Below, one piece after another: positions 1-64,000 of a stretch of 64,000 bases of DNA. The stretch comes from an uncultured Rhodospirillales bacterium. GTDB lineage: Bacteria; Pseudomonadota; Alphaproteobacteria; RF32; CAG-239. The notes below the pieces were generated by a model, which was given only the letters and a program-made list of their open reading frames with translations, searched no databases and was not told the DNA's origin. Made by a program: the position numbers and the translations under genes. Location of the stretch: positions 1,511 through 65,510 of the forward strand of contig CACYYO010000002.1 in the NCBI GenBank assembly GCA_902778645.1, read 5' to 3'. How positions within the stretch are numbered: the first letter of the stretch is position 1; every line of letters starts with the position of its first letter.

Positions 1-1062
1 CAGAAGGAGAAGAGGCATCAGCAAAACTGATTTTAACTGTTTCTCCGGTAATTTCAGCCAAAATATCCAAGAGATAGCGGAAATTGTAGCCGATTTCCAA
101 AACCTCACCATCGTAGGCGGCTTCAACTTCTTCTTGTGCACTACCGAGTTCAGGGCTGGAGGTTGTAATGGAAACGTGATTTTTGCCGGTAATCATTTTG
201 ATGGCTCGAGTTCTCTCAGCAACAACGGAAACGCGGTCAACAGCGGTAGCCAAAGCTTTAACGCTCATCTCTAAAGACTTATCATTTCCGGTCGGAATAA
301 CGCGTTCATAGTCCGGATAAGTTCCGTCAATCAATTTAGATGTCAGCGTAACTTCTTCCAAAGTAAAACGAACTTTATTATCAGACATTGAAATTGTCAC
401 ATTTTCAACACTTGTGTCGTCTAATAATTTACGAATTTCACCGATTGTTTTTCTCGGAATAATAACGCCGTTAAGATTCTCGGCTCCTTGAGGTAAGGGC
501 GATTCGACACAAGCCAAGCGATGGCCGTCAGTTGCAACGATTCTCAAAACACTGGTTGCCCCGTTATTTTTAGCGTGCATATAGACACCGTTCAAATAAT
601 AGCGAGTTTCTTCAGTTGAAACGGCAAACTTAGTACGATCAATAACGCCCTTCAGTTCACCAACAGACATAGAGAAGTTAATTGGTAAGGCATCACCTGA
701 AATAACCGGAAAATCTTCAACCCCGATGCAAGAGAGAGAGAATTTTGATTTACCGCAAGCAATCGTTAACTGCCCCTTGTCATCAGGGAAAGTTAACTCA
801 ACTTCTGCCCCGTCAGAAAGTTTTCTGACAATATCATAAAGCATATGCGCAGGCGCGGTTGTTGCTCCCTGTTCACTGATTTTAGCATCAACAACTTCGG
901 TAATTTCCGTATCCATATCGGTTGCCTTAAAGCTGATACCATCAGCCAAAGCCTCGATTTTGACATTAGATAAAACCGGAATAGTGTTTCTTTTTTCAAC
1001 AATACTTTGAACATGGCTCAAAGTTTTTAATAAAGTAGCGCGTTCGATAATAAATTTCATTT
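1..1062 (-). CDS. dnaN: DNA polymerase III beta sliding clamp. The C-terminal part lies outside the window.
   Basis: Minus-strand ORF starting at ATG (complement of cat 1060-1062), translating MKFIIERATLLKTLSHVQSIVEKRNTIPVLSNVKIEALADGISFKATDMDTEI... It runs off the window start. It lies directly downstream of dnaA, as in the canonical dnaA-dnaN arrangement. Confidence 0.85.
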
Positions 1063-1225
1063 TTGGTACCATTTTTGTTATAAATTACTGCTACCGAAAA
1101 GATAGCACGCTTATTTCCTTTTGCGAAATATAAAGCACGATTCGTCAACAAGATTTTTAAGATAAAAAAACAGGCACCATGACAGTGCCCGTTCTGATTT
1201 TATTGACTAGGGATAGAAAACAATT

Positions 1226-2671
1226 CTAAGCATCAAGCGCCCGACGTAAAGCATCAACGCTTTCTGCCAAAGAGGCATCTTCAACAATCAGCTCCTCAAC
1301 CTTTCTAACCGCATGCATGACGGTTGTATGGTCGCGGTCAAACTTGCGCCCGATTTCCGGCAAAGAGCGAGAAGTTAACTGTTTTGCCAAATACATAGCA
1401 ATTTGACGAGGACGAGCTACTGTGCGTGCCCGGCGAGAAGACTGCATTTCTTTAACGGAAATATTAAAGTACTCAGCAACCTTCTTTTGAATCTCATCAA
1501 TCGTTGTTCTTTTATCATAAGAACGAAGCATATCTTTTAAGACATCTTGTGTCATATCCAAAGTGATTTCGTTATTCGAAAGCAACTGAGAATGAGCAAT
1601 CACACGACGCAAAGCCCCTTCCAATTCACGAATATTAGAAGTAATCTTTTGCGCTAAGAACTCAGATACTTTTTGCGGTAACTCAACCCCTAATTGACGC
1701 GCTTTGTTCTCTAAAATACCGATTCTTAAATCAAAGTCCGTCGGGTGAATATCAGCAACCAACCCACAGCTTAAACGGGACTTTAAGCGAGCCTCGATTC
1801 CCTCTAAATCGGATGGAGATTTATCGGCGGAAATAATAATCTGACGACCTTCTTCAATCAAAGAATTAAAGGTATAGAAAAATTCTTCCTGAGTGGTGTC
1901 TTTGCCGCCCATAAACTGAACATCATCAACCATCAAAACATCGACAGAACGGAATTGCTCCTTAAAAGCGGTCGTGTCTTTATAGCGTAAAGCACGAACA
2001 AACTTGTACATGAACTTTTCTGCAGACAGATAAACAATATTACGGCTCGGATCTTGTTGTTTGATATGCCATGCGATGGCGTGCATCAAATGCGTTTTTC
2101 CTAAACCGACCCCCGAGTATAAAAACAGAGGATTAAAAGAAACATTTCTCGATTCCGCAACCTTGCGAGCGGCAGCATAAGCAAACTCATTTGTTTTGCC
2201 GACAACAAAATTATCAAAAGTATATTGCGGATTCAAAGGAACGGATAAAGATTGATCCTGATTGGCTAAAAACTCATTATTGTTTGCCAACAAAGAATTA
2301 ATACCACTTTGATAAATATTAGCCGGAGACGGACTTGTCGAAATCTTTTTCAGTAAAGAACGGCAAGATTTTGTATAAAGCCCATGCCCTTCTTCTTGAA
2401 CAGCTTGAACAATAAAATTGATATTTTTTATCTCAGGATTCTTTTTCTCCCAAATTTTGTGGATTCGATCAGAGTAGTGAGTAATAACCCAGTTGCGCAT
2501 AAAGCGGGTCGGTACACAAATATTCATTGTACCGTCATTAAATGTACCGGGCGTCAAAGGTTTCAACCAGCTGTCAAAAGCGACATCACCGACTTCGTTT
2601 TTTAATTGGCTGCAAATCTGATTCCATTGGTCTTGTACGGATTCTAAATCATTGATTGCCTGTTCAGCCAT
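1226..2671 (-). CDS. dnaA: chromosomal replication initiator protein DnaA
   Basis: 481-aa ORF with an AAA+ Walker A motif (GVGLGKTHLMHAIAWH), sensor motifs and a C-terminal DnaA-box-binding HTH domain (TSRSLPEIGRKFDRDHTTVMHAVRKV). Confidence 0.97.
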   Translation of the reverse strand: MAEQAINDLESVQDQWNQICSQLKNEVGDVAFDSWLKPLTPGTFNDGTMNICVPTRFMRNWVITHYSDRIHKIWEKKNPEIKNINFIVQAVQEEGHGLYTKSCRSLLKKISTSPSPANIYQSGINSLLANNNEFLANQDQSLSVPLNPQYTFDNFVVGKTNEFAYAAARKVAESRNVSFNPLFLYSGVGLGKTHLMHAIAWHIKQQDPSRNIVYLSAEKFMYKFVRALRYKDTTAFKEQFRSVDVLMVDDVQFMGGKDTTQEEFFYTFNSLIEEGRQIIISADKSPSDLEGIEARLKSRLSCGLVADIHPTDFDLRIGILENKARQLGVELPQKVSEFLAQKITSNIRELEGALRRVIAHSQLLSNNEITLDMTQDVLKDMLRSYDKRTTIDEIQKKVAEYFNISVKEMQSSRRARTVARPRQIAMYLAKQLTSRSLPEIGRKFDRDHTTVMHAVRKVEELIVEDASLAESVDALRRALDA

Positions 2672-3029
2672 TTTCTCTCCCCATTCAAAAGATAATTAAT
2701 ACAAATATAATCGTGGTTATATTCTGTTTATGCCAATCGGATTCTTTATAGTGATATAACCTCATTTTAATCTGACCGACATGAACATATTCCATATTCT
2801 TCAACTTCTGTTTGGAATTAGGTTTCTCAAATACCTCTTTATAATAAAGAACGATTCTTTGTCGTACCTTTCAAAATACCATATCTTTGAATATTTCTAA
2901 AACACAACACTCTCGCCGAAAAATTAAGAAACATCGTATGTTATCTTCCATCAACGGCAACAGTCGTTCTAGCTTTACAAAAAGTTCCCCGTATTCGAGA
3001 GCAAAGATAATAACAATAATAATATACTC

Positions 3030-3228
3030 GGATAATCATTCGTAACACCTGTAAGATAACACAATTATTAACTTAACGGCTTTAAGAAAAACTCCTGAAC
3101 AATCATCCCTTAAAGTGATTCGGATAACCATCCGTATCACCTGTAAGATAACACAATTGTTAATCTAACAGCTTTAAGAAAAATTCCTGAAGGATCATCC
3201 CTTAAAGTGATTCGGATAATAAACTGAA
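3030..3228. repeat. About 92-bp direct tandem repeat, 2.1 copies, in the dnaA upstream region. Each unit begins with a DnaA-box-like TTATCCGAATCAC when read on the minus strand.
   Basis: Unit 1 (about 3031-3122) and unit 2 (about 3123-3214) are roughly 90% identical: ggataa(t/c)cat(t/c)cgta(a/t)cacctgtaagataacacaatt(a/g)ttaa... The motif gtgattcggataa recurs at 3024, 3116 and 3208 with a 92-bp period. Confidence 0.6.
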
Positions 3229-3334
3229 AAAAAATAATTACAACAGAACATTTCAAGAACATTTAAATTATATTTCTTGACAAGGTTTTTTTCAGAGTCT
3301 TTTTCCAGAGTCGTTCTAGAGTCTTGAAAATACA

Positions 3335-3377
3335 GATAAAAACACAAAACTCCATAACCTGAAAACAGGGTATGGAG
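3335..3377 (-). terminator. Rho-independent terminator downstream of rpsT
   Basis: On the minus strand: ctccataccctgttttcaggttatggag hairpin (plus 3350-3377) followed by a T-rich tract ttttgtgttttt. Confidence 0.5.
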
Positions 3378-3414
3378 CTTGGCAATTTTTGTAGATGAAA
3401 TTACTTTAATAAAC

Positions 3415-3675
3415 TTAAAGAGCTTTCACTTTTTTAGAAAGACGAGAAACAGTACGAGCAGCTGTATTCTTTTTCAAAACACCCTTGCTGACAGCCTTCA
3501 TTAATTCAGACTCAGCAACCTTAAAAGCAGCAGCTGCAGATTCTTTATTATTTTCGAGAACGGCAGCCAAAACTTTTTTTACAAAAGTGCGAACACGGCT
3601 TCTGCGAGCACCATTAATGATGCTTCTTTTATTGTTTCTGTTAATTCTTGTTTTTGCCGATTTATGATTGGCCAT
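3415..3675 (-). CDS. rpsT: 30S ribosomal protein S20
   Basis: MANHKSAKTRINRNNKRSIINGARRSRVRTFVKK... is typical S20. The true start is the internal ATG at 3673-3675, not the upstream start given in the ORF track. Confidence 0.9.
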   Translation of the reverse strand: MANHKSAKTRINRNNKRSIINGARRSRVRTFVKKVLAAVLENNKESAAAAFKVAESELMKAVSKGVLKKNTAARTVSRLSKKVKAL

Positions 3676-3727
3676 TTTTATTATTCCTATTTTTATAGTT
3701 AAAAACAAAAGAATGATTCTGGGAACT

Positions 3728-3756
3728 TTATAAACTCTTCACTGTCGATAAGTCAA
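3728..3756 (-). promoter_or_regulatory. Sigma70-type promoter candidate for rpsT: TTGACT, 17-bp spacer, TTATAA
   Basis: Minus-strand reading ttgacttatcgacagtgaagagtttataaa. The -35 is at 3751-3756 and the -10 at 3728-3733, about 50 nt upstream of the rpsT ATG. Confidence 0.45.
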
Positions 3757-3793
3757 CAAAAATATTCTCAAAAACCGAAAAAAATAAGATTTT

Positions 3794-4552
3794 TTATGCT
3801 TTTATAACGTTTTGAGAAAGTGTGTTAACTAAAACCTGATGAAATTTTTCAGAGTCGAGACAGTCTAAACTTAATTGCTGTTCCAAAAACAAATCAGACA
3901 GGATAGTATTATCATTTGTGAGTCTTTTCACGGTTGACAGCAGATTTTGAGGAATATTTGCCAATCTTCTGGTTATTTTAATGGATTCCTCCATAAGCGC
4001 CGAAAAAGGGACAATTCTGCTAACCAAACCATGTCTTTCTGCTTCTTCGGCAGACAAGGCTCTGCCGGTCAAAATCATATCGGCGGCGACAGCTTTACCG
4101 ACCCGTTGGCTGAGCAACCGACAACCACCGAAACAAGGGAGAAGAAAGATACTTAATTCCGGCAATCCGAAGCGAGCATTATCCGTTGCTAAGACAATAT
4201 CACTACATAAAGCAATCTCACATCCGATTCCCAAAGCAAAGCCGGAAACGAGAGAAATAATAGGTTTTTTTGCATATAAAAGGGCTTGAAAATCTGTTTG
4301 CATACGGTGGAGTTTGCTTTTAGCCTCTTCTTGATGGGTTGCAAGCTCTTTAATATCAAGACCGGCGGCAAAAGATTTTTCCGCTCCGCGGATAACAATG
4401 ACCTTAACTTCCGGATTCTTCTCAAAATCAGAAATCTGCGTAGCAAGCTCATGAAGCATATTTTCTCCGACAGCATTAAGGGTGCCGGGATTATTAAGGG
4501 TTATCATCCCGACGAAATCATGAAACTCTGCAGCAATATACTTATTATCCAT
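3794..4552 (-). CDS. enoyl-CoA hydratase/isomerase (crotonase) family protein
   Basis: 252 aa with a crotonase-fold signature: ...FAAGLDIKE..., ...ALGIGCEIALCSDIVLATDNARFGLPE... Confidence 0.85.
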   Translation of the reverse strand: MDNKYIAAEFHDFVGMITLNNPGTLNAVGENMLHELATQISDFEKNPEVKVIVIRGAEKSFAAGLDIKELATHQEEAKSKLHRMQTDFQALLYAKKPIISLVSGFALGIGCEIALCSDIVLATDNARFGLPELSIFLLPCFGGCRLLSQRVGKAVAADMILTGRALSAEEAERHGLVSRIVPFSALMEESIKITRRLANIPQNLLSTVKRLTNDNTILSDLFLEQQLSLDCLDSEKFHQVLVNTLSQNVIKA

Positions 4553-4564
4553 TATTTTATTCCT

Positions 4565-4939
4565 CTAAACCCTGTTTTTGACTGTAATGCGTACGTTAAG
4601 CGGTTTACTCGATTCCTTATGGATGCTGAGCGATTCGCTGTCTCGATAGAACAGCAAAGTATTATCAATCAGCCCCTGATAGGTCCAACCCAGTTGTGGC
4701 AAAGATTCCTTATAAAAAGAACTGATTTTCTTAAAGCCAACCTTAGAAGATGTCAGATAAACCTCAATAAAACGAGATTCTTCATTGCCGAAAGAAATCG
4801 TTTTCTCTGTATCTTGAGTTAGTCCTTTCATTAAAGGAACATCTTCGAGTCCGTCAATAAATCGAAAATCTTTAGCCTCTGCCGACAACATCAGGCAAAA
4901 ACAGCAAAAGATAAGCAAAAAAAGTTTTTTCATTTTCAT
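4565..4939 (-). CDS. Small secreted or periplasmic hypothetical protein
   Basis: Likely start MKMKKLFLLIFCCFCLMLSAEA (signal peptide) at 4937-4939, overlapping the fpg stop. No recognisable domain. Confidence 0.5.
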   Translation of the reverse strand: MKMKKLFLLIFCCFCLMLSAEAKDFRFIDGLEDVPLMKGLTQDTEKTISFGNEESRFIEVYLTSSKVGFKKISSFYKESLPQLGWTYQGLIDNTLLFYRDSESLSIHKESSKPLNVRITVKNRV

Positions 4940-5772
4940 CACCTCTGCTTTGTTGCGCAATAGTAGCTGGATCTGCCGCCTTGCACTGTTTTTTGGATTC
5001 CTTTTGTCTTTTCTAAAAAACAAGTGCACCCAGGACAAGATTGCCCTGTTTTACCATAAACGCAATGTTTGTTTTGAAAATATCCCAAGCGACCATCCGG
5101 TTGACGATAATCTTTCAAGGTAGAACCGCCTGCCGCAATAGCCTCAGAAAGGGTTTTCCTTATGCCTTTTATAAGAGCATGACACTCTTTGAGAGAAAGA
5201 GTTTGTGCGGATCGCATGGGTAAAATGCCGGCCAAAAACAAAGCTTCGGAGGCATAAATATTGCCGATTCCTGCAATTAAAGCCTGGTCAAGCAAAGCTT
5301 GTTTTATGGCTAAAGAACGCTTTTCAAGTTTCTTTTTTAACCACGTACCGGTCAAATTTTTATCAAAAGGATCGATACCTAAATTCTTAAAAAGACGATT
5401 CTCAAAAATCTCTTTATCATCAAGGCACAAACAAAGACCAAACCGTCGCGGATCGTTATAAATCATATAACCGTTAGAGGTTTCAAAAACAAGATGATCG
5501 TGTTTTTGCGTCGGTAATTTATTTTTTTCAAGACGCAGTGTTCCGCTCATACCCAGATGAAAAACAATTACTTTGCTGTTACTCAAAAAGCAAAGAATAT
5601 ATTTTGCGATTCTTTTATAGGAGACGATTCTTTGTTTGATAACGGATTCTCTGAAATCTTTTGGAACAGGTTGCCGTAGATGAGGATTTTTAATGCAGAC
5701 ATCTAAAATTGTTGCTGCGCCAAGTTCTTTTTCAATAACCGACTTAACGGTTTCAACTTCAGGCAATTCAGG
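4939..5772 (-). CDS. fpg: formamidopyrimidine-DNA glycosylase (MutM/Fpg)
   Basis: N-terminus MPELPEVETV (catalytic Pro2 after Met removal) and a C-terminal zinc finger CPGCTCFLEKTKGIQKTVQGGRSSYYCATKQR. True start at 5770-5772. Confidence 0.9.
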   Translation of the reverse strand, partial: PELPEVETVKSVIEKELGAATILDVCIKNPHLRQPVPKDFRESVIKQRIVSYKRIAKYILCFLSNSKVIVFHLGMSGTLRLEKNKLPTQKHDHLVFETSNGYMIYNDPRRFGLCLCLDDKEIFENRLFKNLGIDPFDKNLTGTWLKKKLEKRSLAIKQALLDQALIAGIGNIYASEALFLAGILPMRSAQTLSLKECHALIKGIRKTLSEAIAAGGSTLKDYRQPDGRLGYFQNKHCVYGKTGQSCPGCTCFLEKTKGIQKTVQGGRSSYYCATKQR

Positions 5773-5917
5773 CATCGATTCCCTCACGACGAATGTTTTT
5801 TACTATTATAAGCACCTATGATGAGTTTGCAAATATTTTATTAAATTGTCGATTACCGGACTTGCTAATCTTGGAGATATGCGTTAAATAAAAAAGAAAA
5901 TAAAAAAAGAGCACGAT

Positions 5918-6466
5918 ATGAAAAAGCCGCAAAGAACACGAAAATATTTTGCCCCGCAATCCGATAATACCGAGAGAAAATGCGATCACGAGGGCTGCCA
6001 AAAGGCAGGAATTTATCGTGCCCCGAAGGATAAAAGACTGAGAGAATATTATTGGTTTTGCTTGGAACATGTCCAAGAATATAACGCCAAATGGAATTAT
6101 TACGGGGATGCCGATACAGAAGAAGAATTAAATAACGCAAAAGCAAAAATGCACTTTAATGGTGGAAAGTCAAAAATCAAATACCGCTTTGGCGCAAAAT
6201 TTAAGGATTCTTTTGGTTTTTTCAGCGAATATGCCGAAGAATTTACATCTGCCGCACCGGAAACATTTTTTACCGCAGAGGAACGCGGGTGGATTCGCAC
6301 AATGGAGATGGATTTCAACGATTTGAGTATTGCCACACTCAAAAAACAATATAAAAAACTCGTCAAAAAATATCATCCCGATATTAATCGGGATGATAAA
6401 GATGCTGAAGAAAAGTTCAAGCAATTAACCAATGCCTATAGTGCCCTGCTGGCTAAACTGTCCTGA
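5918..6466 (+). CDS. J-domain co-chaperone-like protein with an N-terminal Cys/His zinc-binding region
   Basis: C-terminal J domain with the HPD motif (LKKQYKKLVKKYHPDINRDDKDAEEKFKQLTNAY). N-terminal CDHEGC...C..H cluster. Confidence 0.75.
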   Translation: MKKPQRTRKYFAPQSDNTERKCDHEGCQKAGIYRAPKDKRLREYYWFCLEHVQEYNAKWNYYGDADTEEELNNAKAKMHFNGGKSKIKYRFGAKFKDSFGFFSEYAEEFTSAAPETFFTAEERGWIRTMEMDFNDLSIATLKKQYKKLVKKYHPDINRDDKDAEEKFKQLTNAYSALLAKLS

Positions 6467-7292
6467 TGTTTTGTTCCTGCCGCCGCTGAAGAAGTTTCTT
6501 AAAACTGACTTTTGGCTCGGATACCCGATGCCTTTTTTTGCGGTGATGAGAATTTGGTTTTCTGCCGGTCTTTTTTAAGAGAAGTTGTGCTACCTTTTGG
6601 TCATCATTTTTGGTATTAGTAATATTAATAACATCATTAATTTTCATTCCTTGAACAGCGGAAAATCCGCCGATTTTTTGCAATCTTTTAATGCCTCTCA
6701 TCAAATCTTTTATCTTTTGATCATCAAGTTTTGCAAAACCGATCTTTATATCCGGCGCAACATTGTGTTTGATGGCCATTTCAAAAGTCTCTTTTCCCCA
6801 ACCGTTATTCTGCATATTTTCTGCAACATCTTGAGGAGACAAATTTCCAAGACCTGCTTTTTGGGCTAAACGATTTATCCGTGAAAGAGCGAACAGCTTA
6901 GAAGTATTTTGCTGATTTTGAATGTTTTGAGATGTTTGTTTTTGGTTTATAATCTGTTTTTCTTTTTCATTTAACCCCTGAAAAAGAGAGGTGTCTGACG
7001 CCTTGGTGTTATCCAAAAACAGTAAAGAATTATCAAAAACAAAACTATATTCTTCTTCATCTTCGTCGTCGTCATCTAAAGCTTCTTTTATTTTTTTTCG
7101 CATTTTTTTGAGATGAGAGCTGAAAGGCGCATTAATTTGCGAAGCAACGGAAGAAGACTTTGCGTTGGATTCTTTTGCTTTAATCTGTGCATATACATTT
7201 TGTTGCGCATCGAGATGCCGAGAGAGTCGTTCTTTCTTCCCGAAACTTTTTTTCTTCCACTCAATATTCGGATTCGTGGTTTCATTATCCAT
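6453..7292 (-). CDS. Hypothetical protein with an acidic stretch (DDDDEDEEE) and a Q/N-rich low-complexity region
   Basis: 279-aa ORF convergent with the J-domain gene, overlapping it by 14 nt. No domain recognised by eye. Confidence 0.45.
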   Translation of the reverse strand: MDNETTNPNIEWKKKSFGKKERLSRHLDAQQNVYAQIKAKESNAKSSSVASQINAPFSSHLKKMRKKIKEALDDDDEDEEEYSFVFDNSLLFLDNTKASDTSLFQGLNEKEKQIINQKQTSQNIQNQQNTSKLFALSRINRLAQKAGLGNLSPQDVAENMQNNGWGKETFEMAIKHNVAPDIKIGFAKLDDQKIKDLMRGIKRLQKIGGFSAVQGMKINDVINITNTKNDDQKVAQLLLKKTGRKPNSHHRKKRHRVSEPKVSFKKLLQRRQEQNIRTV

Positions 7293-7328
7293 ACCAAACC
7301 TCCATTAAATCTCCTCTAAAAGGCGTAG

Positions 7329-9053
7329 CTACTCTGCTTCTTTGCCAACATAACCGGATTGCTTGACAAGAGAGCAAACAACCATAATCGAATCATCAGA
7401 CAATAAAACAGAAAGAACATCTATCCTGATACCATCACTCCTTGTTAAACGGAAAGATTTTGTGCTTGCACTCATAAGGTGCGCAAGAATGTCCTCTTTG
7501 AGATCTTGCCAATTTTCAACATGAGCAAAGAAACGCTGTTGGTCATCTAAAACCTCGGCAATACTTGGCTCCTTTCTCAAAAACAACTCATCGGATTGCC
7601 AGAGCTTGAGATAGGCCTGATTAAATGCTTTTAAACGACCGTTAGAACCAAAGATAATGACGGCATCAAACAAATTATTAAGGATTTCATCTTGTACCTG
7701 TAATAAAGCGTTGTAAGCCTGTTGGGTAGCTAATCGGTCAGAAACATCTTCAAAAGCAAAAACAAGCCCCCCCATCGGATAAGGAGACCGCACGCGGCGA
7801 ATAGTGTTTCCGTTTGGCAGATGCAACAAATCTTCCTTAGGTTCAAGGATAGAGGTAAAGGCTTTTAATTCATCATTTTTATATTGTCTGAAATCAGGAA
7901 CTTCCGGCAACAATCTTTTTTCTCTAATGTTTTCAAGAAAAGAAGAGTATGATGGTGCCGATTCCAACCATTTACTTTCCTGCTTCCACAAAGAAACAAA
8001 AGCCTTGTTGTAAAAAGAAAGTTCGCCATGACTGTCGAAAACGGCAAAAGCAGTTCCCAGTGTGCCCAGAATTTCCAAATGAGCATTTTGATGAAGTTTC
8101 AAATCGCGCTTCAGATGATCAAGCTCGGTAATTTCGATTAATGAGCCGACAGTCCATATTTTATCAAGATACCCTTGCAGATGAAAAGGAGATTCGCAAA
8201 CCTCAAAAGAGCAGTGCTGTCCGTTTTTTATAAGGTTTTCATCTTGTTTTTGGGGGCGATTCAGGGCTTGAGCCTGAGCCGCCAAGGTTTTCGCAACACT
8301 TTTTCCGCCGACACTTAACAGTTCTATTTGTTGGCGAATGACATCGCTTTTACTGACGTTTTTAGTAAAATCAAGATATTTTTTGTTAATGACGACCAAA
8401 TTTTGTTGTTCATCGCGCAACCATGCCGGATAAGGGAGATTATCAATAATATCTTCTAATTGTTGAAAGCGCGTTTCCGCAACCTTTTTCTCATGCTCTA
8501 AATAAGAGATTCTTTGAACCTCCTCGCTGACATCACGAAACCAAATCATATCGCAATAGAGATTACCGTCGGTAGCATTAATCCTTGCACCGGCCAGATG
8601 CAGTTGCTTCGTACCGTTTTTTAGGCTGAAATTTTCATCGAATGAGACACCGTCTTCCCTCAGCAAAGCAAGATATTTTTGAATTTTCAGAACATCATCT
8701 TTGGCAAAACACTTCAAAACATCATTAAAAGAAGAAGACGTGCCTTGCGGTAAATTTAAGATAACCGCCAAACGCCGAGAACAGCGCTCTTTAACGTAAT
8801 TTTGAGGGTCATTAACTTTCTCGTCAGGGTAAATAAAAGCAAAATACCCGTCTTTTGAGGCGTAAAGCGTTTCAGCATAACGCTCACGATCACGGTTAAT
8901 AAAATAATTTTTCTGCGTCAGTTTTAGAACTCTGATTTGCGAATAAACAAGCATACTCAGCAATACAACAAAAACCGCAAATAGGATATACCATAATTCC
9001 GGTGCGGCATAAAACATGTCCAATAAGAGTTCTTTATTCATTTTTTTTGCCAC
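7329..9053 (-). CDS. Membrane-anchored multi-PAS sensor protein. No HisKA or HATPase kinase domain is present.
   Basis: N-terminal TM helix (LWYILFAVFVVLLSMLVY) followed by repeated PAS-like modules (..LDKIWTVGSLIEITELD.., ..FDAVIIFGSNGRLKAFNQAYLKLW..). The ORF ends without a kinase core. Confidence 0.55.
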   Translation of the reverse strand: MAKKMNKELLLDMFYAAPELWYILFAVFVVLLSMLVYSQIRVLKLTQKNYFINRDRERYAETLYASKDGYFAFIYPDEKVNDPQNYVKERCSRRLAVILNLPQGTSSSFNDVLKCFAKDDVLKIQKYLALLREDGVSFDENFSLKNGTKQLHLAGARINATDGNLYCDMIWFRDVSEEVQRISYLEHEKKVAETRFQQLEDIIDNLPYPAWLRDEQQNLVVINKKYLDFTKNVSKSDVIRQQIELLSVGGKSVAKTLAAQAQALNRPQKQDENLIKNGQHCSFEVCESPFHLQGYLDKIWTVGSLIEITELDHLKRDLKLHQNAHLEILGTLGTAFAVFDSHGELSFYNKAFVSLWKQESKWLESAPSYSSFLENIREKRLLPEVPDFRQYKNDELKAFTSILEPKEDLLHLPNGNTIRRVRSPYPMGGLVFAFEDVSDRLATQQAYNALLQVQDEILNNLFDAVIIFGSNGRLKAFNQAYLKLWQSDELFLRKEPSIAEVLDDQQRFFAHVENWQDLKEDILAHLMSASTKSFRLTRSDGIRIDVLSVLLSDDSIMVVCSLVKQSGYVGKEAE

Positions 9054-9128
9054 AAAAAAGTTGTTTATTACAAGAAAGTATACTATAAAGCAGAAATAAG
9101 CAAATCATAAAAAACAAAAGTGAATAAA

Positions 9129-9797
9129 ATGAAATATACCCTAGCCTTTGATACCACAGCCGCAGCTTGTTCCATAGCACTGTTTGCTGATGAAAAATAT
9201 TCGGACGGTTTTGTTAAAGAGATGGATTTTGGTCAGGCCGAAACCCTGATTCCGGAAATTGACAAGTTACTCAAAAAACATCAATTAACATTTCAAGAGA
9301 TTGATTTACTGGTTGTCTGCACCGGTCCTGGATCTTTTACCGGAGTGCGCTCCGGTATATCGGCTGCACGGGCATTCGGGTTAGCATGTCCGCACATGGA
9401 GGTTTTAGGAATAACCGCTTTCGAGGGATATACTCATGCCCTGACTTATTCCCCTGAGGAGATAGCAGAAAGAAACGTTGTCATTATTGAGACGAAGAGA
9501 GAAGACTTTTATTTTCAGATTTTTGATAAACATTTACAACCGATTTGCCCGGCCTCTGCCGCAAATAGAGAAGACATAATCAAGGAATTACGTGATAAAA
9601 AAGTTACTTTTCTGGGTGATGGTGTAGAGCGCTTTTTAGCAACATCGACCGGATTGAGTTTGCATGCAATCAAGTCAGCACATTTCCCGGATATCAAAGA
9701 TATTGCTTTGTGCGGCATTTATAAATATCACAAAAAGGAACACAATTATCCAAAGCCTCTGTATCTTCGCGCTCCTGATGTCTGTGTCAAAAAATAG
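9129..9797 (+). CDS. tsaB: tRNA threonylcarbamoyladenosine biosynthesis protein TsaB (YeaZ)
   Basis: MKYTLAFDTTAAACSIALF... and LLVVCTGPGSFTGVRSGISAARAF are typical of the TsaB/Kae1 inactive paralog. Confidence 0.85.
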   Translation: MKYTLAFDTTAAACSIALFADEKYSDGFVKEMDFGQAETLIPEIDKLLKKHQLTFQEIDLLVVCTGPGSFTGVRSGISAARAFGLACPHMEVLGITAFEGYTHALTYSPEEIAERNVVIIETKREDFYFQIFDKHLQPICPASAANREDIIKELRDKKVTFLGDGVERFLATSTGLSLHAIKSAHFPDIKDIALCGIYKYHKKEHNYPKPLYLRAPDVCVKK

Positions 9798-9799
9798 CT

Positions 9800-11203
9800 T
9801 TACAAAGAAAGGTGATTCTTTTTCTTATCGAGAACGGATTGAAGTATCTTATTTGTTTCCGTTCGATCAATGAGCTCAATAATTTCGAGTTCTTTTCTAT
9901 CTAACGGACGGTTGATTCCGATGGCGTCATAAAAAGATTTGCTTTGTTGGTAAAATTCTCCGGCTTGAATGCTGTCACCATTAGCATAGAAATACTGAGA
10001 GAGGACTTTACGTGCATTTGCCTCTTGCGGCTGATAAGATGTTTGGTTACTTAATTTCAGAACATTTCGGTATGCCCAATTAGCTTTATCTTCAAAACCT
10101 AATTGTTTATATAAATCCGCACACCTGCTCCAGGCAACAGGATTATCCGGATTCATTTCTACCGCCAATTCAAAAGAAGCGGAAGCCAGATTAATATCGT
10201 TTATTTCCGCGAGGGTGCCGAAATAACAGGCGTAATCAGACGCTTGTTTAAAAAGAGCATTCCTTTGGACCATATTTTTTGTAGAGACGGCTTGTGTGAT
10301 TTTATCATCCATTAAGGCCTCGAGAAGAGCCATTGCGTAAGAGGTGTCTCCTGAAATTAATCTTAAAATACAATCCTCATCAGAGGGCAAATCTTTTAAC
10401 TTTCGTACGCGATCAAAGGCATTTTGAGAGCACAGACTTAAAAATTCTTTGATAGAATGAACGGTTTGTAAAATGGATTCTTCAGATAAATCTTCTTTAC
10501 AGCGATACATAAGGGCTTGAGCAATCTTAAGTTCATCAACGTGTCGCCCGATCATATTAACAATCATACTGATAAGATTTTGCAAATTTTTTCTCAAATC
10601 GATGGCTTGCGGAGAAGAAGAGGAAGACAGAGAGGGTGAAACCTGTTGATTTTTTCGAAAGTTTTTCCAATCCAAATCAACCAGGGGACTTTCCTTAATC
10701 TTTTTAGGGAAGTCGTGATAGTCTTCGACACGGGAAACGTTTATCTCCTGAAAAAGAGCAGACGCTTTTTCACTTAAGGGCTCTTTGACAGAAGCTTTTT
10801 CAGGGATCTCTTGCGATTTGCTTAATTCGTTTTCCAACTCTGTTTCCAAAGCCTCTTCAAAAGCAGGATCTTCAGAATCATCCGTCTCAGAAGCATCCTC
10901 TGCACGAGGGGCGGAGGAATTTCTAGCGGAGGGGTTTCTTCTGAAAAAAAACGAGAACAGACGGAAAACACAAAATAAACCAATAAAAAAGAGTGTGACA
11001 ACAAAAATTGCTACAAACATAAAAGCTATGGTATGCACGGCATGAGAAGAACTAAGAAACGATTCAATGGCAGTCACTAAAGAACTAAACCAATCAATAG
11101 GTTTATTAAAAATATCAGAAATAAAATCAGAATTTTGAAACTGACTTGTCATAACTTTAAAGGCACCATTTACAAATAATAAAATAGCGGCTAGAATAAC
11201 CAC
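9800..11203 (-). CDS. Membrane-anchored protein with an acidic linker and C-terminal TPR-like repeats
   Basis: N-terminal TM helices, an acidic segment (EDASETDDSEDPAFEEALETELENE) and a C-terminal TPR-like region (..AVEMNPDNPVAWSRCADLYKQLGFEDKANWAYRNVLKL..). Confidence 0.5.
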   Translation of the reverse strand: MVILAAILLFVNGAFKVMTSQFQNSDFISDIFNKPIDWFSSLVTAIESFLSSSHAVHTIAFMFVAIFVVTLFFIGLFCVFRLFSFFFRRNPSARNSSAPRAEDASETDDSEDPAFEEALETELENELSKSQEIPEKASVKEPLSEKASALFQEINVSRVEDYHDFPKKIKESPLVDLDWKNFRKNQQVSPSLSSSSSPQAIDLRKNLQNLISMIVNMIGRHVDELKIAQALMYRCKEDLSEESILQTVHSIKEFLSLCSQNAFDRVRKLKDLPSDEDCILRLISGDTSYAMALLEALMDDKITQAVSTKNMVQRNALFKQASDYACYFGTLAEINDINLASASFELAVEMNPDNPVAWSRCADLYKQLGFEDKANWAYRNVLKLSNQTSYQPQEANARKVLSQYFYANGDSIQAGEFYQQSKSFYDAIGINRPLDRKELEIIELIDRTETNKILQSVLDKKKNHLSL

Positions 11204-11283
11204 ATAAAAAACATTATAGTCTGAACTTTTTAAAATACAATAGAGACGTAAAATCTTTTGTATTTTTTATGAAAAGATAAAAT

Positions 11284-12198
11284 ATGGGGTATTTAAGTCA
11301 AAAAAAGAAACTGGCAAACAACAGAGAATTATTAACAGTTTCATTATGGATAGAGTTAATTTGCTGCACTGTTTTGCTGTTTTTTAGAGAAAGTACGGTT
11401 GCTTCATTTATCAGCAACTATGCTTTTCAGCTATATATATATGCTTTGATTGTTTTGGCTTTTGCTGTCATAAACAGATTTTATTGGCAGTCCGGAGGCT
11501 TATTACTGGGTGTTTTCATTTTGTTTTTGATTATAGGACAAGGTGGGGACGTATTTTTCACCACCGAGCCGATGGGCCTGCAAGAACTGAAAGTTATGTA
11601 CCAATCCGATGTTGCATCACTATCGGAAAGTGAAAAAAAAGTTAGCAAAACCCAAACAGATATTGCCGGAATTATTCAATCGCTGAACAAAAACACCACA
11701 TGGCAAACGCCTCGGACTGCCCTGAATCTGTCATCACGTGCAGATGATAAAAATCTGATTATGACACCACACCCGATTATTCGCTCGGGAGAAGTTTTGC
11801 TTTCAGAAAAAAACAGAGCCGGATTTGCAGAACTAAAAATAAATAATATGGAACAAATAATTTTTATAACGCTCGATTTTTCAAAAACAACCCGACAAGA
11901 ACAAAACGTTGCCCTGAATAATTTGGCAGAATTCATCAATATGCAGGATTCTCCGGTAATTGTTTTCGGAGACTTCGGGCAAGAAGCCTGGTCAAAAAAC
12001 TTTTTGGCGTTCAAGGATAAAACAGGACTTGAAGTCAAAAATAAAATTCTTTTGAAAAAGATGAAATGCGGCTATAATCCCTTTTCTATACCAAGCATTA
12101 ATCTCTTGGCCTACAAAGATTTCGGGGTAAAGGAAATGGCCTTTTTATCAAGCAGAGAAAATCCGCACCAGCCGCTGATAATGACTCTTAATTACTAA
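11284..12198 (+). CDS. Membrane-anchored endonuclease/exonuclease/phosphatase (EEP) family-like protein
   Basis: Four N-terminal TM helices. The C-terminal region has EEP-like motifs: VIVFGDFGQEAW (resembling the GDFN motif) and a terminal ENPHQPLIMTL (resembling SDHxP). Confidence 0.45.
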   Translation: MGYLSQKKKLANNRELLTVSLWIELICCTVLLFFRESTVASFISNYAFQLYIYALIVLAFAVINRFYWQSGGLLLGVFILFLIIGQGGDVFFTTEPMGLQELKVMYQSDVASLSESEKKVSKTQTDIAGIIQSLNKNTTWQTPRTALNLSSRADDKNLIMTPHPIIRSGEVLLSEKNRAGFAELKINNMEQIIFITLDFSKTTRQEQNVALNNLAEFINMQDSPVIVFGDFGQEAWSKNFLAFKDKTGLEVKNKILLKKMKCGYNPFSIPSINLLAYKDFGVKEMAFLSSRENPHQPLIMTLNY

Positions 12199-13651
12199 GA
12201 AAACGAAGATATTTTTGCAATTGCGCGGAGAGGTCATCATCTTCGGTTTCTTTTGCGAAGTCGAGGGCTGTCTGTATATTTTTTCTTGCCGTTTCTTTTT
12301 GACCGCACCGAAACTCAACTAATCCCATGTTTGCATAATCAATGGCAAGGGCATTAAGGCGTACGCCTCTTTGTTCCAAATCAAGAGATTGCTGGAACAG
12401 CCCTTTTGCCCTCTGTAAATCTTTCTGCCGCATATAAAGAATACCGAGCAGGTTATAGGCATTTGCTAGGTGAAAACAACCGCAATCTTTTTGCCCGTTG
12501 GTAATAATCTGGCGCAAAATCTTCTCTGTCTCAGTATCATTGCCAAGCCTGAATAAGGATTGAGCTTGCAGATATAAACTATCCAAAAATCCGGAGATAT
12601 TGTCTGTTTTTTTGTAAAGGGAGGAGGCTTGCAAAGCTTTTTGGGCGGCTTTTGCAAAAACTTCCTGAGCCCAAAAGCAATTTGCCTCCAGTTCGGTAGC
12701 AAAAGCGATTCCGACAGTATTTTTATATTGAGAATGAATTTTTTTAGCTTGTCGCAAAGCGTTCGTTGCTTTTTTGTAATCTTTTTTCAGCAAAGACAGA
12801 AGAGCTTGTTGGTTAAAAATCTCTGCCAACGGAACAAAGCGTTGATTGTCTCTAAAAATCTGAGCAGAACGACAAAGATAATCTTCTGCCTCTTCAAAAC
12901 GTTCTTCACCGATCATCAAAATTCCCAAATGACCTAAAGTTTGCGCTTCACCATCACTATATTTGAGGTTTCGGTAGATTTTCAAGGCGCTTAAAAACAA
13001 AGTTTCCGCCACATCACCCATAAAACTGATTCTATATATTGTTCCCAAATGCAAATAAGTTTGCGCTTCTTCATAGAAACATTTTTGCCGATGGAGCAGA
13101 GCTGCAACGTCATAAAATTGGCGAGAAGCATACTCCAAATCTCCGTTTTTGAGGGCAACCTTACCCAAATGCAGAAGATAATGAGCCCGAAGATATGGAG
13201 AAAGATTTTTCTCTGATACCTTATCCCAAAACAAAGAGGCAAGAGAGGTGTTTTCAGTAACCTCATGGAGCCAAGCAAGCCAAACAGCCAATTCGGAGTT
13301 TTTTGGATTCTTTTTATACAATTTTGTGAGTGAAGGAATAACCTTACCGGGTGCATCAAAAGCTTTCAACAACAAAGAAAGGGATTTTCTGCTTTTTTTT
13401 AAGAGAGCGGAGACTTGCTGTATATTCGCTGACAAAAGAGCAGATTCAAGTTTTTTTGATCGTTGCCGTAAAGCACATTTAATTGATTCCCTGACAACAT
13501 ATTCTGAGAAAAAGAGAGGATGATTGGCAGCAATTTTCCGCAAAGTATGTTTGCAAAAAAAATCAAACTTCAGACGTCGCATAAAAAGCGGAAAAATAAA
13601 AATAATTCCGCAAAGCGATAAAAAAACAATGATGTAAAAAAGATAATTCAT
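12188..13651 (-). CDS. TPR repeat protein with an N-terminal TM anchor
   Basis: 487 aa. Multiple TPR-like units (..AQTYLHLGTIYRISFMGDVAETLFLSALKIYRNL.., ..ANAYNLLGILYMRQKDLQRAKGLFQQSLDLEQ..). Confidence 0.65.
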   Translation of the reverse strand: MNYLFYIIVFLSLCGIIFIFPLFMRRLKFDFFCKHTLRKIAANHPLFFSEYVVRESIKCALRQRSKKLESALLSANIQQVSALLKKSRKSLSLLLKAFDAPGKVIPSLTKLYKKNPKNSELAVWLAWLHEVTENTSLASLFWDKVSEKNLSPYLRAHYLLHLGKVALKNGDLEYASRQFYDVAALLHRQKCFYEEAQTYLHLGTIYRISFMGDVAETLFLSALKIYRNLKYSDGEAQTLGHLGILMIGEERFEEAEDYLCRSAQIFRDNQRFVPLAEIFNQQALLSLLKKDYKKATNALRQAKKIHSQYKNTVGIAFATELEANCFWAQEVFAKAAQKALQASSLYKKTDNISGFLDSLYLQAQSLFRLGNDTETEKILRQIITNGQKDCGCFHLANAYNLLGILYMRQKDLQRAKGLFQQSLDLEQRGVRLNALAIDYANMGLVEFRCGQKETARKNIQTALDFAKETEDDDLSAQLQKYLRFLSN

Positions 13652-13735
13652 AAATTCTTTAACGCTAAATTAGTTTTTCAGCGCTTATATTAACATAGCA
13701 TACAGAAATTTCAAGTATAAGGGGGTAATAAACCA

Positions 13736-16174
13736 ATGAGTATCACAAAATTAAAAAGTTCAGAACTGTACCGTGTTTGCGATCCGAAAAAATTCGATTT
13801 CAGCAGTACCGCCGACTTGGAAGAAAGAATGTCCGCTCTTGGGCAAGATAGAGCCATCAGTGCGGTGGAATTAGGCATCAATATCAAATCAAAGGGCTAC
13901 AATTTATTCTGCTTAGGCCCTGAGGGAACAGGCAAAACCAGCCTTGTTAAAAGGATTCTCGAAAAAGAGGCAAAAGAGCGTCCCACCCCTGATGATTGGG
14001 CATATGTATACAATTTTGATGAACCCTATAAACCAAAGGCAATCAGTTTTCCTGCCGGAACGGCGACGGAATTTGCCAAAGACATTGATAAATTGATTGA
14101 TGAATTTTCAACCGCGATTCCGAGTATTTTAGAGAGTGAGGAATACAAAGCGGCAGAAAGCATCATTAAAGAGAAATTCAAGCAGAAAAAAGAAGAATAT
14201 ATTAAGATTCTGCAAAAGAAAGCAAAAGGCAAAAGTGTCTCGATTCTGCAAATGCAGGTTGGCTTGGTTGTTGCCCCGATGAAGAATGGTGAGGTCTTGT
14301 CTCCGGAAGCTTTTGATGAGTTGCCTGAAGATGAAAAGAAAGCACTGATTGATGATCTCAACGCCATGCAGCAGGAAATTGAAAATACGGCCAACGATAT
14401 GCCGTCATGGGAAGAAAAACAACGCGAAGAAACGAAGACATTGCGTGAGAAATTTATTAAGTTAACCGTCAAAAAACCGATTGATGATCTCAAAAAGAAG
14501 TACAAAGCAGATAAAGGCGCGGTTGACTTTTTGAAAAACGTGCAAAAACACATTATTGACAATATTGATGAGTTTGTCCCCTGTCAGGAACAGCAAAATC
14601 AGTCAGCCGGAGAAGATGACCCGTTGGGGATGCTTTTGAGCCGTATGAACAAACCGGACGAAGACAAATTTTCAAAGCTGAAAGTAAATGTCATTGTCAA
14701 AAACGAAAAAGACAGCGGTGCGCCGATAGTTATTCTTGACCACCCGACACAAAGCAATTTGGTCGGACGTGTTGAGCGTATCCAACAATTAGGCGCTTTG
14801 GTAACGGACTTTACCTTGATTAAGGCCGGTGCTTTGCATCGTGCAAATGGCGGATTCCTGCTCATGGATGCGCGTAAATTATTAGTTCAGCCCTATTCTT
14901 GGGATTCGCTAAAACGTGCCTTGTCATCCAAAAGTGTCAAAATTGATTCGCCGGCAGATGAAAGTACTTTTATGACAATTACGCTCGATCCGGAGCCGAT
15001 TCCTTTAGATGTAAAAATTATTTTAACCGGAGATGAAGAGCTTTTTGAATTACTGTCAGAGAAAGATCCTGATTTCCGTGATTACTTTAAGGTAGAGGCA
15101 GATTTCGGTATTTTAATGGATAGAACCGAAGAAAACGAACAAGAATATGCCAAACTTATCGGATCATTATCGAAGAAAAAACGGATTCGTTCACTTAACA
15201 AGCAGGCGGTGGCAAGAATTATCGAATATTCTTCACGCTTAGCGGAGGATTCGGAGAAACTTTCGGCCCATATTACATCGATTGGAGATTTGCTGCGCGA
15301 GGCTGACTATTGGGCACGCAAATCTAACTCTAAACAAATCGGTAAAAATCATATTGAGCAAGCAATCAATGAGCAGATTTACCGCTCCGGCCGCATTAAA
15401 GAGGCGATGCTTGAGCAAATTGATAAAGGCACGATAATGATTGATGTGACCGGCAAACGTGTTGGTCAAATCAATGGTCTGGTCGTCTACAATTTCTCCC
15501 AAAATTCATTTGGTAAGCCGTCTCGTATCACGACACAAGTTCGTATGGGTAAGGGCGAGTTTATTAATATTGAGAGAGAAATTGAGTTGAGCGGACCGAT
15601 TCACACCAAAGGTGTCTTAATCTTATCATCACTGTTGGCAAACAGATTTGCCAAAGAATCACCCCTGTCTTTGTCTGCATCAATCGTGTTTGAGCAATCT
15701 TATGGCGGGGTTGACGGGGACAGTGCCTCTTCAACGGAATACTATTGCCTATTATCGGCCATTTCAAATATTCCGATTAAGCAAAGTATTGCTGTGACCG
15801 GCTCGGTTAACCAGTTTGGAGAAATTCAGCCCATCGGCGGTGCGAATGAAAAGATCGAAGGATTCTTTGATGTTTGTAAGCACCGTGGCTTAACTGGTGA
15901 CCAAGGCGTCATTATTCCGAGAACCAACATCACCTCTCTAATGTTGCGGGAGGATATTCTCCAGGCCGTTGATGAGGGAAAATTCCATATTTATGCGGTT
16001 GATACGGTTGATGATGGTATTGAAATCTTGACCGGTATGCCGGCAGGCAAACCAAACGCCAAGGGTGATTACCCGCGCGGAACGGTTAATTATGAGGTCA
16101 AGAAAGGCTTAGAGCACTACTACAAACGCTATGCATACTATGCTCGTGACACTCATGGTTGCTTAGGGAAATAA
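13736..16174 (+). CDS. Lon-like ATP-dependent protease (AAA_32 + Lon_C architecture, COG1067 / YcbZ-LonB-like)
   Basis: Walker A motif GPEGTGKTSLVKRIL. The C-terminal Lon proteolytic domain has a Ser-Lys dyad context (..GVDGDSASSTEYYCLLSAISNIPIKQSIAVTGSVNQFGEIQPIGGANEKIEGFF..). Confidence 0.85.
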   Translation: MSITKLKSSELYRVCDPKKFDFSSTADLEERMSALGQDRAISAVELGINIKSKGYNLFCLGPEGTGKTSLVKRILEKEAKERPTPDDWAYVYNFDEPYKPKAISFPAGTATEFAKDIDKLIDEFSTAIPSILESEEYKAAESIIKEKFKQKKEEYIKILQKKAKGKSVSILQMQVGLVVAPMKNGEVLSPEAFDELPEDEKKALIDDLNAMQQEIENTANDMPSWEEKQREETKTLREKFIKLTVKKPIDDLKKKYKADKGAVDFLKNVQKHIIDNIDEFVPCQEQQNQSAGEDDPLGMLLSRMNKPDEDKFSKLKVNVIVKNEKDSGAPIVILDHPTQSNLVGRVERIQQLGALVTDFTLIKAGALHRANGGFLLMDARKLLVQPYSWDSLKRALSSKSVKIDSPADESTFMTITLDPEPIPLDVKIILTGDEELFELLSEKDPDFRDYFKVEADFGILMDRTEENEQEYAKLIGSLSKKKRIRSLNKQAVARIIEYSSRLAEDSEKLSAHITSIGDLLREADYWARKSNSKQIGKNHIEQAINEQIYRSGRIKEAMLEQIDKGTIMIDVTGKRVGQINGLVVYNFSQNSFGKPSRITTQVRMGKGEFINIEREIELSGPIHTKGVLILSSLLANRFAKESPLSLSASIVFEQSYGGVDGDSASSTEYYCLLSAISNIPIKQSIAVTGSVNQFGEIQPIGGANEKIEGFFDVCKHRGLTGDQGVIIPRTNITSLMLREDILQAVDEGKFHIYAVDTVDDGIEILTGMPAGKPNAKGDYPRGTVNYEVKKGLEHYYKRYAYYARDTHGCLGK

Positions 16175-16439
16175 ACAGGGTGAATTTACCTGCCAAGAGG
16201 CTGTTCAAGATAAGACAAAGAGCGGACTGTCTATTGGGAACAGAGCAAAAAATGAGCTGACAAATACAAAAAACATAGGCATAGTAGGTGACTATAAAAT
16301 AGAAACGCCGTATATCAACCAATTTATGGCAGAACAGGCAGAAATGATAAGCAGAAAGTTCAATAATAGTGCTGTTGAGAAGAAAATTGATGCAGGGAAT
16401 TTAAGAATAAACCTTATTAAATAAGGTGAGGAAGACACG

Positions 16440-16850
16440 GTGGCAACCTTTTTTTGTTGCTGCCGTGCCTTCATTCATCGGTCACGCGGCACTTCTTTTT
16501 TATTATTGCCATCCCGACCCTACTTTTGTCACTCCGGTGCTTGACACCGGAAACGAAGTGAGCAAGCTGCTTTAGCTGTCGCGCTCCATCCACAGGAATA
16601 AAGCCATATCCCTATGGATACCCGAATCAAGTTCGGGTATGACAGAAAGAGGAGTTCCTTATTATCCCTCCCCTGCATGAGGGGAGGTTAGGAGGGGTAT
16701 TATCCTCCCGACCGAAGCGGAGGGATCTGCGCACGACCTCTCCCCCCAACCTTGTCTTTGTCACCACTCTCAGAACTCTCGACTGCGCTCGAGGTGACAC
16801 CCGTTCTCCCCAAAAAAGAATTGTAACAATTTTATGAATATTAACCAATA
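16440..16850. repeat. Cluster of short palindromic repeat elements. It holds family C (ccacag..aagccatatccctatggatacccgaatcaagttcgggtatgaca) and family A (cctcccctgcatgaggggaggttaggaggggt).
   Basis: Segment 16578-16645 is near-identical to 21001-21060. Segment 16665-16725 shares the CCTCCCCT-N-AGGGGAGG-ttRGgaggggt palindrome with 32351-32391 and 33642-33685. No ORF is supported in this region. Confidence 0.6.
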
Positions 16851-16940
16851 ATTATCGATTCCTGACTTAAGATATATTCACTTAAGTGGAAAAATATGCT
16901 ATACTGAGCAGAATGTTACGGTAGCAAACGAGACTAAAAA

Positions 16941-17588
16941 ATGTACATTTGGATGATATTAGCGACTTTTATGGTGATGCTGGCGGCATATAATTTATCG
17001 CCACGTGCAGATATTGCACATGTCCAAAATGCCCCTCAGGCGGAGGCAGCAATCACCAGGTTTTTGGCTTGGCACAAAGGAGCGGAAAAATACGCCATAG
17101 CTTATAAAGGTGCTTTATCAGAATCAGAATCACTAGGATGTGCTGTGCTCAATGATTACCTGCCGATGGGCTACATCTGTGTGGATAACGAATCTTCCTC
17201 AACAATCTATTACTTAAACCCGGCAACAGGAGAATCTCCTGAAGAAGGTGTTCTTGGTAAATACTTTGTTGTTTCATACCAGCATGTTCCTGACAAATGG
17301 TTGAATGTTGCGACCAATAAAATTTTAGGTGATTTTTACCATGCATTAGCCAGTCGTGTTCCGGCGGGGGTAACTTGCGGGATAATGGTTGCGGAAAATG
17401 AAGAGTTTTTATCCAATTGCGAAGAAACCCCAAAAAAAGACCGCGATAATAAACTATGTAGCAATTACGTTGTTGAGGGGGCGACGGCGCTGGATAAATC
17501 CATTCCACCGAAAGCTATTAGTGATTTGGAAGATGAATGCACTGATTCAGACAAAGCTCCATGTATTGTTTGTGTAAAAAAGATCTGA
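16941..17588 (+). CDS. Hypothetical membrane-anchored Cys-containing protein, co-oriented with the downstream prepilin-like giant gene
   Basis: 215 aa with an N-terminal hydrophobic helix MYIWMILATFMVMLAAYNL. Its stop lies 14 nt before the next gene's start. Confidence 0.5.
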   Translation: MYIWMILATFMVMLAAYNLSPRADIAHVQNAPQAEAAITRFLAWHKGAEKYAIAYKGALSESESLGCAVLNDYLPMGYICVDNESSSTIYYLNPATGESPEEGVLGKYFVVSYQHVPDKWLNVATNKILGDFYHALASRVPAGVTCGIMVAENEEFLSNCEETPKKDRDNKLCSNYVVEGATALDKSIPPKAISDLEDECTDSDKAPCIVCVKKI

Positions 17589-17602
17589 TAGGAGGACGAG
17601 CC

Positions 17603-20600
17603 ATGAGGAAAATAAACAGCAAATCCGAATTAGGTAGTATGATGATTGAGGCGATAGCCATGCTGGGCTTGATTGCCATGGTCACCCCTGTCCTCTACAA
17701 AAAATCAGCGGAGCGAACCTCAGAGTTGCAGGATATCAACACTGCCGGAGAAATTCGTTCGATTATCAAGGCGGTTGATGACTACGTTGGCGCCAATTAT
17801 AACAAAATTGTCGGAAAAGGAGATGGAAACGAAGATCGGACAGTCACAACCGGATGTACCGGAAAGACGGAAATTAACGGAAGTGATGTGGAACATAACG
17901 AGATAACATATGATATGGGTGATGGTGATTATAAAGAGATTCCTCTGGGACACCTTTGTCAGTTTCTCCCTTATGGTGTCTTGGATGGGGAAAACCACGT
18001 AAGAGCCTCAAAGTTATTCTCAAACTACAAAATTGTCTTAAAACAGAAAGGAGAAGTAACAGAGGACGATCCTAAAGCCCGACCGGTTATAACCTCTTTT
18101 GTGGTGACCGATCCGTACAATGAATTACCGATTCTCCGTGCTTCAAGCATATCTTCTATGATTGGTGGTAATGGTGGTTATGTTACAGAAAAACCGGATA
18201 AAAGCCTTGAAATAAGCGGTAATATGGGCATATGGGGCGTCGATAAACCTCAAGAGGAGCTTGGTGTCGAGGTTAAAAAGCATGCAATTGTTGCCGCCTC
18301 TATAGAGGGAATTTCTTCCCAAACCGCCACAGTCGAGGCTGGTGAGGATGACAGTGATAACTTCTTATATCGTACACCTCAAGAGGATAAAGAGTTAAAT
18401 ACGATGAGCACGACTCTTTTCATGGGGAGCACGGGTGAGGGTGGTGAGCTCCACGATATCGTCAATATCAAAGGTTTAGCTGTCGGGGCTGAGGACACGG
18501 GCAACCACGCGCTTTATATCGCCGGCGGGGACATCCAGATTGGTAACGATGCCGCCGTAAATATCAGTGATAGCGGTGATATCACGGTGACGGGCAACAT
18601 TAAGGCTGACGGAACTTTAGACATAGGTGGTACCGCAACTTTCGGCTCGAATGATGAAATTACATTAGCTGATGGCGACGGTACATTTACTGGTGCTTTA
18701 TCAGCGCTAACCGGTGATTTTGGCGGTGCTGTCACCATCAATGCAGGTGAAGGAGAAGTTAAAAAAACCACCATCAACCAACCGCTGGAGGTGGTGTTCG
18801 AAGATCAAAACGGAACAAAATGTATTTCTGTGGGCGATAACGACTGTGCTCTTAAGGTAACCGGTGGAGCCTCTATCAGCGGCAACCTGCATGTCGGACA
18901 TATTTTCAACGCTGAAGATTTACATGCACGGAATACATTAACTGTCGGTGGAAACGCTGCAAATAAGGGAAAATATTTGAGAGTTGCAGAAGGCGAATTT
19001 AAATTTGGTAATTTAGGAGAGAATGAAACCGGTACACCCACCATCTCAGCCACCAACACAACCTTTGATGTCACAGCCTCCGGTAATGATGGTCATGCGA
19101 CCCTCACACATGGCAATAACAGCCTCAATGTCAACGCTTCCGGTGTCACCATGACCGGTGGTTCTGGGAGTGGCAGCGATGCAGTAAGCGCCACTATCAC
19201 TGCCAGTGCTGCAGGAAATGTCAGTATAAACTCTGACGCTGGCAAAACCATTAAAATGAACACCGATGACTTCGTCGTAACAAATACCACCGATGGTGGC
19301 ACGATTACATCTGACGTAAACAGTTTCAAAGTCCGCCCGACGAACACAACTGGCACGAGTACCAATGGTTATTTTGAAATCAAACATAATGGCACAGCGG
19401 ATGGTAATTATAATGAGCATATGGTTGTTGATAAAATGGACACTTATTTTACAGGAACAAATGCAGCTAAATCTAATGTCTACCTCCGCGATTCGGTCTT
19501 CAAACTGCAAAATAGCGACAACAATGACGTCGTTCGTATTGGGCAAACAGCAGATTCTAATGCGCAAATCGACATCTCCGGTGAAGGCGTAACTATGGCT
19601 GATGCCCCGAATGGCAATAAAGTCTTACGTGTTAATTTGTCTTCTTCTCTGGCTGCACATGATACTAGCTATCCCATCTATATCCGCAAAGGTGCCATTG
19701 AGATGACAGCAGGTGAAAATGAGCCGAGACCCTACATCCAAACTGAAAAACTTATTTCTACCAAAACGGTTCCTGATTTGCTGGATGATAATGGAGGGCA
19801 TTCTGGTGCGGGAATTCACTACGCTGTCGACCCGGCATATACATCCATCATGCATGATATCAAACTCACCACGCGTGGCGGTGCTCGCCTGAGCGATATT
19901 TTGCCTGATTTTATCAACAAAGGTATCTATGTCGTCGACAACACCGCCCCAGCCTTAGGAGTAGATTGCTCAATAGATGGGGAGACATCACACGGGAGAT
20001 GGCTCGACAACAAGAGCGATAGCAATCCAGGATATTTTAACATGTCTGTAGCAGATAAACTTGCCGTAATTCCTTGCGTAGCGGCGGATAAAAAAGTGAG
20101 CCCATGGGCGGGGTATGTTCCGATTCCAACGTGTCCGCACGGATATTCGGCGGTTATAACGGTCGGTTTAGCCAATGCCGCTATGGCACAGGGCGGTCAT
20201 CTAGCTCCAAAGACTAAGTGGGGAGGGAGTGGAAACACTCTTGAGGATTTAAAAGAAGCACCGGATAGTAACAGTGGCGCTTATAGCGGGTCAACCACAA
20301 GCCCCGAAGATATTGCTCCGGGGAATCCAGGGGCTCCGTACGCCCTGTATAATCAAAAGAATACATGGCTGAAATCAAGTATTCACTTATACCCGACAGC
20401 AGCAGAACCTCAGGGTTGGGATGTCTTGCTGGGATTTGTCTACCCATATGAATGGTATAAAAGCTTTATACCCCAAGCAGGAAGGAATCTTGATTATTTT
20501 GATTACCAAGGAGAAGATGACGTCTCTATCGGTTCAGAAACAGGATTTAATGATCAACTGATTTGGAATATGTTCCCGGTCTATACCAAAACCATTGAGA

Positions 20601-20848
20601 GTTACGCAACCGTTTATTGCTACTTTAACCGTAATGGTAGTCCGTGTAACTCATGGGATAAAGATGGCAATTGCACAGGGTATGATACGGGTCATCCTTA
20701 TTTCAATAGCTCTCTCGTTGATAAATACTATAACCAGCTGAAAAACTTCAGAGAGCGTCACTCAAAGACCGGCGGTGCGAACGATGGAGACAATCCGTAC
20801 ACAGGCCGTCTGAATAACGATGATGCTGATTTCAAAGGATACTGGTAA
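17603..20848 (+). CDS. Giant protein of about 1080 aa with a type IV prepilin-like (class III) signal, and large G/T/N/D-rich beta-repeat and Cys/aromatic C-terminal domains. Putative pilin-like adhesin.
   Basis: Strong SD (aggagg) and ATG at 17603. N-terminus MRKINSKSELG|SMMIEAIAMLGLIAMVTPVLY has a basic leader ending in Gly, Glu at +5 and a hydrophobic helix of about 20 aa. The ORF track start at 17561 is probably too far upstream. Confidence 0.6.
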   Translation: MRKINSKSELGSMMIEAIAMLGLIAMVTPVLYKKSAERTSELQDINTAGEIRSIIKAVDDYVGANYNKIVGKGDGNEDRTVTTGCTGKTEINGSDVEHNEITYDMGDGDYKEIPLGHLCQFLPYGVLDGENHVRASKLFSNYKIVLKQKGEVTEDDPKARPVITSFVVTDPYNELPILRASSISSMIGGNGGYVTEKPDKSLEISGNMGIWGVDKPQEELGVEVKKHAIVAASIEGISSQTATVEAGEDDSDNFLYRTPQEDKELNTMSTTLFMGSTGEGGELHDIVNIKGLAVGAEDTGNHALYIAGGDIQIGNDAAVNISDSGDITVTGNIKADGTLDIGGTATFGSNDEITLADGDGTFTGALSALTGDFGGAVTINAGEGEVKKTTINQPLEVVFEDQNGTKCISVGDNDCALKVTGGASISGNLHVGHIFNAEDLHARNTLTVGGNAANKGKYLRVAEGEFKFGNLGENETGTPTISATNTTFDVTASGNDGHATLTHGNNSLNVNASGVTMTGGSGSGSDAVSATITASAAGNVSINSDAGKTIKMNTDDFVVTNTTDGGTITSDVNSFKVRPTNTTGTSTNGYFEIKHNGTADGNYNEHMVVDKMDTYFTGTNAAKSNVYLRDSVFKLQNSDNNDVVRIGQTADSNAQIDISGEGVTMADAPNGNKVLRVNLSSSLAAHDTSYPIYIRKGAIEMTAGENEPRPYIQTEKLISTKTVPDLLDDNGGHSGAGIHYAVDPAYTSIMHDIKLTTRGGARLSDILPDFINKGIYVVDNTAPALGVDCSIDGETSHGRWLDNKSDSNPGYFNMSVADKLAVIPCVAADKKVSPWAGYVPIPTCPHGYSAVITVGLANAAMAQGGHLAPKTKWGGSGNTLEDLKEAPDSNSGAYSGSTTSPEDIAPGNPGAPYALYNQKNTWLKSSIHLYPTAAEPQGWDVLLGFVYPYEWYKSFIPQAGRNLDYFDYQGEDDVSIGSETGFNDQLIWNMFPVYTKTIESYATVYCYFNRNGSPCNSWDKDGNCTGYDTGHPYFNSSLVDKYYNQLKNFRERHSKTGGANDGDNPYTGRLNNDDADFKGYW

Positions 20849-20854
20849 AACTTG

Positions 20855-21075
20855 CCGATTCTTCACCGTCATTACCCGGCTTGACACCGGAGTCCACAGT
20901 AAAGCAGCCATATTCCTGTGGACTCCGGCTCGGAGGCCGGAGTGACAGAAAAGAAAAAATTCCTCCCCTTTTCTTCACCGTCATTACCCGGCTTGACCGG
21001 GTAATCCACAGGAAAGCAGCCATATCCCTATGGATACCCGAATCAAGTTCGGGTATGACACCGAAGAAAGAAAGC
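20855..21075. repeat. Family C palindromic repeat elements. The 5' module ttcttcaccgtcattacccggcttgac occurs twice, joined to two different 3' modules.
   Basis: 20858-20960 is a perfect long palindrome (accggagtccacag...ctgtggactccgg; ccggctcggaggccgg). 20972-21060 matches 16578-16645 and partly 28128-28200. Confidence 0.65.
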
Positions 21076-21092
21076 CCTCCCTTCCTGTCCCA

Positions 21093-21488
21093 TCACCCCT
21101 TTTTCAGAAGAGCCTGCAAAATAGGTTGATCAGCCGGCGGAAAATCATATCTTTGCAAATCCTCCAGTGCCACCCAACGTGCCTCCTCATGATCCGGATG
21201 AAACGACAAATCCTCCTTTTCACAATCCGCAAAAAAAGCGTTCAACTCAATAGTTCCGAATTCATAGGTATATGTCGAACGCATAAAATACGCTTTAACT
21301 GTAATCGGGAGATTCAATTCTTCAATCAATTCTCGTTGCAGACATTGTTCCAGTGTTTCCCCTTCCTCCAGCTTGCCGCCCGGAAACTCCCACAAAAATT
21401 CTAAACTTTTGCCCCTTTTCCGTTGAGCAATTAAAATCTTTCCCTGATGCCGAATGATTCCGGCAGCCACTTTTTTAAGCGCCATCAT
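21093..21488 (-). CDS. mutT: NUDIX hydrolase (MutT-like 8-oxo-dGTP diphosphatase)
   Basis: Nudix box GGKLEEGETLEQCLQRELIEELNL. Confidence 0.85.
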   Translation of the reverse strand: MMALKKVAAGIIRHQGKILIAQRKRGKSLEFLWEFPGGKLEEGETLEQCLQRELIEELNLPITVKAYFMRSTYTYEFGTIELNAFFADCEKEDLSFHPDHEEARWVALEDLQRYDFPPADQPILQALLKKG

Positions 21489-21534
21489 ATCTCCTTTATC
21501 ATCAAAAAATATATATACAATTATCGCAAGTCAT

Positions 21535-21563
21535 CTTGCCATTCAAATAAAATTGTGCTGATA
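21535..21563 (+). promoter_or_regulatory. Sigma70-type promoter candidate: TTGCCA, 17-bp spacer, TGATAT
   Basis: -35 at 21535-21540 and -10 at 21558-21563, about 36 nt upstream of the ATG at 21600. A strong SD aaaggag follows. Confidence 0.4.
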
Positions 21564-21599
21564 TAAAAAAGTAATTTTTATTCAAAAAGGAGAAATTAT

Positions 21600-21917
21600 A
21601 TGAAAAAATTGTTATTAGCTGCTGCTTTAGTTGCTTTAGTCCCCAACGCATTCGCCGGAGATTTGGCATCGTCATTGGATAAAATCAACTCTAAAGTTGT
21701 TGCCGCACAAGAAAAGGTCGATTCTGCAAAAGCAAAATTACAAACCGAACAAGAAGAAGCTGTCGCAAAAGTCGATTCTCTGACCGCTGAACAAGAAGCT
21801 GAAGCAGCCGAAGCTAAGTCAGAACAAGAAGCTGAAGCCGCCGAAGTCGCTGAAAAAGTTAATACACTCAAAACAAACGTTGACAATCTCACAAACAGCC
21901 TGACTGTGACAGAATAG
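21600..21917 (+). CDS. Small secreted coiled-coil protein with E/A/Q-rich tandem repeats
   Basis: Signal peptide MKKLLLAAALVALVPNAFA, then repeats AEQEAEAAEAKSEQEAEAAEVAEK. Strong RBS. Confidence 0.6.
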   Translation: MKKLLLAAALVALVPNAFAGDLASSLDKINSKVVAAQEKVDSAKAKLQTEQEEAVAKVDSLTAEQEAEAAEAKSEQEAEAAEVAEKVNTLKTNVDNLTNSLTVTE

Positions 21918-21934
21918 TTGTCTGCTGAAAAAGA

Positions 21935-21970
21935 AAGCGGTAGTGTCATGTGCATTACCGCTTTTTTATT
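21935..21970 (+). terminator. Rho-independent terminator
   Basis: Hairpin agcggtagtg..cattaccgct followed by tttttt. Downstream, 21985-22050 carries family C repeat fragments (gtcattccggcc twice; ggcctccgagccgg). Confidence 0.5.
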
Positions 21971-22051
21971 TGCCGTTGCGGCCTGTCTTTTATTATGGTC
22001 ATTCCGGCCTGTTTTTTTTATTGTCATTCCGGCCTCCGAGCCGGAATCTCC

Positions 22052-22402
22052 TTACCATGCATTTTCAATATGCTCAACCGCACAAGGAAAAGTAACCAAA
22101 ATCGCATCAAAACGAATATCATAGTCTGCAAATTGGGGATTCTTTTTCAAAAAGGCGGCTGCCCCGTTTTTAATACGCTGTTGTTGCGCAGGTTTGATAG
22201 CATAAGCGGCTTTATCTAAGGAAGAGCGCTTTTTAACCTCAACAAACACGAGAGTATGCCTTTTACAAGCAACAAAATCAACTTCTCCGGCATGTGTTCC
22301 TTTTCCGGTAATCAAATTTTTTGCAATAATTCGATATCCTTTGAGCCGCATAAGCCATCGTGCCATCGATTCTGCTAAATGTCCGGCCAGATTATTGTTC
22401 AT
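22052..22402 (-). CDS. yraN: YraN family (UPF0102) endonuclease
   Basis: GEVDFVACKRHTLVFVEVKKRSS motif. It overlaps the rsmI stop. Confidence 0.8.
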   Translation of the reverse strand: MNNNLAGHLAESMARWLMRLKGYRIIAKNLITGKGTHAGEVDFVACKRHTLVFVEVKKRSSLDKAAYAIKPAQQQRIKNGAAAFLKKNPQFADYDIRFDAILVTFPCAVEHIENAW

Positions 22403-23228
22403 TTTTGATCCTCAAAGCGAGTTCATAAACCTCGTTTTTGTTCAAACCAAAGCCGGCAACAATCTCCTTAACGGCAGACTTGAGCGGCATCTTTTTCATC
22501 TTTTCTTTCAGGAGCGATTCGACATTAATTTCAGGTTCAAGCTCATTCTCAGAGGGCGGAGCAATCATAATCACAATTTCCCCTTTAGGGGCTTTATCGG
22601 TGTAATGAGCGATTAGCTCTTCCGCTGTCCCGCGCAAACATTCTTCATACATTTTCGTCAGTTCCCGAGCAACGGCAACTTCCCGATTCTCAAACAACTC
22701 ATTGATAACGCTTAATGTTTTGAGCAAACGTGGCGCCGTTTCATAGATAACCAAAGTGCTCGGAATATTTCTTAAATCGCTCAAAAAATCGATTCTGGCC
22801 TTTTCTTTGTTCGGAACAAAACCGGCAAACATAAAACGATTCGTTGGTAATCCCGAAAGTTGCAAAGCGGCAATAACCGCGCAACACCCCGGAACTGTTG
22901 TAACATAAATCCCCTTTTCGCGGCAACGGCGCACAATTTTATAACCGGGGTCAGAAATAAGCGGCGAGCCGGCATCACTGATTAAAGCAATGCTTTTTCC
23001 TGATTCTAAAATATCAAGAAGTTTAGGGGATTGCTCTTCCTCATTATAATTCTGATAAGTGATAAACTCTCGTGTACAGCTGATTCCTAACAAAGAAAAC
23101 AATTTTTTAGTGACCCGCGAGTCCTCACAGGCAATAACATCGGCTTCTTTAAGCACTTGAACGGCACGCGCCGAGATATCATTTAAGTTACCGATAGGAG
23201 AAGCAACAAGATATAATCCGTTTTTCAT
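22392..23228 (-). CDS. rsmI: 16S rRNA (cytidine1402-2'-O)-methyltransferase RsmI
   Basis: Tetrapyrrole-methylase fold N-terminus MKNGLYLVASPIGNLNDISARAVQVLKEADVIACEDSR. Confidence 0.9.
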   Translation of the reverse strand: MKNGLYLVASPIGNLNDISARAVQVLKEADVIACEDSRVTKKLFSLLGISCTREFITYQNYNEEEQSPKLLDILESGKSIALISDAGSPLISDPGYKIVRRCREKGIYVTTVPGCCAVIAALQLSGLPTNRFMFAGFVPNKEKARIDFLSDLRNIPSTLVIYETAPRLLKTLSVINELFENREVAVARELTKMYEECLRGTAEELIAHYTDKAPKGEIVIMIAPPSENELEPEINVESLLKEKMKKMPLKSAVKEIVAGFGLNKNEVYELALRIKNEQ

Positions 23229-23269
23229 TATCTGACTTTACTTTAAAATTTTTTTAAGTTACGTTCTAA

Positions 23270-24688
23270 ATGTATGATTTTCTATTTTGGGGTAAAAAGC
23301 AAGTGTTAAAAAAAATATCGTCTGTTTTTATTGTTTTAGGTCTGTGCGCCTGTGCCTCACGCGGTATCAGAACGACAGGGGGGCAAAATGAACTCTATAC
23401 GGAGACAAACGAGATAAACGTTGTTCGTCATGATGATTTTAGGGTAGGTGTCTTGTTGCCTTTGAGCGGCGAGTTTTCCAAGCAAGGGAACGGGCTCAAA
23501 AATGCGACCATGATGGCAATGGATGACATCAATGACAGTGGTCTTGTTTTGCAATATTATGATACTAAAGGAACGCCGGAAGGTGCCTCAATTGCTATTG
23601 AAAATGCACTTAACCAAGGTGCACAAATGATAATCGGCCCAATGTTGAGTTCGTCTGTCCAAGCGATTACCCCGGCAGCCAAGAGTAGCGGTGTTCCTGT
23701 CATTGCGTTTAATTCTGCCTCAGAGGTCTTGCAAGATGGCATTTATACAATGGGTCTGCTTTTAGATGAGCAGGTTGACAGAGTGATGACCTATAGTGTG
23801 CAACAAGGCAGAACACGCTTCGGTATATTGGTACCGGATAATAATACCGGTATAGCCGTTGCCCGTGCAGCGGTTAAATCTGCAGCCAAAAATGGTGCGG
23901 CGGTCACGACAATTGCCTTTTATAAACCGGGGACAACCGATTTTACGGACGTGCTGAAGTCCATGACTAACTATTCGAGCCGCTCGTCAAGACTGAATCA
24001 GATGAAAGCACAGTATAAGTCTCAGGCTGCCGCCGGAAATGCCGAGGCAACAAGAATGATGAATAAACTGAACAAGCTGGATAGCTACGGCGATGTTGGA
24101 TTCGATGCTGTGCTGATTCCGGATTATGGCGCAACCCTAAAATCAGCAGTTGCCATGTTTGGTTATTATGATGTTTTCTCTCCGGAGATTAAGTTTATAG
24201 GAACCTCTATTTGGGAGAATACCAGTCTCAATAAAGAATCAACCATGCGCGGTAGCTGGTATCCGTCGTTATCTCGGCAGAACAATACCTATTTTATAAA
24301 CAAATATACGGAGCTGTTTGGCGAGCGCCCCTCAAGCTTGTATTCTCTGGGGTATGATGCAGTAGCTCTTGCATCAGCAATCTCACGCAGCGGTACAGAT
24401 AATTTGGATTATAAAATCACCAATCCCGAAGGATATTTGGGCGTTAACGGCGTTTTCCGCTTCTTTAATAACGGCTACAATCAACATAGTCTGGACATCA
24501 GAGAAGTCCGTGATAGCGGAACCTATATTGTTGACGCCGGACCTCGTAAATTTACAACCGATACCGGTTTAGTCGGTGGAGATATTATTCCATCCCAACG
24601 ACCGGCAATTTACGGGAAAAATCCGGCAACGGCAGAAGCTTTGATTTTCGGGCAGCCTCTGTCTCAAGAAGTTGTGACTGTCTATTAG
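23270..24688 (+). CDS. Periplasmic binding-fold lipoprotein, LpoA/LppC-like (penicillin-binding protein activator family)
   Basis: Lipoprotein-like signal (VLGLCACAS). Type-I periplasmic binding fold motifs (GVLLPLSGEFSKQGNGLKNATMMAMDDIN). It is transcribed divergently from rsmI with yraN adjacent, matching the E. coli rsmI / lpoA-yraN neighbourhood. Confidence 0.65.
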   Translation: MYDFLFWGKKQVLKKISSVFIVLGLCACASRGIRTTGGQNELYTETNEINVVRHDDFRVGVLLPLSGEFSKQGNGLKNATMMAMDDINDSGLVLQYYDTKGTPEGASIAIENALNQGAQMIIGPMLSSSVQAITPAAKSSGVPVIAFNSASEVLQDGIYTMGLLLDEQVDRVMTYSVQQGRTRFGILVPDNNTGIAVARAAVKSAAKNGAAVTTIAFYKPGTTDFTDVLKSMTNYSSRSSRLNQMKAQYKSQAAAGNAEATRMMNKLNKLDSYGDVGFDAVLIPDYGATLKSAVAMFGYYDVFSPEIKFIGTSIWENTSLNKESTMRGSWYPSLSRQNNTYFINKYTELFGERPSSLYSLGYDAVALASAISRSGTDNLDYKITNPEGYLGVNGVFRFFNNGYNQHSLDIREVRDSGTYIVDAGPRKFTTDTGLVGGDIIPSQRPAIYGKNPATAEALIFGQPLSQEVVTVY

Positions 24689-24744
24689 CACGATTTTTTC
24701 CTTGCAAAAACGCAGAGATAAAGGTATAAAAAAGCAAGTTTATC

Positions 24745-24838
24745 ATGGAGAACGGCGGGTTAAGAATTCGCCAATCCGGTCAGGTTCGGAAGGAAGCAGC
24801 CGTAACGAATGACCTTAAGGTCGCTTGTTCTCCGCCTT
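24745..24838 (+). ncRNA. ffs: Signal recognition particle RNA (small bacterial SRP / 4.5S RNA)
   Basis: ccggtcaggttcggaaggaagcagccgtaacgaatgac matches the conserved SRP domain IV (GGUCAGGUCCGGAAGGAAGCAGCC). Terminal helix ggagaac (24747-53) pairs with gttctcc (24827-33). It lies immediately upstream of dnaX, a very common location. Confidence 0.7.
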
Positions 24839-24852
24839 AGTTTTGAAGAGAA

Positions 24853-26541
24853 ATGGCAGAAGAAAAAACAGATAATCAATATGTTGTTTTGGCGCGTAAG
24901 TATCGTCCCCAAAATTTTGAGGATTTGCTCGGGCAAGATGCGCTTGTGCAAACATTAACTAATGCCATCAAAAACAATCGCCTTCATCACGCATATATTT
25001 TGACCGGCATCCGCGGTGTCGGTAAGACGACAACCGCACGACTGATTGCCAAAGCTTTGAACTGTACGGGTTTGGATGGTAAAGGCGGACCGACAATTCA
25101 CCCTTGCGGTGTTTGTGAGAACTGTAAAGCCATTGCCGCTGGTCGCCATATTGATGTTTTGGAGCTTGATGCTGCCTCTCGCACGGGTGTCGACGACATG
25201 CGCGAGATTTTAGATGGTGTCCGCTATAAACCGACCAACGCTCGTTATAAAATCTACATCATCGACGAAGTTCATATGCTCTCTAAAAGTGCGTTTAATG
25301 CTCTTTTGAAGACACTTGAGGAACCGCCTTCACATGTCAAATTTATTTTTGCGACGACGGAAATTCGCAAAGTGCCGGTGACGGTTCTGTCCCGTTGTCA
25401 ACGATTTGATTTGCAAAGGTTGGGGATTGAAGATCTGCTCAAGCTGTTTCATAAGATTGCCGAGGCTGAAAACCTCAAAGCTGACGAGGAAGCTCTTCAT
25501 ATGATTGCCAAAGCCGCTGACGGCTCGGCCCGTGATGGTCTCTCCCTTTTGGATCAGGCTATTTCTTTGGGTGCCGGAACGGTTAAAGCGGATATTGTTA
25601 AAAATATGATTGGTCTGGCAGATGTCACGCAAACTTTTGACCTTTTCGAAAATTTGATTAACGGAGATACAAAGCAGGTCATTATAACCCTGCAGGAGCA
25701 GTATAGAAACGGGGCAGATCCGTTGTCTCTTCTCAAAGATTTAATTTCTTTGACGCACCTGATTGCCAAAGTTAAATTAGTTCCGAGTTTTATAAACGAC
25801 AGTTCCGTCAGCGAGGCGGAGAAAGAGTTTTGCGCTAAAGTTAAAGATAAAATCAGCATTGCGATTCTTTCTAAAATATGGCAAATGATGATGAAAGGAA
25901 TCAGCGAATTACAGTTAGCTCCGATTCAAATTGATGCATTGGAGATGATTTTGATTCGCGTCGCTTATTCGGCATCGTTGCCAACCCCTTATGAGGTTTT
26001 GGAAGACGTAAAAAAAAACTCTAATTTAAATATTACCCCTAATCTGAGTCGCCGGTCGCAAGATCAAACACCGACACAACCGGCACCTGCAGAAAAAAAA
26101 ACATCATCTCAAACGCTTAATACCATAGAAGAAATGGTTTCTTTTTTGGAGCAAAAGAAGTACCCACTGCTTGTGTATTCACTAAAACACGATGTTTGCA
26201 TCACAGAATTTCAGCAAGGTTTGATAAAAATGACGATTGCGCCGGCACTGCACCCTGAGTTTATTCAAAACCTTGTCAAGACTTTGCGAGAAACAACCTC
26301 TCAAACATGGGAAGTTGAGATTGTCAAAGGTCCATTAGGTGAAACAATAGCGGATAAAGAAGCCGCCGCCCTTGCCGAACAGCAACGAGATGTTTTAGAA
26401 TACCCCTTAGTTCGGGCAATTATGGCCGAATTCAAGGGTGCAAAAATAGAAAGTTTGATTCGCCGTGTTCAACAATCAGAGGACGACGAGGCAGAAGATC
26501 AACCCACCACCGACATGATAGAAGAAGAGGAAACAGAATAA
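24853..26541 (+). CDS. dnaX: DNA polymerase III subunit gamma/tau
   Basis: Walker A GIRGVGKTTTARLIAKALNC, Zn module CGVCENC, and SRC and sensor motifs. Confidence 0.95.
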   Translation: MAEEKTDNQYVVLARKYRPQNFEDLLGQDALVQTLTNAIKNNRLHHAYILTGIRGVGKTTTARLIAKALNCTGLDGKGGPTIHPCGVCENCKAIAAGRHIDVLELDAASRTGVDDMREILDGVRYKPTNARYKIYIIDEVHMLSKSAFNALLKTLEEPPSHVKFIFATTEIRKVPVTVLSRCQRFDLQRLGIEDLLKLFHKIAEAENLKADEEALHMIAKAADGSARDGLSLLDQAISLGAGTVKADIVKNMIGLADVTQTFDLFENLINGDTKQVIITLQEQYRNGADPLSLLKDLISLTHLIAKVKLVPSFINDSSVSEAEKEFCAKVKDKISIAILSKIWQMMMKGISELQLAPIQIDALEMILIRVAYSASLPTPYEVLEDVKKNSNLNITPNLSRRSQDQTPTQPAPAEKKTSSQTLNTIEEMVSFLEQKKYPLLVYSLKHDVCITEFQQGLIKMTIAPALHPEFIQNLVKTLRETTSQTWEVEIVKGPLGETIADKEAAALAEQQRDVLEYPLVRAIMAEFKGAKIESLIRRVQQSEDDEAEDQPTTDMIEEEETE

Positions 26542-26861
26542 TGATGAACATACAAGGCTTAATGAAACAAGCACAAATGATGCAAAAGCATATGGAAGAA
26601 ACCCAGGGTAAACTGGCTCAGCAGGAAGTCGAAGGCACAAGCGGTGCCGGAATGGTTAAAGTGACCATGAATGGTAAGTTTGAAACCAAAAAAATCAACA
26701 TCGATAAGTCTCTGATTAATGCGGAAGAAAGCGAGATTTTGGAAGATTTATTGGTTGCTGCGCTAAACGATGCACGCGCAAAAGCTGATAAAGCGATGGA
26801 AGACGGTATGAAAGAAGTAACCGGCGGCTTAAACCTCGGCGGACTCAAATTACCGTTTTAA
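26541..26861 (+). CDS. ybaB: Nucleoid-associated protein YbaB/EbfC
   Basis: 106 aa, MMNIQGLMKQAQMMQKHMEETQ... Its start overlaps the dnaX stop (ATAATGATG). Confidence 0.9.
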   Translation: MMNIQGLMKQAQMMQKHMEETQGKLAQQEVEGTSGAGMVKVTMNGKFETKKINIDKSLINAEESEILEDLLVAALNDARAKADKAMEDGMKEVTGGLNLGGLKLPF

Positions 26862-27140
26862 GGAAACAGCCTCTCTGTCATCCTGAGCGAACACCTCATT
26901 TACCGTCATCCTGAGGAGTTCCTCTCTTTTATGTCATCCTGAGGAGTTCCGAAGGAACGACGTCAGGATCTCCGAACGCCAGTTCGGTAAAAAAGGAATC
27001 ATTATTATGGTAGGACTTCGTCCTAAGATCTTGACGTCACTACGTTCCTCAAGATGACAGGACATAATGAAGTCCCCTGAGCGAGAGAACCGAGCGTCAG
27101 GATCTCCTTTACAGCAGTTCGGTAAACCCTTATAAAAGGA
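26862..27140. repeat. Array of family B palindromic elements (gtcatcctgag(c/g)...ttccgaaggaacgacgtcaggatctcc...gttcggtaaa)
   Basis: Several nested or tandem copies, with hairpins gttcc-gaa-ggaac and gacgtc. A near-identical copy lies at 33677-33760. The distal end supplies the SD (aaaaggaaac) for the GIY-YIG gene. Confidence 0.6.
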
Positions 27141-27147
27141 AACATTA

Positions 27148-27435
27148 ATGAAATTAATGTATACATACATAATAACCAATAAAAAGTATGGAACCTTATA
27201 TATAGGGGTAACAAATAACTTAAGGCGTCGAATATATGAACATAAACAAAAAATCGTAAAAGGGTTTAGTTCTCGCTACAATTTGAATAGGTTAGTATAT
27301 TATGAAATTTTCGAAGATGAAATCAATGCGATAGAAAGAGAAAAGCAATTAAAACTATTTAAAAGACAAAAGAAAATAGAACTAATAAACGACTTTAATA
27401 CTAACTGGGATGATTTGTATAATAATATCATTTAG
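27148..27435 (+). CDS. GIY-YIG nuclease family protein (UPF0213-like, small standalone)
   Basis: MKLMYTYIITNKKYGTLYIGVTNNLRRRIYEHKQK has the GIY-YIG core with conserved Arg and Glu. Confidence 0.8.
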   Translation: MKLMYTYIITNKKYGTLYIGVTNNLRRRIYEHKQKIVKGFSSRYNLNRLVYYEIFEDEINAIEREKQLKLFKRQKKIELINDFNTNWDDLYNNII

Positions 27436-27450
27436 AAAAAGGAAACAGCA

Positions 27451-28044
27451 TTGTCCGGACAAGAAATTGAAAAACTCGTTAAACTGATAGCCAAACTTCC
27501 CTCCCTGGGAACACGGTCGGCACGCCGTATTACGCTGCAATTGCTCAAAAAGAGGGAAAGTCTGTTGTTGCCGCTTATCCAAAGTTTAACCGATGTTGCG
27601 GAAAACATCAAAACCTGCGAGATTTGCGGCAATTATGATACAACAAGCCCCTGTTCCATATGTGCCTCAGCAGAAAGGGATCAAAGCACAATTTGCGTTG
27701 TTCAAGATGTGTCAGACTTATGGGCGATGGAAAGAGTCTCTTTCTTCAAGGGAAAATACCACGTTTTAGGGGGCGTTTTATCGGCGCTGGACGGCATAAC
27801 CGCTGAGGACCTAAATATTGACAGCTTAGAGCAAAGAATAAGCCATGGAGGCATTACAGAGCTTATTTTGGCTCTGCCGGCAACTGTTGACGGACAAATT
27901 ACCACACACTATTTGCTCTCTCGATTCAAAAAATACAATCTCAAAATGACGACGCTGGCACAAGGGATTCCGATGGGCGGAGAGCTTGAATATATGGACG
28001 AAGGGACGATTCAACTGGCTCTCAACTCAAGGAAAGAGTTATAA
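27451..28044 (+). CDS. recR: recombination protein RecR
   Basis: HhH motif (LPSLGTRSARRITLQLL), C4 zinc finger (CEICGNYDTTSPCSIC) and Toprim. The start is probably TTG. Confidence 0.9.
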   Translation: MSGQEIEKLVKLIAKLPSLGTRSARRITLQLLKKRESLLLPLIQSLTDVAENIKTCEICGNYDTTSPCSICASAERDQSTICVVQDVSDLWAMERVSFFKGKYHVLGGVLSALDGITAEDLNIDSLEQRISHGGITELILALPATVDGQITTHYLLSRFKKYNLKMTTLAQGIPMGGELEYMDEGTIQLALNSRKEL

Positions 28045-28124
28045 AGGGAAGGCTGATGCCTGACTATTCCTTCCCTGTTCGAAGCGACAGAGAGATTGCA
28101 AATCTGGTGAGTTTGTTCTTTTTC

Positions 28125-28200
28125 GTCATCCCTTTCTCTTTATCGTCATTACCCGGCTTGACCGGATAATCCACAGCAAAGCAGCCATAAACCGGATGTA
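28125..28200. repeat. Family C palindromic element copy
   Basis: cgtcattacccggcttgaccggataatccacagcaaagcagccata matches 20972-21020 and 16578-16610. Confidence 0.5.
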
Positions 28201-28466
28201 AATGGTATACAAAAGGCTCTGTTCCTTGGGATACAACGAAATTGAAAGAAACAGATTGTTATACAGAATTTGTTGGAGCTCCTTGTAATTAATCACCACG
28301 ATATTATTAGCTAAAGAAGCTTAGTAAAATAATTTTTATAGGCAGAGACAATACTCACATTTACGTCCTTTCCCGTTTCGTATATTGCTATGTATACTAT
28401 TTCGAGTTATTTAGGATGTAGGGATAAATGCATCTATGTGCCAAATAGAAGATACGAAACAGTAGT

Positions 28467-28829
28467 CTAAAATTTAACCCGGGGGCCCTTTGAAGTATCA
28501 ATAGTATCAATACCAGTGCAACCACGCTCTTCATTCCAAGTCCCTCCTTGCTTTTTACACGATTCTTCTGTGTGGGCACGTGGAGTTTCAGAGTCAAGCC
28601 ATTCTTTATCATGTATCTGTTCCTCTACACTACTATAACATTTACAGTCATTGTTAACCCATGAACAGTGAGCTCCTTTTGAAACACAATCTTTTTTCGC
28701 CTGATCTTCCGCCTGCTTAGCTGCCCGCTTTGCGGCTGCTTCAGCCTCGAGTTGTTCCTTAGAGACGCAGACACCATTTCGTTTGACTTCTCCGGCAGCT
28801 TCATCACATCCGCTAGCCCCCATCTTCAT
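28467..28829 (-). pseudogene. Cys-rich 120-aa module. It is in frame with, and probably a detached C-terminal part of, the upstream giant VirB2-like gene.
   Basis: Same minus-strand frame as ORF 28977-32273. It is separated from that ORF by TAA (28977-79), 37 sense codons (EVQVQISSAAGSGSGAGSSQQGLSQTHIDCINVRQGK), TAG (28863-65) and 11 sense codons. Confidence 0.45.
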
Positions 28830-28976
28830 ATTGGTGCAATGTCCGGTAGCTTCGTCGCCGACCTATTTACCTTGGCGAACATTTATACAATCGATATGGG
28901 TTTGTGACAAACCTTGCTGAGAACTGCCTGCTCCGCTACCGGAACCCGCAGCAGACGATATCTGAACTTGAACTTC

Positions 28977-31900
28977 TTATTTCTTGCCTTCTTCCGTCTT
29001 TTTGGTATCAGTACATTTGCCTGAAATCTCATCAAATACGCCGCCCTGAGCAGCACACGCCTGTTGAGCAGCGGCACTTATCTGGTTTCTCTTGTTTTCA
29101 TTACTCTGGAAATCAAAATTGCCGGATGATTGTTGATACCTTGCTTCATCATACCCTTCGGTTACGCCAGTTAAAACTCCAAACAGAGTCCCCATGGCCT
29201 GTGCGCCATCACCCAATCCGAGCATACCACCCAAGCCTTCTCCTTCATTACGACCGGCCTCTGCCATAGCAGCGGTATTGCTGGCACCTGCAGCAGCCTC
29301 TGCTACCTTTTCCATACCGGTCAAAATCGTAGAACCGCCGCCTTTTCCGTCATTGTTCATCCAGTTATTAAAACCTGTTTGCTCGCTTTTAACCTGCTGC
29401 TCCAAATTTGCCAAAGCATTCTTTTCATTCTCGCTGCAAACCGAGGTCGAACATTTTTTCAGCAATTCTTCATATGTCTGGTTCAATACGCCGCGATATG
29501 CTTCTTGAGCCCTTGATGACCCCATATCTTGTACATTATTAGAAATTGCGCTGCCTGCTCCGGCCAAAATATTAGCCTCTACAGCCGTATTCCCGACCAT
29601 TGTTGCAAGAGCAGTTGTTGCATCTGTGACGTTAGAGAAGAAGTCACTGGCGCCGTCTTTTGCCGCCTTATAATTTGCTTCCGCCTGATCAACAACGGCT
29701 TGAGCGCTTTCCTCTCCGGATCTTGCATACGCCAAGTCACGCTCAGCCTGAGCAACCAGATTATCCCCTTCTCTTGTCGCCTGATCCAAAGCATACTGTG
29801 CTTGGTTTACCAGATTATCCCCTTCTCTTGTTGCCCGATCCAAAGCATATTGTGCTTGTGTGACTGCATTATTGGCATTATTATAATCAGCTTTTGCCGT
29901 ATTAAGTGCCTGATTGGCCTGAGATAAAAGATATTCGTCATCAGTAATATCTTTGCGCAGGTTTTCCATATCAGCACGAATCTCTTCTTCGGTTTTGTTG
30001 CCGTACTTGTTTGTGAGGTCCTGATATTCCTGACGATATTGTTTGGCATCCGCTTCTGCTTGCGCCATTTGCTCTTTAAGCTTGGCAATTTGCGCCGCCT
30101 CTGCCGGACGATTAGGGTCTAACTGATTAATTTGCTCTTGTAATCTGGCAACTTCATCATCTTTGGCTTTAGCTGCATCTAATAAATCATCTTTTTTGAG
30201 ATATTTATTCATATCTTCCAATTCTTTGGCGTGTTGAGCGCGTTGCGCTTGCAAGTTGTCAATATTTTCTTGGGCCTGATTAACAGCAGCCAATTTTTCT
30301 TCAGCCTCTTTCTTTGCAGCATCTAATTTATCTTGCTGTTCTTTGACAAGAGCATCTCTTTGTTTCTTCGCTTCATCAACACCTTTTTGTGCCTCATCAA
30401 TAAGATTATCTCTCTCTCTCTGTGCTGCGTCTAAAGCTGCCTGTTTTTCAGCAACATTGGCTTGCGCCTGATTCAAAATCTCGTTAGCTGTATTCAAATC
30501 CTGCTGTGCGGCACGGACGTAATCATTTGTGCCATTCCAAGCATCGCTAAATGCTTTCGCGGCGTCAATAGTGCCTTCCACGTAGTCTTTTACTGATTGA
30601 ACGCCCACAGCAGTATTACGAATAATGTTAAGACCATTCTTTATTGCATCAACGCCATCCATGAAGCTCCACCCTTTACCATCTGCCGCCGCTTTTAAGT
30701 CTGCCATATTAACATCCGGACATAAATTAGGGTTATTGCTGCATTCTTGAATCATTTGTTCCAATTCTTGCGGAGACATTGATGAGTAGGACGACGATCC
30801 GCCTGATCCGCTTGTAAAGTACTGCGCATGGTTACCATTAGGCAAGAAGTCTCCATATTGCAATGTAGACCCGTCATTATAAACGATTTCCTCAATCAAA
30901 GCGGTTGTCATAGAGAGAATAAATAGACCGATACCGATATTGGCCAACTGCTTAAAATTAATTTTACCGATAATTGCGCTATAAGCAAAGGCAATCATTC
31001 CGAAACCGGCTAAAATATAGACAATAGAACGTAAATCAGCGACAATAAGTGTAATTCGGCAAGCAAGGTATTGAAAGATACCAAACCCGCCACTTTGGGA
31101 CATATTGTCTTTAGCCTCTTTACACGTCGGCTTTGCCAGTGCGGCATTTACCTGTTTTTGAATATCAGTACTAGTTCCTGCTTTATCTCCATCTCCGATT
31201 CCTCCAGTAGAATCTGTATTTAAACCGTAGCCACAAGTTCCTTCTTCAATACAAGAATATTCACCGGAACGATTTAGAGCTTCTTGATAAGCTTTTGCTT
31301 CTGCCTGACATTCAGCAGACCCTTTTTCAAATTGACAATCATCATAAGCTTTTTTAGCCTGATCAAGTTTCTGCTGAGCTTGTCGTGCTTCTGCTGCTTT
31401 TGCCGCTGCCACACGATCTTCTCGAGCCTTTATAATACATTCTGAGATTGGTCCACCACATTTTTCAAAAGCAGCATGCTCTTCAGCTGTCGCATCAACA
31501 GAAAAAGTACAAGCTCTAAGAGTGGTACTATAAACCATTCCACCGGAACAAGAATTTTGGTTAACTTGTAAAGCCGTAGAATCAGCATTATTTTGCGCAG
31601 TTGCATTTTTATTATTAGCTTCAGTAGCCGCCTTTGCTTTTTTTCCGGCTTTTTTTGCTGCGTTTTGATAAGCATTATAAAGGTCCTTCAATCGAGAACA
31701 AACAGCATCATTCGGATTTTGTTTACAAGTTGCAATGGCGGCATCATATGCGGCCTCAGCTTCTTGTGCTGCTTTCTGTGCTGCCTCATTTTCTGCATTT
31801 GCTTTATCCGCTTTTTCTTGAGCGCTGTTAGCTTTTTTACTGGCTTTATCAGCATTACTATTGTCTTTTTTACATTGCGAAAGAGCAGATTTTGCATTAC

Positions 31901-32273
31901 GGAGCTGCGTTGCCATGCCTTCTTGACATTGCTTTAAAGCTGTTTGAGCGTTTGTTAAAGCGATACTCACATGCTTTGAAGCATCCATGCCACCGGAAGT
32001 ACATTTTTTATACTCCGCTTTAATGGTGTTATATACATCACAAACAGAATCCAACTTATCTTGAGCCGAAGTAACAGCTGCCTGTTGCGTTTGACAATTA
32101 CCATAAGCATTATAAGCAGAGACAGCACTCTGCGCATTTGCACAATTACCATAAGCCTCATCCCTGGTAATATCTTCAATATCAGTTTTCGCATTAGCTT
32201 CATTAACAGACAACAAAAATCCTAAGCACAGTAGGAATGAAACACCTCTCATCGCTTTATTAATCATTTTCAT
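28977..32273 (-). CDS. Giant secreted coiled-coil protein with an embedded VirB2/TrbC-like (T4SS pilin) double-TM hairpin
   Basis: Signal peptide MKMINKAMRGVSFLLCLGFLLSVNEANA. Cys-rich N-terminal domain and A/Q/K-rich coiled coils. The core LRSIVYILAGFGMIAFAYSAIIGKINFKQLANIGIGLFILSMTTALIEEIV aligns with the two small paralogs downstream. Internal duplicate NQAQYALD(R/Q)ATREGDNLV. Confidence 0.6.
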   Translation of the reverse strand: MKMINKAMRGVSFLLCLGFLLSVNEANAKTDIEDITRDEAYGNCANAQSAVSAYNAYGNCQTQQAAVTSAQDKLDSVCDVYNTIKAEYKKCTSGGMDASKHVSIALTNAQTALKQCQEGMATQLRNAKSALSQCKKDNSNADKASKKANSAQEKADKANAENEAAQKAAQEAEAAYDAAIATCKQNPNDAVCSRLKDLYNAYQNAAKKAGKKAKAATEANNKNATAQNNADSTALQVNQNSCSGGMVYSTTLRACTFSVDATAEEHAAFEKCGGPISECIIKAREDRVAAAKAAEARQAQQKLDQAKKAYDDCQFEKGSAECQAEAKAYQEALNRSGEYSCIEEGTCGYGLNTDSTGGIGDGDKAGTSTDIQKQVNAALAKPTCKEAKDNMSQSGGFGIFQYLACRITLIVADLRSIVYILAGFGMIAFAYSAIIGKINFKQLANIGIGLFILSMTTALIEEIVYNDGSTLQYGDFLPNGNHAQYFTSGSGGSSSYSSMSPQELEQMIQECSNNPNLCPDVNMADLKAAADGKGWSFMDGVDAIKNGLNIIRNTAVGVQSVKDYVEGTIDAAKAFSDAWNGTNDYVRAAQQDLNTANEILNQAQANVAEKQAALDAAQRERDNLIDEAQKGVDEAKKQRDALVKEQQDKLDAAKKEAEEKLAAVNQAQENIDNLQAQRAQHAKELEDMNKYLKKDDLLDAAKAKDDEVARLQEQINQLDPNRPAEAAQIAKLKEQMAQAEADAKQYRQEYQDLTNKYGNKTEEEIRADMENLRKDITDDEYLLSQANQALNTAKADYNNANNAVTQAQYALDRATREGDNLVNQAQYALDQATREGDNLVAQAERDLAYARSGEESAQAVVDQAEANYKAAKDGASDFFSNVTDATTALATMVGNTAVEANILAGAGSAISNNVQDMGSSRAQEAYRGVLNQTYEELLKKCSTSVCSENEKNALANLEQQVKSEQTGFNNWMNNDGKGGGSTILTGMEKVAEAAAGASNTAAMAEAGRNEGEGLGGMLGLGDGAQAMGTLFGVLTGVTEGYDEARYQQSSGNFDFQSNENKRNQISAAAQQACAAQGGVFDEISGKCTDTKKTEEGKK

Positions 32274-32350
32274 GGCACATCCTCCTAATAGTCCTTAGAA
32301 TTTTATATTAATAATTTCCCGTCTTTGTTCTTTTTTTTGCCCCTTTATAA

Positions 32351-32391
32351 TTCCTCCCCTTTTCAATAGGAGAGGGTCAGGAGGGGGTCTG
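32351..32391. promoter_or_regulatory. Family A palindromic element (ttcctccccttttcaataggagagggtcaggagggggt) in the promoter region of the giant VirB2-like gene
   Basis: Shares the CCTCCCCT-N-AGGGGAGG-N-GGAGGGG architecture with 16665-16706 and 33642-33685. Confidence 0.45.
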
Positions 32392-32403
32392 ATAACACCT
32401 TGT

Positions 32404-32925
32404 TTATCCGCCTGTCTTCAAGCTGTCGGTTATCATATCTGTCGTAATAACGGTATCCTCAACCATGTAGTTAATAATCGCCGCTGTTGCCGCAATTACA
32501 AACAACCCGATCAGAATAGCCGTCAACCATTTATAATTAATGTTTCCGAAAATGGAGCCGATAACCACCGCAATAATCCCAAAACCGGAAACCGCATAAA
32601 TAATCTCTCGCAAGCCGGTAAAGATTTTGCCGCCATGCGCCGCCAAATCACCAAATAAGGGACCCGAACTCCCACTCCCATGACCAAAATGAATAACGTT
32701 GGACATTCCTGAAGCAGCTGTTCCTACCACTTTTTTCGCTGCCTCCACAGCTTCAGGACTAGGATCTTCCGCCCACGAGTTCGTTGCAAATAAAATTGAA
32801 GAACACACAAACACCGCCAAGCTGGCAACAACCAATTTCTTAAAATTTATGTGCAACATTCTAAATATTTCCCTAAAAGAAACAAAAGGAAGGCGTTGTG
32901 AGCAATTTGTAAATAAATTTTTCAT
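32404..32925 (-). CDS. VirB2/TrbC-like T4SS pilin family protein (paralog 2, 173 aa)
   Basis: Signal peptide (LAVFVCSSILFATNSWA), then LREIIYAVSGFGIIAVVIGSIFGNINYKWLTAILIGLFVIAATAAIINYMV, two hydrophobic helices separated by a K/W loop. Confidence 0.6.
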   Translation of the reverse strand: MKNLFTNCSQRLPFVSFREIFRMLHINFKKLVVASLAVFVCSSILFATNSWAEDPSPEAVEAAKKVVGTAASGMSNVIHFGHGSGSSGPLFGDLAAHGGKIFTGLREIIYAVSGFGIIAVVIGSIFGNINYKWLTAILIGLFVIAATAAIINYMVEDTVITTDMITDSLKTGG

Positions 32926-32964
32926 AACAAACCTTCCTTTCTTTTTCAGTTAAATTAACATATA

Positions 32965-33327
32965 CTATTTTGTTGTACTGCTCTGGAAGGTATCACCCAT
33001 TGTACCTTCACCAGTACCGGCATAACCACTGGCACCTGTTGCGTATTCAACGATAGCACCGGCTGCCGCCAACAGGGCTAAACCGACTGCCAAGCCGGCA
33101 AACCATCCCCATTTAACCTTACCGATAATCGCTTGGTAAGCAATACCAACCAAACCGAAACCACCGATAACGAAGGTAATGGTTTTGACATGTTGGAACA
33201 CATTCATTGCTTTTCTCTCTGCAACCGTCATTAACGGTGAAGCTTGCGCAAAAGCATCAAGTGATACCAATGTCAAAACAAATGCCCAAGAGCAAATTGT
33301 CCAAATATTTTTTTTCAAGAAACGCAT
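32965..33327 (-). CDS. VirB2/TrbC-like T4SS pilin family protein (paralog 1, 120 aa)
   Basis: Signal peptide ending AFAQA, then ITFVIGGFGLVGIAYQAIIGKVKWGWFAGLAVGLALLAAAGAIVEYATG. Same architecture as Agrobacterium VirB2 (a GxFG helix, a K/W loop, a G-rich helix). Confidence 0.65.
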   Translation of the reverse strand: MRFLKKNIWTICSWAFVLTLVSLDAFAQASPLMTVAERKAMNVFQHVKTITFVIGGFGLVGIAYQAIIGKVKWGWFAGLAVGLALLAAAGAIVEYATGASGYAGTGEGTMGDTFQSSTTK

Positions 33328-33629
33328 AGTCTTTCTCCTTATCTAGTTATAAATTAATTTCATCTACCCTTTTAGAATACCTGATTTTTAAACATTTTCC
33401 AAGAAAAATCTGATAGCCCAAAAATGAAATAAGTTATTGAATTATCAACATAAATTTTCCTGTAACAAAAAATTCACAGTTGATAAACATCTACAAACAG
33501 TATTTTTATACACCCAAAATAGTAAATTTTTCTCTAACATTTTGAGCACCATATAACCCTTTACCTTGACCTTCGGAATCATCTGTAATAAATTACACGA
33601 TTATAAAGGCAAGAAAAGTGATGCCAACC

Positions 33630-33760
33630 TCTTTTTCTTCTGTCACTCCTCCCCTTGGTTTCAAGGGGAGGTTGGAAGGGGTTTTGTCATCCTGAGGAGT
33701 TCCGAAGGAACGACGTCAGGATCTCCTTTACGTTAGTTCGGCAAAAAAGGAATCATTACA
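33630..33760. repeat. Composite of a family A palindrome (33642-33685) and a family B element (33677-33760), lying between divergent virB2-like and porin genes
   Basis: tcactcctccccttggtttcaaggggaggttggaaggggtttt, followed by gtcatcctgaggagttccgaaggaacgacgtcaggatctcctttacgttagttcggcaaaaaaggaatcatt. The latter is near-identical to 26920-27000. Confidence 0.6.
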
Positions 33761-33772
33761 AGGAAAAAGTAA

Positions 33773-34897
33773 ATGCAAAAAAAGTTTTTATTCTATATTC
33801 TGGCAAGCACAGTCTTAACACTCCACCCGTCTCTGGCACAAGAAACGAAGCTTTCTGCCGCCGCAGCGTGGGATTCCTTTTATGGCTATACTTTTTTTGA
33901 TAAAGACTACAAACACAAAGACCATCGCCAGCATTTTACCAATCTCTTTGAGGTTAATCTGGGCGCAGAAAAAGAATTTGACAATGGCTGGTCACTGGCT
34001 CTTTACGCTGATTTATATGCCGGCATCAACAAAAGACAACGCAATTACAGCAACGGCCTGTGGGGGCATGAAATTTATGCGATTATAGATAATCCCTACG
34101 GGCGGGCAATGATTGGGGAGACACAAAACGTTGCGGCGCAGTTTCATATCAACGCCCCGAAGGCAGGAAAGTTCGGTATTAATGACAGTGAAGTCACCAA
34201 TTTTATAGCAAACCCCAACTGGCTCAAAGACAAGCATCACACTGCTTTTCGTACCCTTAATTCAACCGCGATTAACACAGATGGAACCGTTGCCAAACTG
34301 AGTTACATTTCCCCTGAGATTCATAATATAACCTTAGGTATCAGCTATATTCCCGACACTTACAGCCGCACCGGTCTTGTTAATAGAGACGCTCGCTATG
34401 CTGAAGATGACGGTTATGTCGGTGCGGCATATTATACGGCAGACCTTGGCTTTGCGGAATTGGAAAGTTCTCTCGGATACGCGGTCTTTAATAAAGATGA
34501 CCGAGACTTAAGCCTCGGTGCAAGCTTATATCGTCTGGGCTGGACAATCGGCGGCAGCTGGCGCAAAACAGATGTTGAGGGGAAAGACTATCCGATAACT
34601 CATATCAGCAATACCCCTAAATTACCGGATTTATTCGATAATTACCGCGAAGGGCAGGCTTGGGATATAGGTATCGGCTATCAGTTCGGTCCTCTCAAAA
34701 CCGCGCTGTCGTATTTTGAGAGCAAGGCCAAAAACACCTCTAATAAAGATAAAATATGGCTCTTGTCGAATGAGTTTCGCTATGATAAGCATCTGGCATT
34801 GTACTTAGCAGCAGCCAAAACGGACTTTGAGGGTGCATCAAACGCAGAAAGTAATCGCGGTTGGGCGTTGATGAGCGGCTTTAGTGTAGGATTCTAA
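33773..34897 (+). CDS. Outer-membrane beta-barrel porin-like protein
   Basis: Signal peptide MQKKFLFYILASTVLTLHPSLAQE. Alternating beta-strand pattern. C-terminal aromatic terminus ...GFSVGF. Confidence 0.7.
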   Translation: MQKKFLFYILASTVLTLHPSLAQETKLSAAAAWDSFYGYTFFDKDYKHKDHRQHFTNLFEVNLGAEKEFDNGWSLALYADLYAGINKRQRNYSNGLWGHEIYAIIDNPYGRAMIGETQNVAAQFHINAPKAGKFGINDSEVTNFIANPNWLKDKHHTAFRTLNSTAINTDGTVAKLSYISPEIHNITLGISYIPDTYSRTGLVNRDARYAEDDGYVGAAYYTADLGFAELESSLGYAVFNKDDRDLSLGASLYRLGWTIGGSWRKTDVEGKDYPITHISNTPKLPDLFDNYREGQAWDIGIGYQFGPLKTALSYFESKAKNTSNKDKIWLLSNEFRYDKHLALYLAAAKTDFEGASNAESNRGWALMSGFSVGF

Positions 34898-34899
34898 TA

Positions 34900-35526
34900 A
34901 TGCCTAATATACTTTTTTTATCGGATAACCCTCTTTTGCAAGCGGACTTGACCAACCAAATAGAGACGGTTTTGCCGGAATATAAAGTAACCACAACAGA
35001 TGACAACGAAACTGTTTTGGATATTGCCCTGTTGGATGGTAAAAAGTTTTTGGAACAATTCCGGCAAAAACACGCCAAAGTACCGGCGCTGATTTTTGAT
35101 TCTTCAGAGAACAGCGAATATACAGAGAATAACCTTAATACAATTGTCTATAAACCGATTGTTTTGGCAACCTTGCTTAATCAGATTAAATCAAGCATAA
35201 ATGTTTTTGCCAATTCTACCGAGGGTGTTTTACATTTTGGTTCGTACGAGTTGCACCCGGAAGACAAAACCCTTGTTAATCTGCAGAACAAGCAAATCAT
35301 CAAACTGACGGAAAGAGAAATCAGCATTATCAGATACTTATATAAATCTGCAAATAAACTTGTCAGTAAAGAAGAATTGCTTGAGAATGTTTGGGAATAC
35401 AGTGCAGAGACGACCACCCATACGATAGAGACGCATATTTACCGCCTGCGTAAAAAGCTGGAGCAAGAAAACACCGCCGCCCCGCTGATTGTAGCGGAAG
35501 ACGGCGGCTATCGGTTAGAGAGATAA
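34900..35526 (+). CDS. OmpR/PhoB-type winged-helix transcriptional regulator with a degenerate receiver-like N-terminus
   Basis: C-terminal trans_reg_C domain (LTEREISIIRYLYKSANKLVSKEELLENVWEYSAETTTHTIETHIYRLRKKL). The N-terminal domain lacks the usual acidic pocket (no DD pair; IALLDGKKF). The start lies 2 nt after the porin stop. Confidence 0.7.
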   Translation: MPNILFLSDNPLLQADLTNQIETVLPEYKVTTTDDNETVLDIALLDGKKFLEQFRQKHAKVPALIFDSSENSEYTENNLNTIVYKPIVLATLLNQIKSSINVFANSTEGVLHFGSYELHPEDKTLVNLQNKQIIKLTEREISIIRYLYKSANKLVSKEELLENVWEYSAETTTHTIETHIYRLRKKLEQENTAAPLIVAEDGGYRLER

Positions 35527-35539
35527 ATTATCTTATCTG

Positions 35540-38500
35540 CTATTGTATCTCTTTTACTTTCGTAAAGCGTTGATCTTGTGCCGCATTGCGCTTTGCAATA
35601 CCTCTTCTCTTTTCTGCCGCTTTTGTGGGCTCAAAGTTATAGTGTTCGGTGTCGTTTTGTAGTTCTTGAGCCGTCGGAAGTTTTTTCTTACCGCCGACAA
35701 AATCATTCATGTCGACGACAGCTTCCCGTTCGGCACTGTTCTTCTGTTCACGATTTGGCTGAGTAGCCTTAAACGTGCCATCGCTTACTAAACAGTGTTC
35801 TGCAAAGTTTGCAAAGTCTTCCGGCAATATGGTTTGCAAGAGGTTATGGCGAGAAATATTACTGCTCCATAATCCCTGACGAGCACTGGTGACAACATCA
35901 GATAATCCGCGAACATGCGCTTCCTGTGCAGATTCGTAATCGGCATCGAGCTTTAACTTTCCTTGTTTTCCACCTGATGTAAACGGAATCTTATCACTAT
36001 GCCCGGCAACGGCTTGGTCTATCATTTCTAACTGCCCTTTTAAATAATCCAACTTGGGCATATCCGGTGATGTAGACAGACGTCTTTCATCTAAGCGATT
36101 GCAGAAATGATTAAACAGTTTTTCTTTATTTTCATTTTCCGGTCCATAGATACAGACGAACAATTCCTTGCTGATAGTCATTTCTTCAGGTTCATTAAGA
36201 TTTTCTAAGGCTAAAGCCGGCTTCTTTTCCGGGAGAGTAATTTTATCCTTACCTGTAAGTTCATCAACTGCTTGATGAAATACGGAAGAATAATCAGGCT
36301 TGTTGACTGTTGTATTTGGTGTTTGGTACTCTTTTTTCTTCTTAAGCCTTTTCATAATCTCTTTAGCTTCTTCCGGAGTTGGTAAATATCCGGCAATCGG
36401 CTCTAAATTTTCGAGCTGCTTCGGCTCTTTCTGCTTAACCGGCTGTTTTGGCTTAGCTTCTTCGGCTTCTTGTTGTCTCCTCTTGGCCAATACTTCTTCT
36501 GTTTCCAAGAGCGCAACCGGCTGTTCTGGCTCTTTCGGCTTAACCGGCTGTTTTGGCTCTTTCGGCTTAACAGGCTGCGTCTGATCTACCGGCGTTTTAT
36601 CCACCGGTGTCTTGTCCACCGGTGTCTGATCTTCTTTTTCATTCTTCTTGGCATTCGCTCCAACACGTTCTGCCAAAGCACGATTTTCTCTCTGATTATC
36701 ATGAACCATGGTGAAAGGCAGAATATCTACACCCTCTTCGGTATGCTGGGTTATCCGCTGATACAGTTCTTCTTGCCCCGGATGATCGTGCGGTTCATAA
36801 CCGACATCAGCATCTTTATTATAAGAATCAGGATTCTTTCCATCACCCAAGCTGTCAAAATCCTTAATTTTACCCATATCATTAACGTCGCCCTCATGCT
36901 GTCCACCAACATGATTCTCGACAATTTGCAGAACTTGAGCATCTGCTTCAGTCAGGGGTTCTCCGCTAAGAAGTTTATGGTATGTATCTTGATAAGTTGT
37001 TGTATGACCGTTTTCGTCCGTATAGCTCAAGACTTCCCCAATCGGCTGACCGTTATCGGCAAGAGCATCAGCATTTGGTGCTAAAATATTTGCCTGGTAA
37101 AGTTTGTAAAGAAGCATGTCGCTGTTAGAAACAAACGCACCATTGACATAGCTGTTCATTTCATGGTGTGTTTCAGCCAACTTATCTAAAGAAGCAACAG
37201 CATCATTATATGCCGAGGTATTCTCATTATAAGATTTATCCGTCCAGTCATGACCTAAATACTCACTGTAGCGTGTTCCGCCGGTATGAGGATCATTGGG
37301 GTCTAATACTTGCTCCATACGATGCTTGGCAAAATCAAGTTCTTCAGCGGTATAATCACGCGTTGTAAACCCGTCTTTACCTTCTTGAACAAGAAAAGCA
37401 CCTTCATCAGTTTTATCACAATATTCTAAGGTATAACCCTGTTTTGTCAGTTCTTCTTCGGGCAAAGCTCGCAAGTTATCAAATTCACTTCTGTCTGTAA
37501 CAACACTGTCATGAGATGTTGTCCCCAACCCTGTGGCTTGCATACCAAGCCCGAGAGCATAACTGGTTCCCAGAGCTGTTCCGGTTGATAATGTAGCAGA
37601 AAAAGCAGCTACAGAAGCTGATTTCCACCAGCTTTCGCCTTTTTCTCTTTGACGGCGGAAGGTTTTAACAATGTTCGTCAGATTACCGACAGCCATTGCA
37701 CCAAATCCCAAACCTTTCGCTGCATCTTTGGCCGCAGCACCACCCAGCAGAGCGGCACCAGTTGCTAGTGCAGAAGTGGCAATTTCACCAACATGGTCTT
37801 TTAAGAATCCTTTTAAAGTAAGTTTACGATTATTTTTCTTCGCTTCTTCTTTGAGGCGCTTATACTTTGTTGATAAACGGAAAATTGCCTGCCCGCCGAC
37901 ATAAGCACCATAAGCAATATTACCAAAGGGAATAAGGCTTGATCCGTAACGGACAAGTTGGTTCAGCGCTTGTCTGCCCATATTATGCTTCATAGCTTTT
38001 ATTTGTGTTTTAGCAATCGTATAATAAGGATCAAAACGTTTAATGGCGGTATTATCAAAGCCTCTAATGCTTTCTGCCATATTCCCGACTGCATTTGTCT
38101 TCTTACCGATTTTCGTTCCCAAACGATTCAAATAGCCGAATGCATCATTCGTATAGCGAGCAAAGTTTGCAACTTGTACCTTATTATCTACCTTATAGTT
38201 TCCACCGGTACCATTAATAACGGCATCATAAGCGGCTTGCCCGGCAGCTTTAGCCTGTTGCTCACTCATCGGTTGCGGAATATAAGAAGGATTAGCCTGC
38301 CTTTTTTGTTCTTCCTGAGCCAAATGTTTAGCAGCCTCGTTAGCTGTCAACATTGCTGTTAATTCAGCGGCATAAGCTATATTAATCTCTTCTTGAATGG
38401 CGGCATCTAATTCTTCACCCTTTTTGCCCTTGTTTTTAACAGCCGCATTCATCGTTGCTTTTTTGATAACAGCCTCATTAAAGGAGTTGATGAAGTTGTC

Positions 38501-39463
38501 ACGTTGCGTATTATCTACAAATTCAATATTATCCCAAACCTGAGCCAAATCTTCCGGCGGATTTTTGATTTTTCTTTCAGCCTCATTTTCTTTAGCGAGT
38601 TCTTCGTTGACTCGTTTTTGAGCTCTCAAATACGTTTCGTTAATTTCATAGGCATCATCATGTGTTAAGCCCGTAAAACCATTAGCGTCATCATAAATAT
38701 TGATTTCTATTTCAAGTTTTTCACGACAGATTTCGATATTTTGCTTCAAGGCGTCATCATCAGGATTCTTTTCCTCAACATAATCATACATTAACCTTGC
38801 GCCGTCATAAACATCGGCAATATTTGTCTGGTCAACAGTGGTTTCACTATTGGCATATTTGTTTACCTTAGAAACCATGACCTCCATTAATGCCGCCCTT
38901 GAAGCCTGCATTTCTGCTTTGATGGCATCAGTGCTGGCATGATTTTCAGCTTCCTCCAACCATCGAGAGGTATCAACCAAACGTCTCGGCGGATAATATT
39001 CAAGAATCTCCTGTTTCAGGGCTTTATCTCTTTGGTTGAAATCATTTCGCTCATCTGCATTTAAGTTGGCTTTTGCCAAATTAATGGCATCTTGTTGAGC
39101 ATCATGATCTAAAGAAGCAAAATTTTCCGGCAGTTTATTCATTTGCGCTAAAATAGCACGGTCAATACCTACACGAATTGGAGCCCCGGAATTTAAGAAA
39201 TCAGTATTCTCGCCGCTGATAAGCTGCTGCCATTCATCAGAAGTAAAGTTAGTTTCAATGCGCTGAGAGTCATTTTGGTTTTGATTCTCGTTTTCACGCT
39301 CCCTTTTGGCGCGTTCTTCGGCAATCATTTGTGCCCTGAATTCATTTTTATTTTGTGCTGCTTCATAGGCGGCGCTATCTTCTCTTGAGGCAGTATTACC
39401 TGTATATTTTTCATTAAACCATGCTTCTAATGCATCATTAGTTATATCAGCCATTGCCGTCAC
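35540..39463 (-). CDS. Giant hypothetical protein of 1307 aa, effector-like: acidic coiled-coil N-terminus, central hydrophobic segments, tandem PVDKT / PVKPKEP repeats and a basic C-terminus
   Basis: No signal peptide (MTAMADITNDALEAWF...). Repeats QTPVDKTPVDKTPVDQTQPVKPKEPKQPVKPKEPEQPV. C-terminal tail KAAEKRRGIAKRNAAQDQRFTKVKEIQ. Confidence 0.6.
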   Translation of the reverse strand: MTAMADITNDALEAWFNEKYTGNTASREDSAAYEAAQNKNEFRAQMIAEERAKRERENENQNQNDSQRIETNFTSDEWQQLISGENTDFLNSGAPIRVGIDRAILAQMNKLPENFASLDHDAQQDAINLAKANLNADERNDFNQRDKALKQEILEYYPPRRLVDTSRWLEEAENHASTDAIKAEMQASRAALMEVMVSKVNKYANSETTVDQTNIADVYDGARLMYDYVEEKNPDDDALKQNIEICREKLEIEINIYDDANGFTGLTHDDAYEINETYLRAQKRVNEELAKENEAERKIKNPPEDLAQVWDNIEFVDNTQRDNFINSFNEAVIKKATMNAAVKNKGKKGEELDAAIQEEINIAYAAELTAMLTANEAAKHLAQEEQKRQANPSYIPQPMSEQQAKAAGQAAYDAVINGTGGNYKVDNKVQVANFARYTNDAFGYLNRLGTKIGKKTNAVGNMAESIRGFDNTAIKRFDPYYTIAKTQIKAMKHNMGRQALNQLVRYGSSLIPFGNIAYGAYVGGQAIFRLSTKYKRLKEEAKKNNRKLTLKGFLKDHVGEIATSALATGAALLGGAAAKDAAKGLGFGAMAVGNLTNIVKTFRRQREKGESWWKSASVAAFSATLSTGTALGTSYALGLGMQATGLGTTSHDSVVTDRSEFDNLRALPEEELTKQGYTLEYCDKTDEGAFLVQEGKDGFTTRDYTAEELDFAKHRMEQVLDPNDPHTGGTRYSEYLGHDWTDKSYNENTSAYNDAVASLDKLAETHHEMNSYVNGAFVSNSDMLLYKLYQANILAPNADALADNGQPIGEVLSYTDENGHTTTYQDTYHKLLSGEPLTEADAQVLQIVENHVGGQHEGDVNDMGKIKDFDSLGDGKNPDSYNKDADVGYEPHDHPGQEELYQRITQHTEEGVDILPFTMVHDNQRENRALAERVGANAKKNEKEDQTPVDKTPVDKTPVDQTQPVKPKEPKQPVKPKEPEQPVALLETEEVLAKRRQQEAEEAKPKQPVKQKEPKQLENLEPIAGYLPTPEEAKEIMKRLKKKKEYQTPNTTVNKPDYSSVFHQAVDELTGKDKITLPEKKPALALENLNEPEEMTISKELFVCIYGPENENKEKLFNHFCNRLDERRLSTSPDMPKLDYLKGQLEMIDQAVAGHSDKIPFTSGGKQGKLKLDADYESAQEAHVRGLSDVVTSARQGLWSSNISRHNLLQTILPEDFANFAEHCLVSDGTFKATQPNREQKNSAEREAVVDMNDFVGGKKKLPTAQELQNDTEHYNFEPTKAAEKRRGIAKRNAAQDQRFTKVKEIQ

Positions 39464-39650
39464 TCCTCAAAAGTTTTTCTTTGATTATATCAAAGACTTG
39501 CCGTCTTGTCAATATTTTGTCTAAAACAATAATGATTGAAGAGAGGCAAGTATTTTGTATAAACAAAATCATGAAATCACTTGCTTTCTGATAATAAACA
39601 CCTTAAATAAAGAATAAGTTAACAAAAATAAGATTTTAGCAGAACAAGAA

Positions 39651-40811
39651 ATGAGTGATACAGATTACTACGAAATATTAGGGGTTTCAAAAACCGCAAC
39701 CACCGACGAACTCAAGCGTGCCTATCGCTCTCAGGCGATGAAATACCATCCGGATCGCAATCCGAACAATCCGGAAGCCGAGGCAAAATTTAAAGAGATT
39801 AATGAGGCCTATGATGTCTTAAAGGATGAGCAAAAGCGTGCTGCTTATGACCGCTATGGCAAACAAGCTTTTCAAAGTGGCGGTATGGGCGGAGGGAATC
39901 CGTTTGGCGGTTTTGGCTTTGATTTTAGCGGCGCCTCCGGCGGCTTTAGCGATATTTTCGGTGATATATTTTCTGAATTTATGGGCGGTGGTCGTCAACA
40001 AAGGAATCCGAATGCACCGCAAGATGGCGCAGATTTACGCTACAATCTGGATATTACGCTCGAAGAAGCCTTCAATGGCGTAGAAAAAGAAATCACCGTA
40101 CCTCATGCAGAGCTTTGTGAAGATTGCCACGGACACGGAACCGCCGACGGAAAAGAAGCCCCCGTTTGTTCAACCTGCCATGGAAGAGGGAAAATTCAAT
40201 CGCAAAAAGGCGGCTTTTTCATTGTTGAGACAACTTGCCCGACCTGTAAAGGAAAAGGACGTGTTGTTAAAGAGTCATGCAAAAAATGCCATGGGGAAGG
40301 TCTTGTCCACTCAGAAAAGCAAATCAAAATTAAAATTCCGGCGGGAATCGAAACAGATACGCGTATGCGGGTAGCCGGTGCCGGAGAATCCGGCTTGCGT
40401 GGCGGGCAAAATGGCGATTTATATGTGTTTATTAATGTCTTGCCGCATAAACTTTATGTTCGTGAAGGGGCTAATTTGTATACGACGGTTCCGGTTTCGA
40501 TGGCATGCGCGGCCTTAGGCGGAAAAATAGAAATCCCAAGCATCGACGGACGCAAAATCAACATTGATGTTCCTGTCGGCACGCAAACCAATCAGCAACA
40601 AAAAGTCAGCAACGAGGGTATGCCGATTATCCGTTCCAAACGCAAGGGCGACCTGTTTGTCCGGTTTGTTGTTGAGACACCTGTTAATCTCAATAAACGC
40701 CAAAAAGAACTGCTGGAGGAGTTTCGCTCTTTGAGTAAGGATGAAAATTGCCAACCGCAAACCAAAGGATTTATGGATAAAATCAAGGATTTATTCAGCT
40801 CTGTTGCATAA
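39651..40811 (+). CDS. dnaJ: molecular chaperone DnaJ
   Basis: J domain with HPD, a G/F-rich region, four CxxCxGxG zinc-finger repeats and a C-terminal domain. Confidence 0.95.
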   Translation: MSDTDYYEILGVSKTATTDELKRAYRSQAMKYHPDRNPNNPEAEAKFKEINEAYDVLKDEQKRAAYDRYGKQAFQSGGMGGGNPFGGFGFDFSGASGGFSDIFGDIFSEFMGGGRQQRNPNAPQDGADLRYNLDITLEEAFNGVEKEITVPHAELCEDCHGHGTADGKEAPVCSTCHGRGKIQSQKGGFFIVETTCPTCKGKGRVVKESCKKCHGEGLVHSEKQIKIKIPAGIETDTRMRVAGAGESGLRGGQNGDLYVFINVLPHKLYVREGANLYTTVPVSMACAALGGKIEIPSIDGRKINIDVPVGTQTNQQQKVSNEGMPIIRSKRKGDLFVRFVVETPVNLNKRQKELLEEFRSLSKDENCQPQTKGFMDKIKDLFSSVA

Positions 40812-40902
40812 AAAAACAAATTTTGTTCATTTTGTCTATTTACAAAAGGGAAAACTTGTGCTATAACCACTCTCCCTGACAAAATTATTTAAATTATATA
40901 GT

Positions 40903-41427
40903 ATGGATAAGAAAAAATTGATCGCGCTGTCCGATTTCATGCGCGAGCAGTCGGTGACTGTATCGGACCTGGATGAGATGACTCAGTATGCTAAATTTTA
41001 CGGCGGAAATATTCCCTTGCTTGAGGAAGGAGAAAAACTGCCTGTTGCGCTCCTCTATGCTGATGGTGAGATATCTCCGAAATTCAAGCCGATGCGCAGC
41101 ATAAAGGCTGTTCATATTGAAAATGCTGATATTGGGCTGGAAGAACTGACGATCCCGATGTCGTATCTGGACGCTTTGCAGAATTGCCGACAGCTGCAAA
41201 AGCGGTTAATGACGGAGGAGCAAGCCATCATAATCTATCAGAACCTCAAAAAAATCAATGAAGTACTGAAAGAATTTGGCTTTGACTCTCTGCGAGAAGG
41301 GCGGTATTGGCTGGAGACCCCGGCCACAAAATCCTACTTGGCGAAAGCCATAGATTTCAGTTCCGGAAAAGTACAGGAGCTGAAAAGAAGTGAGAGTTGC
41401 AGGGTGCGCCCTGTATTCCTCACATAA
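40903..41427 (+). CDS. Hypothetical protein whose GC content and codon usage are visibly higher than its surroundings (possible horizontal acquisition)
   Basis: 174-aa ORF rich in GCG/CTG/CGC codons, unlike neighbouring genes. Followed by a terminator. Confidence 0.5.
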   Translation: MDKKKLIALSDFMREQSVTVSDLDEMTQYAKFYGGNIPLLEEGEKLPVALLYADGEISPKFKPMRSIKAVHIENADIGLEELTIPMSYLDALQNCRQLQKRLMTEEQAIIIYQNLKKINEVLKEFGFDSLREGRYWLETPATKSYLAKAIDFSSGKVQELKRSESCRVRPVFLT

Positions 41428-41439
41428 AATGAACAACAA

Positions 41440-41476
41440 AAACTCCTGAAACCGCATGGTTTGGGAGTTTTTTTGT
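41440..41476 (+). terminator. Rho-independent terminator
   Basis: aaactcc..(loop)..gggagttttttt. Confidence 0.5.
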
Positions 41477-41974
41477 GTGACAAAAGGTAACCTATAATAA
41501 TAGCCCGAATAACTCTCCCTCTCTCCAAAAACACTTGCTCCGACACAAACAAGTGTTTTTGAATGAGAGTGAACATAAATATATTTTGAACAAACTAAGC
41601 CGGTGCCCATAATAACCGCGCAATCAAATGACGCCGGATTAATTTTTCGTAATTTTAAAGCTTCTTTGCTTTTCGAATAAAACAAGTTTCTGCGTTTTAC
41701 TTCGTAACTTCTTTGTTACTATCAAATGGTTTCTGCCAAGTTATGTATCAGTACTGCTATGCCATCTCCCTATATATCTATAGCTATATAGAAAGATGTC
41801 ATTGAATTCATACTTGCGATTCTAGGGTCTATTTATTAACAAAAGATTTATAAGGAAAGCTATAATATAAGGCGATTCTCTGCAAATCAAGACTCCGATT
41901 CGTTTTGAGTCAAATTAAAAATTTTTTCGAATCGGAAACAGAATCGCAATTTACGAAAAACAGAATCGGAAAAA

Positions 41975-43090
41975 TTAAATTAAATGCTCATTTCTTTTTC
42001 TGAGTAAATCTTTTTGATCGAGACGCTTACGGCTGACAGCGGCCCAAGAAGAGTCAGTAGGAACTTCCCTCGGTTTGGGCAAGGAAGAGACAGGATCCAA
42101 CAACAGCGCCGGCGCCGGAATAGGCATGTCTTTTATTCTATCAATAAGTTTTGCCGGCTTTTTTTCTAAATATTCCATAAACATCTGGAAAATCTGATAA
42201 TTTCCAATCATTTCCGTAACATCAAAAACATACCCCCTATTATAGGTATTAACAAAATAATCTTCAGTACTTGAAATGGTTGTACGATTAAAACGAGCGG
42301 TTTTGCCGCTAAGACTGTCTTGTTCACTTAAAACAGTATCAACAGCGACCGTATTCGGAAAAACGGTAACGTAATGGTATCCGCTGCGACTGTTTTGCTT
42401 AGAACGAGGAAAAACGACACAAACAGCATAGGGATTTTTCTTAAAGATAGCCGCCAAATCAGCTCGGATATTTGATGATTCATTCTTATCACCAAAAGAT
42501 TTTTTCAAATCGTCAATAATAGAACGGCAAGAATTAGGACCTGTTAGGCAATCAAAAAGCAATCTGTATTCCTCAAACTTCGTCTCATCAACAGCCTGCA
42601 AGAAAGAACCCAACCCCGCAGAAGCACAAAAGAATCCGGGATCAATTGTAATACCTTGTTTTTTATAGCGGTTGAAGAGACCCCGTAATGTTTTGGTGCG
42701 ATGACCTTTCTTTTCCGCCTCTTGGATGGTGAAAATATTTTCTTGTAAAATTTCCCATAATGTCTTTGCAAAGTTTTTTTGGCGTTCAATAATCATATCA
42801 CGGTGTTCTTCCATGAATCGAGCGTATTCCGGAGCAGCCTTTGCCTCGGTGGCTTTCGCTAATAATTGCGGAACAGATTTTTTTTGAACATTCTGTGCGT
42901 GCAGACTCAATTGGGCATTTGGAGCAGCGAATAAAACAAGCTTTAGTCCCAAAGCAAGCATGCTTTTGCGCACGGTATGAGAAACTCTATACTGTCTGTC
43001 AAAACGATGCCAAAAACGAAAAGCCTTTATCTTATATATTTTAGCATATTTTTGCAGTTTTTCCCAAAAAATATCTTGAGCCCCAACCAT
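41975..43090 (-). CDS. Secreted hypothetical protein, possible papain-fold Cys/His peptidase-like effector
   Basis: An internal Met at 42959-61 gives MLALGLKLVLFAAPNAQLSLHA (signal peptide), which is probably the true start. Candidate catalytic Cys (GFFCASAGLGSFL) and His (SGYHYVTVF) about 85 aa apart. No firm family assignment. Confidence 0.45.
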   Translation of the reverse strand: MVGAQDIFWEKLQKYAKIYKIKAFRFWHRFDRQYRVSHTVRKSMLALGLKLVLFAAPNAQLSLHAQNVQKKSVPQLLAKATEAKAAPEYARFMEEHRDMIIERQKNFAKTLWEILQENIFTIQEAEKKGHRTKTLRGLFNRYKKQGITIDPGFFCASAGLGSFLQAVDETKFEEYRLLFDCLTGPNSCRSIIDDLKKSFGDKNESSNIRADLAAIFKKNPYAVCVVFPRSKQNSRSGYHYVTVFPNTVAVDTVLSEQDSLSGKTARFNRTTISSTEDYFVNTYNRGYVFDVTEMIGNYQIFQMFMEYLEKKPAKLIDRIKDMPIPAPALLLDPVSSLPKPREVPTDSSWAAVSRKRLDQKDLLRKRNEHLI

Positions 43091-43306
43091 TGCTGCTTCT
43101 CTTTCACGTGTAATAAAATTGATGATGATAGCCTAACAGATAAGAATAAAATACACAAAAACAAGAACAAAAAAACGATAATTTTTAATTTTCCACACTA
43201 AAAACGAGTGACCGAAGCATTGAGCGATAGCGCAATGCAAGAACGAACCTTCAGGTGAGAGGACCGCCGCAAAAAAAGCCTCCGTCGCACAGCAAGGAGG
43301 CACTAA

Positions 43307-43385
43307 TTGGCGTCAGCGGCGGGACTCGAACCCACTACCCACAGTTTAGGAAACTGTTGCTCTATCCTGATGAGCTACGCCGACG
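43307..43385 (-). tRNA. tRNA-Arg (anticodon CCT)
   Basis: The reverse complement GCGTCGGCGTAGCTCATCAGGATAGAGCAACAGTTTCCTAAACTGTGGGTAGTGGGTTCGAGTCCCGCCGCTGACGC folds as a cloverleaf. Anticodon loop tt-CCT-aa, T arm GGGTTCGAGTCCC, acceptor GCGTCGG/CTGACGC. Confidence 0.85.
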
Positions 43386-43558
43386 CATAGCTACTTTATA
43401 CTGTAAACATAACAAATTTTCAAGTCAGAATTAAGAATAAAAGTATTGTTGTCTTAAACTGTGGATATTCCTTTACCAGCCTTGATTTGCGAGGAAAAAT
43501 AGTTATATTTCCAACAACTATTGAATTATTGTTTAACTATTAAAAATATATTATTTTT

Positions 43559-45115
43559 ATGAGCCACTACAACAACGAGGTAATCTACCAGATTTACCCC
43601 CTTACGTTTAACTACGCCCGTGGCAGCAAAACAGACCCGTACCCGACAGGTGCCTATGGCAACCTTAAAGGGGTGGCGGCGTATGCTGACTATGTTGCCT
43701 CCTTGGGGGTAGATGCAATTTGGATAACCCCATTTTATCCATGGGGTGGTCATGGCTTTGGATATGATATCACAGACTACTGTGCTATTGATCCGATGTA
43801 TGGCGATATTGAAGATTTCAGAGAGCTTTGCAATGTTTATCATGCAAAGGGACTGAAAGTCTACATTGACCAGGTCTACAATCATTGCTCAATAAAGCAT
43901 GAATGGTTTAAGAAGAGTGTTGAGAGAATAAAGCCTTATGATGATTTTTTCGTTTGGGCCGATCCCATTATGAAAAACGATAAGCTTTCTCCTCCCAACA
44001 ACTGGAAATCAATATGGGATTGTCTTGGCGAGAGTGCTTGGACATTTCACCCTTCGAGAGAACAGTACTATCTTCATAGCTTTGACTGGTCAATGCCTAA
44101 TCTGAATCTGAACAACCTTCTCGTACAAGAGGCCATTTTAGAAGTCTCTAAGTTTTGGTTTGACCTAGGCGTCGATGGTTTTCGGCTCGATGCCGTGACT
44201 CATTATGCCTGCGATGAACAGTTGCGTGACAACCCGCAAAATGAGTTTGGACATCAGCAGCGCCTGTTTGACATCAATTCACCGAACGGGGCAAAGTTTA
44301 TCAATCGCCTCAAAGCACTGGGAAACAGTTATCCTGTTCCCAAGACGTTGCTGGCAGAGTATTGGTATGACAAAAGCCCTCAAGGTTTAGCTAAAGCCCA
44401 GGAAATTTTTGCCAATAGTCATTGTGATGCTTTTTTTACCGGTGCTTTGAACGAAACCTTGCACCAGTTTAAGAAAAATATCCAAGATGAGTTTTTGGTT
44501 TCTCCGTATGGAGAAAAAATTAATTGGGCAATGAGCAACCATGATTTGGAGCGAGCAGCTTCTCGAATCTTTGGGCAAAATACCTCCAGAAAAAAGGTGA
44601 AAATGCTGATAAGCATGTTGCTAACCTTGCCGGGAAGCATTTGTATCTACCAAGGAGAAGAATTGGGGTTACCTAATCCTTGCTCAATTGATAAATGCAA
44701 AAATGCGGCAAATGACCCTCTTAACCTCTGGGCTCCGTACATATACCCTTGGGATGCCGGGCGTGCCGGTTTTGCAATGTCGGATAGCCGAGATGATCCG
44801 AGCCGCAATCTGGCACTTCGCCCTGCGCCGGTGCATTACCATTATGCGGTATCCAGGCAGTTTGATGAGGATTCTGTTCTGAATTTTACCCGCAGAGCGA
44901 TACAAGAGCGCAAAAAAAGTATTTTTAATGAGCATGGAAAGCTGTACTTCATTGAAAATACCGGAGATGATGTTTATGCCTACGTTCGCACCAACAAAGA
45001 AGGGACAATCAAAATTCTCTGTATCTATAATTTTGGCGCATATATGGCAGACATTACCTATGATGGTCAACACTACCATGTAGACCCCGAAAGATGGATA
45101 CACAAAAGAGTGTAA
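43559..45115 (+). CDS. Glycoside hydrolase family 13 (alpha-amylase family; alpha-glucosidase / oligo-1,6-glucosidase-like)
   Basis: GH13 conserved regions: DAIWITP, KVYIDQVYNH, GVDGFRLDAVTHY, and a catalytic Glu/Asp context. Confidence 0.85.
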   Translation: MSHYNNEVIYQIYPLTFNYARGSKTDPYPTGAYGNLKGVAAYADYVASLGVDAIWITPFYPWGGHGFGYDITDYCAIDPMYGDIEDFRELCNVYHAKGLKVYIDQVYNHCSIKHEWFKKSVERIKPYDDFFVWADPIMKNDKLSPPNNWKSIWDCLGESAWTFHPSREQYYLHSFDWSMPNLNLNNLLVQEAILEVSKFWFDLGVDGFRLDAVTHYACDEQLRDNPQNEFGHQQRLFDINSPNGAKFINRLKALGNSYPVPKTLLAEYWYDKSPQGLAKAQEIFANSHCDAFFTGALNETLHQFKKNIQDEFLVSPYGEKINWAMSNHDLERAASRIFGQNTSRKKVKMLISMLLTLPGSICIYQGEELGLPNPCSIDKCKNAANDPLNLWAPYIYPWDAGRAGFAMSDSRDDPSRNLALRPAPVHYHYAVSRQFDEDSVLNFTRRAIQERKKSIFNEHGKLYFIENTGDDVYAYVRTNKEGTIKILCIYNFGAYMADITYDGQHYHVDPERWIHKRV

Positions 45116-45121
45116 GAAAAA

Positions 45122-45156
45122 GAACCGCCGACAATGAAAAGTCCGCGGTTTTTTTT
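45122..45156 (+). terminator. Rho-independent terminator after the GH13 gene
   Basis: aaccgccgac..gtccgcggtt hairpin with one mismatch, followed by tttttttt. Confidence 0.5.
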
Positions 45157-46249
45157 ACGCCCTATCAAAATTAATTCGCGGGTCAACCAGAGAGTAGGTT
45201 ATATCACTGATAAGCTTCAGGACTAACCCCAAAAGAGCAAATATATAAAGTGTCCCGAAAATGACCGGATAATCACGGGTCATAATCGCTTCATAACCGA
45301 GCAGCCCCATACCATTGAGTGAAAAAATAACTTCAATCAGCAAAGAACCGGTAAATAACATTTTAATCAAAAGCGCAGGGAATCCTGCAATGACGATAAG
45401 CATGGCATTTCTGAAAACATGCCCGTAAAGGACTTGATTTTCGGTCAATCCTTTTGCTTTGGCGGTTAACACGTAAGGTTTATTAATTTCATCTAAAAAG
45501 GAGTTCTTTGTCAGCATGGTCAAGCTGGCAAAACCGCCGATAACCATAGCGATAACCGGTAGGGTGATATGCCAAAAATAGTCTCCGATTTTTCCTAAAA
45601 CAGAAAGATTATCCCAGTTGTCAGAGGTTAATCCTCGTAAAGGAAACCACTGGAAATAAATTCCGCCGGCAAACAAAACAATCAAAAAAACAGCAAATAA
45701 AAATACAGGGATAGCCGCCCCGATGACAATAGCAAAAGACGTCCAGACATCAAAAGAGCTACCGTCTCTTACCGCTTTTCTTATACCCAGAGGGATAGCT
45801 ATTAAATAAATAAGCAAAGTCGACCATAGTCCCAATGAAATTGAAACCGGCATTCTTTCTTTAATAAGTTGCCAAACGGTTTTGTTGTGGTAAAAACTTT
45901 GCCCGAAATCAAAGGTAGCATACTCTTTTACCATCTTAAGAAAACGAATATGAGCCGGTTTATCAAAGCCAAACTGTTTTTCCAAGGCTTTCACCAAATC
46001 TTCCGGAACACCCTGTGCACCTTGATATTTATTCTGTTGCGCAGTAGTCATATTAACTTGAGTTGTAGAACTGAGGGATGACTTTGCATCTGTATTCATC
46101 CCTTGGTACTTGGCAAGCATATATTCAACCGGACCGCCCGGAGCCAGTTGGATAATCACAAAGTTCAAAAACAAAATGCCGAGTAACGTCAGAGGAATAA
46201 GAAGAAGTCGCTTTAAAATATAATTTCTCATTTTGCCTCTTTCATCCAC
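45155..46249 (-). CDS. yejB: ABC transporter permease, YejB/OppB family (peptide / microcin C-type)
   Basis: Six TM helices and the ABC permease EAA-like region. The N-terminus MRNYILKRLLLIPLTLLGILFLNFVIIQLAPGGP is typical OppB/YejB. Confidence 0.85.
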   Translation of the reverse strand: MDERGKMRNYILKRLLLIPLTLLGILFLNFVIIQLAPGGPVEYMLAKYQGMNTDAKSSLSSTTQVNMTTAQQNKYQGAQGVPEDLVKALEKQFGFDKPAHIRFLKMVKEYATFDFGQSFYHNKTVWQLIKERMPVSISLGLWSTLLIYLIAIPLGIRKAVRDGSSFDVWTSFAIVIGAAIPVFLFAVFLIVLFAGGIYFQWFPLRGLTSDNWDNLSVLGKIGDYFWHITLPVIAMVIGGFASLTMLTKNSFLDEINKPYVLTAKAKGLTENQVLYGHVFRNAMLIVIAGFPALLIKMLFTGSLLIEVIFSLNGMGLLGYEAIMTRDYPVIFGTLYIFALLGLVLKLISDITYSLVDPRINFDRA

Positions 46250-48078
46250 CAGGTATGTGGCATAAAACCGGTTTTAACATCTGTTTGCGGTTGTTCGAAT
46301 TTATCCCAATACGCAACGCGCTGTGTCGGGGAATACCAGTGCGGAATAAGGTACCAACCATTGAGCAAAACTCTGTCAAGCGCCTTCACGTGAGCCTCAT
46401 AGTCTTCTTTTTTCTGTGCAGAGATAAGCCCTTTTATCAGGTCATCTACAACCGAATTTTTAAGCCCTAAAAGATTATAACTTCCTTTTATATCAGCAGA
46501 AGCACTCCCCCACATTTCCATTTGTTCGTTCCCCGGCATTCGGCTGACGTTGAAACCGGCAATGGCCATTTCATAATCGAAATTATCCAAGCGATTTTTG
46601 AAAACACTGGGTTCAATATTGCGGAATTTGAGCTTGATGCCGATTTTTTTCAAATTTGCAATAAAGGGAAGCATAACACGCGTGAAAGCTGCCCCGTTTG
46701 CCGAATTCCCGAGCACTTCAAATTCGAGAGGCTCACCCGTCTTAAGGTTAGTCATTTTCCCGTCAACAAAGTCATAACCGGCCGCTTTAAGAAGCTGAAC
46801 GGCCTTTTTCAGGTTAGAACGTGTCTCAAGAGGCGTTTTGTGCTGAGGTAAAACAGGCTCTGCCGTAAAAATACCTTCATCCAAACGGTCTTTATATTGA
46901 TTAAGAATATCAAGCTCTTTCCCTTCCGGTAACCCCTTGGCCTCCATTCCTGTGTTAGGGAAGAAGCTGGTAATACGCGCGTATTGGCGATAAAACAAAT
47001 TGTCATTTGCCCAATCAAAATTAAAGGCCATGGCAATAGCCTGCCGAACACGCTTGTCCTTAAATTTGTCTTTGCGGAGATTAAATGCAAAATTTTGTAA
47101 AGGTGCGGCGTTGTTATGCTTAAAATCTTTCTTAAGGACTTTGCGACTTTTGATGATGTCATTATCATAGCCGACAGCCCATATTTTGGCGATATATTCT
47201 TCTCTCGCATCAATATTTCCGGCAAACAAGGCTTGCAGGGTAACGGTTGTATCTTGATAGTAATCATAGCGCAATGTATCGAAATTAAACATACCCTTGC
47301 GTACTGGTAAATTTTTTGCCCAATAATCATCAAAGCGCTTGAATTGAATGAACTTATTGACCTCAAATTTATCTAAAACATAGGGACCGCTCCCCATAGG
47401 AGGAACTAAAGAGGGTTCTGCAAAGTCTTTATCTTTCCAATCTTTGAAGGAGTAAATGCTCATCTGTGCCAAAATGAGGGGCAATTCGCGATTTTCACTC
47501 CCTTTTTTAAAGTGGAAACGAACATGCCGGTCATTGACTTTTTCGACACGGTCAACATCGGCATAATAGACTTTATAGAAAGGCTGTCCTTTTTCTATCA
47601 GGGCATGATAACTGAAAATAACGTCATCTGCCAGCACCGGCTCTCCATTATGGAATTTGGCACGCTCATCTAGGATAAAACCGATATAACTTTTGTCTTG
47701 AGGAAGTTCAAAAGACTTTGCTAATAAGGGATAGACGGTTGAAACATCATCAACTGAGGTTACCCCCAACGTATCTAAAGTTAACGAGACTGTATAGCCG
47801 CCGTCAGATATTCCCTTAAAAATAAAGGGGTTGAAGTTGTCAAAAGTTCCGTAAGTGGGCATAACCATTTTTCCGCCCTTGGGGGCAAGGGGATTAACAT
47901 AAGAAAAGTTCTTAAAATCAGGCTTATAAACAGGTTCCCCGTAAAGAGCCAAATACGGCAGTGTTTCTGCGTGGGCTGAAAAACAAAATAAAAAACATAA
48001 AAGCGCAGAACTAATTTTACTTATTATACTTGTCGGCATCAGTCCACCCGCCAAACGGATAAGAAAAATTTTCATCAT
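46228..48078 (-). CDS. yejA: ABC transporter substrate-binding protein, family 5 (YejA/OppA-like)
   Basis: Signal peptide (..ALLCFLFCFSAHA) and the SBP_bac_5 fold. It overlaps the yejB start. The exact start is uncertain, with candidates at 48039 and 48078. Confidence 0.8.
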   Translation of the reverse strand: MMKIFLIRLAGGLMPTSIISKISSALLCFLFCFSAHAETLPYLALYGEPVYKPDFKNFSYVNPLAPKGGKMVMPTYGTFDNFNPFIFKGISDGGYTVSLTLDTLGVTSVDDVSTVYPLLAKSFELPQDKSYIGFILDERAKFHNGEPVLADDVIFSYHALIEKGQPFYKVYYADVDRVEKVNDRHVRFHFKKGSENRELPLILAQMSIYSFKDWKDKDFAEPSLVPPMGSGPYVLDKFEVNKFIQFKRFDDYWAKNLPVRKGMFNFDTLRYDYYQDTTVTLQALFAGNIDAREEYIAKIWAVGYDNDIIKSRKVLKKDFKHNNAAPLQNFAFNLRKDKFKDKRVRQAIAMAFNFDWANDNLFYRQYARITSFFPNTGMEAKGLPEGKELDILNQYKDRLDEGIFTAEPVLPQHKTPLETRSNLKKAVQLLKAAGYDFVDGKMTNLKTGEPLEFEVLGNSANGAAFTRVMLPFIANLKKIGIKLKFRNIEPSVFKNRLDNFDYEMAIAGFNVSRMPGNEQMEMWGSASADIKGSYNLLGLKNSVVDDLIKGLISAQKKEDYEAHVKALDRVLLNGWYLIPHWYSPTQRVAYWDKFEQPQTDVKTGFMPHTWWMKEAK

Positions 48079-49432
48079 TACTGACCTTAGGCTCGGGCAT
48101 TCCTTCATCATTATCAAAAGAGGGTTCTTTCCGGGCTGTCAAATCACGTTGTTTTGCTTCTTCCCACTCTCTCTTTAGCGTAGCTAAGCGATTTTGCGTG
48201 TTCTCAAACCCTTTTTCAAGTTCCGGAGTCACAACGGACGGTGCCGGCGCAAACAAATGGGATGGTGCATCGCTTTCTAAGACAATGTCGGGCATAGCAG
48301 GAGATTCCTCCTCAAGTGTCTCTGCCGAAAAATCTCTCGAGATGGTTTTCTCCTCTGTATCAGAAAGGGAAACAACAGAGACTTTTGAGATTTCCTCATT
48401 TTCGTCTTCTTGTCGTGCTGATTGACGTTGTAAATCAGATGAAGGAGAAGGCTCTGCGGAATTTTCTGTTTTTTCTTCGCCAAAACTCTTTGCAAAAGCT
48501 AAAGACAGCGGATCGGTCATTTCTTCACGATTAGCAGAAGCCTTTTTTTTGGTAAATGTTTCGACAAAGAGCTTGCGGGCATTTTCACTCAGTGAGGGCT
48601 TCTCTGCTTCTTCTGAGGTCGGTTCAATTTTTTGTTCGGAAAGGTTTGGTGTTATTTCCTCTTCAACAACCAAGGTGAAGTTTTTAGATGGTTCTTCAAG
48701 ATGAAAGTCATTTTCTTCAGTAAGTTGCTGATGAGTTAGAGATAAATCTCGGTTTTGCCTAACCGAATCTGCCGGTCCAGCCAAAAGGCTGAATACCTTG
48801 CCGAAAACACCCGTCTCAAGAACATTTAAGAAAATTCTCTCTTTATCATGACGCTCTAGAATATTAACCAAATTTTGATAACGAGAACAAAATTCCAAAA
48901 TAGTACCGCTCAAAACCGTATCCTGCAAAGATTTTTGCAAAAGCTTAGAAGGGAGAGCCGGCTGATTTTGGTACAACTCGATAAGAACTTTACCGAAAGC
49001 CCATTTCCCGCCATTATTAACCTTAACCCAAAGATTATCGATTTGCTCGCTGGAACATAAATTTCCTCGTTTAATAATGTCGGCTAAAAGTTCATTCATA
49101 TCGAGGACAAACATATCAAATTTATTCAAAATGGTACTGTCTTTAACACTGTCACGAGCCTCCAAAAGCATTTTAGCAATAGCATCGGTGTACTCTTGAG
49201 TTTTTTTCATTTGCTTGAAAAGAGTAAACATATTTTTGTTTAAGACGGAAGCGTTATTGTACTGGTAAATATAACCGAATACAAACCACAAAACTAAAAT
49301 AGGAACAACAACGACAGCGATGAGTAGCGTAAACTCAGAAACATTGCCTTCGCTCGCATTGTTAAAGGCATAAATTCCCCACGCAACGCTGGCAAAAATA
49401 GAAAAGAAAAAAGCGACAGATACCACGATCAA
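48017..49432 (-). CDS. Hypothetical membrane protein with an acidic, S/E-rich C-terminal half
   Basis: Two N-terminal TM helices and a low-complexity acidic C-terminus. No known domain recognised. Confidence 0.5.
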   Translation of the reverse strand: MIVVSVAFFFSIFASVAWGIYAFNNASEGNVSEFTLLIAVVVVPILVLWFVFGYIYQYNNASVLNKNMFTLFKQMKKTQEYTDAIAKMLLEARDSVKDSTILNKFDMFVLDMNELLADIIKRGNLCSSEQIDNLWVKVNNGGKWAFGKVLIELYQNQPALPSKLLQKSLQDTVLSGTILEFCSRYQNLVNILERHDKERIFLNVLETGVFGKVFSLLAGPADSVRQNRDLSLTHQQLTEENDFHLEEPSKNFTLVVEEEITPNLSEQKIEPTSEEAEKPSLSENARKLFVETFTKKKASANREEMTDPLSLAFAKSFGEEKTENSAEPSPSSDLQRQSARQEDENEEISKVSVVSLSDTEEKTISRDFSAETLEEESPAMPDIVLESDAPSHLFAPAPSVVTPELEKGFENTQNRLATLKREWEEAKQRDLTARKEPSFDNDEGMPEPKVSNDENFSYPFGGWTDADKYNK

Positions 49433-49619
49433 CTCCTTGCTTGCTCATAAAATTAACGCCAGTTTAGCCTTGTTAATCAAGAAAATCAATTATTTTCAAC
49501 GAATAATCAGAAATCTTTGCACAACAAAATCAACAAGAATGCAAAATAAGAGTCGAAATTTGATTTTTTTTGTGATAAGACAGAACAAAATCAGGTTTAA
49601 CCAAGAGTAGAGAATAAGA

Positions 49620-50591
49620 ATGAATCAAACGAATACGTTGATTTTGGATTTTGAAAAAAATATTGTTGAGATAGAAGCCAAATTGGAAGGGCTGAAATTA
49701 CTCGCTCAGAACGAAGATGTTGACATCAGTCAAGAAACAACAAGGCTCAAACAAAAGCTTGAGCGCCAAATGCGCCAAACATACGCTAATCTGACTCCTT
49801 GGCAAAAATTGCAGGTGTCTCGTCATCCGCAACGTCCGCATTGTCTGGACTACATTAATGCACTGGTGGAAGACTTTACGCCTTTGTGCGGAGATCGCTT
49901 TTTTGGGGAAGATGCGGCGATGGTTGGCGGAATAGGGCGTTTTCGCGATATGTCGGTCGTCGTTATCGGACAAGAAAAAGGTCATGATTTGGAATCAAGA
50001 ATGAAGTATAATTTCGGTATGGCAAAGCCGGAGGGATACCGCAAAGCGCAACGCCTAATGGATATGGCAGAAAAATTTAATATGCCGGTTATTGCCTTTG
50101 TTGATACAGATGGGGCTTTCCCCGGGATTGATGCCGAAGCGCGCGGGCAGGCAGAGGCAATTGCCTCATCTATCCAAAAATGCTTGAGGGTTAAAACACC
50201 GATTGTTTCCGTTGTCATTGGTATGGGTGGTTCCGGTGGAGCAATCGCCATTGCCACGGCTAATCGGATTTTAATGCTGGAAAACTCAATTTATTCGGTA
50301 ATTTCACCGGAAGGCTGCGCCTCCATTCTCTGGCGCTCTGCCGATAAGGTACAAGAAGCAACGCAAGCGCTATGCCTAACCGCACAAGACCTCCGAAAGT
50401 TCGGGGTGATTGATGAAATTATTAAGGAACCCTTGGGCGGAGCGCATCGTAATCCGCTGCAAACAATAGAAAAGGTTGGGGACAGTATCGCTAAACACCT
50501 GCGTGAGCTCAAAAACTTTAGCGGGGAAGAACTCAAAAAGCAGCGCACGGCAAAGTTTTTGGCAATGGGGCGTAACCTACCGGAAAACTAA
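49620..50591 (+). CDS. accA: acetyl-CoA carboxylase carboxyltransferase subunit alpha
   Basis: MNQTNTLILDFEKNIVEIEAKLEGLK... with the ..GGAHRNP.. motif and a crotonase fold. Confidence 0.95.
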   Translation: MNQTNTLILDFEKNIVEIEAKLEGLKLLAQNEDVDISQETTRLKQKLERQMRQTYANLTPWQKLQVSRHPQRPHCLDYINALVEDFTPLCGDRFFGEDAAMVGGIGRFRDMSVVVIGQEKGHDLESRMKYNFGMAKPEGYRKAQRLMDMAEKFNMPVIAFVDTDGAFPGIDAEARGQAEAIASSIQKCLRVKTPIVSVVIGMGGSGGAIAIATANRILMLENSIYSVISPEGCASILWRSADKVQEATQALCLTAQDLRKFGVIDEIIKEPLGGAHRNPLQTIEKVGDSIAKHLRELKNFSGEELKKQRTAKFLAMGRNLPEN

Positions 50592-50593
50592 TC

Positions 50594-51727
50594 ATGCAGA
50601 CATTGGATACAAATGTATTGATATTAGTCGGGATAGCAACGGTAGCGACGTTGCTGTTGGCTATTTTAATGTGTTTGCTTTTCAAAAAAAATAACCGTAA
50701 AGAATTCCATGTTTTAGCCGATACGTTGTTTCGCGGTCAAGCAGAACTGGCGGGGAGAATGTCGCAGTTGTCGGAATTTTCATCAACCCAACAAAACAAG
50801 TTATCAGAAGCCATCAATGAACAAAAAATATCAGTCTTAAGTATGATTGATGAGAAATTATTGGCCATGACCAAAAGTGTTGGCGAAGGACTGCAAAAAT
50901 CGACAAATAAAACGGCGGAAACAATACAGGATTTGCGAGAAAGGTTGGCGAAGATTGATGTCGCCCAGCAAAAAATTTCTCACTTATCCGAGCAGGTTGT
51001 GTCTCTGCAAGAAGTTCTGTCCAACAAACAGGCTCGCGGAGCATTTGGTGAAATTCAGCTCAACGACCTCGTTAAATCTATCTTGCCGCCCTCTGCATAT
51101 GAGTTCCAGTGTGTTTTGAGTAATCAGAAACGTGCGGATTGTGTCTTAAAACTTCCTAATCCGCCGGGTACGATTGTTATCGATTCGAAGTTTCCTTTAG
51201 AGAGTTATCAAGCCCTTCGTAATGCCTCTAACGACCGGGAAAAAATCGAGGCTGAGCGATTCTTTAGGGCGTCGGTTTTAAAGCACATCAAAGACATTGC
51301 GGACAAATATATTATCCCCGGAGAGACGGCAGAGTCTGCGCTGATGTTTTTACCGGCTGAATCAATCTATGCAGAACTGTATTCCAACTTTACGGATGTT
51401 GTTGAAAATTCATATCGCGCCAAAGTTTGGATTGTTTCGCCCACGACTTTGATGGCGACACTTAATACAATACGGGCTATTCTCAAGGATACCACGATGC
51501 GAGAGCAGGCTGGCGTTATTCAAAAAGAGGTCGGAGCCTTGATTGATGATATTTCGAGACTAGATGAGAGGATAGAGAGTTTATCTCGCCATTTTGATCA
51601 AGCGGCCAAAGACATAAATGAGGTGAAAATTTCCTCAGGCAAAATCGTCAGAAGAATCAATAAAATAGAGGATTTGCAATTGGAGGGAGAACCGCCGCAA
51701 TCTCTTAATCATTATGTTGCCGAGTAA
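50594..51727 (+). CDS. rmuC: DNA recombination protein RmuC
   Basis: N-terminal TM helix, long coiled coil and a C-terminal RmuC nuclease-like domain (..NPPGTIVIDSKFPLESY..). Confidence 0.85.
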   Translation: MQTLDTNVLILVGIATVATLLLAILMCLLFKKNNRKEFHVLADTLFRGQAELAGRMSQLSEFSSTQQNKLSEAINEQKISVLSMIDEKLLAMTKSVGEGLQKSTNKTAETIQDLRERLAKIDVAQQKISHLSEQVVSLQEVLSNKQARGAFGEIQLNDLVKSILPPSAYEFQCVLSNQKRADCVLKLPNPPGTIVIDSKFPLESYQALRNASNDREKIEAERFFRASVLKHIKDIADKYIIPGETAESALMFLPAESIYAELYSNFTDVVENSYRAKVWIVSPTTLMATLNTIRAILKDTTMREQAGVIQKEVGALIDDISRLDERIESLSRHFDQAAKDINEVKISSGKIVRRINKIEDLQLEGEPPQSLNHYVAE

Positions 51728-51840
51728 TAACTTTGGGATAACTTGCGAACATTTTTTTGCTTTTTATGAATTTGCGATATTGATTTATAAAACAAAAACG
51801 GATAACTTATAGGAAACACATAAAAAAGAAGAGGTATATT

Positions 51841-52122
51841 GTGACTAAATCAGAATTAATTGAAAAAATCTTAGCTAAAAATCCGCATTTGACATTGAAA
51901 GATGTTGATCGCGTTGTAACAACCGTTCTGGAGAAGATTATTACATCTTTAGCCAAAGGGGACCGTGTTGAGTTCAGAGGATTCGGTGCATTTTCAGTCA
52001 GAACGCGGACACCGCGTATCGCCAAAAACCCGAGAACCGGAGCTAAGGTTGCCGTTGAGGAGAGAAAGATTCCTCACTTCAAAACAGGTAAGCAATTGCA
52101 CGAACTGCTGAACCAAAAATAA
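51841..52122 (+). CDS. ihfB: integration host factor subunit beta
   Basis: (V)[80 protein letters not shown]. The start is GTG. Confidence 0.85.
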
Positions 52123-52146
52123 TTTTATTAAAGAGAGGGCGATGCT

Positions 52147-52551
52147 ATGGGATTTATTAAAACACTAATCGGATTGCCTATTATCGTTGTTATTCTGATA
52201 TTTGCTTTCGTGAATAATAATTTGGCGGAGTTTAGTCTTTGGCCGTTTTCGGTTGAAATAACGGTTTCTCAGAGTGTTGCAACGTTATTTTTTGTGTTGT
52301 TCGGTTTTTTGTTGGGGAGCTTTTTTTCGTGGATGTCCTATGCACCGCTTCGTAAGGATTTGCGTCGTCAGAGAAAAGACAATAAAAAACTGAGCAAACA
52401 GCAGCAAATATTGTCAGAAACAGTTTCTGATTTGCAAGAAGATTTAGAACAAATAAAAGCCGAAAAAGAGGCTCTTATGCCGGAGAAGCAAAGTTGGCTG
52501 AGCTTTCTGAAAAAACAGTCGACGCCGGCTGATAATAATGAAGGTGAGTAA
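52147..52551 (+). CDS. LapA-like (DUF1049) inner-membrane protein
   Basis: Two N-terminal TM helices followed by a coiled coil. Conserved position between ihfB and accD-region genes. Confidence 0.55.
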   Translation: MGFIKTLIGLPIIVVILIFAFVNNNLAEFSLWPFSVEITVSQSVATLFFVLFGFLLGSFFSWMSYAPLRKDLRRQRKDNKKLSKQQQILSETVSDLQEDLEQIKAEKEALMPEKQSWLSFLKKQSTPADNNEGE

Positions 52552-52556
52552 CGCGA

Positions 52557-53441
52557 ATGAATTGGATTACTGATTTTGTCCGCCCGAAAGTTCAAAAAGT
52601 AACAGTTAAAGAGGAGGATATTGCCGATAACTTATGGGTAAAATGCCCGGTTTGCGGCAAAATGCTTTTTTCTAAAGAACTCAAAAAGACCATGTATGTC
52701 TGCACGGAATGTGGTCATCATCTTCGTCTGTTTGTAGATAAGCGCCTCAAATTGCTGTTTGATGGAGAATACGAGGAAATAGCCTTACCGCAACCCAAAG
52801 AAGACCCGTTGAAATTCAAAGATTCAAAACGTTACATAGATCGCCTGCGCAATTATCGCAAGATAACGGGGCATAATGATGCGATTCGAGTTGCTCACGG
52901 AGAAATCGGGGGAATACCTTGTGTTGTTGCGGCGATGGATTTTGCCTTTATGGGGGGCTCGATGGGAATGGCCGTTGGCGAAGGTATTGTCAAAGCCGCA
53001 GAGTTATCTGCACGTAACAATTATCCGCTGATTATCGTAACGGCATCAGGTGGTGCACGCATGCAGGAGGGCATATTATCTCTTATGCAAATGGCAAGAA
53101 CCACGGCTGCAATCAATCAGGTCAAAGAGAAAGGGATTCCCTATATCTCTATTTTAACAGATCCGACGACCGGAGGAGTTTCAGCCTCTTTTGCTATGTT
53201 GGGAGATGTCCATATTGCAGAAAAAGGCTGCATTATCGGTTTTGCCGGTGCTCGAGTCATTGAGCAGACAATTCGCGAGAAACTGCCGGAAGGGTTTCAG
53301 CGTGCAGAATATCTTCTTGAGCATGGGATGGTTGATATTGTCGTCACACGTTCGGAAATGAAAGAAACTCTGGTTAAGGTTATCAGTATTTTAACGCACA
53401 AAAAACCAAGTATCAGCAGACCCTTGCTGGAGAATAAATAG
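52557..53441 (+). CDS. accD: acetyl-CoA carboxylase carboxyltransferase subunit beta
   Basis: N-terminal C4 zinc finger CPVCGKMLFSKELKKTMYVCTECGHH and the carboxyltransferase fold. Confidence 0.95.
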   Translation: MNWITDFVRPKVQKVTVKEEDIADNLWVKCPVCGKMLFSKELKKTMYVCTECGHHLRLFVDKRLKLLFDGEYEEIALPQPKEDPLKFKDSKRYIDRLRNYRKITGHNDAIRVAHGEIGGIPCVVAAMDFAFMGGSMGMAVGEGIVKAAELSARNNYPLIIVTASGGARMQEGILSLMQMARTTAAINQVKEKGIPYISILTDPTTGGVSASFAMLGDVHIAEKGCIIGFAGARVIEQTIREKLPEGFQRAEYLLEHGMVDIVVTRSEMKETLVKVISILTHKKPSISRPLLENK

Positions 53442-53464
53442 GACTAAAACGTAAAGGAGGAGAG

Positions 53465-54955
53465 ATGCTTTCTCTAAAACACATCCACATTAAATCCTTT
53501 AACGAAAATCTGGCATACTTGAACAAAAACTGTCTTGAATATTCGATTGAAGACATTACCGCGCTATCGCAAGTTGAAATTCAAACCGAAAACAGCAAAA
53601 TTTACGCCTTTTTGCAGATTGTTGATGATGATTCTTTCGTTTCACCGACACAGTTGGGACTGAACGAAGAGGCTTTTGCTAATTTGGGAGAACCGGTCGG
53701 ATCCGAGGTCTCAATCAGTATAGCCGCACCGGCACCGAGCCGAACGGCTCTAAAGAGAAAAATTGCCGGCAATATCTTGTCGCCTCAAGATTACAAATTT
53801 ATTGTCAAAGACATTATTAATCGCCGTTACTCAGATATCGACATTGCCTCATTTATTGTTGCCGGAGGTGCTTTTATCAGTGCCAATGAGGCATATGGCT
53901 TAACGGATGCTCTTGTTAATAATAGCAAAATAAAGTGGGATGATGATAATTTAGTTGTCGACCACCATTGCTTGGGAGGTGTCCCGGGCAACAAAACGGA
54001 TATTATTATTGCGGCCATTATAGGGGCATATGGTATGGCAATGCCCAAAACCGTTGCTAAAGCAACAACGTCATGCGCAAGCGTTGCTGATACGATGGGT
54101 GTTTTATGTAATGTTGACTTGCCGGAAGAGCGATTTAAAGAGTTAGTGACCTCCAATCGAGCAGTCATTGCCGATTATGAGCAGTTAGACATTGCAGAGG
54201 CTGTAAAATCAATATCAAAAGTTGAACGTCATTTGGGGCTGACGCAACAAGAATTTTTGCTTTCAGAAGTATTGGCTATCAAAATTGCCGCCGGGGTAAC
54301 GCACTTGCTGATTGATATCCCGGTAGGAGAAAATGCCCGTATCAAAACCACTTATGAGGCTATCCGACTACGCAAATTAGCAGAATTCATAGGTGACCGC
54401 ATGGGAATAGATATTGATGTTGTTATTACCGACGGGAGCGAACCGATAGGAAACGGCATCGGTGCTCTGCTGGAGGCAAGAGATGTGATTCAAGTCCTCA
54501 AAAATAAGCCGAATGCCCCACAAGATTTGATGGAAAAGTCGCTGTTTTTAGCCGGACGTATTCTGGAATTTAATCCGAACCTGCGCGGTGGTCAAGGGTA
54601 TGAAACGGCCTCGGAAATCCTAAAATCAGGCCAGGCGCTTGAAAAATTAAACGAAATAATCAAAGCCCAAGGGAAAAAGGAACAACCAGAAATCGGATCA
54701 TACGTGCGAGATGTGTTAGCACCGGAAAGCGGAGAAATTACGGCTATTGATAATGCGCAGATAAATCGCATCGGCATTTGGGCGGGAGTTCGACAGTATG
54801 TCGGGGCTGGCTTGGATTTACTTAAAAAAGTAGGTGATTTGGTCGATGCCGGAGAGCCTCTATACAGAATTTATGCCTGCACACAAGATGATTTGGATTT
54901 GGCGGAAACGGTTGTTGAAAATTCAATAGGATATACAATTAAAAACAACAGATAA
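53465..54955 (+). CDS. Thymidine phosphorylase-like (glycosyl transferase family 3; the roughly 500-aa putative thymidine phosphorylase type)
   Basis: ..VVDHHCLGGVPGNKTDIIIAAIIGAYGMAMPKT.. phosphate/ribose-binding region, and a C-terminal pyrimidine-nucleoside phosphorylase domain. Confidence 0.8.
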   Translation: MLSLKHIHIKSFNENLAYLNKNCLEYSIEDITALSQVEIQTENSKIYAFLQIVDDDSFVSPTQLGLNEEAFANLGEPVGSEVSISIAAPAPSRTALKRKIAGNILSPQDYKFIVKDIINRRYSDIDIASFIVAGGAFISANEAYGLTDALVNNSKIKWDDDNLVVDHHCLGGVPGNKTDIIIAAIIGAYGMAMPKTVAKATTSCASVADTMGVLCNVDLPEERFKELVTSNRAVIADYEQLDIAEAVKSISKVERHLGLTQQEFLLSEVLAIKIAAGVTHLLIDIPVGENARIKTTYEAIRLRKLAEFIGDRMGIDIDVVITDGSEPIGNGIGALLEARDVIQVLKNKPNAPQDLMEKSLFLAGRILEFNPNLRGGQGYETASEILKSGQALEKLNEIIKAQGKKEQPEIGSYVRDVLAPESGEITAIDNAQINRIGIWAGVRQYVGAGLDLLKKVGDLVDAGEPLYRIYACTQDDLDLAETVVENSIGYTIKNNR

Positions 54956-55066
54956 GAATAAAAAACTTATCTGAATATAAGAATATTTTAACAAAAAAGT
55001 AATATAATTTCTTTATAAAATATGCTAAGATTAGGATAAGGTCTAAAAAACTATAGAGGAACGGCA

Positions 55067-56170
55067 ATGATTAGAAAATATTTTATATGCTCTACGTTTA
55101 TTTTAGCTTTTATAACATTTATAAGACCGGTACACGCGGATATTGCACTAAACGATTCTAGTATATCCCTTGCAAAGGGTGAAGTCATCGCAAAAAAAGT
55201 TGAAAAAAATCACGCTTACATAAAATTAGCCGGAGCTAGATGGATTCTCGATGAGGAAGAAGATCAAGATGCCCTGGTTTTTGAGAAAGATAATCTTTTT
55301 CCTGAAATCACAGCTAATTGTAAAAGTGTAAAAAATGGTATGGGCAAAAAGTTTTCTTATATTCAAAAATGTAGCGCATGCCAGGAGGGATATGAACTCA
55401 ACGCCGATGGCATATGTGCGGAAAAAAAGTGTGAGGGATATAACAGCCCGACGGAAGAAATAGAAGGATGTGAAGTTGTTGAACCTTGCCAAAAGGGAAA
55501 GAATTTTGTGTACAAATGTGAGACATGTCTTACAGGATACAAGATAACAGATAAATACCTGTGTCAGGTAGATGATTGTGAGAATTACCCTCTTGATGCA
55601 AGGGAAGATGTAAATAATTGTAAAGAAGCCCCTATTTCCTGCAATAAAGGACAACATGTTTACTATGGTTGTCCGGAGGATAAATGTGATGCTGGATTTA
55701 AGTGGAAAAAAGGTTTTTGCGATACTATCACATGTGGTGCCGATTTTTCTTTAGACAGTTGCCCTAAGAATGGCAATTGCGAACTTTGTCAAAGTGGACG
55801 CTATTATAAGAAGTATAAGCTTAATTCTTGCTCTTCGGGATATATGGTAAAAGATAACAGTTGCGTTAAAACATCTGGAGCATTAGCATTTACAATGGCA
55901 ACAAAACAGAATACCCAAGAGGTTGTCCTATCGGTACAAGGTGAATGCACCATTGATTGGGGAGACGGAATTGTTGAAAATCATAACACGGGTGAAAACA
56001 TAGGTAATGACGTATCTCATGTTTACAAAACACCAGGCAATTACAATGTGCGTATTACCGGTGAACCGACCGGTGTATCCATAAAATCAGGACGAGAATA
56101 TATAACAGATGTCTCAGATACTTCTCTTTCAACCATAAATAAATATGATGATATTTTTTCAAATGATTAG
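55067..56170 (+). CDS. Secreted cysteine-rich repeat protein (EGF/furin-like CxxC...GY repeats)
   Basis: Signal peptide MIRKYFICSTFILAFITFIRPVHA, followed by at least six Cys-rich repeats (C.AC.EGYELNADGIC, CETCLTGYKITDKYLC, CELCQSGRYY...). Confidence 0.55.
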   Translation: MIRKYFICSTFILAFITFIRPVHADIALNDSSISLAKGEVIAKKVEKNHAYIKLAGARWILDEEEDQDALVFEKDNLFPEITANCKSVKNGMGKKFSYIQKCSACQEGYELNADGICAEKKCEGYNSPTEEIEGCEVVEPCQKGKNFVYKCETCLTGYKITDKYLCQVDDCENYPLDAREDVNNCKEAPISCNKGQHVYYGCPEDKCDAGFKWKKGFCDTITCGADFSLDSCPKNGNCELCQSGRYYKKYKLNSCSSGYMVKDNSCVKTSGALAFTMATKQNTQEVVLSVQGECTIDWGDGIVENHNTGENIGNDVSHVYKTPGNYNVRITGEPTGVSIKSGREYITDVSDTSLSTINKYDDIFSND

Positions 56171-56180
56171 GTAATTAGAA

Positions 56181-56212
56181 AGGAACAGCCTCTCAAAAGA
56201 GAGGCTGTTCCT
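56181..56212. terminator. Perfect 14-bp-stem hairpin (ggaacagcctctc aaaa gagaggctgttcc). Probable terminator for the Cys-rich gene.
   Basis: Perfect inverted repeat seen directly. A weak T-tract follows on the plus strand. Confidence 0.5.
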
Positions 56213-56557
56213 TATTGGCGCTTTAATGAAGAAATTTTTGCGCTTTCCACGCGAACACTTTTCTGTGACTGTCCGCAAGAGCGCTTCACACCTTGTTGTG
56301 AGTAACGAGGGAAAATATTCTCTCTTTGCAAAGTTTGCCTACATGTACCCTTAAGGTCTCTGCCTTTGGGTAAAGGCTCAGAGGCTGTTTCCTGAGAAAC
56401 AACAATAATTGGTAGCTTTTCGATGTGGGCGCAAACAGCATCAACCACAAATCGAACACCTGCGATAAAACGACCTTCGTTCATAATGATAATATTTTTT
56501 AATTTAACAATAATGGATAAGTGCACTGAGGATAATCTAAAGATCAAGAAGAGTCCA

Positions 56558-56590
56558 GCAAAAAAAGCACGACTGTTAAACGGTCGTGCT
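56558..56590 (-). terminator. Rho-independent terminator downstream of dnaK
   Basis: On the minus strand: agcacgaccgtttaacagtcgtgct followed by ttttttt. Confidence 0.5.
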
Positions 56591-56618
56591 TTTAAAGGAC
56601 AAACAATTTGTGTGCTGA

Positions 56619-58529
56619 TTATTTGACTTCTTCAAAATCAGCATCAACAACTTTTTCATCGCCATTGCCGGCAGATTGATTTTCTGCACCCTGAGCGCTG
56701 GCACCGGCAGCTCCGGCCTCCGGAGCAGCTTGCTTATACATAGCCTCACCGAGTTTGAGAGAAGCTTGCATCAAAGCCTCTGTCTTTTCTTTAATAGCGT
56801 TGGCATCATCACCTTCAGCAGCCTTCTTCAAAGCTTCTATGGCAGACTCAATCGCAGATTTTTCAGCAGCGCTGACTTTATCGCCATGCTCTTTCAACGT
56901 TTTTTCGGTGGCATGAACTAAGCCTTCTGCCTGATTCTTTGCCTCAACCAATTCTTTCTTTTGCTTATCAGCCTGAGCATTAGCCTCAGCGTCTTTAACC
57001 ATTTTTTCGATATCAGCATCGCTTAAGCCGCCGCTGGCCTGAATACGAATAGCTTGCTCCTTGTTGGTCGCTTTATCTTTAGCAGAAACATTAACAATAC
57101 CATTCGCATCAATATCAAACGTGACTTCAATTTGCGGCATACCGCGTGGTGCCGGCGGAATACCGACCAAATCGAATTGACCGAGCAGTTTATTGTCTTG
57201 AGCCATTTCACGCTCACCTTGGAAAACACGAATAGTAACGGCAGTCTGCCCATCTTCTGCCGTTGAGAAGACTTGGGATTTACGGGTTGGAATGGTGGTA
57301 TTACGATCAATCAAACGAGTGAATACACCGCCTAATGTTTCAATACCCAAAGATAACGGCGTAACATCAAGCAACAACACGTCTTTGACATCACCCATCA
57401 AAACGCCACCCTGAATAGCCGCACCGACAGCCACAACTTCATCAGGGTTAACACCTTTGTGAGGCTCTTTACCGAAGATTTCTTTAACTTTTTCTTGAAC
57501 CTTCGGCATACGTGTCATACCACCGACCAAAATAACTTCGCTGATTTCACTGGCTTTAATACCGGCATCAGCTAATGCCTTGCGGCATGGCTCAACCGTA
57601 CGTTCAATCAAATCTTCAACCAAAGATTCCAATTTAGCACGCGTTAATTTGATATTTAAGTGTTTCGGACCGGTTGCGTCAGCCGTAATAAACGGTAAAT
57701 TAATATCGGTTTGGGTAACGGATGATAATTCAATCTTAGCTTTTTCTGCCGCTTCTTTCAAACGTTGCAAAGCCAAACGATCATTTTTCAAGTCGATACC
57801 GGATTCCTTCTTGAATTCATCAGTCAAATAAGTAACCAAGCGTTGGTCAAAGTCTTCACCGCCGAGGAACGTATCACCGTTCGTGGATTTAACTTCAAAC
57901 ACGCCGTCACCGATTTCCAAAATAGAAATATCGAAAGTACCACCACCAAGGTCATAAACCGCGATTGTCCCGTTAGCTTTCTTGTCCATACCATAGGCCA
58001 AGGCAGCAGCCGTCGGCTCATTGATAATACGCAAAACGTCCAAACCGGCAATTTTACCGGCATCTTTTGTCGCCTGACGCTGAGAGTCATTAAAATATGC
58101 CGGAACGGTAATAACGGCTTTTTCGACCTTTTCACCGAGATAGCTTTCAGCATACTCTTTAATCTTTTGCAAAACGATAGCAGAAATTTGTGACGGAGCA
58201 TATTTATCGCCCTTAACTTCGACCCACGCATCGCCGTTATCGCCATTGATAATTTTGAACGGAACTAAAGCCTTATCTTTAGCGACTTCCGGAGAATCAA
58301 AACGACGCCCGATTAAACGCTTAATGGCAAACAAGGTATTCTCAGGGTTTGTTACAGCTTGGCGCTTTGCCGGAAAACCGACCAAGCGTTCATCATCTGT
58401 AAAAGCAACCATAGACGGGGTTGTTCTGGCGCCTTCGCTGTTTTCCAAAACTTTCGGATCTTTGCCTTCCATAATGGCAAAGCAAGAGTTTGTGGTACCT
58501 AAGTCAATACCGATAACTTTATTACTCAT
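56619..58529 (-). CDS. dnaK: molecular chaperone DnaK (Hsp70)
   Basis: [16 protein letters not shown]..., DLGGGTFD and other Hsp70 signatures. 636 aa. Confidence 0.97.
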
Positions 58530-58574
58530 AATTTTTGTCCTTTAGTAATTAATACAAATCAATTTCTACAAACT

Positions 58575-58603
58575 ATATAGGGAGCCGAAAGAGCGAGTGC
58601 AAG
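58575..58603 (-). promoter_or_regulatory. Sigma32 (RpoH)-like heat-shock promoter candidate for dnaK
   Basis: Minus-strand reading CTTGCA-ctcgctctttcgg-CTCCCTATAT, compared with the consensus CTTGAA-N13-15-CCCCATNT. About 45 nt upstream of the dnaK ATG. Confidence 0.35.
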
Positions 58604-58953
58604 TTTTAAAAGCAAAAAAAATGAAATATTTTTCATTATTTGACATTTGTAGAAAAATAAAAATGAAAGCATCTTTTGACTATTTAGAACTCTCAAAAAT
58701 AAGATAATGAACGGAATCAGCAAACTGATAGATTATAAAATTATGAAACTTATTAACATAAATATATATGTAATTTATTGAATTTTCAAAGTAAATATAT
58801 AAAGAAGAATTGTTTTTATAACAAATATTGATATTTATAACAAAATATGATAATAATATATATGCGCGTTTATAACATTTTATAAAAAAAGAATAAATTG
58901 CGCATCGTATTAAATTTTTTGAAAGGAATTAATTAAAATAAGGAGAAACGAAA

Positions 58954-59067
58954 ATGTCAGGAGAAACGTTTGACATCTTAAACAGTATTTTTAGTGGTCA
59001 AAAGCCATTAAGAAGAACTAATCCGAAAGTAGGAGAAGTATTATTATGTTGTACCGGGGCAAAATGA
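58954..59067 (+). other. 37-codon upstream ORF with a strong SD (aaggagaaacgaaaATG), ending 10 nt before and out of frame with the SAA-like ORF
   Basis: MSGETFDILNSIFSGQKPLRRTNPKVGEVLLCCTGAK*. The downstream ORF frame is open from GQNDWTSLNDVKTV..., so a +1 shift near ccggggcaaaatg would fuse them. Confidence 0.3.
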
Positions 59068-59077
59068 TTGGACTTCA

Positions 59078-59716
59078 TTGAATGATGTTAAAACAGTCGA
59101 TGTTCCATCAGCTGATACACCAAACCCGTATTTGCAACCGCAAAATACTGTTTTCGGTCAACCAACGCAATTTGCACAGAATAATATGCAAGCGAATGAT
59201 ATGTATAATGATTATCCAAATTTAAGAGATGATAAAAGGGATTTTTTCAAATCTGCAGTTGAAAGCGTCGTAAAAGCGATCCCTTCGTCTTTTGAACGCA
59301 ATAATCCTTTAACGCAATCATTAGGGGCGGCAAGAGACTTGGGTGAAAACTATATAAATATGGTCAATGCCAATCTTAAAAGTTCTAAGGATATGTCTAC
59401 CCAAGGAACAACCTCGGATAATTATTACCATTGCTTAGGTAATTATAATGCAGCTAGTCGGGGAGATTATGGAGCTAAAACAGCGGAAATTATTGGTAAT
59501 ACACGAGAAATAGCTGATTGGGGAATAAATTGGCTTTTTAAGGATAAACCAATTTCACAAGCAAATGCTGATTTCAAAAATGATAGAGCCGTTAACTTAG
59601 ATGGTCGGAATATGGCTCAAAGCGGGCAATATAACTCAGCATGGGATGCTTGTGAAAAATATCGCCCTAAACAATACGATCCTAACGAGCGCTTGTATTA
59701 TTACCATAAATATTAA
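59078..59716 (+). CDS. Serum amyloid A (SAA)-like domain protein
   Basis: NYYHCLGNYNAASRGDYGAKTAEIIGNTREIADW parallels the vertebrate SAA core [33 protein letters not shown]. The tail ...YRPKQYDPNERLYYYHKY parallels SAA ...HFRPAGLPEKY. Confidence 0.55.
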   Translation: MNDVKTVDVPSADTPNPYLQPQNTVFGQPTQFAQNNMQANDMYNDYPNLRDDKRDFFKSAVESVVKAIPSSFERNNPLTQSLGAARDLGENYINMVNANLKSSKDMSTQGTTSDNYYHCLGNYNAASRGDYGAKTAEIIGNTREIADWGINWLFKDKPISQANADFKNDRAVNLDGRNMAQSGQYNSAWDACEKYRPKQYDPNERLYYYHKY

Positions 59717-59789
59717 AATTAGACTTGAATTAATAAGAAATTATTTTTAAACTCTATCAAATAGAAGAGTGTTAATATAGGAAATCACG

Positions 59790-60551
59790 ATGGAAGATAA
59801 TTCATATATTTATTTTCTTTTAGGATTAATGTTCTGTTTCAGTCAAATATATCTTTATTTTCGACGAGAAATATTAAAAAGCATAAAAACAAACATAAAA
59901 TATTATGATAGTATATGTTGTTTTCTTTTGGGATTATTTGCTCTCAACATATTAACACTCTTTTCTGTCTTTTACAATATTATAACATTTATTATCTTTT
60001 TTAGCTGGTTAGATTGGGTTCTGTACAAAAACGATCCTCAACATCAGCTATGGTGGCATCAGTTGACAAAAGGTAATTATTTTTATTTAAGCGTCATTAT
60101 TTTTACTTTTATAGGGCTTTTTCTTCAACATAAGTTTTACCTTTTTTCAAGTACATTAATTTGCACAATGATTCTATTATTTGGTTTTTTCTGGAAAAGA
60201 ATAAAACAACAGAAAAAAATAGGGTTATTTATAGATAGTCGGAACGTTGGGAGCAAAATAATCAATTGGATAGGAAATTTTATTCATAATATATTTTATT
60301 ATACTTATCAAACAGGCGTTATTTTCTTTTTTTTATTTTTACTTTTCAGAATCATTCTTTTACCCGTCATTGACCCGCTAGATGTCGATAGCTGCCTAGA
60401 CGGCTATTTCTGCAAAGAAGGCAATAGTTTTGATGATTGTGGTGACGGGAAGCCTTGTGTCATAACAAAAGAATACTGTCTTGAACATAATTATAAATGG
60501 ATAGAGCAACTTCGTAGTTGCGATATGAGTGGGGAAGTTCACAAACTCTAA
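59790..60551 (+). CDS. Polytopic membrane protein (about 6 TM helices) with a Cys-rich C-terminal tail. Very AT-rich.
   Basis: Hydrophobic helices throughout. C-terminus DSCLDGYFCKEGNSFDDCGDGKPCVITKEYCLEHNYKW. Confidence 0.5.
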   Translation: MEDNSYIYFLLGLMFCFSQIYLYFRREILKSIKTNIKYYDSICCFLLGLFALNILTLFSVFYNIITFIIFFSWLDWVLYKNDPQHQLWWHQLTKGNYFYLSVIIFTFIGLFLQHKFYLFSSTLICTMILLFGFFWKRIKQQKKIGLFIDSRNVGSKIINWIGNFIHNIFYYTYQTGVIFFFLFLLFRIILLPVIDPLDVDSCLDGYFCKEGNSFDDCGDGKPCVITKEYCLEHNYKWIEQLRSCDMSGEVHKL

Positions 60552-60598
60552 TAGCATTAAACATTCAAAAACCGGAGAAAGCTTTTTATCCTTGAATA

Positions 60599-60634
60599 AC
60601 AAAAAAAACGCTCCGAACTAATCTGTCCGGAGCG
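60599..60634 (-). terminator. Rho-independent terminator downstream of rpsA
   Basis: On the minus strand: cgctccggacagattagttcggagcg followed by tttttttt. Confidence 0.55.
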
Positions 60635-60658
60635 CCGTTAACGATAAAACAGCTAAAC

Positions 60659-62344
60659 TTAAGCTTTTTTCTTCAAAGCTTTGCCCAAGGCATCGCCTAA
60701 AGCTGAGTTAGAAGAGTCAGTATTAGAATATTCTTCTAAAGCTTTCTTTTCTTCATCAATCTCGCGAGCCTTAACAGACAAGCCGATTTTAACATTCTTC
60801 TTATCTACGGAAGTAACTTTAGCTTCCAAAACATCGCCTTCTTTATAGTTGTCGAGGTTTTGGTTAGCTTTATCCTTAGACAAGTCGGCTTTCTTAATAT
60901 TAGCCGTCAAACCATTGACATCAACAACGACACCTTTGTCTTCAACAGCCGTAATGGTTGCTTTAACAATGTCGCCTTTTTTGATGTTTTCTAAAGCGCC
61001 GGTAACAGCTTCTTCGCTTAATTGCTTAATGCCGAGACTGATACGCTCTTTTTCAACATCAACGTCGATGATTTTGGCTTGAATATCTTGACCTTTGGTG
61101 TAGTCCTTAACGGCTTCTTCACCGGCCTTATCCCAAGAGATATCAGACAGGTGAATCATACCGTCGATTTCGTCGCTCAAACCAACAAACAAACCGAACT
61201 CGGTAATGTTTTTGATTTTACCTTCAATAACAGATCCGACCGGATGCTCTTCAATATAAGCAGCCCAAGGATTCGGTGTGCATTGTTTGATACCCAAAGA
61301 GATACGACGTTTTTCCGGATCAACTTCCAAAACCTTAACTTCAACTTCTTGAGAAGTAGAAACGATTTTGCCCGGATGAACATTTTTACGTGTCCAGCTC
61401 ATTTCAGAGACGTGAACCAGACCTTCAATACCGTCTTCTAATTCAACGAATGCGCCGTAATCGGTAATGTTGGTAACTTTACCTTTGCAAACATCGCCGA
61501 CAGCGAACTTATTAGCAACTTCTTGCCATGGGTCACTTTCGAGTTGTTTCATACCCAAGCTGATACGTTGATTATCTTCATTGAACTTGATAACCTGAAC
61601 TTTAACGGTCTGACCGACAGACAAAACTTCTGCAGGGTGATTAATACGTTTCCAAGAAATATCGGTAACGTGTAACAAACCGTCAACGCCGCCCAAATCA
61701 ATGAATGCGCCGTAATCGGTAATGTTTTTAACAACACCCTCGAGAACAGAACCTTCTTTGATATCGCCGATCAATTCAGCGCGAGCTTCAGCGCGTGTTT
61801 CTTCCAAGACAACACGGCGAGAAACAACGATATTGCCTCTGACCTTGTCCATTTTCAAAATTTGGAACGGCTGAGAAATACCCATTAAAGGAGTAATGTC
61901 TCTGATAGGACGAATGTCGATTTGAGAGCCGGGCAGGAAAGCGATTGCCCCATTCAAATCAACCGTAAAGCCGCCTTTAACGCGACCAAAAATAACACCG
62001 TTAACGCGTTCGCCGGAGTTCAGGCATTTCTCTAAGTCTTGCCATACTTCTTCACGGCGTGCTTTTTCACGAGACAGAACAATCAAACCGTCTTTGTCTT
62101 CATATCTGTCAACATAAACTTCAATCTTGTCGCCAACATTGAGTTCAGGGTTTTGACCGAATTCACGAAGCGGAATACGACCTTCAGATTTCAACCCGAC
62201 ATCAACCATAGCGAAATCAGGTGTTAAACGAATAACAGTTCCTTTAACAACAGAACCGGTTAAAGAATTATCCCCGAACTGTTCGTTCAAAAGTTCGGCA
62301 AAGTTTTCGGTTGTTTCAGGAATTTTAAATTCAGCGTTTGTCAT
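60659..62344 (-). CDS. rpsA: 30S ribosomal protein S1
   Basis: Six S1 RNA-binding repeats. The true start is MTNAEFKIPETTENFAELL at 62342-62344. Confidence 0.95.
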   Translation of the reverse strand: MTNAEFKIPETTENFAELLNEQFGDNSLTGSVVKGTVIRLTPDFAMVDVGLKSEGRIPLREFGQNPELNVGDKIEVYVDRYEDKDGLIVLSREKARREEVWQDLEKCLNSGERVNGVIFGRVKGGFTVDLNGAIAFLPGSQIDIRPIRDITPLMGISQPFQILKMDKVRGNIVVSRRVVLEETRAEARAELIGDIKEGSVLEGVVKNITDYGAFIDLGGVDGLLHVTDISWKRINHPAEVLSVGQTVKVQVIKFNEDNQRISLGMKQLESDPWQEVANKFAVGDVCKGKVTNITDYGAFVELEDGIEGLVHVSEMSWTRKNVHPGKIVSTSQEVEVKVLEVDPEKRRISLGIKQCTPNPWAAYIEEHPVGSVIEGKIKNITEFGLFVGLSDEIDGMIHLSDISWDKAGEEAVKDYTKGQDIQAKIIDVDVEKERISLGIKQLSEEAVTGALENIKKGDIVKATITAVEDKGVVVDVNGLTANIKKADLSKDKANQNLDNYKEGDVLEAKVTSVDKKNVKIGLSVKAREIDEEKKALEEYSNTDSSNSALGDALGKALKKKA

Positions 62345-62676
62345 AAATAAATATATTTCAAAAAATGCCAACCCGAGCTTATTGAATCAACACAATAAAA
62401 GCCCCTTTGCGGGCGGACTTGCACGAGGTTAATGTCTGATATAGCGTGCCCTATCCTCACCAGACCAGCTGTTTATACCACTATCTTTTTATTTTTCAAG
62501 CATTTTCTTTCAAAAATCGTGATTTTTATCAGCTTTTTCTAAATTTGTAGACAAAGAAAGAAATATATGGTAAATTAAAATTAAAATTCGCCTTGTAAAA
62601 TTAAGAGACAATGGAACTTGTGAGGGAATCTGGAGCAAATCTTAAAAAACTCAGAATGGCTGATTAAGAGGAATGT

Positions 62677-64000
62677 ATGATGTTAAGCGAGGATTATAAT
62701 AAAAAGTTTAAGAAAGATCCGACTTATCAAGTTGCCGAAGCTTTACATCTGCGTTTGACATCTTATGAGGTAACGGATAAATCTTCTTTGGAAAATGCGT
62801 TAATCAACCTTAAAGAGGCTATTCAAAATCACCAGAAAAAGGAGAAAAACAGAGAGGTTGATCGCCAAATTTTAACAAGTAGACCTGAACTTCTTGAAAA
62901 ATATAATGCCATTGATGATGATAGGTTAAAGCCGGAAGATATTGCTCTAGCAAAAGCAAAAATGAAAGAATTGCGTTCGGAAAAGAGTACTTTTAAGGAA
63001 TCAATTGCTAATCCTATTATTATGAGCTTAGCTTCAGTTATGGGACTTGTTGCCAACAAACCGAATGGAGCAAAAGTTGATGCACCTTTTTTAGCATACA
63101 CAGCATCAAATTTATTATCAGAAAGTTCTCAGGAGTTATTAGGCATTGAGGCGGAGAAGCGCGCTTTTCGTGTTCAGACGAATATTTTAAAAAAACTGCA
63201 TCGTGAATTTGACCAATTTCCGATTGCTGAACGTTTGAAACGTACAAATGATGCCGATAAAATGCTTTATGATGTCCAAGCAATACAATTAAGTATGTCA
63301 AAAAATTATATTGCAAGAATCAATCGTTTTATGAGTGGTCTTTCTTCAGCAGCGTTTATCTGTGTTACAGCAGCTAGCGGCGGTACCGCCGCAATTCCAG
63401 TAATAGCTGGAGTTATAGCAACATCAGCTGTCGGTTCATATTTAATTAATAAAAAAGCAAATCCCAAGAAAGTTTCTGCAGAAAATGAAATCAGAGCGGC
63501 AGCTTCAGAACTTTCAGCTATCAATCGACAAATGTACGTTGCAAGCTATCAATTGGAAGTTTCGGATAAAAATAAAAAATCCGACAAAATGCTTGAAGAA
63601 AAAAAACATGATGTAAATAACAAATTTCAAAATTATTCAAAAGTATCCCGAAAATATGCTCTTACTTCATTAGCCTGCAAAACTGCTATTATTGGTGGAG
63701 CTGTGGCCGCAACTTCTATTTTGAGCCCGAGCGCACTGTTGGTAACAACAGGAGCAGCATTAGGCATTTATTCTTCCGTTGAGAGATTTGTAAAAAGTTG
63801 CTATGATGTCAAAAAAAGTGTCGGTAATTTTGCAAACGCTTATAAGAGTTTTAAGTCTAAGCTAAAAATCAGATTTGGAAAAGAAAAAATTAAAAGTAAC
63901 GCAAATACCATTGAATTGGATCACATTGTTGTTAATAAACGCGATGAAAAAGATTCATTGAAAGCATCCGAGGAGGTTTTGTTTTCAAGCAATGATAAAT
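62677..64000 (+). CDS. Hypothetical membrane protein. The C-terminus lies beyond the window.
   Basis: SD gagg then ATG at 62677: MMLSEDYNKKFKKDPTYQVAEALHL... Hydrophobic segments (..AAFICVTAASGGTAAIPVIAGVIATSAVGSYL.., ..AIIGGAVAATSILSPSALLVTTGAALGIY..). The ORF is open to the window end. Confidence 0.5.
   Translation, partial: MMLSEDYNKKFKKDPTYQVAEALHLRLTSYEVTDKSSLENALINLKEAIQNHQKKEKNREVDRQILTSRPELLEKYNAIDDDRLKPEDIALAKAKMKELRSEKSTFKESIANPIIMSLASVMGLVANKPNGAKVDAPFLAYTASNLLSESSQELLGIEAEKRAFRVQTNILKKLHREFDQFPIAERLKRTNDADKMLYDVQAIQLSMSKNYIARINRFMSGLSSAAFICVTAASGGTAAIPVIAGVIATSAVGSYLINKKANPKKVSAENEIRAAASELSAINRQMYVASYQLEVSDKNKKSDKMLEEKKHDVNNKFQNYSKVSRKYALTSLACKTAIIGGAVAATSILSPSALLVTTGAALGIYSSVERFVKSCYDVKKSVGNFANAYKSFKSKLKIRFGKEKIKSNANTIELDHIVVNKRDEKDSLKASEEVLFSSNDK

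Follow-up and report, generated by a model that had tools for sequence, protein, structure and literature searches.

The window, a stretch of 64,000 nucleotides from an uncultured Rhodospirillales bacterium, carries on its minus strand a cassette of three genes, among them a giant open reading frame (ORF) preceded by a strong Shine-Dalgarno motif (taggaggatgtgccATG). The parts of this ORF are a signal peptide, a Cys-containing N-terminal domain, a hydrophobic hairpin, a coiled coil, a Gly-rich region and a first Cys loop (CAAQGGVFDEISGKC). The preliminary description of the locus had the giant ORF continue, in frame and across two nonsense codons, into a small Cys-rich ORF of 120 aa; recomputation returned the same coordinates for the 1098-codon ORF and its TAA, for the 37 sense codons that follow (EVQVQISSAAGSGSGAGSSQQGLSQTHIDCINVRQGK), for the TAG with the 11 sense codons behind it (VGDEATGHCTN), and for the 120-aa ORF, which begins at ATG 28829, ends with the TAG at 28467-28469 and lies in the frame of the giant ORF. 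The frame as a whole, put at roughly 1267 codons, counts 1266 sense codons and two internal stops. The features of the locus are as follows.

32965-33327, minus strand: bona fide TrbC/VirB2 pilin gene, first in the cassette (Pfam PF04956, E = 2.5e-9; score 37.7 bits, cut-off 27.9)
32404-32925, minus strand: ORF of 173 aa, faintly TrbC-like (Pfam TrbC, E = 1), second in the cassette
32478-32494, inside the 173-aa ORF: left edge of a segment that does not assemble elsewhere; three samples have contigs (L003, L004 and L005) that stop at this point
28980-32273, minus strand: giant ORF in its present form, 1098 codons; an identical protein (P0001) is found in public data
30879-31085, minus strand: VirB2/TrbC-like hydrophobic helical hairpin, aa 397-465 (containing IVYILAGFGMIAFAYSAIIGKINFKQLANIGIGLFILSMTT), the one element that is strongly conserved across the family
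28977-28979, minus strand: first nonsense codon, TAA, where a variable linker begins, 11 residues past the first Cys loop
28866-28976, minus strand: 37 presumed relic codons, a Gly/Ser linker and the first half of a Cys loop (HIDCINVRQGK)
28863-28865, minus strand: second nonsense codon, TAG, splitting the Cys loop C1129...C1146
28467-28862, minus strand: presumed relic of the C-terminal Cys-rich module, made up of 11 codons and the called 120-aa ORF
28712-28713, inside the relic module: right edge of the non-assembling segment; contigs L007 and L009, which come from two further samples and belong to a near-identical strain, end here

The C-terminal module contains the K/A/E-rich helix (KEQLEAEAAAKRAAKQAEDQAKKD) reported earlier, and its resemblance in Cys pattern to the N-terminal domain can be given a precise form: the N-terminal domain has one copy of the short Cys-loop motif C..G.[WYF]...C, at aa 242, two more are found close to the C-terminus, at aa 1073 and aa 1239, and the TAG interrupts a fourth, against an expectation of 0.29 copies from composition shuffles. 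The reading frame by itself is a poorer guide. Co-directional neighbours share a frame by chance in one case out of three, and for three of the six other window ORFs with at most three in-frame stops in the next 169 codons (7329-9053, 27148-27435 and 32965-33327, the three inspected) the next gene simply lies in frame. As some 49 “intergenic” codons with a single stop have a probability of roughly 0.3 at the composition of the window, frame and stop spacing alone are not beyond chance (about 0.1 combined); the continuity between the giant ORF and the 120-aa ORF is real because homology, not the reading frame, shows it. Among the in-frame neighbours, a PAS protein (7329-9053) followed by 6453-7292 was considered as a second split gene and dropped, there being no domain evidence for a former single gene.

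Calling the giant protein VirB2-like, as was done at the outset, suits its hairpin, though weakly. The hairpin stays below the Pfam gathering score for TrbC (E = 0.008; 16.8 bits, range 16-17, cut-off 27.9 bits) and the full-length giant protein has no match in Pfam, but the match recurs in every member scanned, and TrbC is the sole family matched at E <= 0.1 by 12 of the 12 scanned segments, namely 11 hairpins and the adjacent genuine VirB2, to which the best E-value of the set (7.4e-8) probably belongs. Compared by BLASTP with the adjacent bona fide TrbC protein, the hairpin gives E = 7e-8. The AF2 model of the hairpin, of moderate confidence (mean pLDDT 63), shows two helices joined by a 4-residue loop, and the invariant columns of alignment A2 fall in this element; searches of the PDB, by sequence profile and by Foldseek with the AF2 model, gave 0 matches, which is uninformative for so simple a fold. 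The giant ORF combines a signal peptide with a two-helix hydrophobic hairpin that has a short basic loop and is homologous to genuine VirB2. As to the other ORFs nearby, the 173-aa ORF is syntenic in loci L002, L016 and L017, where the L017 counterpart scores as “TrbC (weak)”, and the 1307-aa neighbour at 35540-39463 was compared with the giant ORF as a possible paralogue and rejected.

The 120-aa ORF and the spacer before it were once part of the giant ORF, as the preliminary description had supposed, a continuity that sequence comparison with intact relatives demonstrates. The closest allele, P0002 on contig L002, is a single ORF of 1351 aa, uninterrupted across both stop sites; L002 has the same gene order as the window (a 1328-aa ORF, Trans_reg_C, Porin_4, TrbC, the small ORF, the giant ORF, RecR, GIY-YIG, YbaB and DnaX) and its flanks have 92.6% nucleotide identity to it. 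The TAG is aligned to a TGG in L002, a single G>A transition, and the Trp encoded there is kept in all four homologues that have the module (P0002, P0003, P0004 and P0007, in the contexts RQGQW, RGGRW and RGGKW), the module being in frame in P0003, P0004 and P0007; judged from these alignments, the identity of the TAG mutation is established. The TAA is aligned to GGG/CAG of the intact L002 ortholog, in a linker that is enlarged in P0003, P0004 and P0007 to some 90 Thr/Ser/Gly-rich residues; its variability precludes reconstruction of the ancestral codon at this site. The check on orthologous loci proposed earlier gave continuous ORFs in all ten related loci (L002 and L010-L018), each with either another gene or non-coding sequence rich in stops behind it; none has an interrupted tail, and L002 has sense codons at both stop sites. 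Locus L016, from the same species as the window, carries an intact allele of 1051 aa. In family members P0028 and P0005, and likewise in loci L010 and L011, the natural end falls at the point of the TAA or earlier, so the truncated architecture does exist in nature. A split dnaX in L007 is only apparent and corresponds to a scaffold N-gap.

The sequence beyond the TAA is well kept. With omega calculated by NG86 between the window and P0002, the dN/dS check suggested for the downstream part gives 0.21 over the 81 alignable codons after the TAA and 0.20 over the 218 before it, with identities to P0002 of 78% after and 80% before; the conserved parts of the giant ORF give 0.15-0.20. Purifying selection is thus equal on the two sides of the TAA, which also supports the former continuity. 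Within the tail, the 37-codon spacer retains 27 of 37 residues of P0002 (omega 0.48) and the part after the TAG 36 of 43 (omega 0.11). The tail is without indels, and when its differences between the window and P0002 are polarised by eye in alignment A1, against the outgroups P0003, P0004 and P0007, only about one amino-acid change is specific to the window, a very small count. Two nonsense codons in so well-kept a tail of 170 codons are a little surprising, and its preservation would be equally expected if it were still occasionally translated.

The reading that most probably accounts for these observations is that recent, real nonsense mutations took away a variable C-terminal module and left a product of 1098 aa that resembles natural short forms; of the three options listed in the preliminary description, the evidence favours the first, a C-terminal domain recently truncated or turned pseudogene, over readthrough and sequencing error. 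The ancestral giant VirB2-like gene was one ORF of about 1270 codons with a variable, disulfide-rich C-terminal module. In the lineage of the window, two point substitutions would then have produced the TAG from a TGG at the conserved Trp and the TAA in the linker just upstream. Translation would end at the TAA and yield a 1098-aa protein that lacks the last ~170 residues and retains the signal peptide, the N-terminal domain, the pilin-like hairpin, the coiled coil and the first Cys loop; the spacer and the 120-aa ORF would be an untranslated and as yet undecayed relic. The stops would be real in cells and their appearance recent, and the 1098-aa product may well still work because natural family members end at the same place.

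That only the tail was lost has to be weighed against the ways in which one or the other half of the frame could have a different fate. The 120-aa ORF has an ATG start and an intact frame of 120 codons, gene callers annotate it and an identical 120-aa product is on record, as would be seen if gene fission had made of it an independent functional small gene. However, there is no Shine-Dalgarno motif upstream of ATG 28829, where all three cassette genes have motifs of the AGGAG type, no promoter-like or terminator-like site was found for it, and its N-terminus (MKMGASGCDEAAGE), read from the sequence, is without the hydrophobic signal sequence that would serve a domain of 8 Cys. The ATG itself goes back to a Met inside the ancestral frame (the ortholog has NMKMG here) and the TAG cuts through a Cys loop, which makes the ORF begin inside the module. 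An exhaustive phmmer search of 1.84 billion representatives gave no standalone homologue, only the ORF itself and two spurious matches (P0090 and P0091), repeat proteins without relation to the module, so that, at the depth of this search, there is no standalone small-gene family. Word-index protein searches found nothing for the C-terminal 391 aa (stops entered as X) and only the 120-aa ORF itself for the 169-aa tail; these negatives reflect low sensitivity, as both searches missed P0002 despite shared exact words of 16 residues, and they carry no weight here. The preliminary description had set against a former single gene the picture of a conserved stop and a conserved, independently expressed small gene; the comparison turned up neither, and fission appears the least probable of the alternatives. 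The opposite view, that the whole locus is a dying pseudogene in which the 1098-aa ORF too is non-functional, could draw on the two nonsense codons, which suggest that selection is relaxed in at least some of the gene. It is nevertheless very unlikely, given 1098 open codons behind a strong Shine-Dalgarno motif, a hairpin 92% identical to that of P0002, omega values as low as those quoted for the conserved parts, and the occurrence of natural short forms.

The remaining alternatives concern the stops themselves. A tail that is otherwise perfectly in frame, with an omega of about 0.2, is also what would be seen if the stops were sequencing, consensus or assembly errors, or belonged to a sub-population only, most cells having an intact ORF of ~1268 codons; strains differ at the locus and assemblies of three other samples break in it, which makes mixed populations likely, and public data hold a single allele of the exact window sequence. 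On the other hand, Logan contig ERR3224597_101936, the work of an independent assembler, is 100% identical over 6189 nt with both stops included; as it may share the read set of the window, this match excludes an assembler artefact and not a consensus or library problem. That a short-read consensus, clean in the rest of the contig, should contain two separate substitution errors within 114 nt is also improbable, and error or a sub-population is on balance unlikely. An alternative genetic code is not indicated: TAA (30) and TAG (11) terminate 41 of the 45 window ORFs, including the conserved genes dnaX, recR, ybaB, lon and dnaA, which, as far as the ORFs of the window indicate, is normal stop use. 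Leaky termination or suppression at both codons, with a major form of 1098 aa and a rare full-length form bearing the Cys-rich module, would fit the conserved frame and downstream sequence, and the module would need the upstream signal peptide to reach the periplasm. Yet neither stop has a conserved counterpart in the ten related loci; the earlier of the two is TAA, which ends more window ORFs than any other codon and is the strongest terminator in bacteria, and two successive events would multiply to a negligible yield. The RNA structure at the region is not significant (z = -1.6; 12 of 200 shuffles fold as well), no Rfam match was found there, and the only tRNA in the window is a tRNA-Arg, not a suppressor; moreover, the TAG replaces a conserved Trp, which no known natural suppressor restores. 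Readthrough is thus hardly to be expected. There is finally the idea that the truncation is functional variation and not decay: the giant VirB2-like protein would be hypervariable and displayed on the surface or on a pilus, with terminal modules swapped by recombination between co-existing alleles, and nonsense “capping”, possibly with rare readthrough or reversion, would be one of the ways in which the population switches off the Cys-rich module. The right edge of the non-assembling segment of three other samples is consistent with this, as it lies within the relic module (28712) and not at the TAA, but the idea is very improbable.

With truncation by nonsense mutation as the preferred reading, the event is ordinary gene truncation and not recoding, and the locus offers a small, clean case of domain loss soon after its occurrence, in a family whose outer domains turn over very fast. 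Annotations should treat the 120-aa “hypothetical protein” (28467-28829) as the pseudo or truncated 3' part of the giant gene, to be merged with it, and should count it neither as a gene nor as a novel protein family. Of more interest than the truncation itself is the giant VirB2-like family, which is hypervariable and may deserve a study of its own. It places a pilin-like hairpin within a protein of ~1000 aa that is mosaic between strains of one species. So far, this uncharacterised family is seen only in gut and rumen alphaproteobacterial MAGs: a scan of JGI metagenomes for the family gave one distant locus and no closer alleles, a scan of JGI metagenome DNA for the back-translated pattern of VGDEATGHCTNMKMG gave 0 matches, and a scan of genome contigs gave six distant family loci, among which the window's own species is absent.

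Several known systems invite comparison. Nonsense-truncated or split genes (partial pseudogenes) likewise have an ortholog in one ORF, arise by point substitutions that keep the frame, and leave a remnant mis-annotated as a small hypothetical gene; here, however, only an accessory C-terminal module is lost, and the remaining ORF matches natural short forms and is probably functional. Programmed stop-codon readthrough, known from the A1 protein of phage Q-beta and, as recoding, from selenocysteine and pyrrolysine, shares with the locus an in-frame stop followed by a coding-like extension; the locus differs in its two non-conserved stops, the earlier one a TAA, and no signal for recoding was detected in it. 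With TrbC/VirB2 pilins (PF04956), the giant protein has in common the signal peptide, two hydrophobic helices and a short basic loop (GKINFK, against GKVKW in the neighbouring VirB2), whereas it is about ten times longer, scores below the Pfam gathering threshold and would polymerise into a pilus only putatively. The VirB2 paralogues and giant repetitive VirB6 of Anaplasma phagocytophilum (PMC3556328) provide a further parallel, with VirB2-like genes side by side and a very large, strongly strain-variable envelope protein related to type IV secretion systems (T4SS). In contrast to A. phagocytophilum, the host here is a rumen/gut alphaproteobacterium known from metagenome assemblies only, no other T4SS genes (VirB4, B6, B8-11 or D4) were found among the 27 larger window ORFs scanned, and it is the giant protein itself that bears the VirB2-like hairpin, set between large N- and C-terminal domains.

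The host of the window is an alphaproteobacterium, in which dnaA, lon, dnaX, ybaB and recR are all found, and contigs near-identical to the window originate from rumen metagenome assemblies. The giant ORF belongs to a cassette of three VirB2-like proteins that grow in size from 120 to 173 to 1098 aa, each preceded by a strong Shine-Dalgarno motif; the cassette is kept in the related contigs L002, L016 and L017, and in the 27 ORFs of the window that were scanned no further type IV secretion gene could be recognised.

32965-33327, minus strand: genuine TrbC/VirB2 pilin gene, 120 aa (Pfam E=2.5e-9), first in the cassette
32404-32925, minus strand: 173-aa ORF, faintly TrbC-like, second in the cassette
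28980-32273, minus strand: giant ORF, 1098 aa, third in the cassette

The giant ORF starts at the ATG at 32273 and runs for 1098 codons to a TAA (28977-28979), which is followed in the same frame by 37 sense codons (EVQVQISSAAGSGSGAGSSQQGLSQTHIDCINVRQGK), a TAG (28863-28865), 11 sense codons (VGDEATGHCTN) and the 120-codon ORF, from its ATG at 28829 to its TAG at 28467-28469. A codon check bore out all the coordinates and codon counts of the preliminary description for both ORFs and both stops. By itself, the shared frame is weak evidence for one former gene; in three of six other window ORFs with few downstream in-frame stops the next gene simply follows in frame, a stretch of ~49 codons containing a single stop is not unusual given the local composition, and the combined chance of frame and stop spacing is estimated at ~0.1.

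A protein search with the giant protein returned an identical protein of 1098 aa together with 82 homologues, every one from metagenomes or MAGs; the few bearing a source name are called "Alphaproteobacteria bacterium", and loci on genome contigs are labelled "Alphaproteobacteria bacterium" or "uncultured Azospirillum"/Azospirillaceae. The closest homologue, P0002 (1351 aa, 56% identity overall), is encoded on contig L002, which matches the window exactly in gene order and shares 92.6% nucleotide identity with it in the flanking housekeeping genes. In this orthologue, a comparison proposed in the preliminary description, a single unbroken ORF crosses both stop positions. The codon alignment sets the TAG against TGG (window ...CGC CAA GGT AAA TAG GTC GGC GAC...; L002 ...CGC CAA GGT CAA TGG GTG GGT GAT...) and the TAA against GGG/CAG within a variable linker. 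Since the Trp is kept in all four homologues carrying the C-terminal Cys-rich module (RQGQW, RGGRW, RGGRW, RGGKW), the TAG falls within a Cys loop, C1129...C1146, one copy of a recurring motif present in three intact copies in the window protein versus 0.29 in shuffles.

The dN/dS of the downstream segment, another proposed check, proved coding-like: Nei-Gojobori estimates of omega between the window and L002 are 0.20 for the last 218 codons before the TAA and 0.21 for the 81 alignable codons after it, with 0.48 in the linker between TAA and TAG and 0.11 in the 43 codons after the TAG. At the protein level, the window matches P0002 in 80% of residues upstream of the TAA and 78% downstream. The tail therefore evolved as a coding part of the giant gene during most of the period after the window and P0002 lineages split. 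When their differences were polarised by eye on a protein alignment with P0003, P0004 and P0007 as outgroups, the tiny counts obtained (~1 window-specific amino-acid change, stop excluded, and ~3 P0002-specific) gave no sign of long neutral decay of the tail.

A nonsense truncation with loss of the C-terminal module, leaving the 120-aa ORF as a relic, is in our judgement the probable history of the locus, and the analysis thereby supports the leading interpretation of the preliminary description, recent truncation of a C-terminal domain. Two point substitutions would have removed the last ~170 residues of the giant protein, an accessory and variable module. Because the TAA lies where the linker after the first Cys loop begins, the product would end at a domain boundary. 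Proteins of the family also end naturally directly after the equivalent Cys loop (P0028), shortly after it (P0005) or earlier (those of L010 and L011), and members ending at or before the same point make it likely that the 1098-aa product is still functional; that the entire locus is a pseudogene seems very unlikely.

Sequence error or a minority variant as the source of the stops is unlikely, as a Logan contig that may derive from the same reads (ERR3224597_101936) shows 100% identity across 6189 nt, both stops included. It is hardly credible that the 120-aa ORF is a functional product of gene fission, an independent small gene: an exhaustive phmmer search against 1.84 billion representatives returned only itself and two unrelated repeat proteins, it has neither a Shine-Dalgarno motif nor a promoter-like or terminator-like site, it lacks a signal peptide though the domain has eight Cys, and its ATG is an internal Met in P0002. 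A word-index protein search with C-terminal tail queries missed P0002 despite long exact shared words, and its negatives are weak. Both stops are missing from all ten related loci read as DNA (L002, L010-L018) and no standalone homologue was found; the contrary case named in the preliminary description, a conserved stop with a standalone small gene, is thus absent. The same loci argue against leaky or programmed readthrough, which we hold to be highly improbable; one of them, L016, is by flank identity (96-97.7% in nucleotides) of the same species as the window and carries an intact 1051-aa allele. Moreover, the first stop is TAA, the stop region has no outstanding RNA structure and no Rfam match, and the sole tRNA in the window is a tRNA-Arg. 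Code reassignment was rejected, as 41 of 45 window ORFs end in TAA (30) or TAG (11); TGA is rare, with only 4.

The giant gene is extraordinarily variable (window 28713-32477; L016:7001-10156; L002:7381-11436), and the same-species allele of L016 is just ~52% identical in protein. Giant alleles are mosaic: the N-terminal domain of the window protein is P0003-like (54% identity, versus 28% to P0002) and its C-terminal part P0002-like (80%, versus 45% to P0003). An essentially identical strain occurs in three other metagenome samples (3 true SNPs in 7.4 kb), where contigs (L003, L004, L005, L007, L009) break off within 32478-32494 of the window on one side and precisely at 28712 on the other, and the giant-gene segment in between fails to assemble. 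No repeat within the window accounts for these ends; the simplest reading, and a likely one, is that alleles co-exist in the three samples. The right-hand break, 28712, is located within the relic module. An apparent split of dnaX in L007:4937-4982 (window 26163-26178) reflects a stretch of N in that scaffold and is not a mutation.

Two direct copies of a palindromic intergenic repeat (TGTCATCCTGAGGAGTTCCGAAGGAACGACGTCAGGATCTCC...AAAAAGGAATCATTA; no Rfam match) bracket the GIY-YIG/recR/giant/VirB2 block in the window (26929-27004, 33682-33758), and the repeat is also present in L002 (5770-6069, 13017-13093); the window copy at 33682-33758 ends within the ribosome-binding region of a porin gene (33773). 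Both the window and L002 have the 95-aa GIY-YIG ORF (27148-27435, plus strand) between ybaB and recR, whereas it is missing from L016 and adjoins the TrbC gene in L017; it has the look of a small mobile insertion tied to this repeat. Elsewhere in the window, a 574-aa PAS-domain protein without recognisable output domain (7329-9053, minus strand) is followed 36 nt further on, in the same frame, by a 279-aa ORF without Pfam match (6453-7292, minus strand); no evidence was found that the two were formerly a single gene.

The truncation is an ordinary kind of event that in practice mainly calls for the annotation to be corrected; more interest attaches to the hypervariable giant VirB2-like family. 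In the giant protein, a signal peptide and a Cys-containing N-terminal domain of ~370 aa precede a hydrophobic helical hairpin (aa 397-465), and a long coiled coil, a Gly-rich region and the Cys loops follow; strong conservation across the family is limited to the hairpin. This hairpin aligns with the neighbouring VirB2 at E=7e-8, and AF2 models it as helix, 4-residue loop and helix with moderate confidence (mean pLDDT 63). Pfam TrbC is the sole family that matches all 12 scanned segments (11 hairpin segments and the adjacent genuine VirB2), the giant's hairpin scoring under the gathering score; "VirB2-like" is therefore a fair description of the giant protein, as distinct from a demonstrated membership of the family.

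Follow-up and report, generated by a model that had tools for sequence, protein, structure and literature searches.

A modular, putatively membrane-interacting alphaproteobacterial protein family and its tentative reading as an exported effector

The closest described systems to the protein studied here are the T4SS transmembrane effectors, which are known from the VirB/D4 type-IVA systems of Brucella and Rickettsia and the Dot/Icm systems of Legionella and Coxiella (PMC12981334). According to a 2026 review, these effectors are moderately hydrophobic, have short trans loops and mostly keep both ends on the cis side (PMC12981334). The type-IVA signal is a positively charged C-terminus, which is read by VirD4, and a segment counts as transmembrane when the full ΔG predictor places it below 1.5 kcal/mol (PMC12981334). 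The window protein (the window being the whole 64-kb stretch of DNA that was analysed) resembles these effectors in lacking a Sec signal, in its internal hairpins, which across the family are moderately hydrophobic with very short predicted trans turns, in its predicted cis ends and in its positive C-terminus. Unlike them, it has no sequence or fold relation to a described T4SS effector, is far larger than most, and carries two hairpins and a glycine-zipper helix but no eukaryote-like domain. Its family is retained throughout a broad clade, keeps its position on the chromosome and is single-copy in 12/12 loci tested with the family HMM. No T4SS machinery was seen in the window or in 13 related loci.

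The inclusion-membrane (Inc) proteins of Chlamydiae are exported by a type III system, and most of them are small and evolve rapidly; their 'bilobed' hydrophobic hairpin has a short turn and leaves both flanking domains on the same membrane side. The family hairpin likewise has a short turn and both flanks predicted on one side, but there is no homology to Inc proteins and no T3SS was seen here. The Xanthomonas T4SS toxins carry XVIPCD, a C-terminal VirD4-binding domain. By analogy, the C-terminal domain of our family, a folded unit of some 120-220 residues, could be a recognition module; it differs in occurring on one family only, with no adjoining immunity gene and no sequence similarity to those toxins. 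MinD ends in ...GFLKRLFGG, and the FFxxLFxxxGK ends of about ten distant family members resemble the C-terminal amphipathic membrane-targeting helices of MinD and FtsA. The window tail (KRRGIAKRNAAQDQRFTKVKEIQ) is instead basic and without paired aromatic residues, and elsewhere the protein bears no relation to those ATPases. The Pro/Lys/Glu-rich repeats that separate modules recall TonB and TolA, but the protein has no N-terminal anchor, no TonB_C or TolA domain and no ExbBD/TolQR context, and close strains do without the spacer.

The sequence-only reading had placed a 1307-aa protein at 35540-39463. The open frame of 1307 codons is real; it lies on the minus strand and begins with a GTG at 39463, but this GTG overlaps the Shine-Dalgarno sequence, an ATG lies 8 nt downstream of the latter and three codons into the listed ORF, and public assemblies contain an identical 1304-aa product (P0027) starting MADITND. 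The real coding sequence is therefore most likely the one that starts at this ATG (Table 1). A TTGACA-type -35 occurs at the equivalent place upstream of 6/7 homologues compared, the exception being L006 with TTGCCA. The motif found twice just upstream precedes the -35 in every related locus and shows no enrichment in other parts of the window (5 matches versus 4.6 expected). This paired motif may be a regulator site or UP-like element.

Table 1. Features of the gene and its product in the window
Feature	Position	Strand	Basis or detail
Coding sequence, 1304 aa	35540..39454	-	ATG 39454-39452, stop codon 35540-35542; most likely start
Shine-Dalgarno GAGGAG	39463..39468	-	8 nt 5' of ATG
Sigma-70 promoter	39484..39512	-	TTGACA, 17 nt, TATAAT, extended -10 TG; 12/12 consensus positions
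Two motif copies, TTTAGACAAAA (39525-39515) and TTTATACAAAA (39563-39553)	39515..39563	-	just upstream of -35
Conserved N-terminal peptide (MADITNDALEAWFNEKY...)	39386..39454	-	family alignment
Variable low-complexity N-terminal linker, residues 27-70	39254..39385	-	alignment
Conserved all-helical N domain, residues 71-505	37949..39253	-	alignment, AlphaFold
Gly/Ala/Ser/Thr-rich helical hairpin module, residues 506-648	37520..37948	-	hydrophobicity, family comparison
Conserved α/β domain, residues 649-940	36644..37519	-	alignment, AlphaFold
Variable Pro/Lys/Glu-rich spacer, residues 941-1092	36188..36643	-	TRF, alignment
Helical C-terminal domain, residues 1093-1307	35543..36187	-	alignment, AlphaFold
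Basic C-terminal tail (PTKAAEKRRGIAKRNAAQDQRFTKVKEIQ)	35543..35629	-	predicted final long helix; aligns with family motif KMRxI..[KR]NPKN
Strain-variable segment	35531..36628	.	1098 bp replaced by 144 bp in L008; breakpoint at TPVDK array start

Searches of Pfam-A, NCBIfam, PHROGs, PADLOC and PDB sequences gave no significant match to the protein, and two AlphaFold models of it gave no fold match. Pfam recognized no domain, eukaryote-like, enzymatic or other, in the protein or in 35 distant members, a point that counts against an effector; the separate domains yielded nothing even at E <= 10. An exhaustive profile search returned 123 clusters, all of them hypothetical proteins of Alphaproteobacteria or "Rickettsiales" MAGs. 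The protein is a real member of a previously undescribed alphaproteobacterial family, all of whose known members belong to uncultured gut Alphaproteobacteria, some of which carry the label Rickettsiales; this distribution lends some support to an effector. The architecture is modular, running from N-terminal peptide, linker and helical domain through double hairpin and α/β domain to repeat linker and C-terminal domain, and a five-module arrangement is kept over deep divergence.

The whole protein is acidic (pI 5.2, 146 kDa, net charge -50). Its N-terminus, MADITNDALEAWFNEKYTGN, reads as acidic and without a hydrophobic core, in agreement with the earlier claim that it has no signal peptide; neither a Sec nor a Tat signal is present. 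The acidic character of the N-terminal third had also been described correctly: over residues 1-400, which AlphaFold models as helical bundles, each 50-residue block has a net charge of -1 to -6. The N-terminal peptide has the family consensus MA-x-[FIY]-..-L-E-x-[WI]-F-x-E-x-[YF], and the analysis covered the N-termini of 119 family members. The linker that follows is replaced in L001 by a module of ~400 aa with about 24 PQPG repeats. The N domain (block-mean pLDDT mostly 65-93) carries the invariant motifs TSDEWQQL, YPPxRLV, VDQ[ST]NIADVYDG, YDxxNGF, GYLNRLGTKIGKK and FDxTxIKRFxP, and profile positions ~170-725 are common to distant relatives.

The central Gly/Ala-rich hydrophobic stretches proposed before are real, but they are not transmembrane-grade in the window protein. 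The module includes a degenerate hairpin 1 around a PFGN turn, a hairpin 2 whose turn spans 9 residues and a glycine-zipper helix of 34 residues, and the loops flanking both hairpins are strongly basic. Hydrophobicity was scored as a simplified Hessa sum, which differs from the full ΔG predictor behind the review's 1.5 kcal/mol cut-off. On this sum the segments of residues 506-648 score at least +5.3 kcal/mol, compared with -3 to +3 for bona fide membrane helices of other window proteins, and the protein would probably fall outside the review's criterion for a transmembrane segment, which counts against an effector. On the simple sum the homologous hairpin helices of distant members reach transmembrane grade, with a lowest value of -1.1 kcal/mol; of 129 family members, 26 score <2. 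In the window's clade hairpin helix A is lost, and the module is marginal at +5.3 kcal/mol. The last helix is the least hydrophobic, at +5.3 to +5.7 for the window segments and ~+4.5 to +5.8 for helix E of distant members.

Across 111 members, the segment before the hairpins carries +4.5 (positive in 99%) and the inter-hairpin loop +5.1 (positive in 100%), while the hairpin turn has a charge of about 0 and a median length of 7 residues. This pattern would place both protein ends on one membrane side; the 50-residue stretch that follows the last helix averages a net charge of -5.5 and is acidic in 87% of members. A membrane location of the hairpins in the window's clade is putative.

The α/β domain (block-mean pLDDT mostly 72-91) has no PDB fold match for its AlphaFold model and ends in the invariant R-x-G-x-N of ERVGANAK, the border to the variable C-terminal part. 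Beyond this border the proline-rich tandem array is present as described, with QTPVDKTPVDKTPVDQTQPVKPKEPKQPVKPKEPEQPV at residues 946-983, and its DNA is itself repeated. TRF finds a 27-nt unit in 2.3 copies at 36515-36577 (94% matches, score 112), encoding QPVKPKEPK twice, and a 15-nt unit in 3.7 copies at 36577-36631, encoding TPVDK three times; a third, diverged copy lies at 36415-36453 (90%). The idea that the repeats are a eukaryote-like module did not hold. They are instead a variable spacer, and the suggested check on copy number between strains bears this out: it differs in L001, and the spacer is absent in 95%-identical strains, which lack the whole C-terminal domain as well. In L008 (~93% identical in DNA) the protein is 992 aa long, without repeats, C-terminal domain or tail, and this 992-aa form occurs on six contigs from several sources.

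The L001 core is 96.5% identical in DNA to that of L008, whereas the flanking genes are 70-79% identical. The breakpoints fall in the repeat linkers, and the identity pattern indicates that the core is exchanged between diverged species. The gene itself is under purifying selection, with a dN/dS of 0.12-0.16 versus 0.01-0.07 for its housekeeping and envelope neighbours (dnaJ, recR, dnaX, regulator and porin); the values of orphan neighbours are equal or higher (o371, 0.16; VirB2, 0.20).

The C-terminal domain (pLDDT 77, pTM 0.78) is a divergent version of the one shared by most of the family (~22-25% identity, 21 invariant columns), in which only three C-terminal states occur; a PDB fold comparison of its model found no match. 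It is confined to its own family and sits on no other protein of the loci, and is therefore not a shared delivery module, a further point against an effector. The basic tail and C-terminal charge profile agree with the sequence-only reading: the last 30 residues of the window protein have a net charge of +5, and the family averages +3.6 versus -0.26 for background ORFs (Mann-Whitney p = 4e-18), in proteins that average -44 overall. Lysine or arginine occupies at least one of the final three positions in 86% of members versus 48% of background, and arginine in 53% versus 17% (Fisher p = 7e-9). The positive, K/R-terminated C-terminus persists across tails that do not align with one another, and these comparisons indicate selection for it throughout the family rather than a peculiarity of one sequence. 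The positively charged C-terminus expected of a type-IVA substrate is present, a feature that is necessary but far from specific. Against an effector stand the tail of the nearest strain variant, with a net charge of only +1, and the distant members with MinD-like tails, which would bind the bacterium's own membrane equally well.

The gene lies beside a TrbC/VirB2 pilin (32965-33327; Pfam E = 2.5e-9), a porin gene (33773-34897) and an OmpR-type winged-helix regulator gene (34900-35526), and in the window's clade three VirB2-like pilin paralogues adjoin it. The adjacency noted earlier is real. As a context argument it fails: only the closest clade (window, L007 and L008) has the cluster next to the gene, which counts against an effector, and the link to the pilin genes is incidental. 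Some T4SS-type apparatus probably exists in the organism, since three pilin paralogues lie next door. VirB4, VirB6, VirB8-11 and VirD4 are absent from the window and, within 10 kb of the gene, from the 13 related loci, and this too counts against an effector. The window and related loci contain no exbBD or tolQR, and the related loci no conserved adjacent small immunity-type gene. The conserved neighbour in the closer clade is dnaJ, and the gene keeps a fixed place beside dnaJ/dnaK down to relatives at E = 9e-88, through several flanking rearrangements. The gene is chromosomal, and the window also contains dnaA. Single copy, five-module conservation and this fixed place suit a core component of the cell better than a typical effector.

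Of the readings considered we favour, tentatively and as a possibility short of a probability, a type-IVA-like transmembrane effector that is exported. The missing signal peptide, the genuine hydrophobic module and the basic C-terminus of the original effector proposal stand, while its cluster context and eukaryote-like repeats do not. The family shows the biophysical effector profile, with the window's own segments at +5.3 on the simplified Hessa sum, probably above the 1.5 kcal/mol cut-off, and the hairpin module and conserved positive end would fit an exported, membrane-inserting effector. A somewhat less likely reading is a structural or scaffold protein that resides at the bacterium's own inner membrane, on its cytoplasmic side. 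Here the double hairpin, or in the window's clade a weakly hydrophobic remnant with basic loops, would keep the protein on the membrane while both large domains stay in the cytoplasm. The basic or amphipathic C-terminus would make a further contact, with the membrane or with a partner, the conserved N-terminal peptide would recruit a partner and the repeat linkers would set distances. A precedent in kind exists among the giant polar or cytoskeletal proteins that are specific to particular alphaproteobacterial lineages, for example PodJ and GPR, the growth-pole-ring protein of Agrobacterium. Such a scaffold requires no secretion machinery, and it is favoured by the positive-inside pattern in 99-100% of members, by the transmembrane-grade hairpins of distant members, which SRP would normally route to the inner membrane, and by the MinD-type amphipathic tails. 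The consensus promoter with its shared -35 and upstream motif, the single copy, the purifying selection and the position held despite flanking rearrangements point the same way. However, the window's clade has no segment hydrophobic enough to anchor the protein, and the positive-inside rule does not explain a K/R-terminated end kept across non-homologous tails ~650 residues from the hairpins. An internal scaffold would also be unusual in exchanging its core between species, losing its C-terminal module and varying its repeats.

An envelope spanner akin to TonB or TolA is improbable. The last hydrophobic helix would cross the inner membrane, the α/β domain, spacer and C-terminal domain would be periplasmic, and the proline-rich spacer would bridge to the outer membrane or peptidoglycan. 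The KP/EP-type repeats do resemble the TonB spacer, the stretch after the last helix is mostly acidic and a porin gene lies nearby in the window's clade. Yet the N-terminus is acidic and holds no anchor, and the least hydrophobic helix would have to drive export of ~650 charged residues. The entire proposed periplasmic bridge is missing in 95%-identical strains, and several relatives have cytoplasm-type amphipathic tails. TolA/TonB homology, named beforehand as refuting the effector candidate, was not found in Pfam (separate domains, E <= 10), and exbBD and tolQR are absent as described above. Very improbable indeed is a phage or mobile-element remnant (a tape-measure or internal virion/ejection protein) or a polymorphic toxin whose toxin domain, at the C-terminus, can be exchanged. 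The long helical protein does have Gly/Ala-rich segments at its centre, it varies after the invariant ERxGANxK border, its BFVD fold matches are mostly tail or tape-measure proteins, none significant (best E = 0.02), and the distant homologue L013 adjoins T7-like capsid and tube genes. That homologue and the phage genes, however, lie on different strands, PHROGs gave 0 matches for the protein and 35 relatives, 2.9 million IMG/VR viral contigs held no relative, and the gene is chromosomal, beside dnaJ with dnaA in the same window. Nor does the family look like a polymorphic toxin, with most members sharing one C-terminal domain and no conserved small downstream or immunity-type gene.

Under the effector reading, the protein would be synthesized in the cytoplasm without a Sec signal and would stay soluble because its small-residue-rich hairpin helices are, as proposed, too weakly hydrophobic for SRP capture. 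The positive, K/R-terminated C-terminus, usually on a helical C-terminal domain, would be the putative secretion signal, the recognition element for an export machine, for which a VirB/D4-type T4SS is the sole candidate hinted at. After delivery to a presumed target cell, the double hairpin would insert into the target-cell membrane, with the large domains and basic loops remaining on the delivery side and only turns of 7-9 residues on the far side. Between the modules, the repeat linkers would serve as extended spacers whose length can be adjusted. The gene has a strong, conserved promoter, its product is modular and would be membrane-interacting and strongly expressed, and the core exchange, C-terminal module loss, repeat variation and raised dN/dS may be read as signs of selection from outside the cell.

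The large orphan gene encodes an acidic protein of 146 kDa (pI 5.2, net charge about -50, five cysteines). The GTG that opens its frame is part of the ribosome-binding site, GAGGAG, with an ATG 8 nt further on, at 39454. We place the start of the protein at MADITND because public assemblies already contain an identical protein of 1304 residues (P0027). The sequence-only reading had described this protein accurately, and both the repeat string and the tail that it quoted are found in it. A Walker A motif was considered and rejected, as GTKIGKKT, read from the sequence, does not match GxxxxGK[ST]. The other big orphans of the window (1098 aa and 1095 aa) were likewise rejected as paralogues, being unrelated.

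Coordinates of the large orphan gene, its repeats and domains, and other features of the window (positions are those of the window unless residues or another locus are named)
Feature	Position	Strand	Detail
Large orphan ORF	35540..39463	-	Open frame, 1307 codons from GTG
27-nt tandem unit, x2.3	36515-36577		94% matches; Tandem Repeats Finder
15-nt tandem unit, x3.7	36577-36631		Tandem Repeats Finder
Third repeat copy	36415-36453		90%
Helical domain	residues 71-505		Several invariant polar motifs; block-mean pLDDT up to 93
Hairpin module	residues 506-648		Gly/Ala/Ser/Thr-rich
α/β domain	residues 649-940		Block-mean pLDDT mostly 72-91; terminates in invariant R-x-G-x-N of ERVGANAK
Pro/Lys/Glu repeat spacer	residues 941-1092		
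Helical C-terminal domain	residues 1093-1307		pLDDT 77, pTM 0.78; last long helix is the basic tail
Compared core segments	36522-39260; L001 10009-12729; L008 3998-6614		L001 compared with window and L008
OmpR-type regulator	34900-35526	+	Matches C-terminal winged-helix domain only (residues 134-206)
Three pilin-like paralogues in a row	28977-33327	-	
120-aa TrbC/VirB2 pilin	32965-33327	-	
173-aa VirB2-like protein	32404-32925	-	Carries VirB2-like helix pair
1098-aa protein	28977-32273	-	VirB2-like helix pair embedded
1095-aa orphan	16941-20848	+	Prepilin-like start, G then SMMIEAIAMLGLIAMV, Glu at +5
212-aa protein	59078-59716	+	Pfam serum amyloid A (SAA), E = 9.7e-14
dnaA	1226-2671	-	
Small SRP RNA	24744-24839	+	
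tRNA	43311-43384	-	

The whole protein has zero matches in Pfam, NCBIfam, PHROGs, and PADLOC. Four separate pieces searched against Pfam at E <= 10 returned noise only (VMAP-M8, 0.029; ETRAMP, 0.16; HNH_4, 0.13), and PDB sequences gave no match to the single protein or to the family profile. The AlphaFold model of the core found no fold match (best E = 0.43 against PDB, 0.02 against BFVD), and the best E for the C-terminal domain model against PDB was 2. Relatives were found in sequence collections. A word-indexed search returned 23 clusters, none named. When 1.84 billion representatives were searched exhaustively with a profile, 123 proteins came out at E <= 0.001, 38 of them below 1e-30, nearly all 1,000-2,100 residues long. 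The few that are named are each a 'hypothetical protein' of Alphaproteobacteria or Rickettsiales MAGs, and 35 distant relatives hold no domain in Pfam or PHROGs. Clustered at 50% identity, the family numbers at least 123 clusters and is described by no database. The closest GTDB genome is a roe-deer rumen MAG, and scans for the gene yielded one 3-kb locus from JGI metagenomes and one locus from a genome scan. Each of the 12 loci tested (12/12) holds one family member.

The anatomy of the protein was drawn from three alignments (A1, A3, A9) and two AlphaFold models. An N-terminal peptide of about 20 residues, kept even in distant members, is followed by a variable, low-complexity linker. In L001, a related locus, a module of 400 residues takes the place of this linker and carries about 24 PQPG units in tandem. 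The same module (L001 8789-9990) also contains a pair of internal repeats, each about 100 residues long; both these and the PQPG units are missing from the window's protein. A role for the C-terminal domain as a shared delivery domain was rejected, as its HMM matches this family only. An alignment of that domain found one fragment only in the big database, but known positives were missed too.

Alignment of the hairpin module resolves five helices: two hairpins, A-B and C-D, and then a glycine-zipper helix. Helix A has been lost in the window's clade, around a P-G-G-N turn. By a simple 19-residue Hessa sum, the window's hairpin segments score at least +5.3 kcal/mol, and true membrane helices in the window (pilins, ABC permease, others) score -3 to +3 kcal/mol. 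The homologous segments of distant relatives are membrane-grade, reaching down to -1.1, and fall below 2 in 26 of 129 members. Among 111 members, the 30 residues preceding the module carry a net +4.5 (positive in 99%), the inter-hairpin loop a net +5.1 (positive in 100%), the C-D turn (median length 7 residues) is neutral, and the next loop is net +1.5. This charge pattern is the signature of hairpins that enter the membrane from the side of the protein's bulk, with both ends remaining there.

Whole family proteins average net -44, yet 90% of 119 members have a net positive charge over their last 30 residues. We compared the tails of 109 non-redundant family members with those of 123 background ORFs from the same loci. 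The mean net charge of the last 30 residues is +3.6 in the family versus -0.26 in the background (p = 4e-18), a lysine or arginine occurs among the last three residues in 86% versus 48%, and an arginine in 53% versus 17% (p = 7e-9); both p-values overstate independence because family members are related. The basic property holds across tails that cannot be aligned. Members of the close family share KMRxI..[KR]NPKN as a conserved tail motif. About ten distant members terminate instead in FFxxLFxxxGK, which resembles the MinD membrane-targeting helix.

Comparison of strains reveals how the gene changes. The close strain L008 is ~93% identical in DNA across the region, and in it 144 bp replace window positions 35531-36628. 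Its 992-residue product is without repeats, C-terminal domain, and tail, with the breakpoint at the first TPVDK repeat, and this form is found on six contigs. The repeats had been read as 'eukaryote-like', a view that does not hold up: they form a spacer, which is gone in L008. In L001, the flanking genes are 66-81% identical in DNA to the window (dnaJ 79%, porin and regulator 70%), and the core, which spans residues 66 to about 940, shares 92.7% DNA identity with the window and 96.5% with L008. This high-identity block begins exactly after the PQPG repeats and terminates in the Pro-rich spacer. The comparison indicates an exchange of the core between diverged species, and the repeat linkers contain the junctions. 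Shared sequence is absent from the 5' junction of L001, which makes an assembly chimera unlikely. The dN/dS of the core is 0.12-0.16; values are 0.01-0.07 for dnaJ, recR, dnaX, porin, and regulator, and 0.16-0.20 for the orphan neighbours o371 and VirB2.

The large gene is divergent from dnaJ in the window, in L001-L008, and in L010, although the outer genes on both flanks change from locus to locus. In two of these loci, L006 and L010, it occupies an antisense position between dnaK and dnaJ; more distant family members are located elsewhere. A sigma-70 promoter with 12/12 consensus and an extended -10 lies 5' of the gene. Its TTGACA-type -35 is kept in 6/7 homologues compared, and the motif TTTAGACAAAA occurs just upstream in 7/7. 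Co-regulation with the pilin cluster was rejected: the VirB2 genes lack TTTAGACAAAA in their upstream regions, and the window shows no enrichment of the motif. At these loci dnaJ stands apart from dnaK. The dnaJ side of the intergenic region (window 39464-39650, and its counterpart in L001-L008) carries a conserved CTTGCC-N16-CCTTAAAT, which resembles the alphaproteobacterial sigma-32 promoter consensus.

The TrbC/VirB2 pilin (E = 2.5e-9), porin, and OmpR-type regulator named as neighbours in the sequence-only reading are real. The cluster adjoins the large gene only in the window, L007, and L008, so the argument built on these neighbours fails; L001 keeps the porin and regulator and not the rest. 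No receiver-domain model matched the N-terminal 120 residues of the regulator, which may therefore be an atypical or orphan response regulator. Although retained in L008, the pilin cluster evolves rapidly (VirB2 76% protein identity versus 95-99% for neighbours). Its 1098-aa protein has a signal peptide, a Cys-rich N-terminal part, and a long coiled coil with weak SMC/JetC-type matches. Elsewhere, the 1095-aa orphan, possibly a giant protein of type IV pilin-like or Tad type, is preceded by a 215-aa orphan, and neither matches Pfam or NCBIfam. The serum amyloid A domain of the 212-aa protein is best known from vertebrates. The presence of dnaA puts the window near a replication origin. A termite-type 'Rickettsiales bacterium' MAG contains locus L013, where the distant homologue P0105 adjoins T7-like capsid, scaffold, and tail-tube genes (13663-19779), and the phage-type genes and a cell-wall hydrolase are on the opposite strand.

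We regard it as secure that the large protein is modular, belongs to a new family, and is predicted to be strongly expressed, that its central part is made to lie in or on a membrane, leaving the two large domains on the same side, and that its C-terminus has been selected to be basic. A TonB/TolA-like spanner fits these proteins poorly and is improbable. A phage or toxin origin is a poor fit too and very improbable; no sequence link was found between the family and phage proteins, and IMG/VR holds no relative. A resident scaffold on the cytoplasmic face of the membrane fits nearly as well as export and requires no unseen machinery, and no T4SS machinery was found in the 64-kb window, where dnaA and ordinary housekeeping genes are present. 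We rate such a scaffold only slightly below export; against it, the anchor is no longer as hydrophobic as a resident protein would require.

Our slight preference, held tentatively, is for an exported type-IVA-style transmembrane effector. It is favoured by that loss, by mosaic, module-shedding evolution, which points to selection from outside the cell, and by a combination of features that, across the family, matches the published profile of T4SS transmembrane effectors (PMC12981334). The effector idea of the sequence-only reading thus survives as the leading, unproven account, and its VirB2 argument and 'eukaryote-like' repeats fall. A more speculative extension, which we think doubtful, is that these proteins of 1,000-2,000 residues form a new class of transmembrane effector, a conserved 'core' type kept throughout a radiation of uncultured gut Alphaproteobacteria. 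Its Arg/Lys-terminated C-terminus would be recognised, a double glycine-zipper hairpin would anchor it in a membrane of the partner, either a protist or another bacterium, and two novel-fold domains would act there. Modules would be swapped between species at repeat-linker junctions, and the protein would be the central host-interaction factor of a little-known group of partner-dependent gut bacteria.

Some of the gut Alphaproteobacteria that carry the family are labelled Rickettsiales in MAG records. One candidate order for the window, Rs-D84 (Enterousia), has been described as reduced and partner-dependent, but is said to be without an Opp-type transporter (PMC12306168), and one is present in the window. 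If exported, the protein would be an effector of large size, conserved and highly expressed, whose two domains have unknown folds and whose double-hairpin anchor is unusual. It would also offer a way into the interactions of uncultured gut Alphaproteobacteria with other cells. If it is a resident membrane scaffold, it would be a lineage-defining structural protein of the same bacteria. On either reading, the family is absent from database descriptions, and the exchange of modules at repeat junctions offers a useful case of low-complexity linkers as recombination joints.

Follow-up and report, generated by a model that had tools for sequence, protein, structure and literature searches.

Serum amyloid A (SAA) is among the most strongly induced acute-phase proteins, and its molecular activity is debated. 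A gene whose product resembles vertebrate SAA is found, together with a gene for a membrane protein with a cysteine-rich tail, between dnaK and rpsA of an uncultured rumen alphaproteobacterium, in a stretch of 64,000 nucleotides that was analyzed here as a whole (the window; contig CACYYO010000002.1). The question is what such a protein does in a bacterium and where its gene came from. The original prediction considered bacterial SAA homologs to be rare and suggested host-derived or horizontally acquired mimicry. Our analysis leads to another answer: the islet between dnaK and rpsA is quite probably a cassette of two genes, one for a toxin and one for its immunity protein, that belongs to a polymorphic toxin system; the toxin copy is frameshifted. 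The features of the islet are collected in Table 1.

Table 1. Features of the dnaK-rpsA islet, in window coordinates; residue numbers are those of ORF 59078-59716
Feature	Position	Strand	Remark
Three TT(T)ATAACA repeats	58815..58877	+	First repeat directly upstream of the -35 box
Sigma-70-like promoter (TTGATA, 18 nt, AATAAT)	58828..58857	+	Predicted for the toxin-immunity pair
Ribosome-binding site AGGAGAAACG and true start ATG 58954	58941..58956	+	Conserved in paralogs
N-module, ~84 residues	58954..59204	+	Split by the frameshift in the window; common to many toxins
5-nt deletion site	59037..59038	+	Intact GGAGAAAGCGAGTATT, window GGAGAAGTATT; reading frame shifted
Toxin 3' remnant ORF	59078..59716	+	212 aa from TTG; end of N-module, disordered linker and SAA-fold domain
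Exchangeable tip cassette	59200..59775	+	In another strain, another tip with its own 152-aa multi-TM gene
Pfam SAA match	59315-59635	+	Inside ORF 59078-59716
His118	59429-59431	+	Predicted active site
Two conserved Cys	59432-59434, 59651-59653	+	Alignments A2 and A3
Glu144	59507-59509	+	Predicted active site
Asp169	59582-59584	+	Predicted active site
V-N-L-D-G-R motif	59591-59608	+	Counterpart of the family sNxxGR motif
Candidate immunity gene	59790..60551	+	253 aa; predicted 6 TM and Cys-rich tail
Six predicted TM segments	59802-60371	+	Hydropathy
Cys-rich tail	60372-60548	+	C-x5-C-x8-C-x5-C-x6-C-x13-C
GC-rich hairpin, terminator-like	60607..60636	.	Minus-strand score; separates the convergent immunity gene and rpsA

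The SAA domain predicted in ORF 59078-59716 was confirmed by sequence and by fold. The ORF matched Pfam SAA (PF00277) with E=9.7e-14 and 52.1 bits (gathering cutoff, 30.8 bits) over residues 80-186 and profile positions 6-94 of 102, far from the E > 0.01 at which the likeness was to be given up. SAA chains in the PDB were matched with E about 5e-5 by the single sequence and 1.5e-10 with the family profile. Over the 212 residues that they have in common, the intact toxin P0029 differs from the window ORF only in the called start residue, and the AlphaFold model of P0029 (mean pLDDT 77) superposes as a four-helix bundle on mouse SAA3 and human SAA1. In a Foldseek search of the PDB with this model, the top six matches were all SAA3 or SAA1 (probability 1.00, target TM-score 0.67-0.83; PDB 4ip8, 4q5g and 6py0). 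Thus, the likeness extends over helices and conserved polar residues, and the suspicion that it might be confined to low-complexity aromatic and Gly residues can be discarded. The bacterial and vertebrate proteins have in common a (D/N)YxHxxGNYxAAxRG...ARE stretch and a later D...N..GR motif. However, the bacterial domain carries 10 additional residues ahead of helix 2 as well as a Cys pair, its loop from helix 3 to helix 4 is longer, and its best local alignment with human SAA1 covers 67 residues at 37% identity. Furthermore, vertebrate SAA, with about 104 residues and a signal peptide, is secreted and HDL-associated, and has neither the N-terminal module described below nor a linked immunity gene nor a known enzymatic activity. 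A weak single-sequence match to the bacteriocin klebicin G (9hn1, E 0.036) disappeared with the family profile and was treated as chance. A Foldseek search of viral structures (BFVD) gave no match below E 0.8.

Burroughs, Nicastro & Aravind (eLife 2025, PMC12419801) define the SAA-Wnt clade of the Lipocone superfamily by a triad of His, Glu and Asp, located in helices 2, 3 and 4, respectively; helix 4 also contains an sNxxGR motif, and a fifth helix is short. The window protein has both the H/E/D triad and the counterpart of the sNxxGR motif, as described for the prokaryotic SAA family (prok-SAA), and a short helix after helix 4 of the P0029 model (231-238) corresponds to the fifth helix. In an alignment of 11 sequences (A2), His, Glu, Asp, Asn and both Cys were all invariant; with 25 homologs (A3), the first Cys was nearly invariant and the remaining five residues were invariant. 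In the NxxGR motif, Asn was invariant, while Gly and Arg differed in some homologs. These conserved residues predict catalysis by the SAA domain. According to the same paper, cleavage of lipid head groups is predicted for the family and demonstrated only for TelC and PTDSS1/2. It also describes 195 prok-SAA loci, in which the domain forms the toxin tip of polymorphic toxin systems, and therefore bacterial SAA homologs are not merely rare. Since close relatives of the window protein, MBP3545783.1 and MBR1649114.1 (the sequence of the latter matches our P0042), are included in the Prok-SAA source data of PMC12419801, the SAA-like gene is, as judged from its sequence, a member of the prok-SAA polymorphic-toxin family and not a copy of a host protein. 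Exact look-ups of P0001 and of another window protein (45155-46249) gave no record, and a look-up of 23270-24688 yielded housekeeping genes only.

The annotated ORF is the downstream part of a 255-aa gene. An alternative start had been named as a point to check, and we place the true start at ATG 58954, upstream of the annotated TTG; TAAGGAGAAA..ATG was invariant at six paralog loci, and the intact homologs begin at this position with MSGETFDIL. In the window, the first frame closes at TGA 59065-59067 after 37 codons, and tblastn placed toxin residues 1-28 and 30-84 in different frames; the copy therefore has no uninterrupted frame from the family start codon. A comparison over 5062 nt with a second copy of the locus (L001) showed 99.9% identity and a single gap. 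The locus is intact in two other assemblies, and the intact 255-aa P0029 is encoded on a separate 136-kb contig. Instead of a real deletion, an error in sequencing or assembly could account for the frameshift. Because of the 5-nt deletion, only the immunity gene is likely functional in the window. A second, independent inactivation, an in-frame change of CAA to TAA, was found in the metagenome-assembled genome (MAG) RGIG4793, where the immunity gene is intact. Thus, in two MAGs the toxin was broken by separate events and the immunity gene was kept.

The GC content was 0.208 in the leader, 0.36-0.37 in the toxin gene and 0.29 in the membrane protein gene, compared with 0.408 for the window, 0.445 for dnaK and 0.414 for rpsA; the islet and its leader are as AT-rich as had been described. 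The low GC content of the immunity gene partly reflects a composition rich in Phe, Ile, Leu, Asn and Lys, and not foreign origin. The three leader repeats, predicted at about 58812, 58836 and 58870, were found as TTATAACA at 58816, 58835 and 58870. The window contains 7 copies of this sequence versus 3.4 expected, and the repeat count alone is thus weak. A block, TTATAACA(T/A)AT(C/A)TTGATA, is conserved 5' of the paralogous toxin genes at four loci (L004, L011, L013 and L021). The TTGATA/AATAAT site had the best promoter-like score of the region (10/12). Since promoter-like sites in the region are no more numerous than expected by chance, it is the position conserved in the paralog loci that argues for a promoter, and the site is a putative one. 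An inverted repeat, AATGAAA-TATT-TTTCATT, is present on the dnaK side of the spacer at 58620-58637 (predicted at 58618-58637), but is unremarkable in DNA of 21% GC.

The N-terminal part of the intact toxin, of about 84 residues (the N-module), is constant, whereas the C-terminal tips vary, as in polymorphic toxins. A profile of the N-module matched 153 cluster representatives, and the match nearly always started in the first 25 residues. The module is 78-90% identical among proteins with at least four unrelated C-termini. Among 106 scanned representatives, the tips were SAA (14), GH108 (13), MuF (11) and Tlde1 (10), and further tips were VgrG3-C, lysozyme, YkuD, SLT and pesticin; the tips are all directed at the cell envelope. 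A tip of the P0016 type may be a distant SAA/Lipocone relative, as suggested by an hhalign probability of 64% (E 6e-5). Searches of the N-module against Pfam, NCBIfam and PHROG gave no match, and it is absent from the accessible text and tables of PMC12419801. In the P0029 model it forms a helix (2-14) and two strands (31-34 and 49-52), with block-mean pLDDT of 68-84 over residues 11-60. As to the signal peptide, for which the original prediction had suggested a check, the toxin sequence contains no hydrophobic N-terminal signal, and no other recognized delivery domain (RHS, PAAR, LXG, MuF etc.); no secretion system was seen near the chromosomal loci. We rejected two candidate functions. In a possible double-glycine leader (IFSG|Q), Gly alone is conserved and the preceding residue is variable, and the 'broken-hairpin' trafficking domain described in PMC12419801 sits C-terminal to toxin domains. 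The stretch KTVDVPS..PNPY gave the impression of a TonB box and recalls colicin M.

The exchange of tips can be seen at this very site. The corresponding locus of another strain (L013) aligns to window positions 58556-59199 with 90% and to 59776-60834 with 96.5% identity, and the intervening 830 nt are unrelated. The horizontally mobile appearance of the islet had been judged correctly. The gene for the Cys-tailed membrane protein is kept in L013 despite the loss of the SAA tip, and in L027 it is retained as an extra copy. As predicted, this gene encodes about six hydrophobic segments, as judged by hydropathy, followed by a C-terminal tail with six Cys, all of which are invariant among homologs; the positive-inside rule predicts a periplasmic location of the tail. 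Homologs lie downstream of SAA tips with other N-termini or at other loci (L014, L016, L024, L029 and L041), in agreement with the prediction that the two genes form one unit. Since the gene accompanies SAA tips whatever the N-terminus, its product is, from sequence and gene order, most likely the immunity protein. Partners downstream of SAA-like tips were TM or Cys-tail proteins; a lipoprotein gene follows a tip with a weak match to GH108 and endolysin, and in our reading tandem secreted proteins follow a lysozyme-like tip. The synteny thus shows an immunity-type gene directly downstream of the toxin as well as retained orphans, as in polymorphic toxin systems.

The closest known system is prok-SAA with its membrane-anchored partner Imm-SAA, found downstream of Prok-SAA in 75 loci with the architecture 'TM+[TM+TM+]Imm-SAA' (PMC12419801). 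Domain family, H/E/D site, NxxGR motif and short fifth helix are the same, and so is the layout of two genes with a TM-anchored, Cys-stabilized protein downstream. In that system, toxicity, substrate and immunity are proposed from analogy and synteny. The Imm-SAA domain is described there as an alpha-helix and four beta-strands with four absolutely conserved Cys, whereas the window partner has six TM segments before a tail with six; comparison of the folds is limited by the AlphaFold model of the membrane protein (pLDDT 46, only five close sequences as input). The window toxin also differs from prok-SAA in that this copy is frameshifted and carries the N-module alone, with no RHS and no MuF domain that Pfam detects; MuF is among the delivery systems named for the family in PMC12419801. 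TelC of Streptococcus intermedius, a lipid II phosphatase, belongs to the same superfamily according to PMC12419801, and, with action outside the cytoplasm and an extracytoplasmic immunity protein (TipC), can serve as a template for the predicted chemistry. However, TelC is from another clade, its export from a Gram-positive host uses the type VII system and an LXG domain, and TipC is unrelated to the six-TM Cys-tail protein. Colicin M and pesticin are functional analogs: they are small, have no signal peptide, and combine an N-terminal uptake region with a C-terminus attacking lipid II or peptidoglycan and an envelope-located immunity protein. No homology to bacteriocins of this type was detected.

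By these analogies, the N-module of the intact 255-aa toxin would presumably serve export or delivery, and the disordered linker, rich in Gln, Asn and Pro, would join it to the SAA-fold domain. In analogy to TelC, so far the single Lipocone toxin with experimental data, this domain would act on lipid II or other lipid carriers and remove their phosphate-linked head groups on the periplasmic side of the inner membrane of a rival cell, where the disulfide-rich periplasmic tail of the six-TM protein would most likely neutralize the toxin. New tips with their own immunity genes would be swapped in by recombination at the junction of module and tip, and the old immunity genes would stay behind.

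The route of delivery may involve phages. MuF toxins of temperate phages (Jamet et al. 2017, PMC5576092) likewise have a constant N-terminus, variable C-terminal toxins and immunity genes, and in 11 cluster representatives by Pfam and 12 by motif the MuF core motif YYIWRT..D.KVR..H comes immediately after the N-module. The window protein and P0029 had no match to the MuF core (Phage_Mu_F, PF04233). On a phage contig (L019), the N-module forms the start of a head protein of the MuF type whose C-terminus is lysozyme-like, beside terminase and near the portal gene. Elsewhere, an N-module-Tlde1 gene lies amid head, tail and virion genes (L018), and N-module genes are found directly 3' of a portal gene (L032) or preceding a major head gene (L091). 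A second scan of viral contigs with the N-module+MuF alignment recovered only the phage contig already known. The link of N-module toxins to phage heads is suggestive. One explanation, which we hold to be possible although unlikely, is that the N-module is an undescribed delivery domain that arose from the N-terminus of a divergent MuF head protein in phages of gut Alphaproteobacteria, and that it loads small toxins directed at cell wall and lipid carriers in trans into the capsids of a resident phage or GTA-like particle for injection into the periplasm of neighbors. If true, capsid-loaded toxins would be encoded at scattered chromosomal sites, and particle-mediated bacterial warfare would need neither a MuF core nor a prophage context.

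The same phage loci, the many tips that are typical lysin domains and the frequent disruption of N-module genes could also mean that N-module proteins are structural ejection or head proteins of virions, with which a phage gets through the cell wall, and that the chromosomal copies are decaying prophage remnants, not weapons. We regard this as improbable. Of 20 genomic loci, 19 lacked similarity, within 6 kb, to structural proteins of the L018 and L019 type, the only query proteins used. MuF genes are reported to be 96% prophage-associated (PMC5576092), whereas N-module genes lie amid housekeeping genes, even two copies with a MuF domain, which are the two annotated loci among five N-module+MuF loci without such matches. 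Furthermore, the genes downstream of the tips are membrane or periplasmic genes matched to the tip, and old ones are kept after a swap, which is the signature of toxin and immunity rather than of virion lysins. The dispersed copies also carry a common putative promoter and 5' UTR, and an SAA domain predicted to cleave lipid head groups has no obvious role in genome injection.

A role of the SAA-fold and six-TM proteins in the cell's own envelope, recycling or remodeling a lipid carrier or binding lipid, is very improbable. Many Lipocone families do work in normal lipid, peptidoglycan and polysaccharide metabolism (PMC12419801), and vertebrate SAA3 binds retinol (PDB 6py0). However, the distribution is patchy and varies between strains, another cassette can take its place at this locus, the toxin is a pseudogene in two MAGs, the N-module is common to muramidase, lysozyme and Tlde1 tips, and for the SAA/Wnt clade soluble proteins with a use in conflicts are predicted (PMC12419801).

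The nearest relatives of the toxin are all bacterial, from rumen and gut Alphaproteobacteria, with 45-87% identity; a word-based search with the SAA profile found 29 proteins, all of at least 45% identity, and reached no bridging sequence to other bacterial or to animal SAA. The proposal that the gene came from the animal host, with a product that imitates SAA, binding HDL or receptors or modulating immunity, is thus hardly credible even though the organism is from rumen or gut, the islet is richer in AT than its flanks and the fold and core motifs are those of vertebrate SAA: besides the exclusively bacterial close relatives and the short alignment with human SAA1, the toxin has no signal peptide, its domain follows an N-module of bacteria and phages in the same chain and is exchanged with peptidoglycan-degrading tips, it is tightly linked to an immunity-type membrane protein that stays intact in the two MAGs with a broken toxin, and the direction of transfer inferred in PMC12419801 is from bacteria to Metazoa.

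The idea of the SAA fold as an enzyme belongs to the 2025 Lipocone paper (PMC12419801) and not to the present window. What this locus adds is tip exchange, toxin loss on more than one occasion while the immunity gene persisted, a putative promoter common to dispersed toxin copies, and the N-module. It is a clean natural case of the exchange of a tip cassette at a single chromosomal site. A compact SAA-fold toxin with a dedicated immunity partner would permit a simple genetic test of the SAA fold as a lipid-carrier enzyme. Furthermore, the unnamed N-module is widespread among Alphaproteobacteria of rumen and gut and among their phages, and a new route of delivery may be defined by it.

The dnaK-rpsA islet (see the table below) opens with a spacer of 424 nt (21% GC), followed by two plus-strand ORFs. 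In the Pfam search that the original prediction had proposed, the first of these scored 52.1 bits against SAA (E 9.7e-14; cutoff 30.8), and a PDB sequence search with it matched SAA chains. The AlphaFold model of the intact toxin (mean pLDDT 77) has four long helices and a short fifth, and its best six PDB matches were all mouse SAA3 or human SAA1 (probability 1.00, TM-score (target) 0.67-0.83). Thus, the central observation, SAA likeness, was correct, and the Pfam score and the superposed fold rule out an artefact of low-complexity residues.

However, this ORF is not the whole gene. A strong ribosome-binding site and the ATG at 58954 start a 37-codon frame (MSGETFDILNSIFSGQKPLRRTNPKVGE...) with a stop at 59065-59067; the open stretch of the SAA frame begins at 59033. 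Another assembly of the locus, L001, is 99.9% identical across 5062 nt, the sole difference being one 5-nt gap (L001, GGAGAAAGCGAGTATT; window, GGAGAAGTATT). With the five bases put back, the gene codes for 255 residues, and a third contig, 136 kb long, has exactly this product on record (P0029). Because of the gap and this intact product, the window copy appears to be frameshifted, the ORF being the remnant of a longer gene. The gap may be an assembly error rather than a true deletion; genuine toxin loss is itself plausible, since in a second MAG, RGIG4793 (L021), a CAA-to-TAA change interrupts the toxin copy and the partner gene is intact. Frequent interruption of MAG toxin genes sharing the first ~84 residues (N-module), with intact small genes downstream, was also seen (L021, L031, L034 and L036).

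Coordinates of the features
Feature	Sequence	Position	Strand	Remark
Cys-rich ORF	window	55067-56170	plus	367 aa, AT-rich
dnaK	window	56619-58529	minus	left flank of islet
SAA-like ORF	window	59078-59716	plus	between dnaK and rpsA
Toxin helix 3-4 loop	window	59501-59580
6-TM Cys-tail ORF	window	59790-60551	plus	between dnaK and rpsA, downstream of SAA-like ORF
Partner TM4-TM5	window	60078-60194
rpsA	window	60659-62371	minus	right flank of islet
Interrupted N-module toxin	L021	6001-6747		in-frame TAA stop
Interrupted N-module toxin	L031	3916-4915		split ORF
Interrupted N-module toxin	L034	5995-6675		split ORF
Interrupted N-module toxin	L036	5990-6888		split ORF
N-module toxin locus, SAA tip	L027	5237-7177
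N-module locus, lysozyme-like	L033, L035, L037, L039	each about 5980-7930
N-module+MuF toxin	L057	7992-9158
N-module+MuF toxin	L053	1058-2230
N-module+MuF toxin	L055	124-1179

Burroughs, Nicastro and Aravind defined the Lipocone superfamily (eLife 2025, PMC12419801), and the part of that work dealing with prok-SAA describes it as a polymorphic toxin tip and as the bacterial source from which animal SAA arose. The original reading as a rare bacterial homolog and host mimic lacks support; the islet is best explained as a prok-SAA polymorphic toxin, disrupted here, next to an Imm-SAA-type immunity gene that was kept. The hallmarks given in the paper are His in helix 2, Glu in helix 3 and Asp in helix 4, together with an sNxxGR motif and a fifth helix that is short. 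The window protein has every one, including His118, Glu144, Asp169 and VNLDGR, and these three residues and the Asn of the motif are invariant across 25 homologs. The Prok-SAA list in the source data of the same paper includes MBP3545783.1 and MBR1649114.1, both within the window toxin's own subfamily, and its tables give the prok-SAA entry as 'T6SS, MuF; TM+[TM+TM+]Imm-SAA', with Imm-SAA downstream in 75 loci. Given these residues, members and layout, the window pair counts as a new member of this published, so far only predicted, kind. For the family, the paper predicts an enzyme that cuts phosphate-linked head groups off lipids, the reaction that TelC carries out on lipid II; by analogy, the intact window SAA domain would act in the same way.

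Toxin paralogs occupy differing chromosomal sites with housekeeping genes on either side, and directly 3' of each lies a small gene with no Pfam match on record. Across N-module loci, partner type follows the type of the C-terminal tip. SAA-like tips are followed by 3- to 6-TM proteins, commonly with Cys-rich tails; a tip that weakly matches GH108 and endolysin by a lipoprotein; and what we read as a lysozyme-like tip by two tandem secreted proteins. The latter arrangement was seen in human and mouse gut MAGs (L033, L035, L037 and L039), where the tandem Cys-containing proteins (155-168 aa) are probably duplicated immunity genes. Homologs of the window-type 6-TM Cys-tail protein are few, and its six tail Cys are invariant among them; by the positive-inside rule the tail would face the periplasm. 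Its gene lies downstream of SAA tips whatever the N-terminus or locus (L014, L016, L024, L029 and L041). The L027 tip is closer to vertebrate SAA than the window tip (35% identity to human SAA1 over 94 aa), and its gene precedes a 3-TM Cys-tail gene, with an additional 6-TM Cys-tail gene of the window type after that. Toxin variants (window and P0003 versus P0002 and P0004) diverge chiefly in the helix 3-4 loop, and partner variants (window versus P0026) in TM4-TM5, the Cys tail being constant; these regions may be specificity determinants.

The clearest evidence for toxin-immunity logic is L013, where another strain has the same dnaK-rpsA locus. Two of its segments match window 58556-59199 and 59776-60834; between these are a different tip and a 152-aa multi-TM gene, and the 6-TM Cys-tail gene is retained. 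This is the displacement of a tip cassette that leaves an orphan immunity gene. Tandem arrays of tip cassettes occur in L021 and L041.

The N-module recurs at 78-90% identity in proteins with C-termini unrelated to SAA (P0014-P0024). Its profile gave 153 matches among 1.84 billion cluster representatives, beginning inside the first 25 residues in nearly all; it matched nothing in Pfam, NCBIfam or PHROG. In the model, its residues 1-60 fold into a small helix-plus-hairpin unit, after which comes a disordered linker (64-86). Pfam scans of 106 of the 153 identified tips that are all cell-envelope-directed: SAA (14), GH108 (13), MuF (11), Tlde1 (10), PG_binding_3 (6), VgrG3-like C-terminus, phage lysozyme and YkuD (3 each), and SLT and pesticin (1 each). 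The 20 genomic loci recovered are all from MAGs of uncultured alpha-/proteobacteria of the rumen or gut. Metagenome contigs L002 and L003 both start at window 59204, the exact module/tip boundary, as expected if the N-module is an assembly-breaking repeat.

The intact toxin sequence has no signal peptide or known trafficking domain. The N-module lies directly 5' of the MuF core motif YYIWRT..D.KVR..H in 11 cluster representatives by Pfam (12 by motif). On phage contig L019, an N-module+MuF protein with a lysozyme-like C-terminus adjoins terminase near portal and major head genes; L018 has an N-module-Tlde1 gene amid virion genes, and an N-module gene comes after a portal gene in L032 and before head genes in L091. 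Such proteins could be plain virion lysins or prophage debris, but this fits poorly with the tip-matched immunity genes and the cassette swap. Within 6 kb, 19 of the 20 genomic loci showed no similarity to L018/L019-type phage structural proteins. Although MuF genes are reported to be 96% prophage-associated (PMC5576092), of five N-module+MuF loci on longer contigs without such phage matches, both annotated ones lie amid housekeeping genes. The N-module+MuF toxins of L057, L053 and L055 have housekeeping genes, not prophages, around them; neighbours include Lnt, TruA and HisRS in L057 and an ABC-F protein in L053. That a polymorphic toxin is loaded into capsids in trans by its N-module seems unlikely.

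Upstream of paralogs at other loci we again found TTATAACA(T/A)AT(C/A)TTGATA with a -10-like box after ~17-18 nt, and a 5' UTR ending TAAGGAGAAA..ATG. The region's best promoter-like site pairs TTGATA at 58828 with an AATAAT whose last base is 58857. A promoter common to the dispersed paralogs can reasonably be proposed, and perhaps a common regulator site. The TTTATAACA repeats of the original prediction are present (58816, 58835 and 58870), but their copy number is weak evidence (7 in the window, 3.4 expected). The inverted repeat at 58620-58637 is also present, but unremarkable in such AT-rich DNA. On the 5' side of dnaK (about 58570-58604, minus strand) is a putative RpoH/sigma-32-like heat-shock promoter (CTTGCA, 15 nt, CCCTATATA); because the inverted repeat lies just upstream, it may belong to dnaK, not to the toxin gene. 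The 10-mer AGGAGAAACG occurs at 58941-58950 (ribosome-binding site) and 58959-58968 (toxin codons 2-5). Elsewhere in the window, the Cys-rich ORF has a signal-peptide-like N-terminus, repeated C..C..GY..C, a weak sub-threshold PKD match (residues 296-333) and a faint PHROG match.

The concept of an SAA-fold toxin was published before, and the window locus is a tidy test case for it; the unnamed N-terminal module and its phage link are worth following up.
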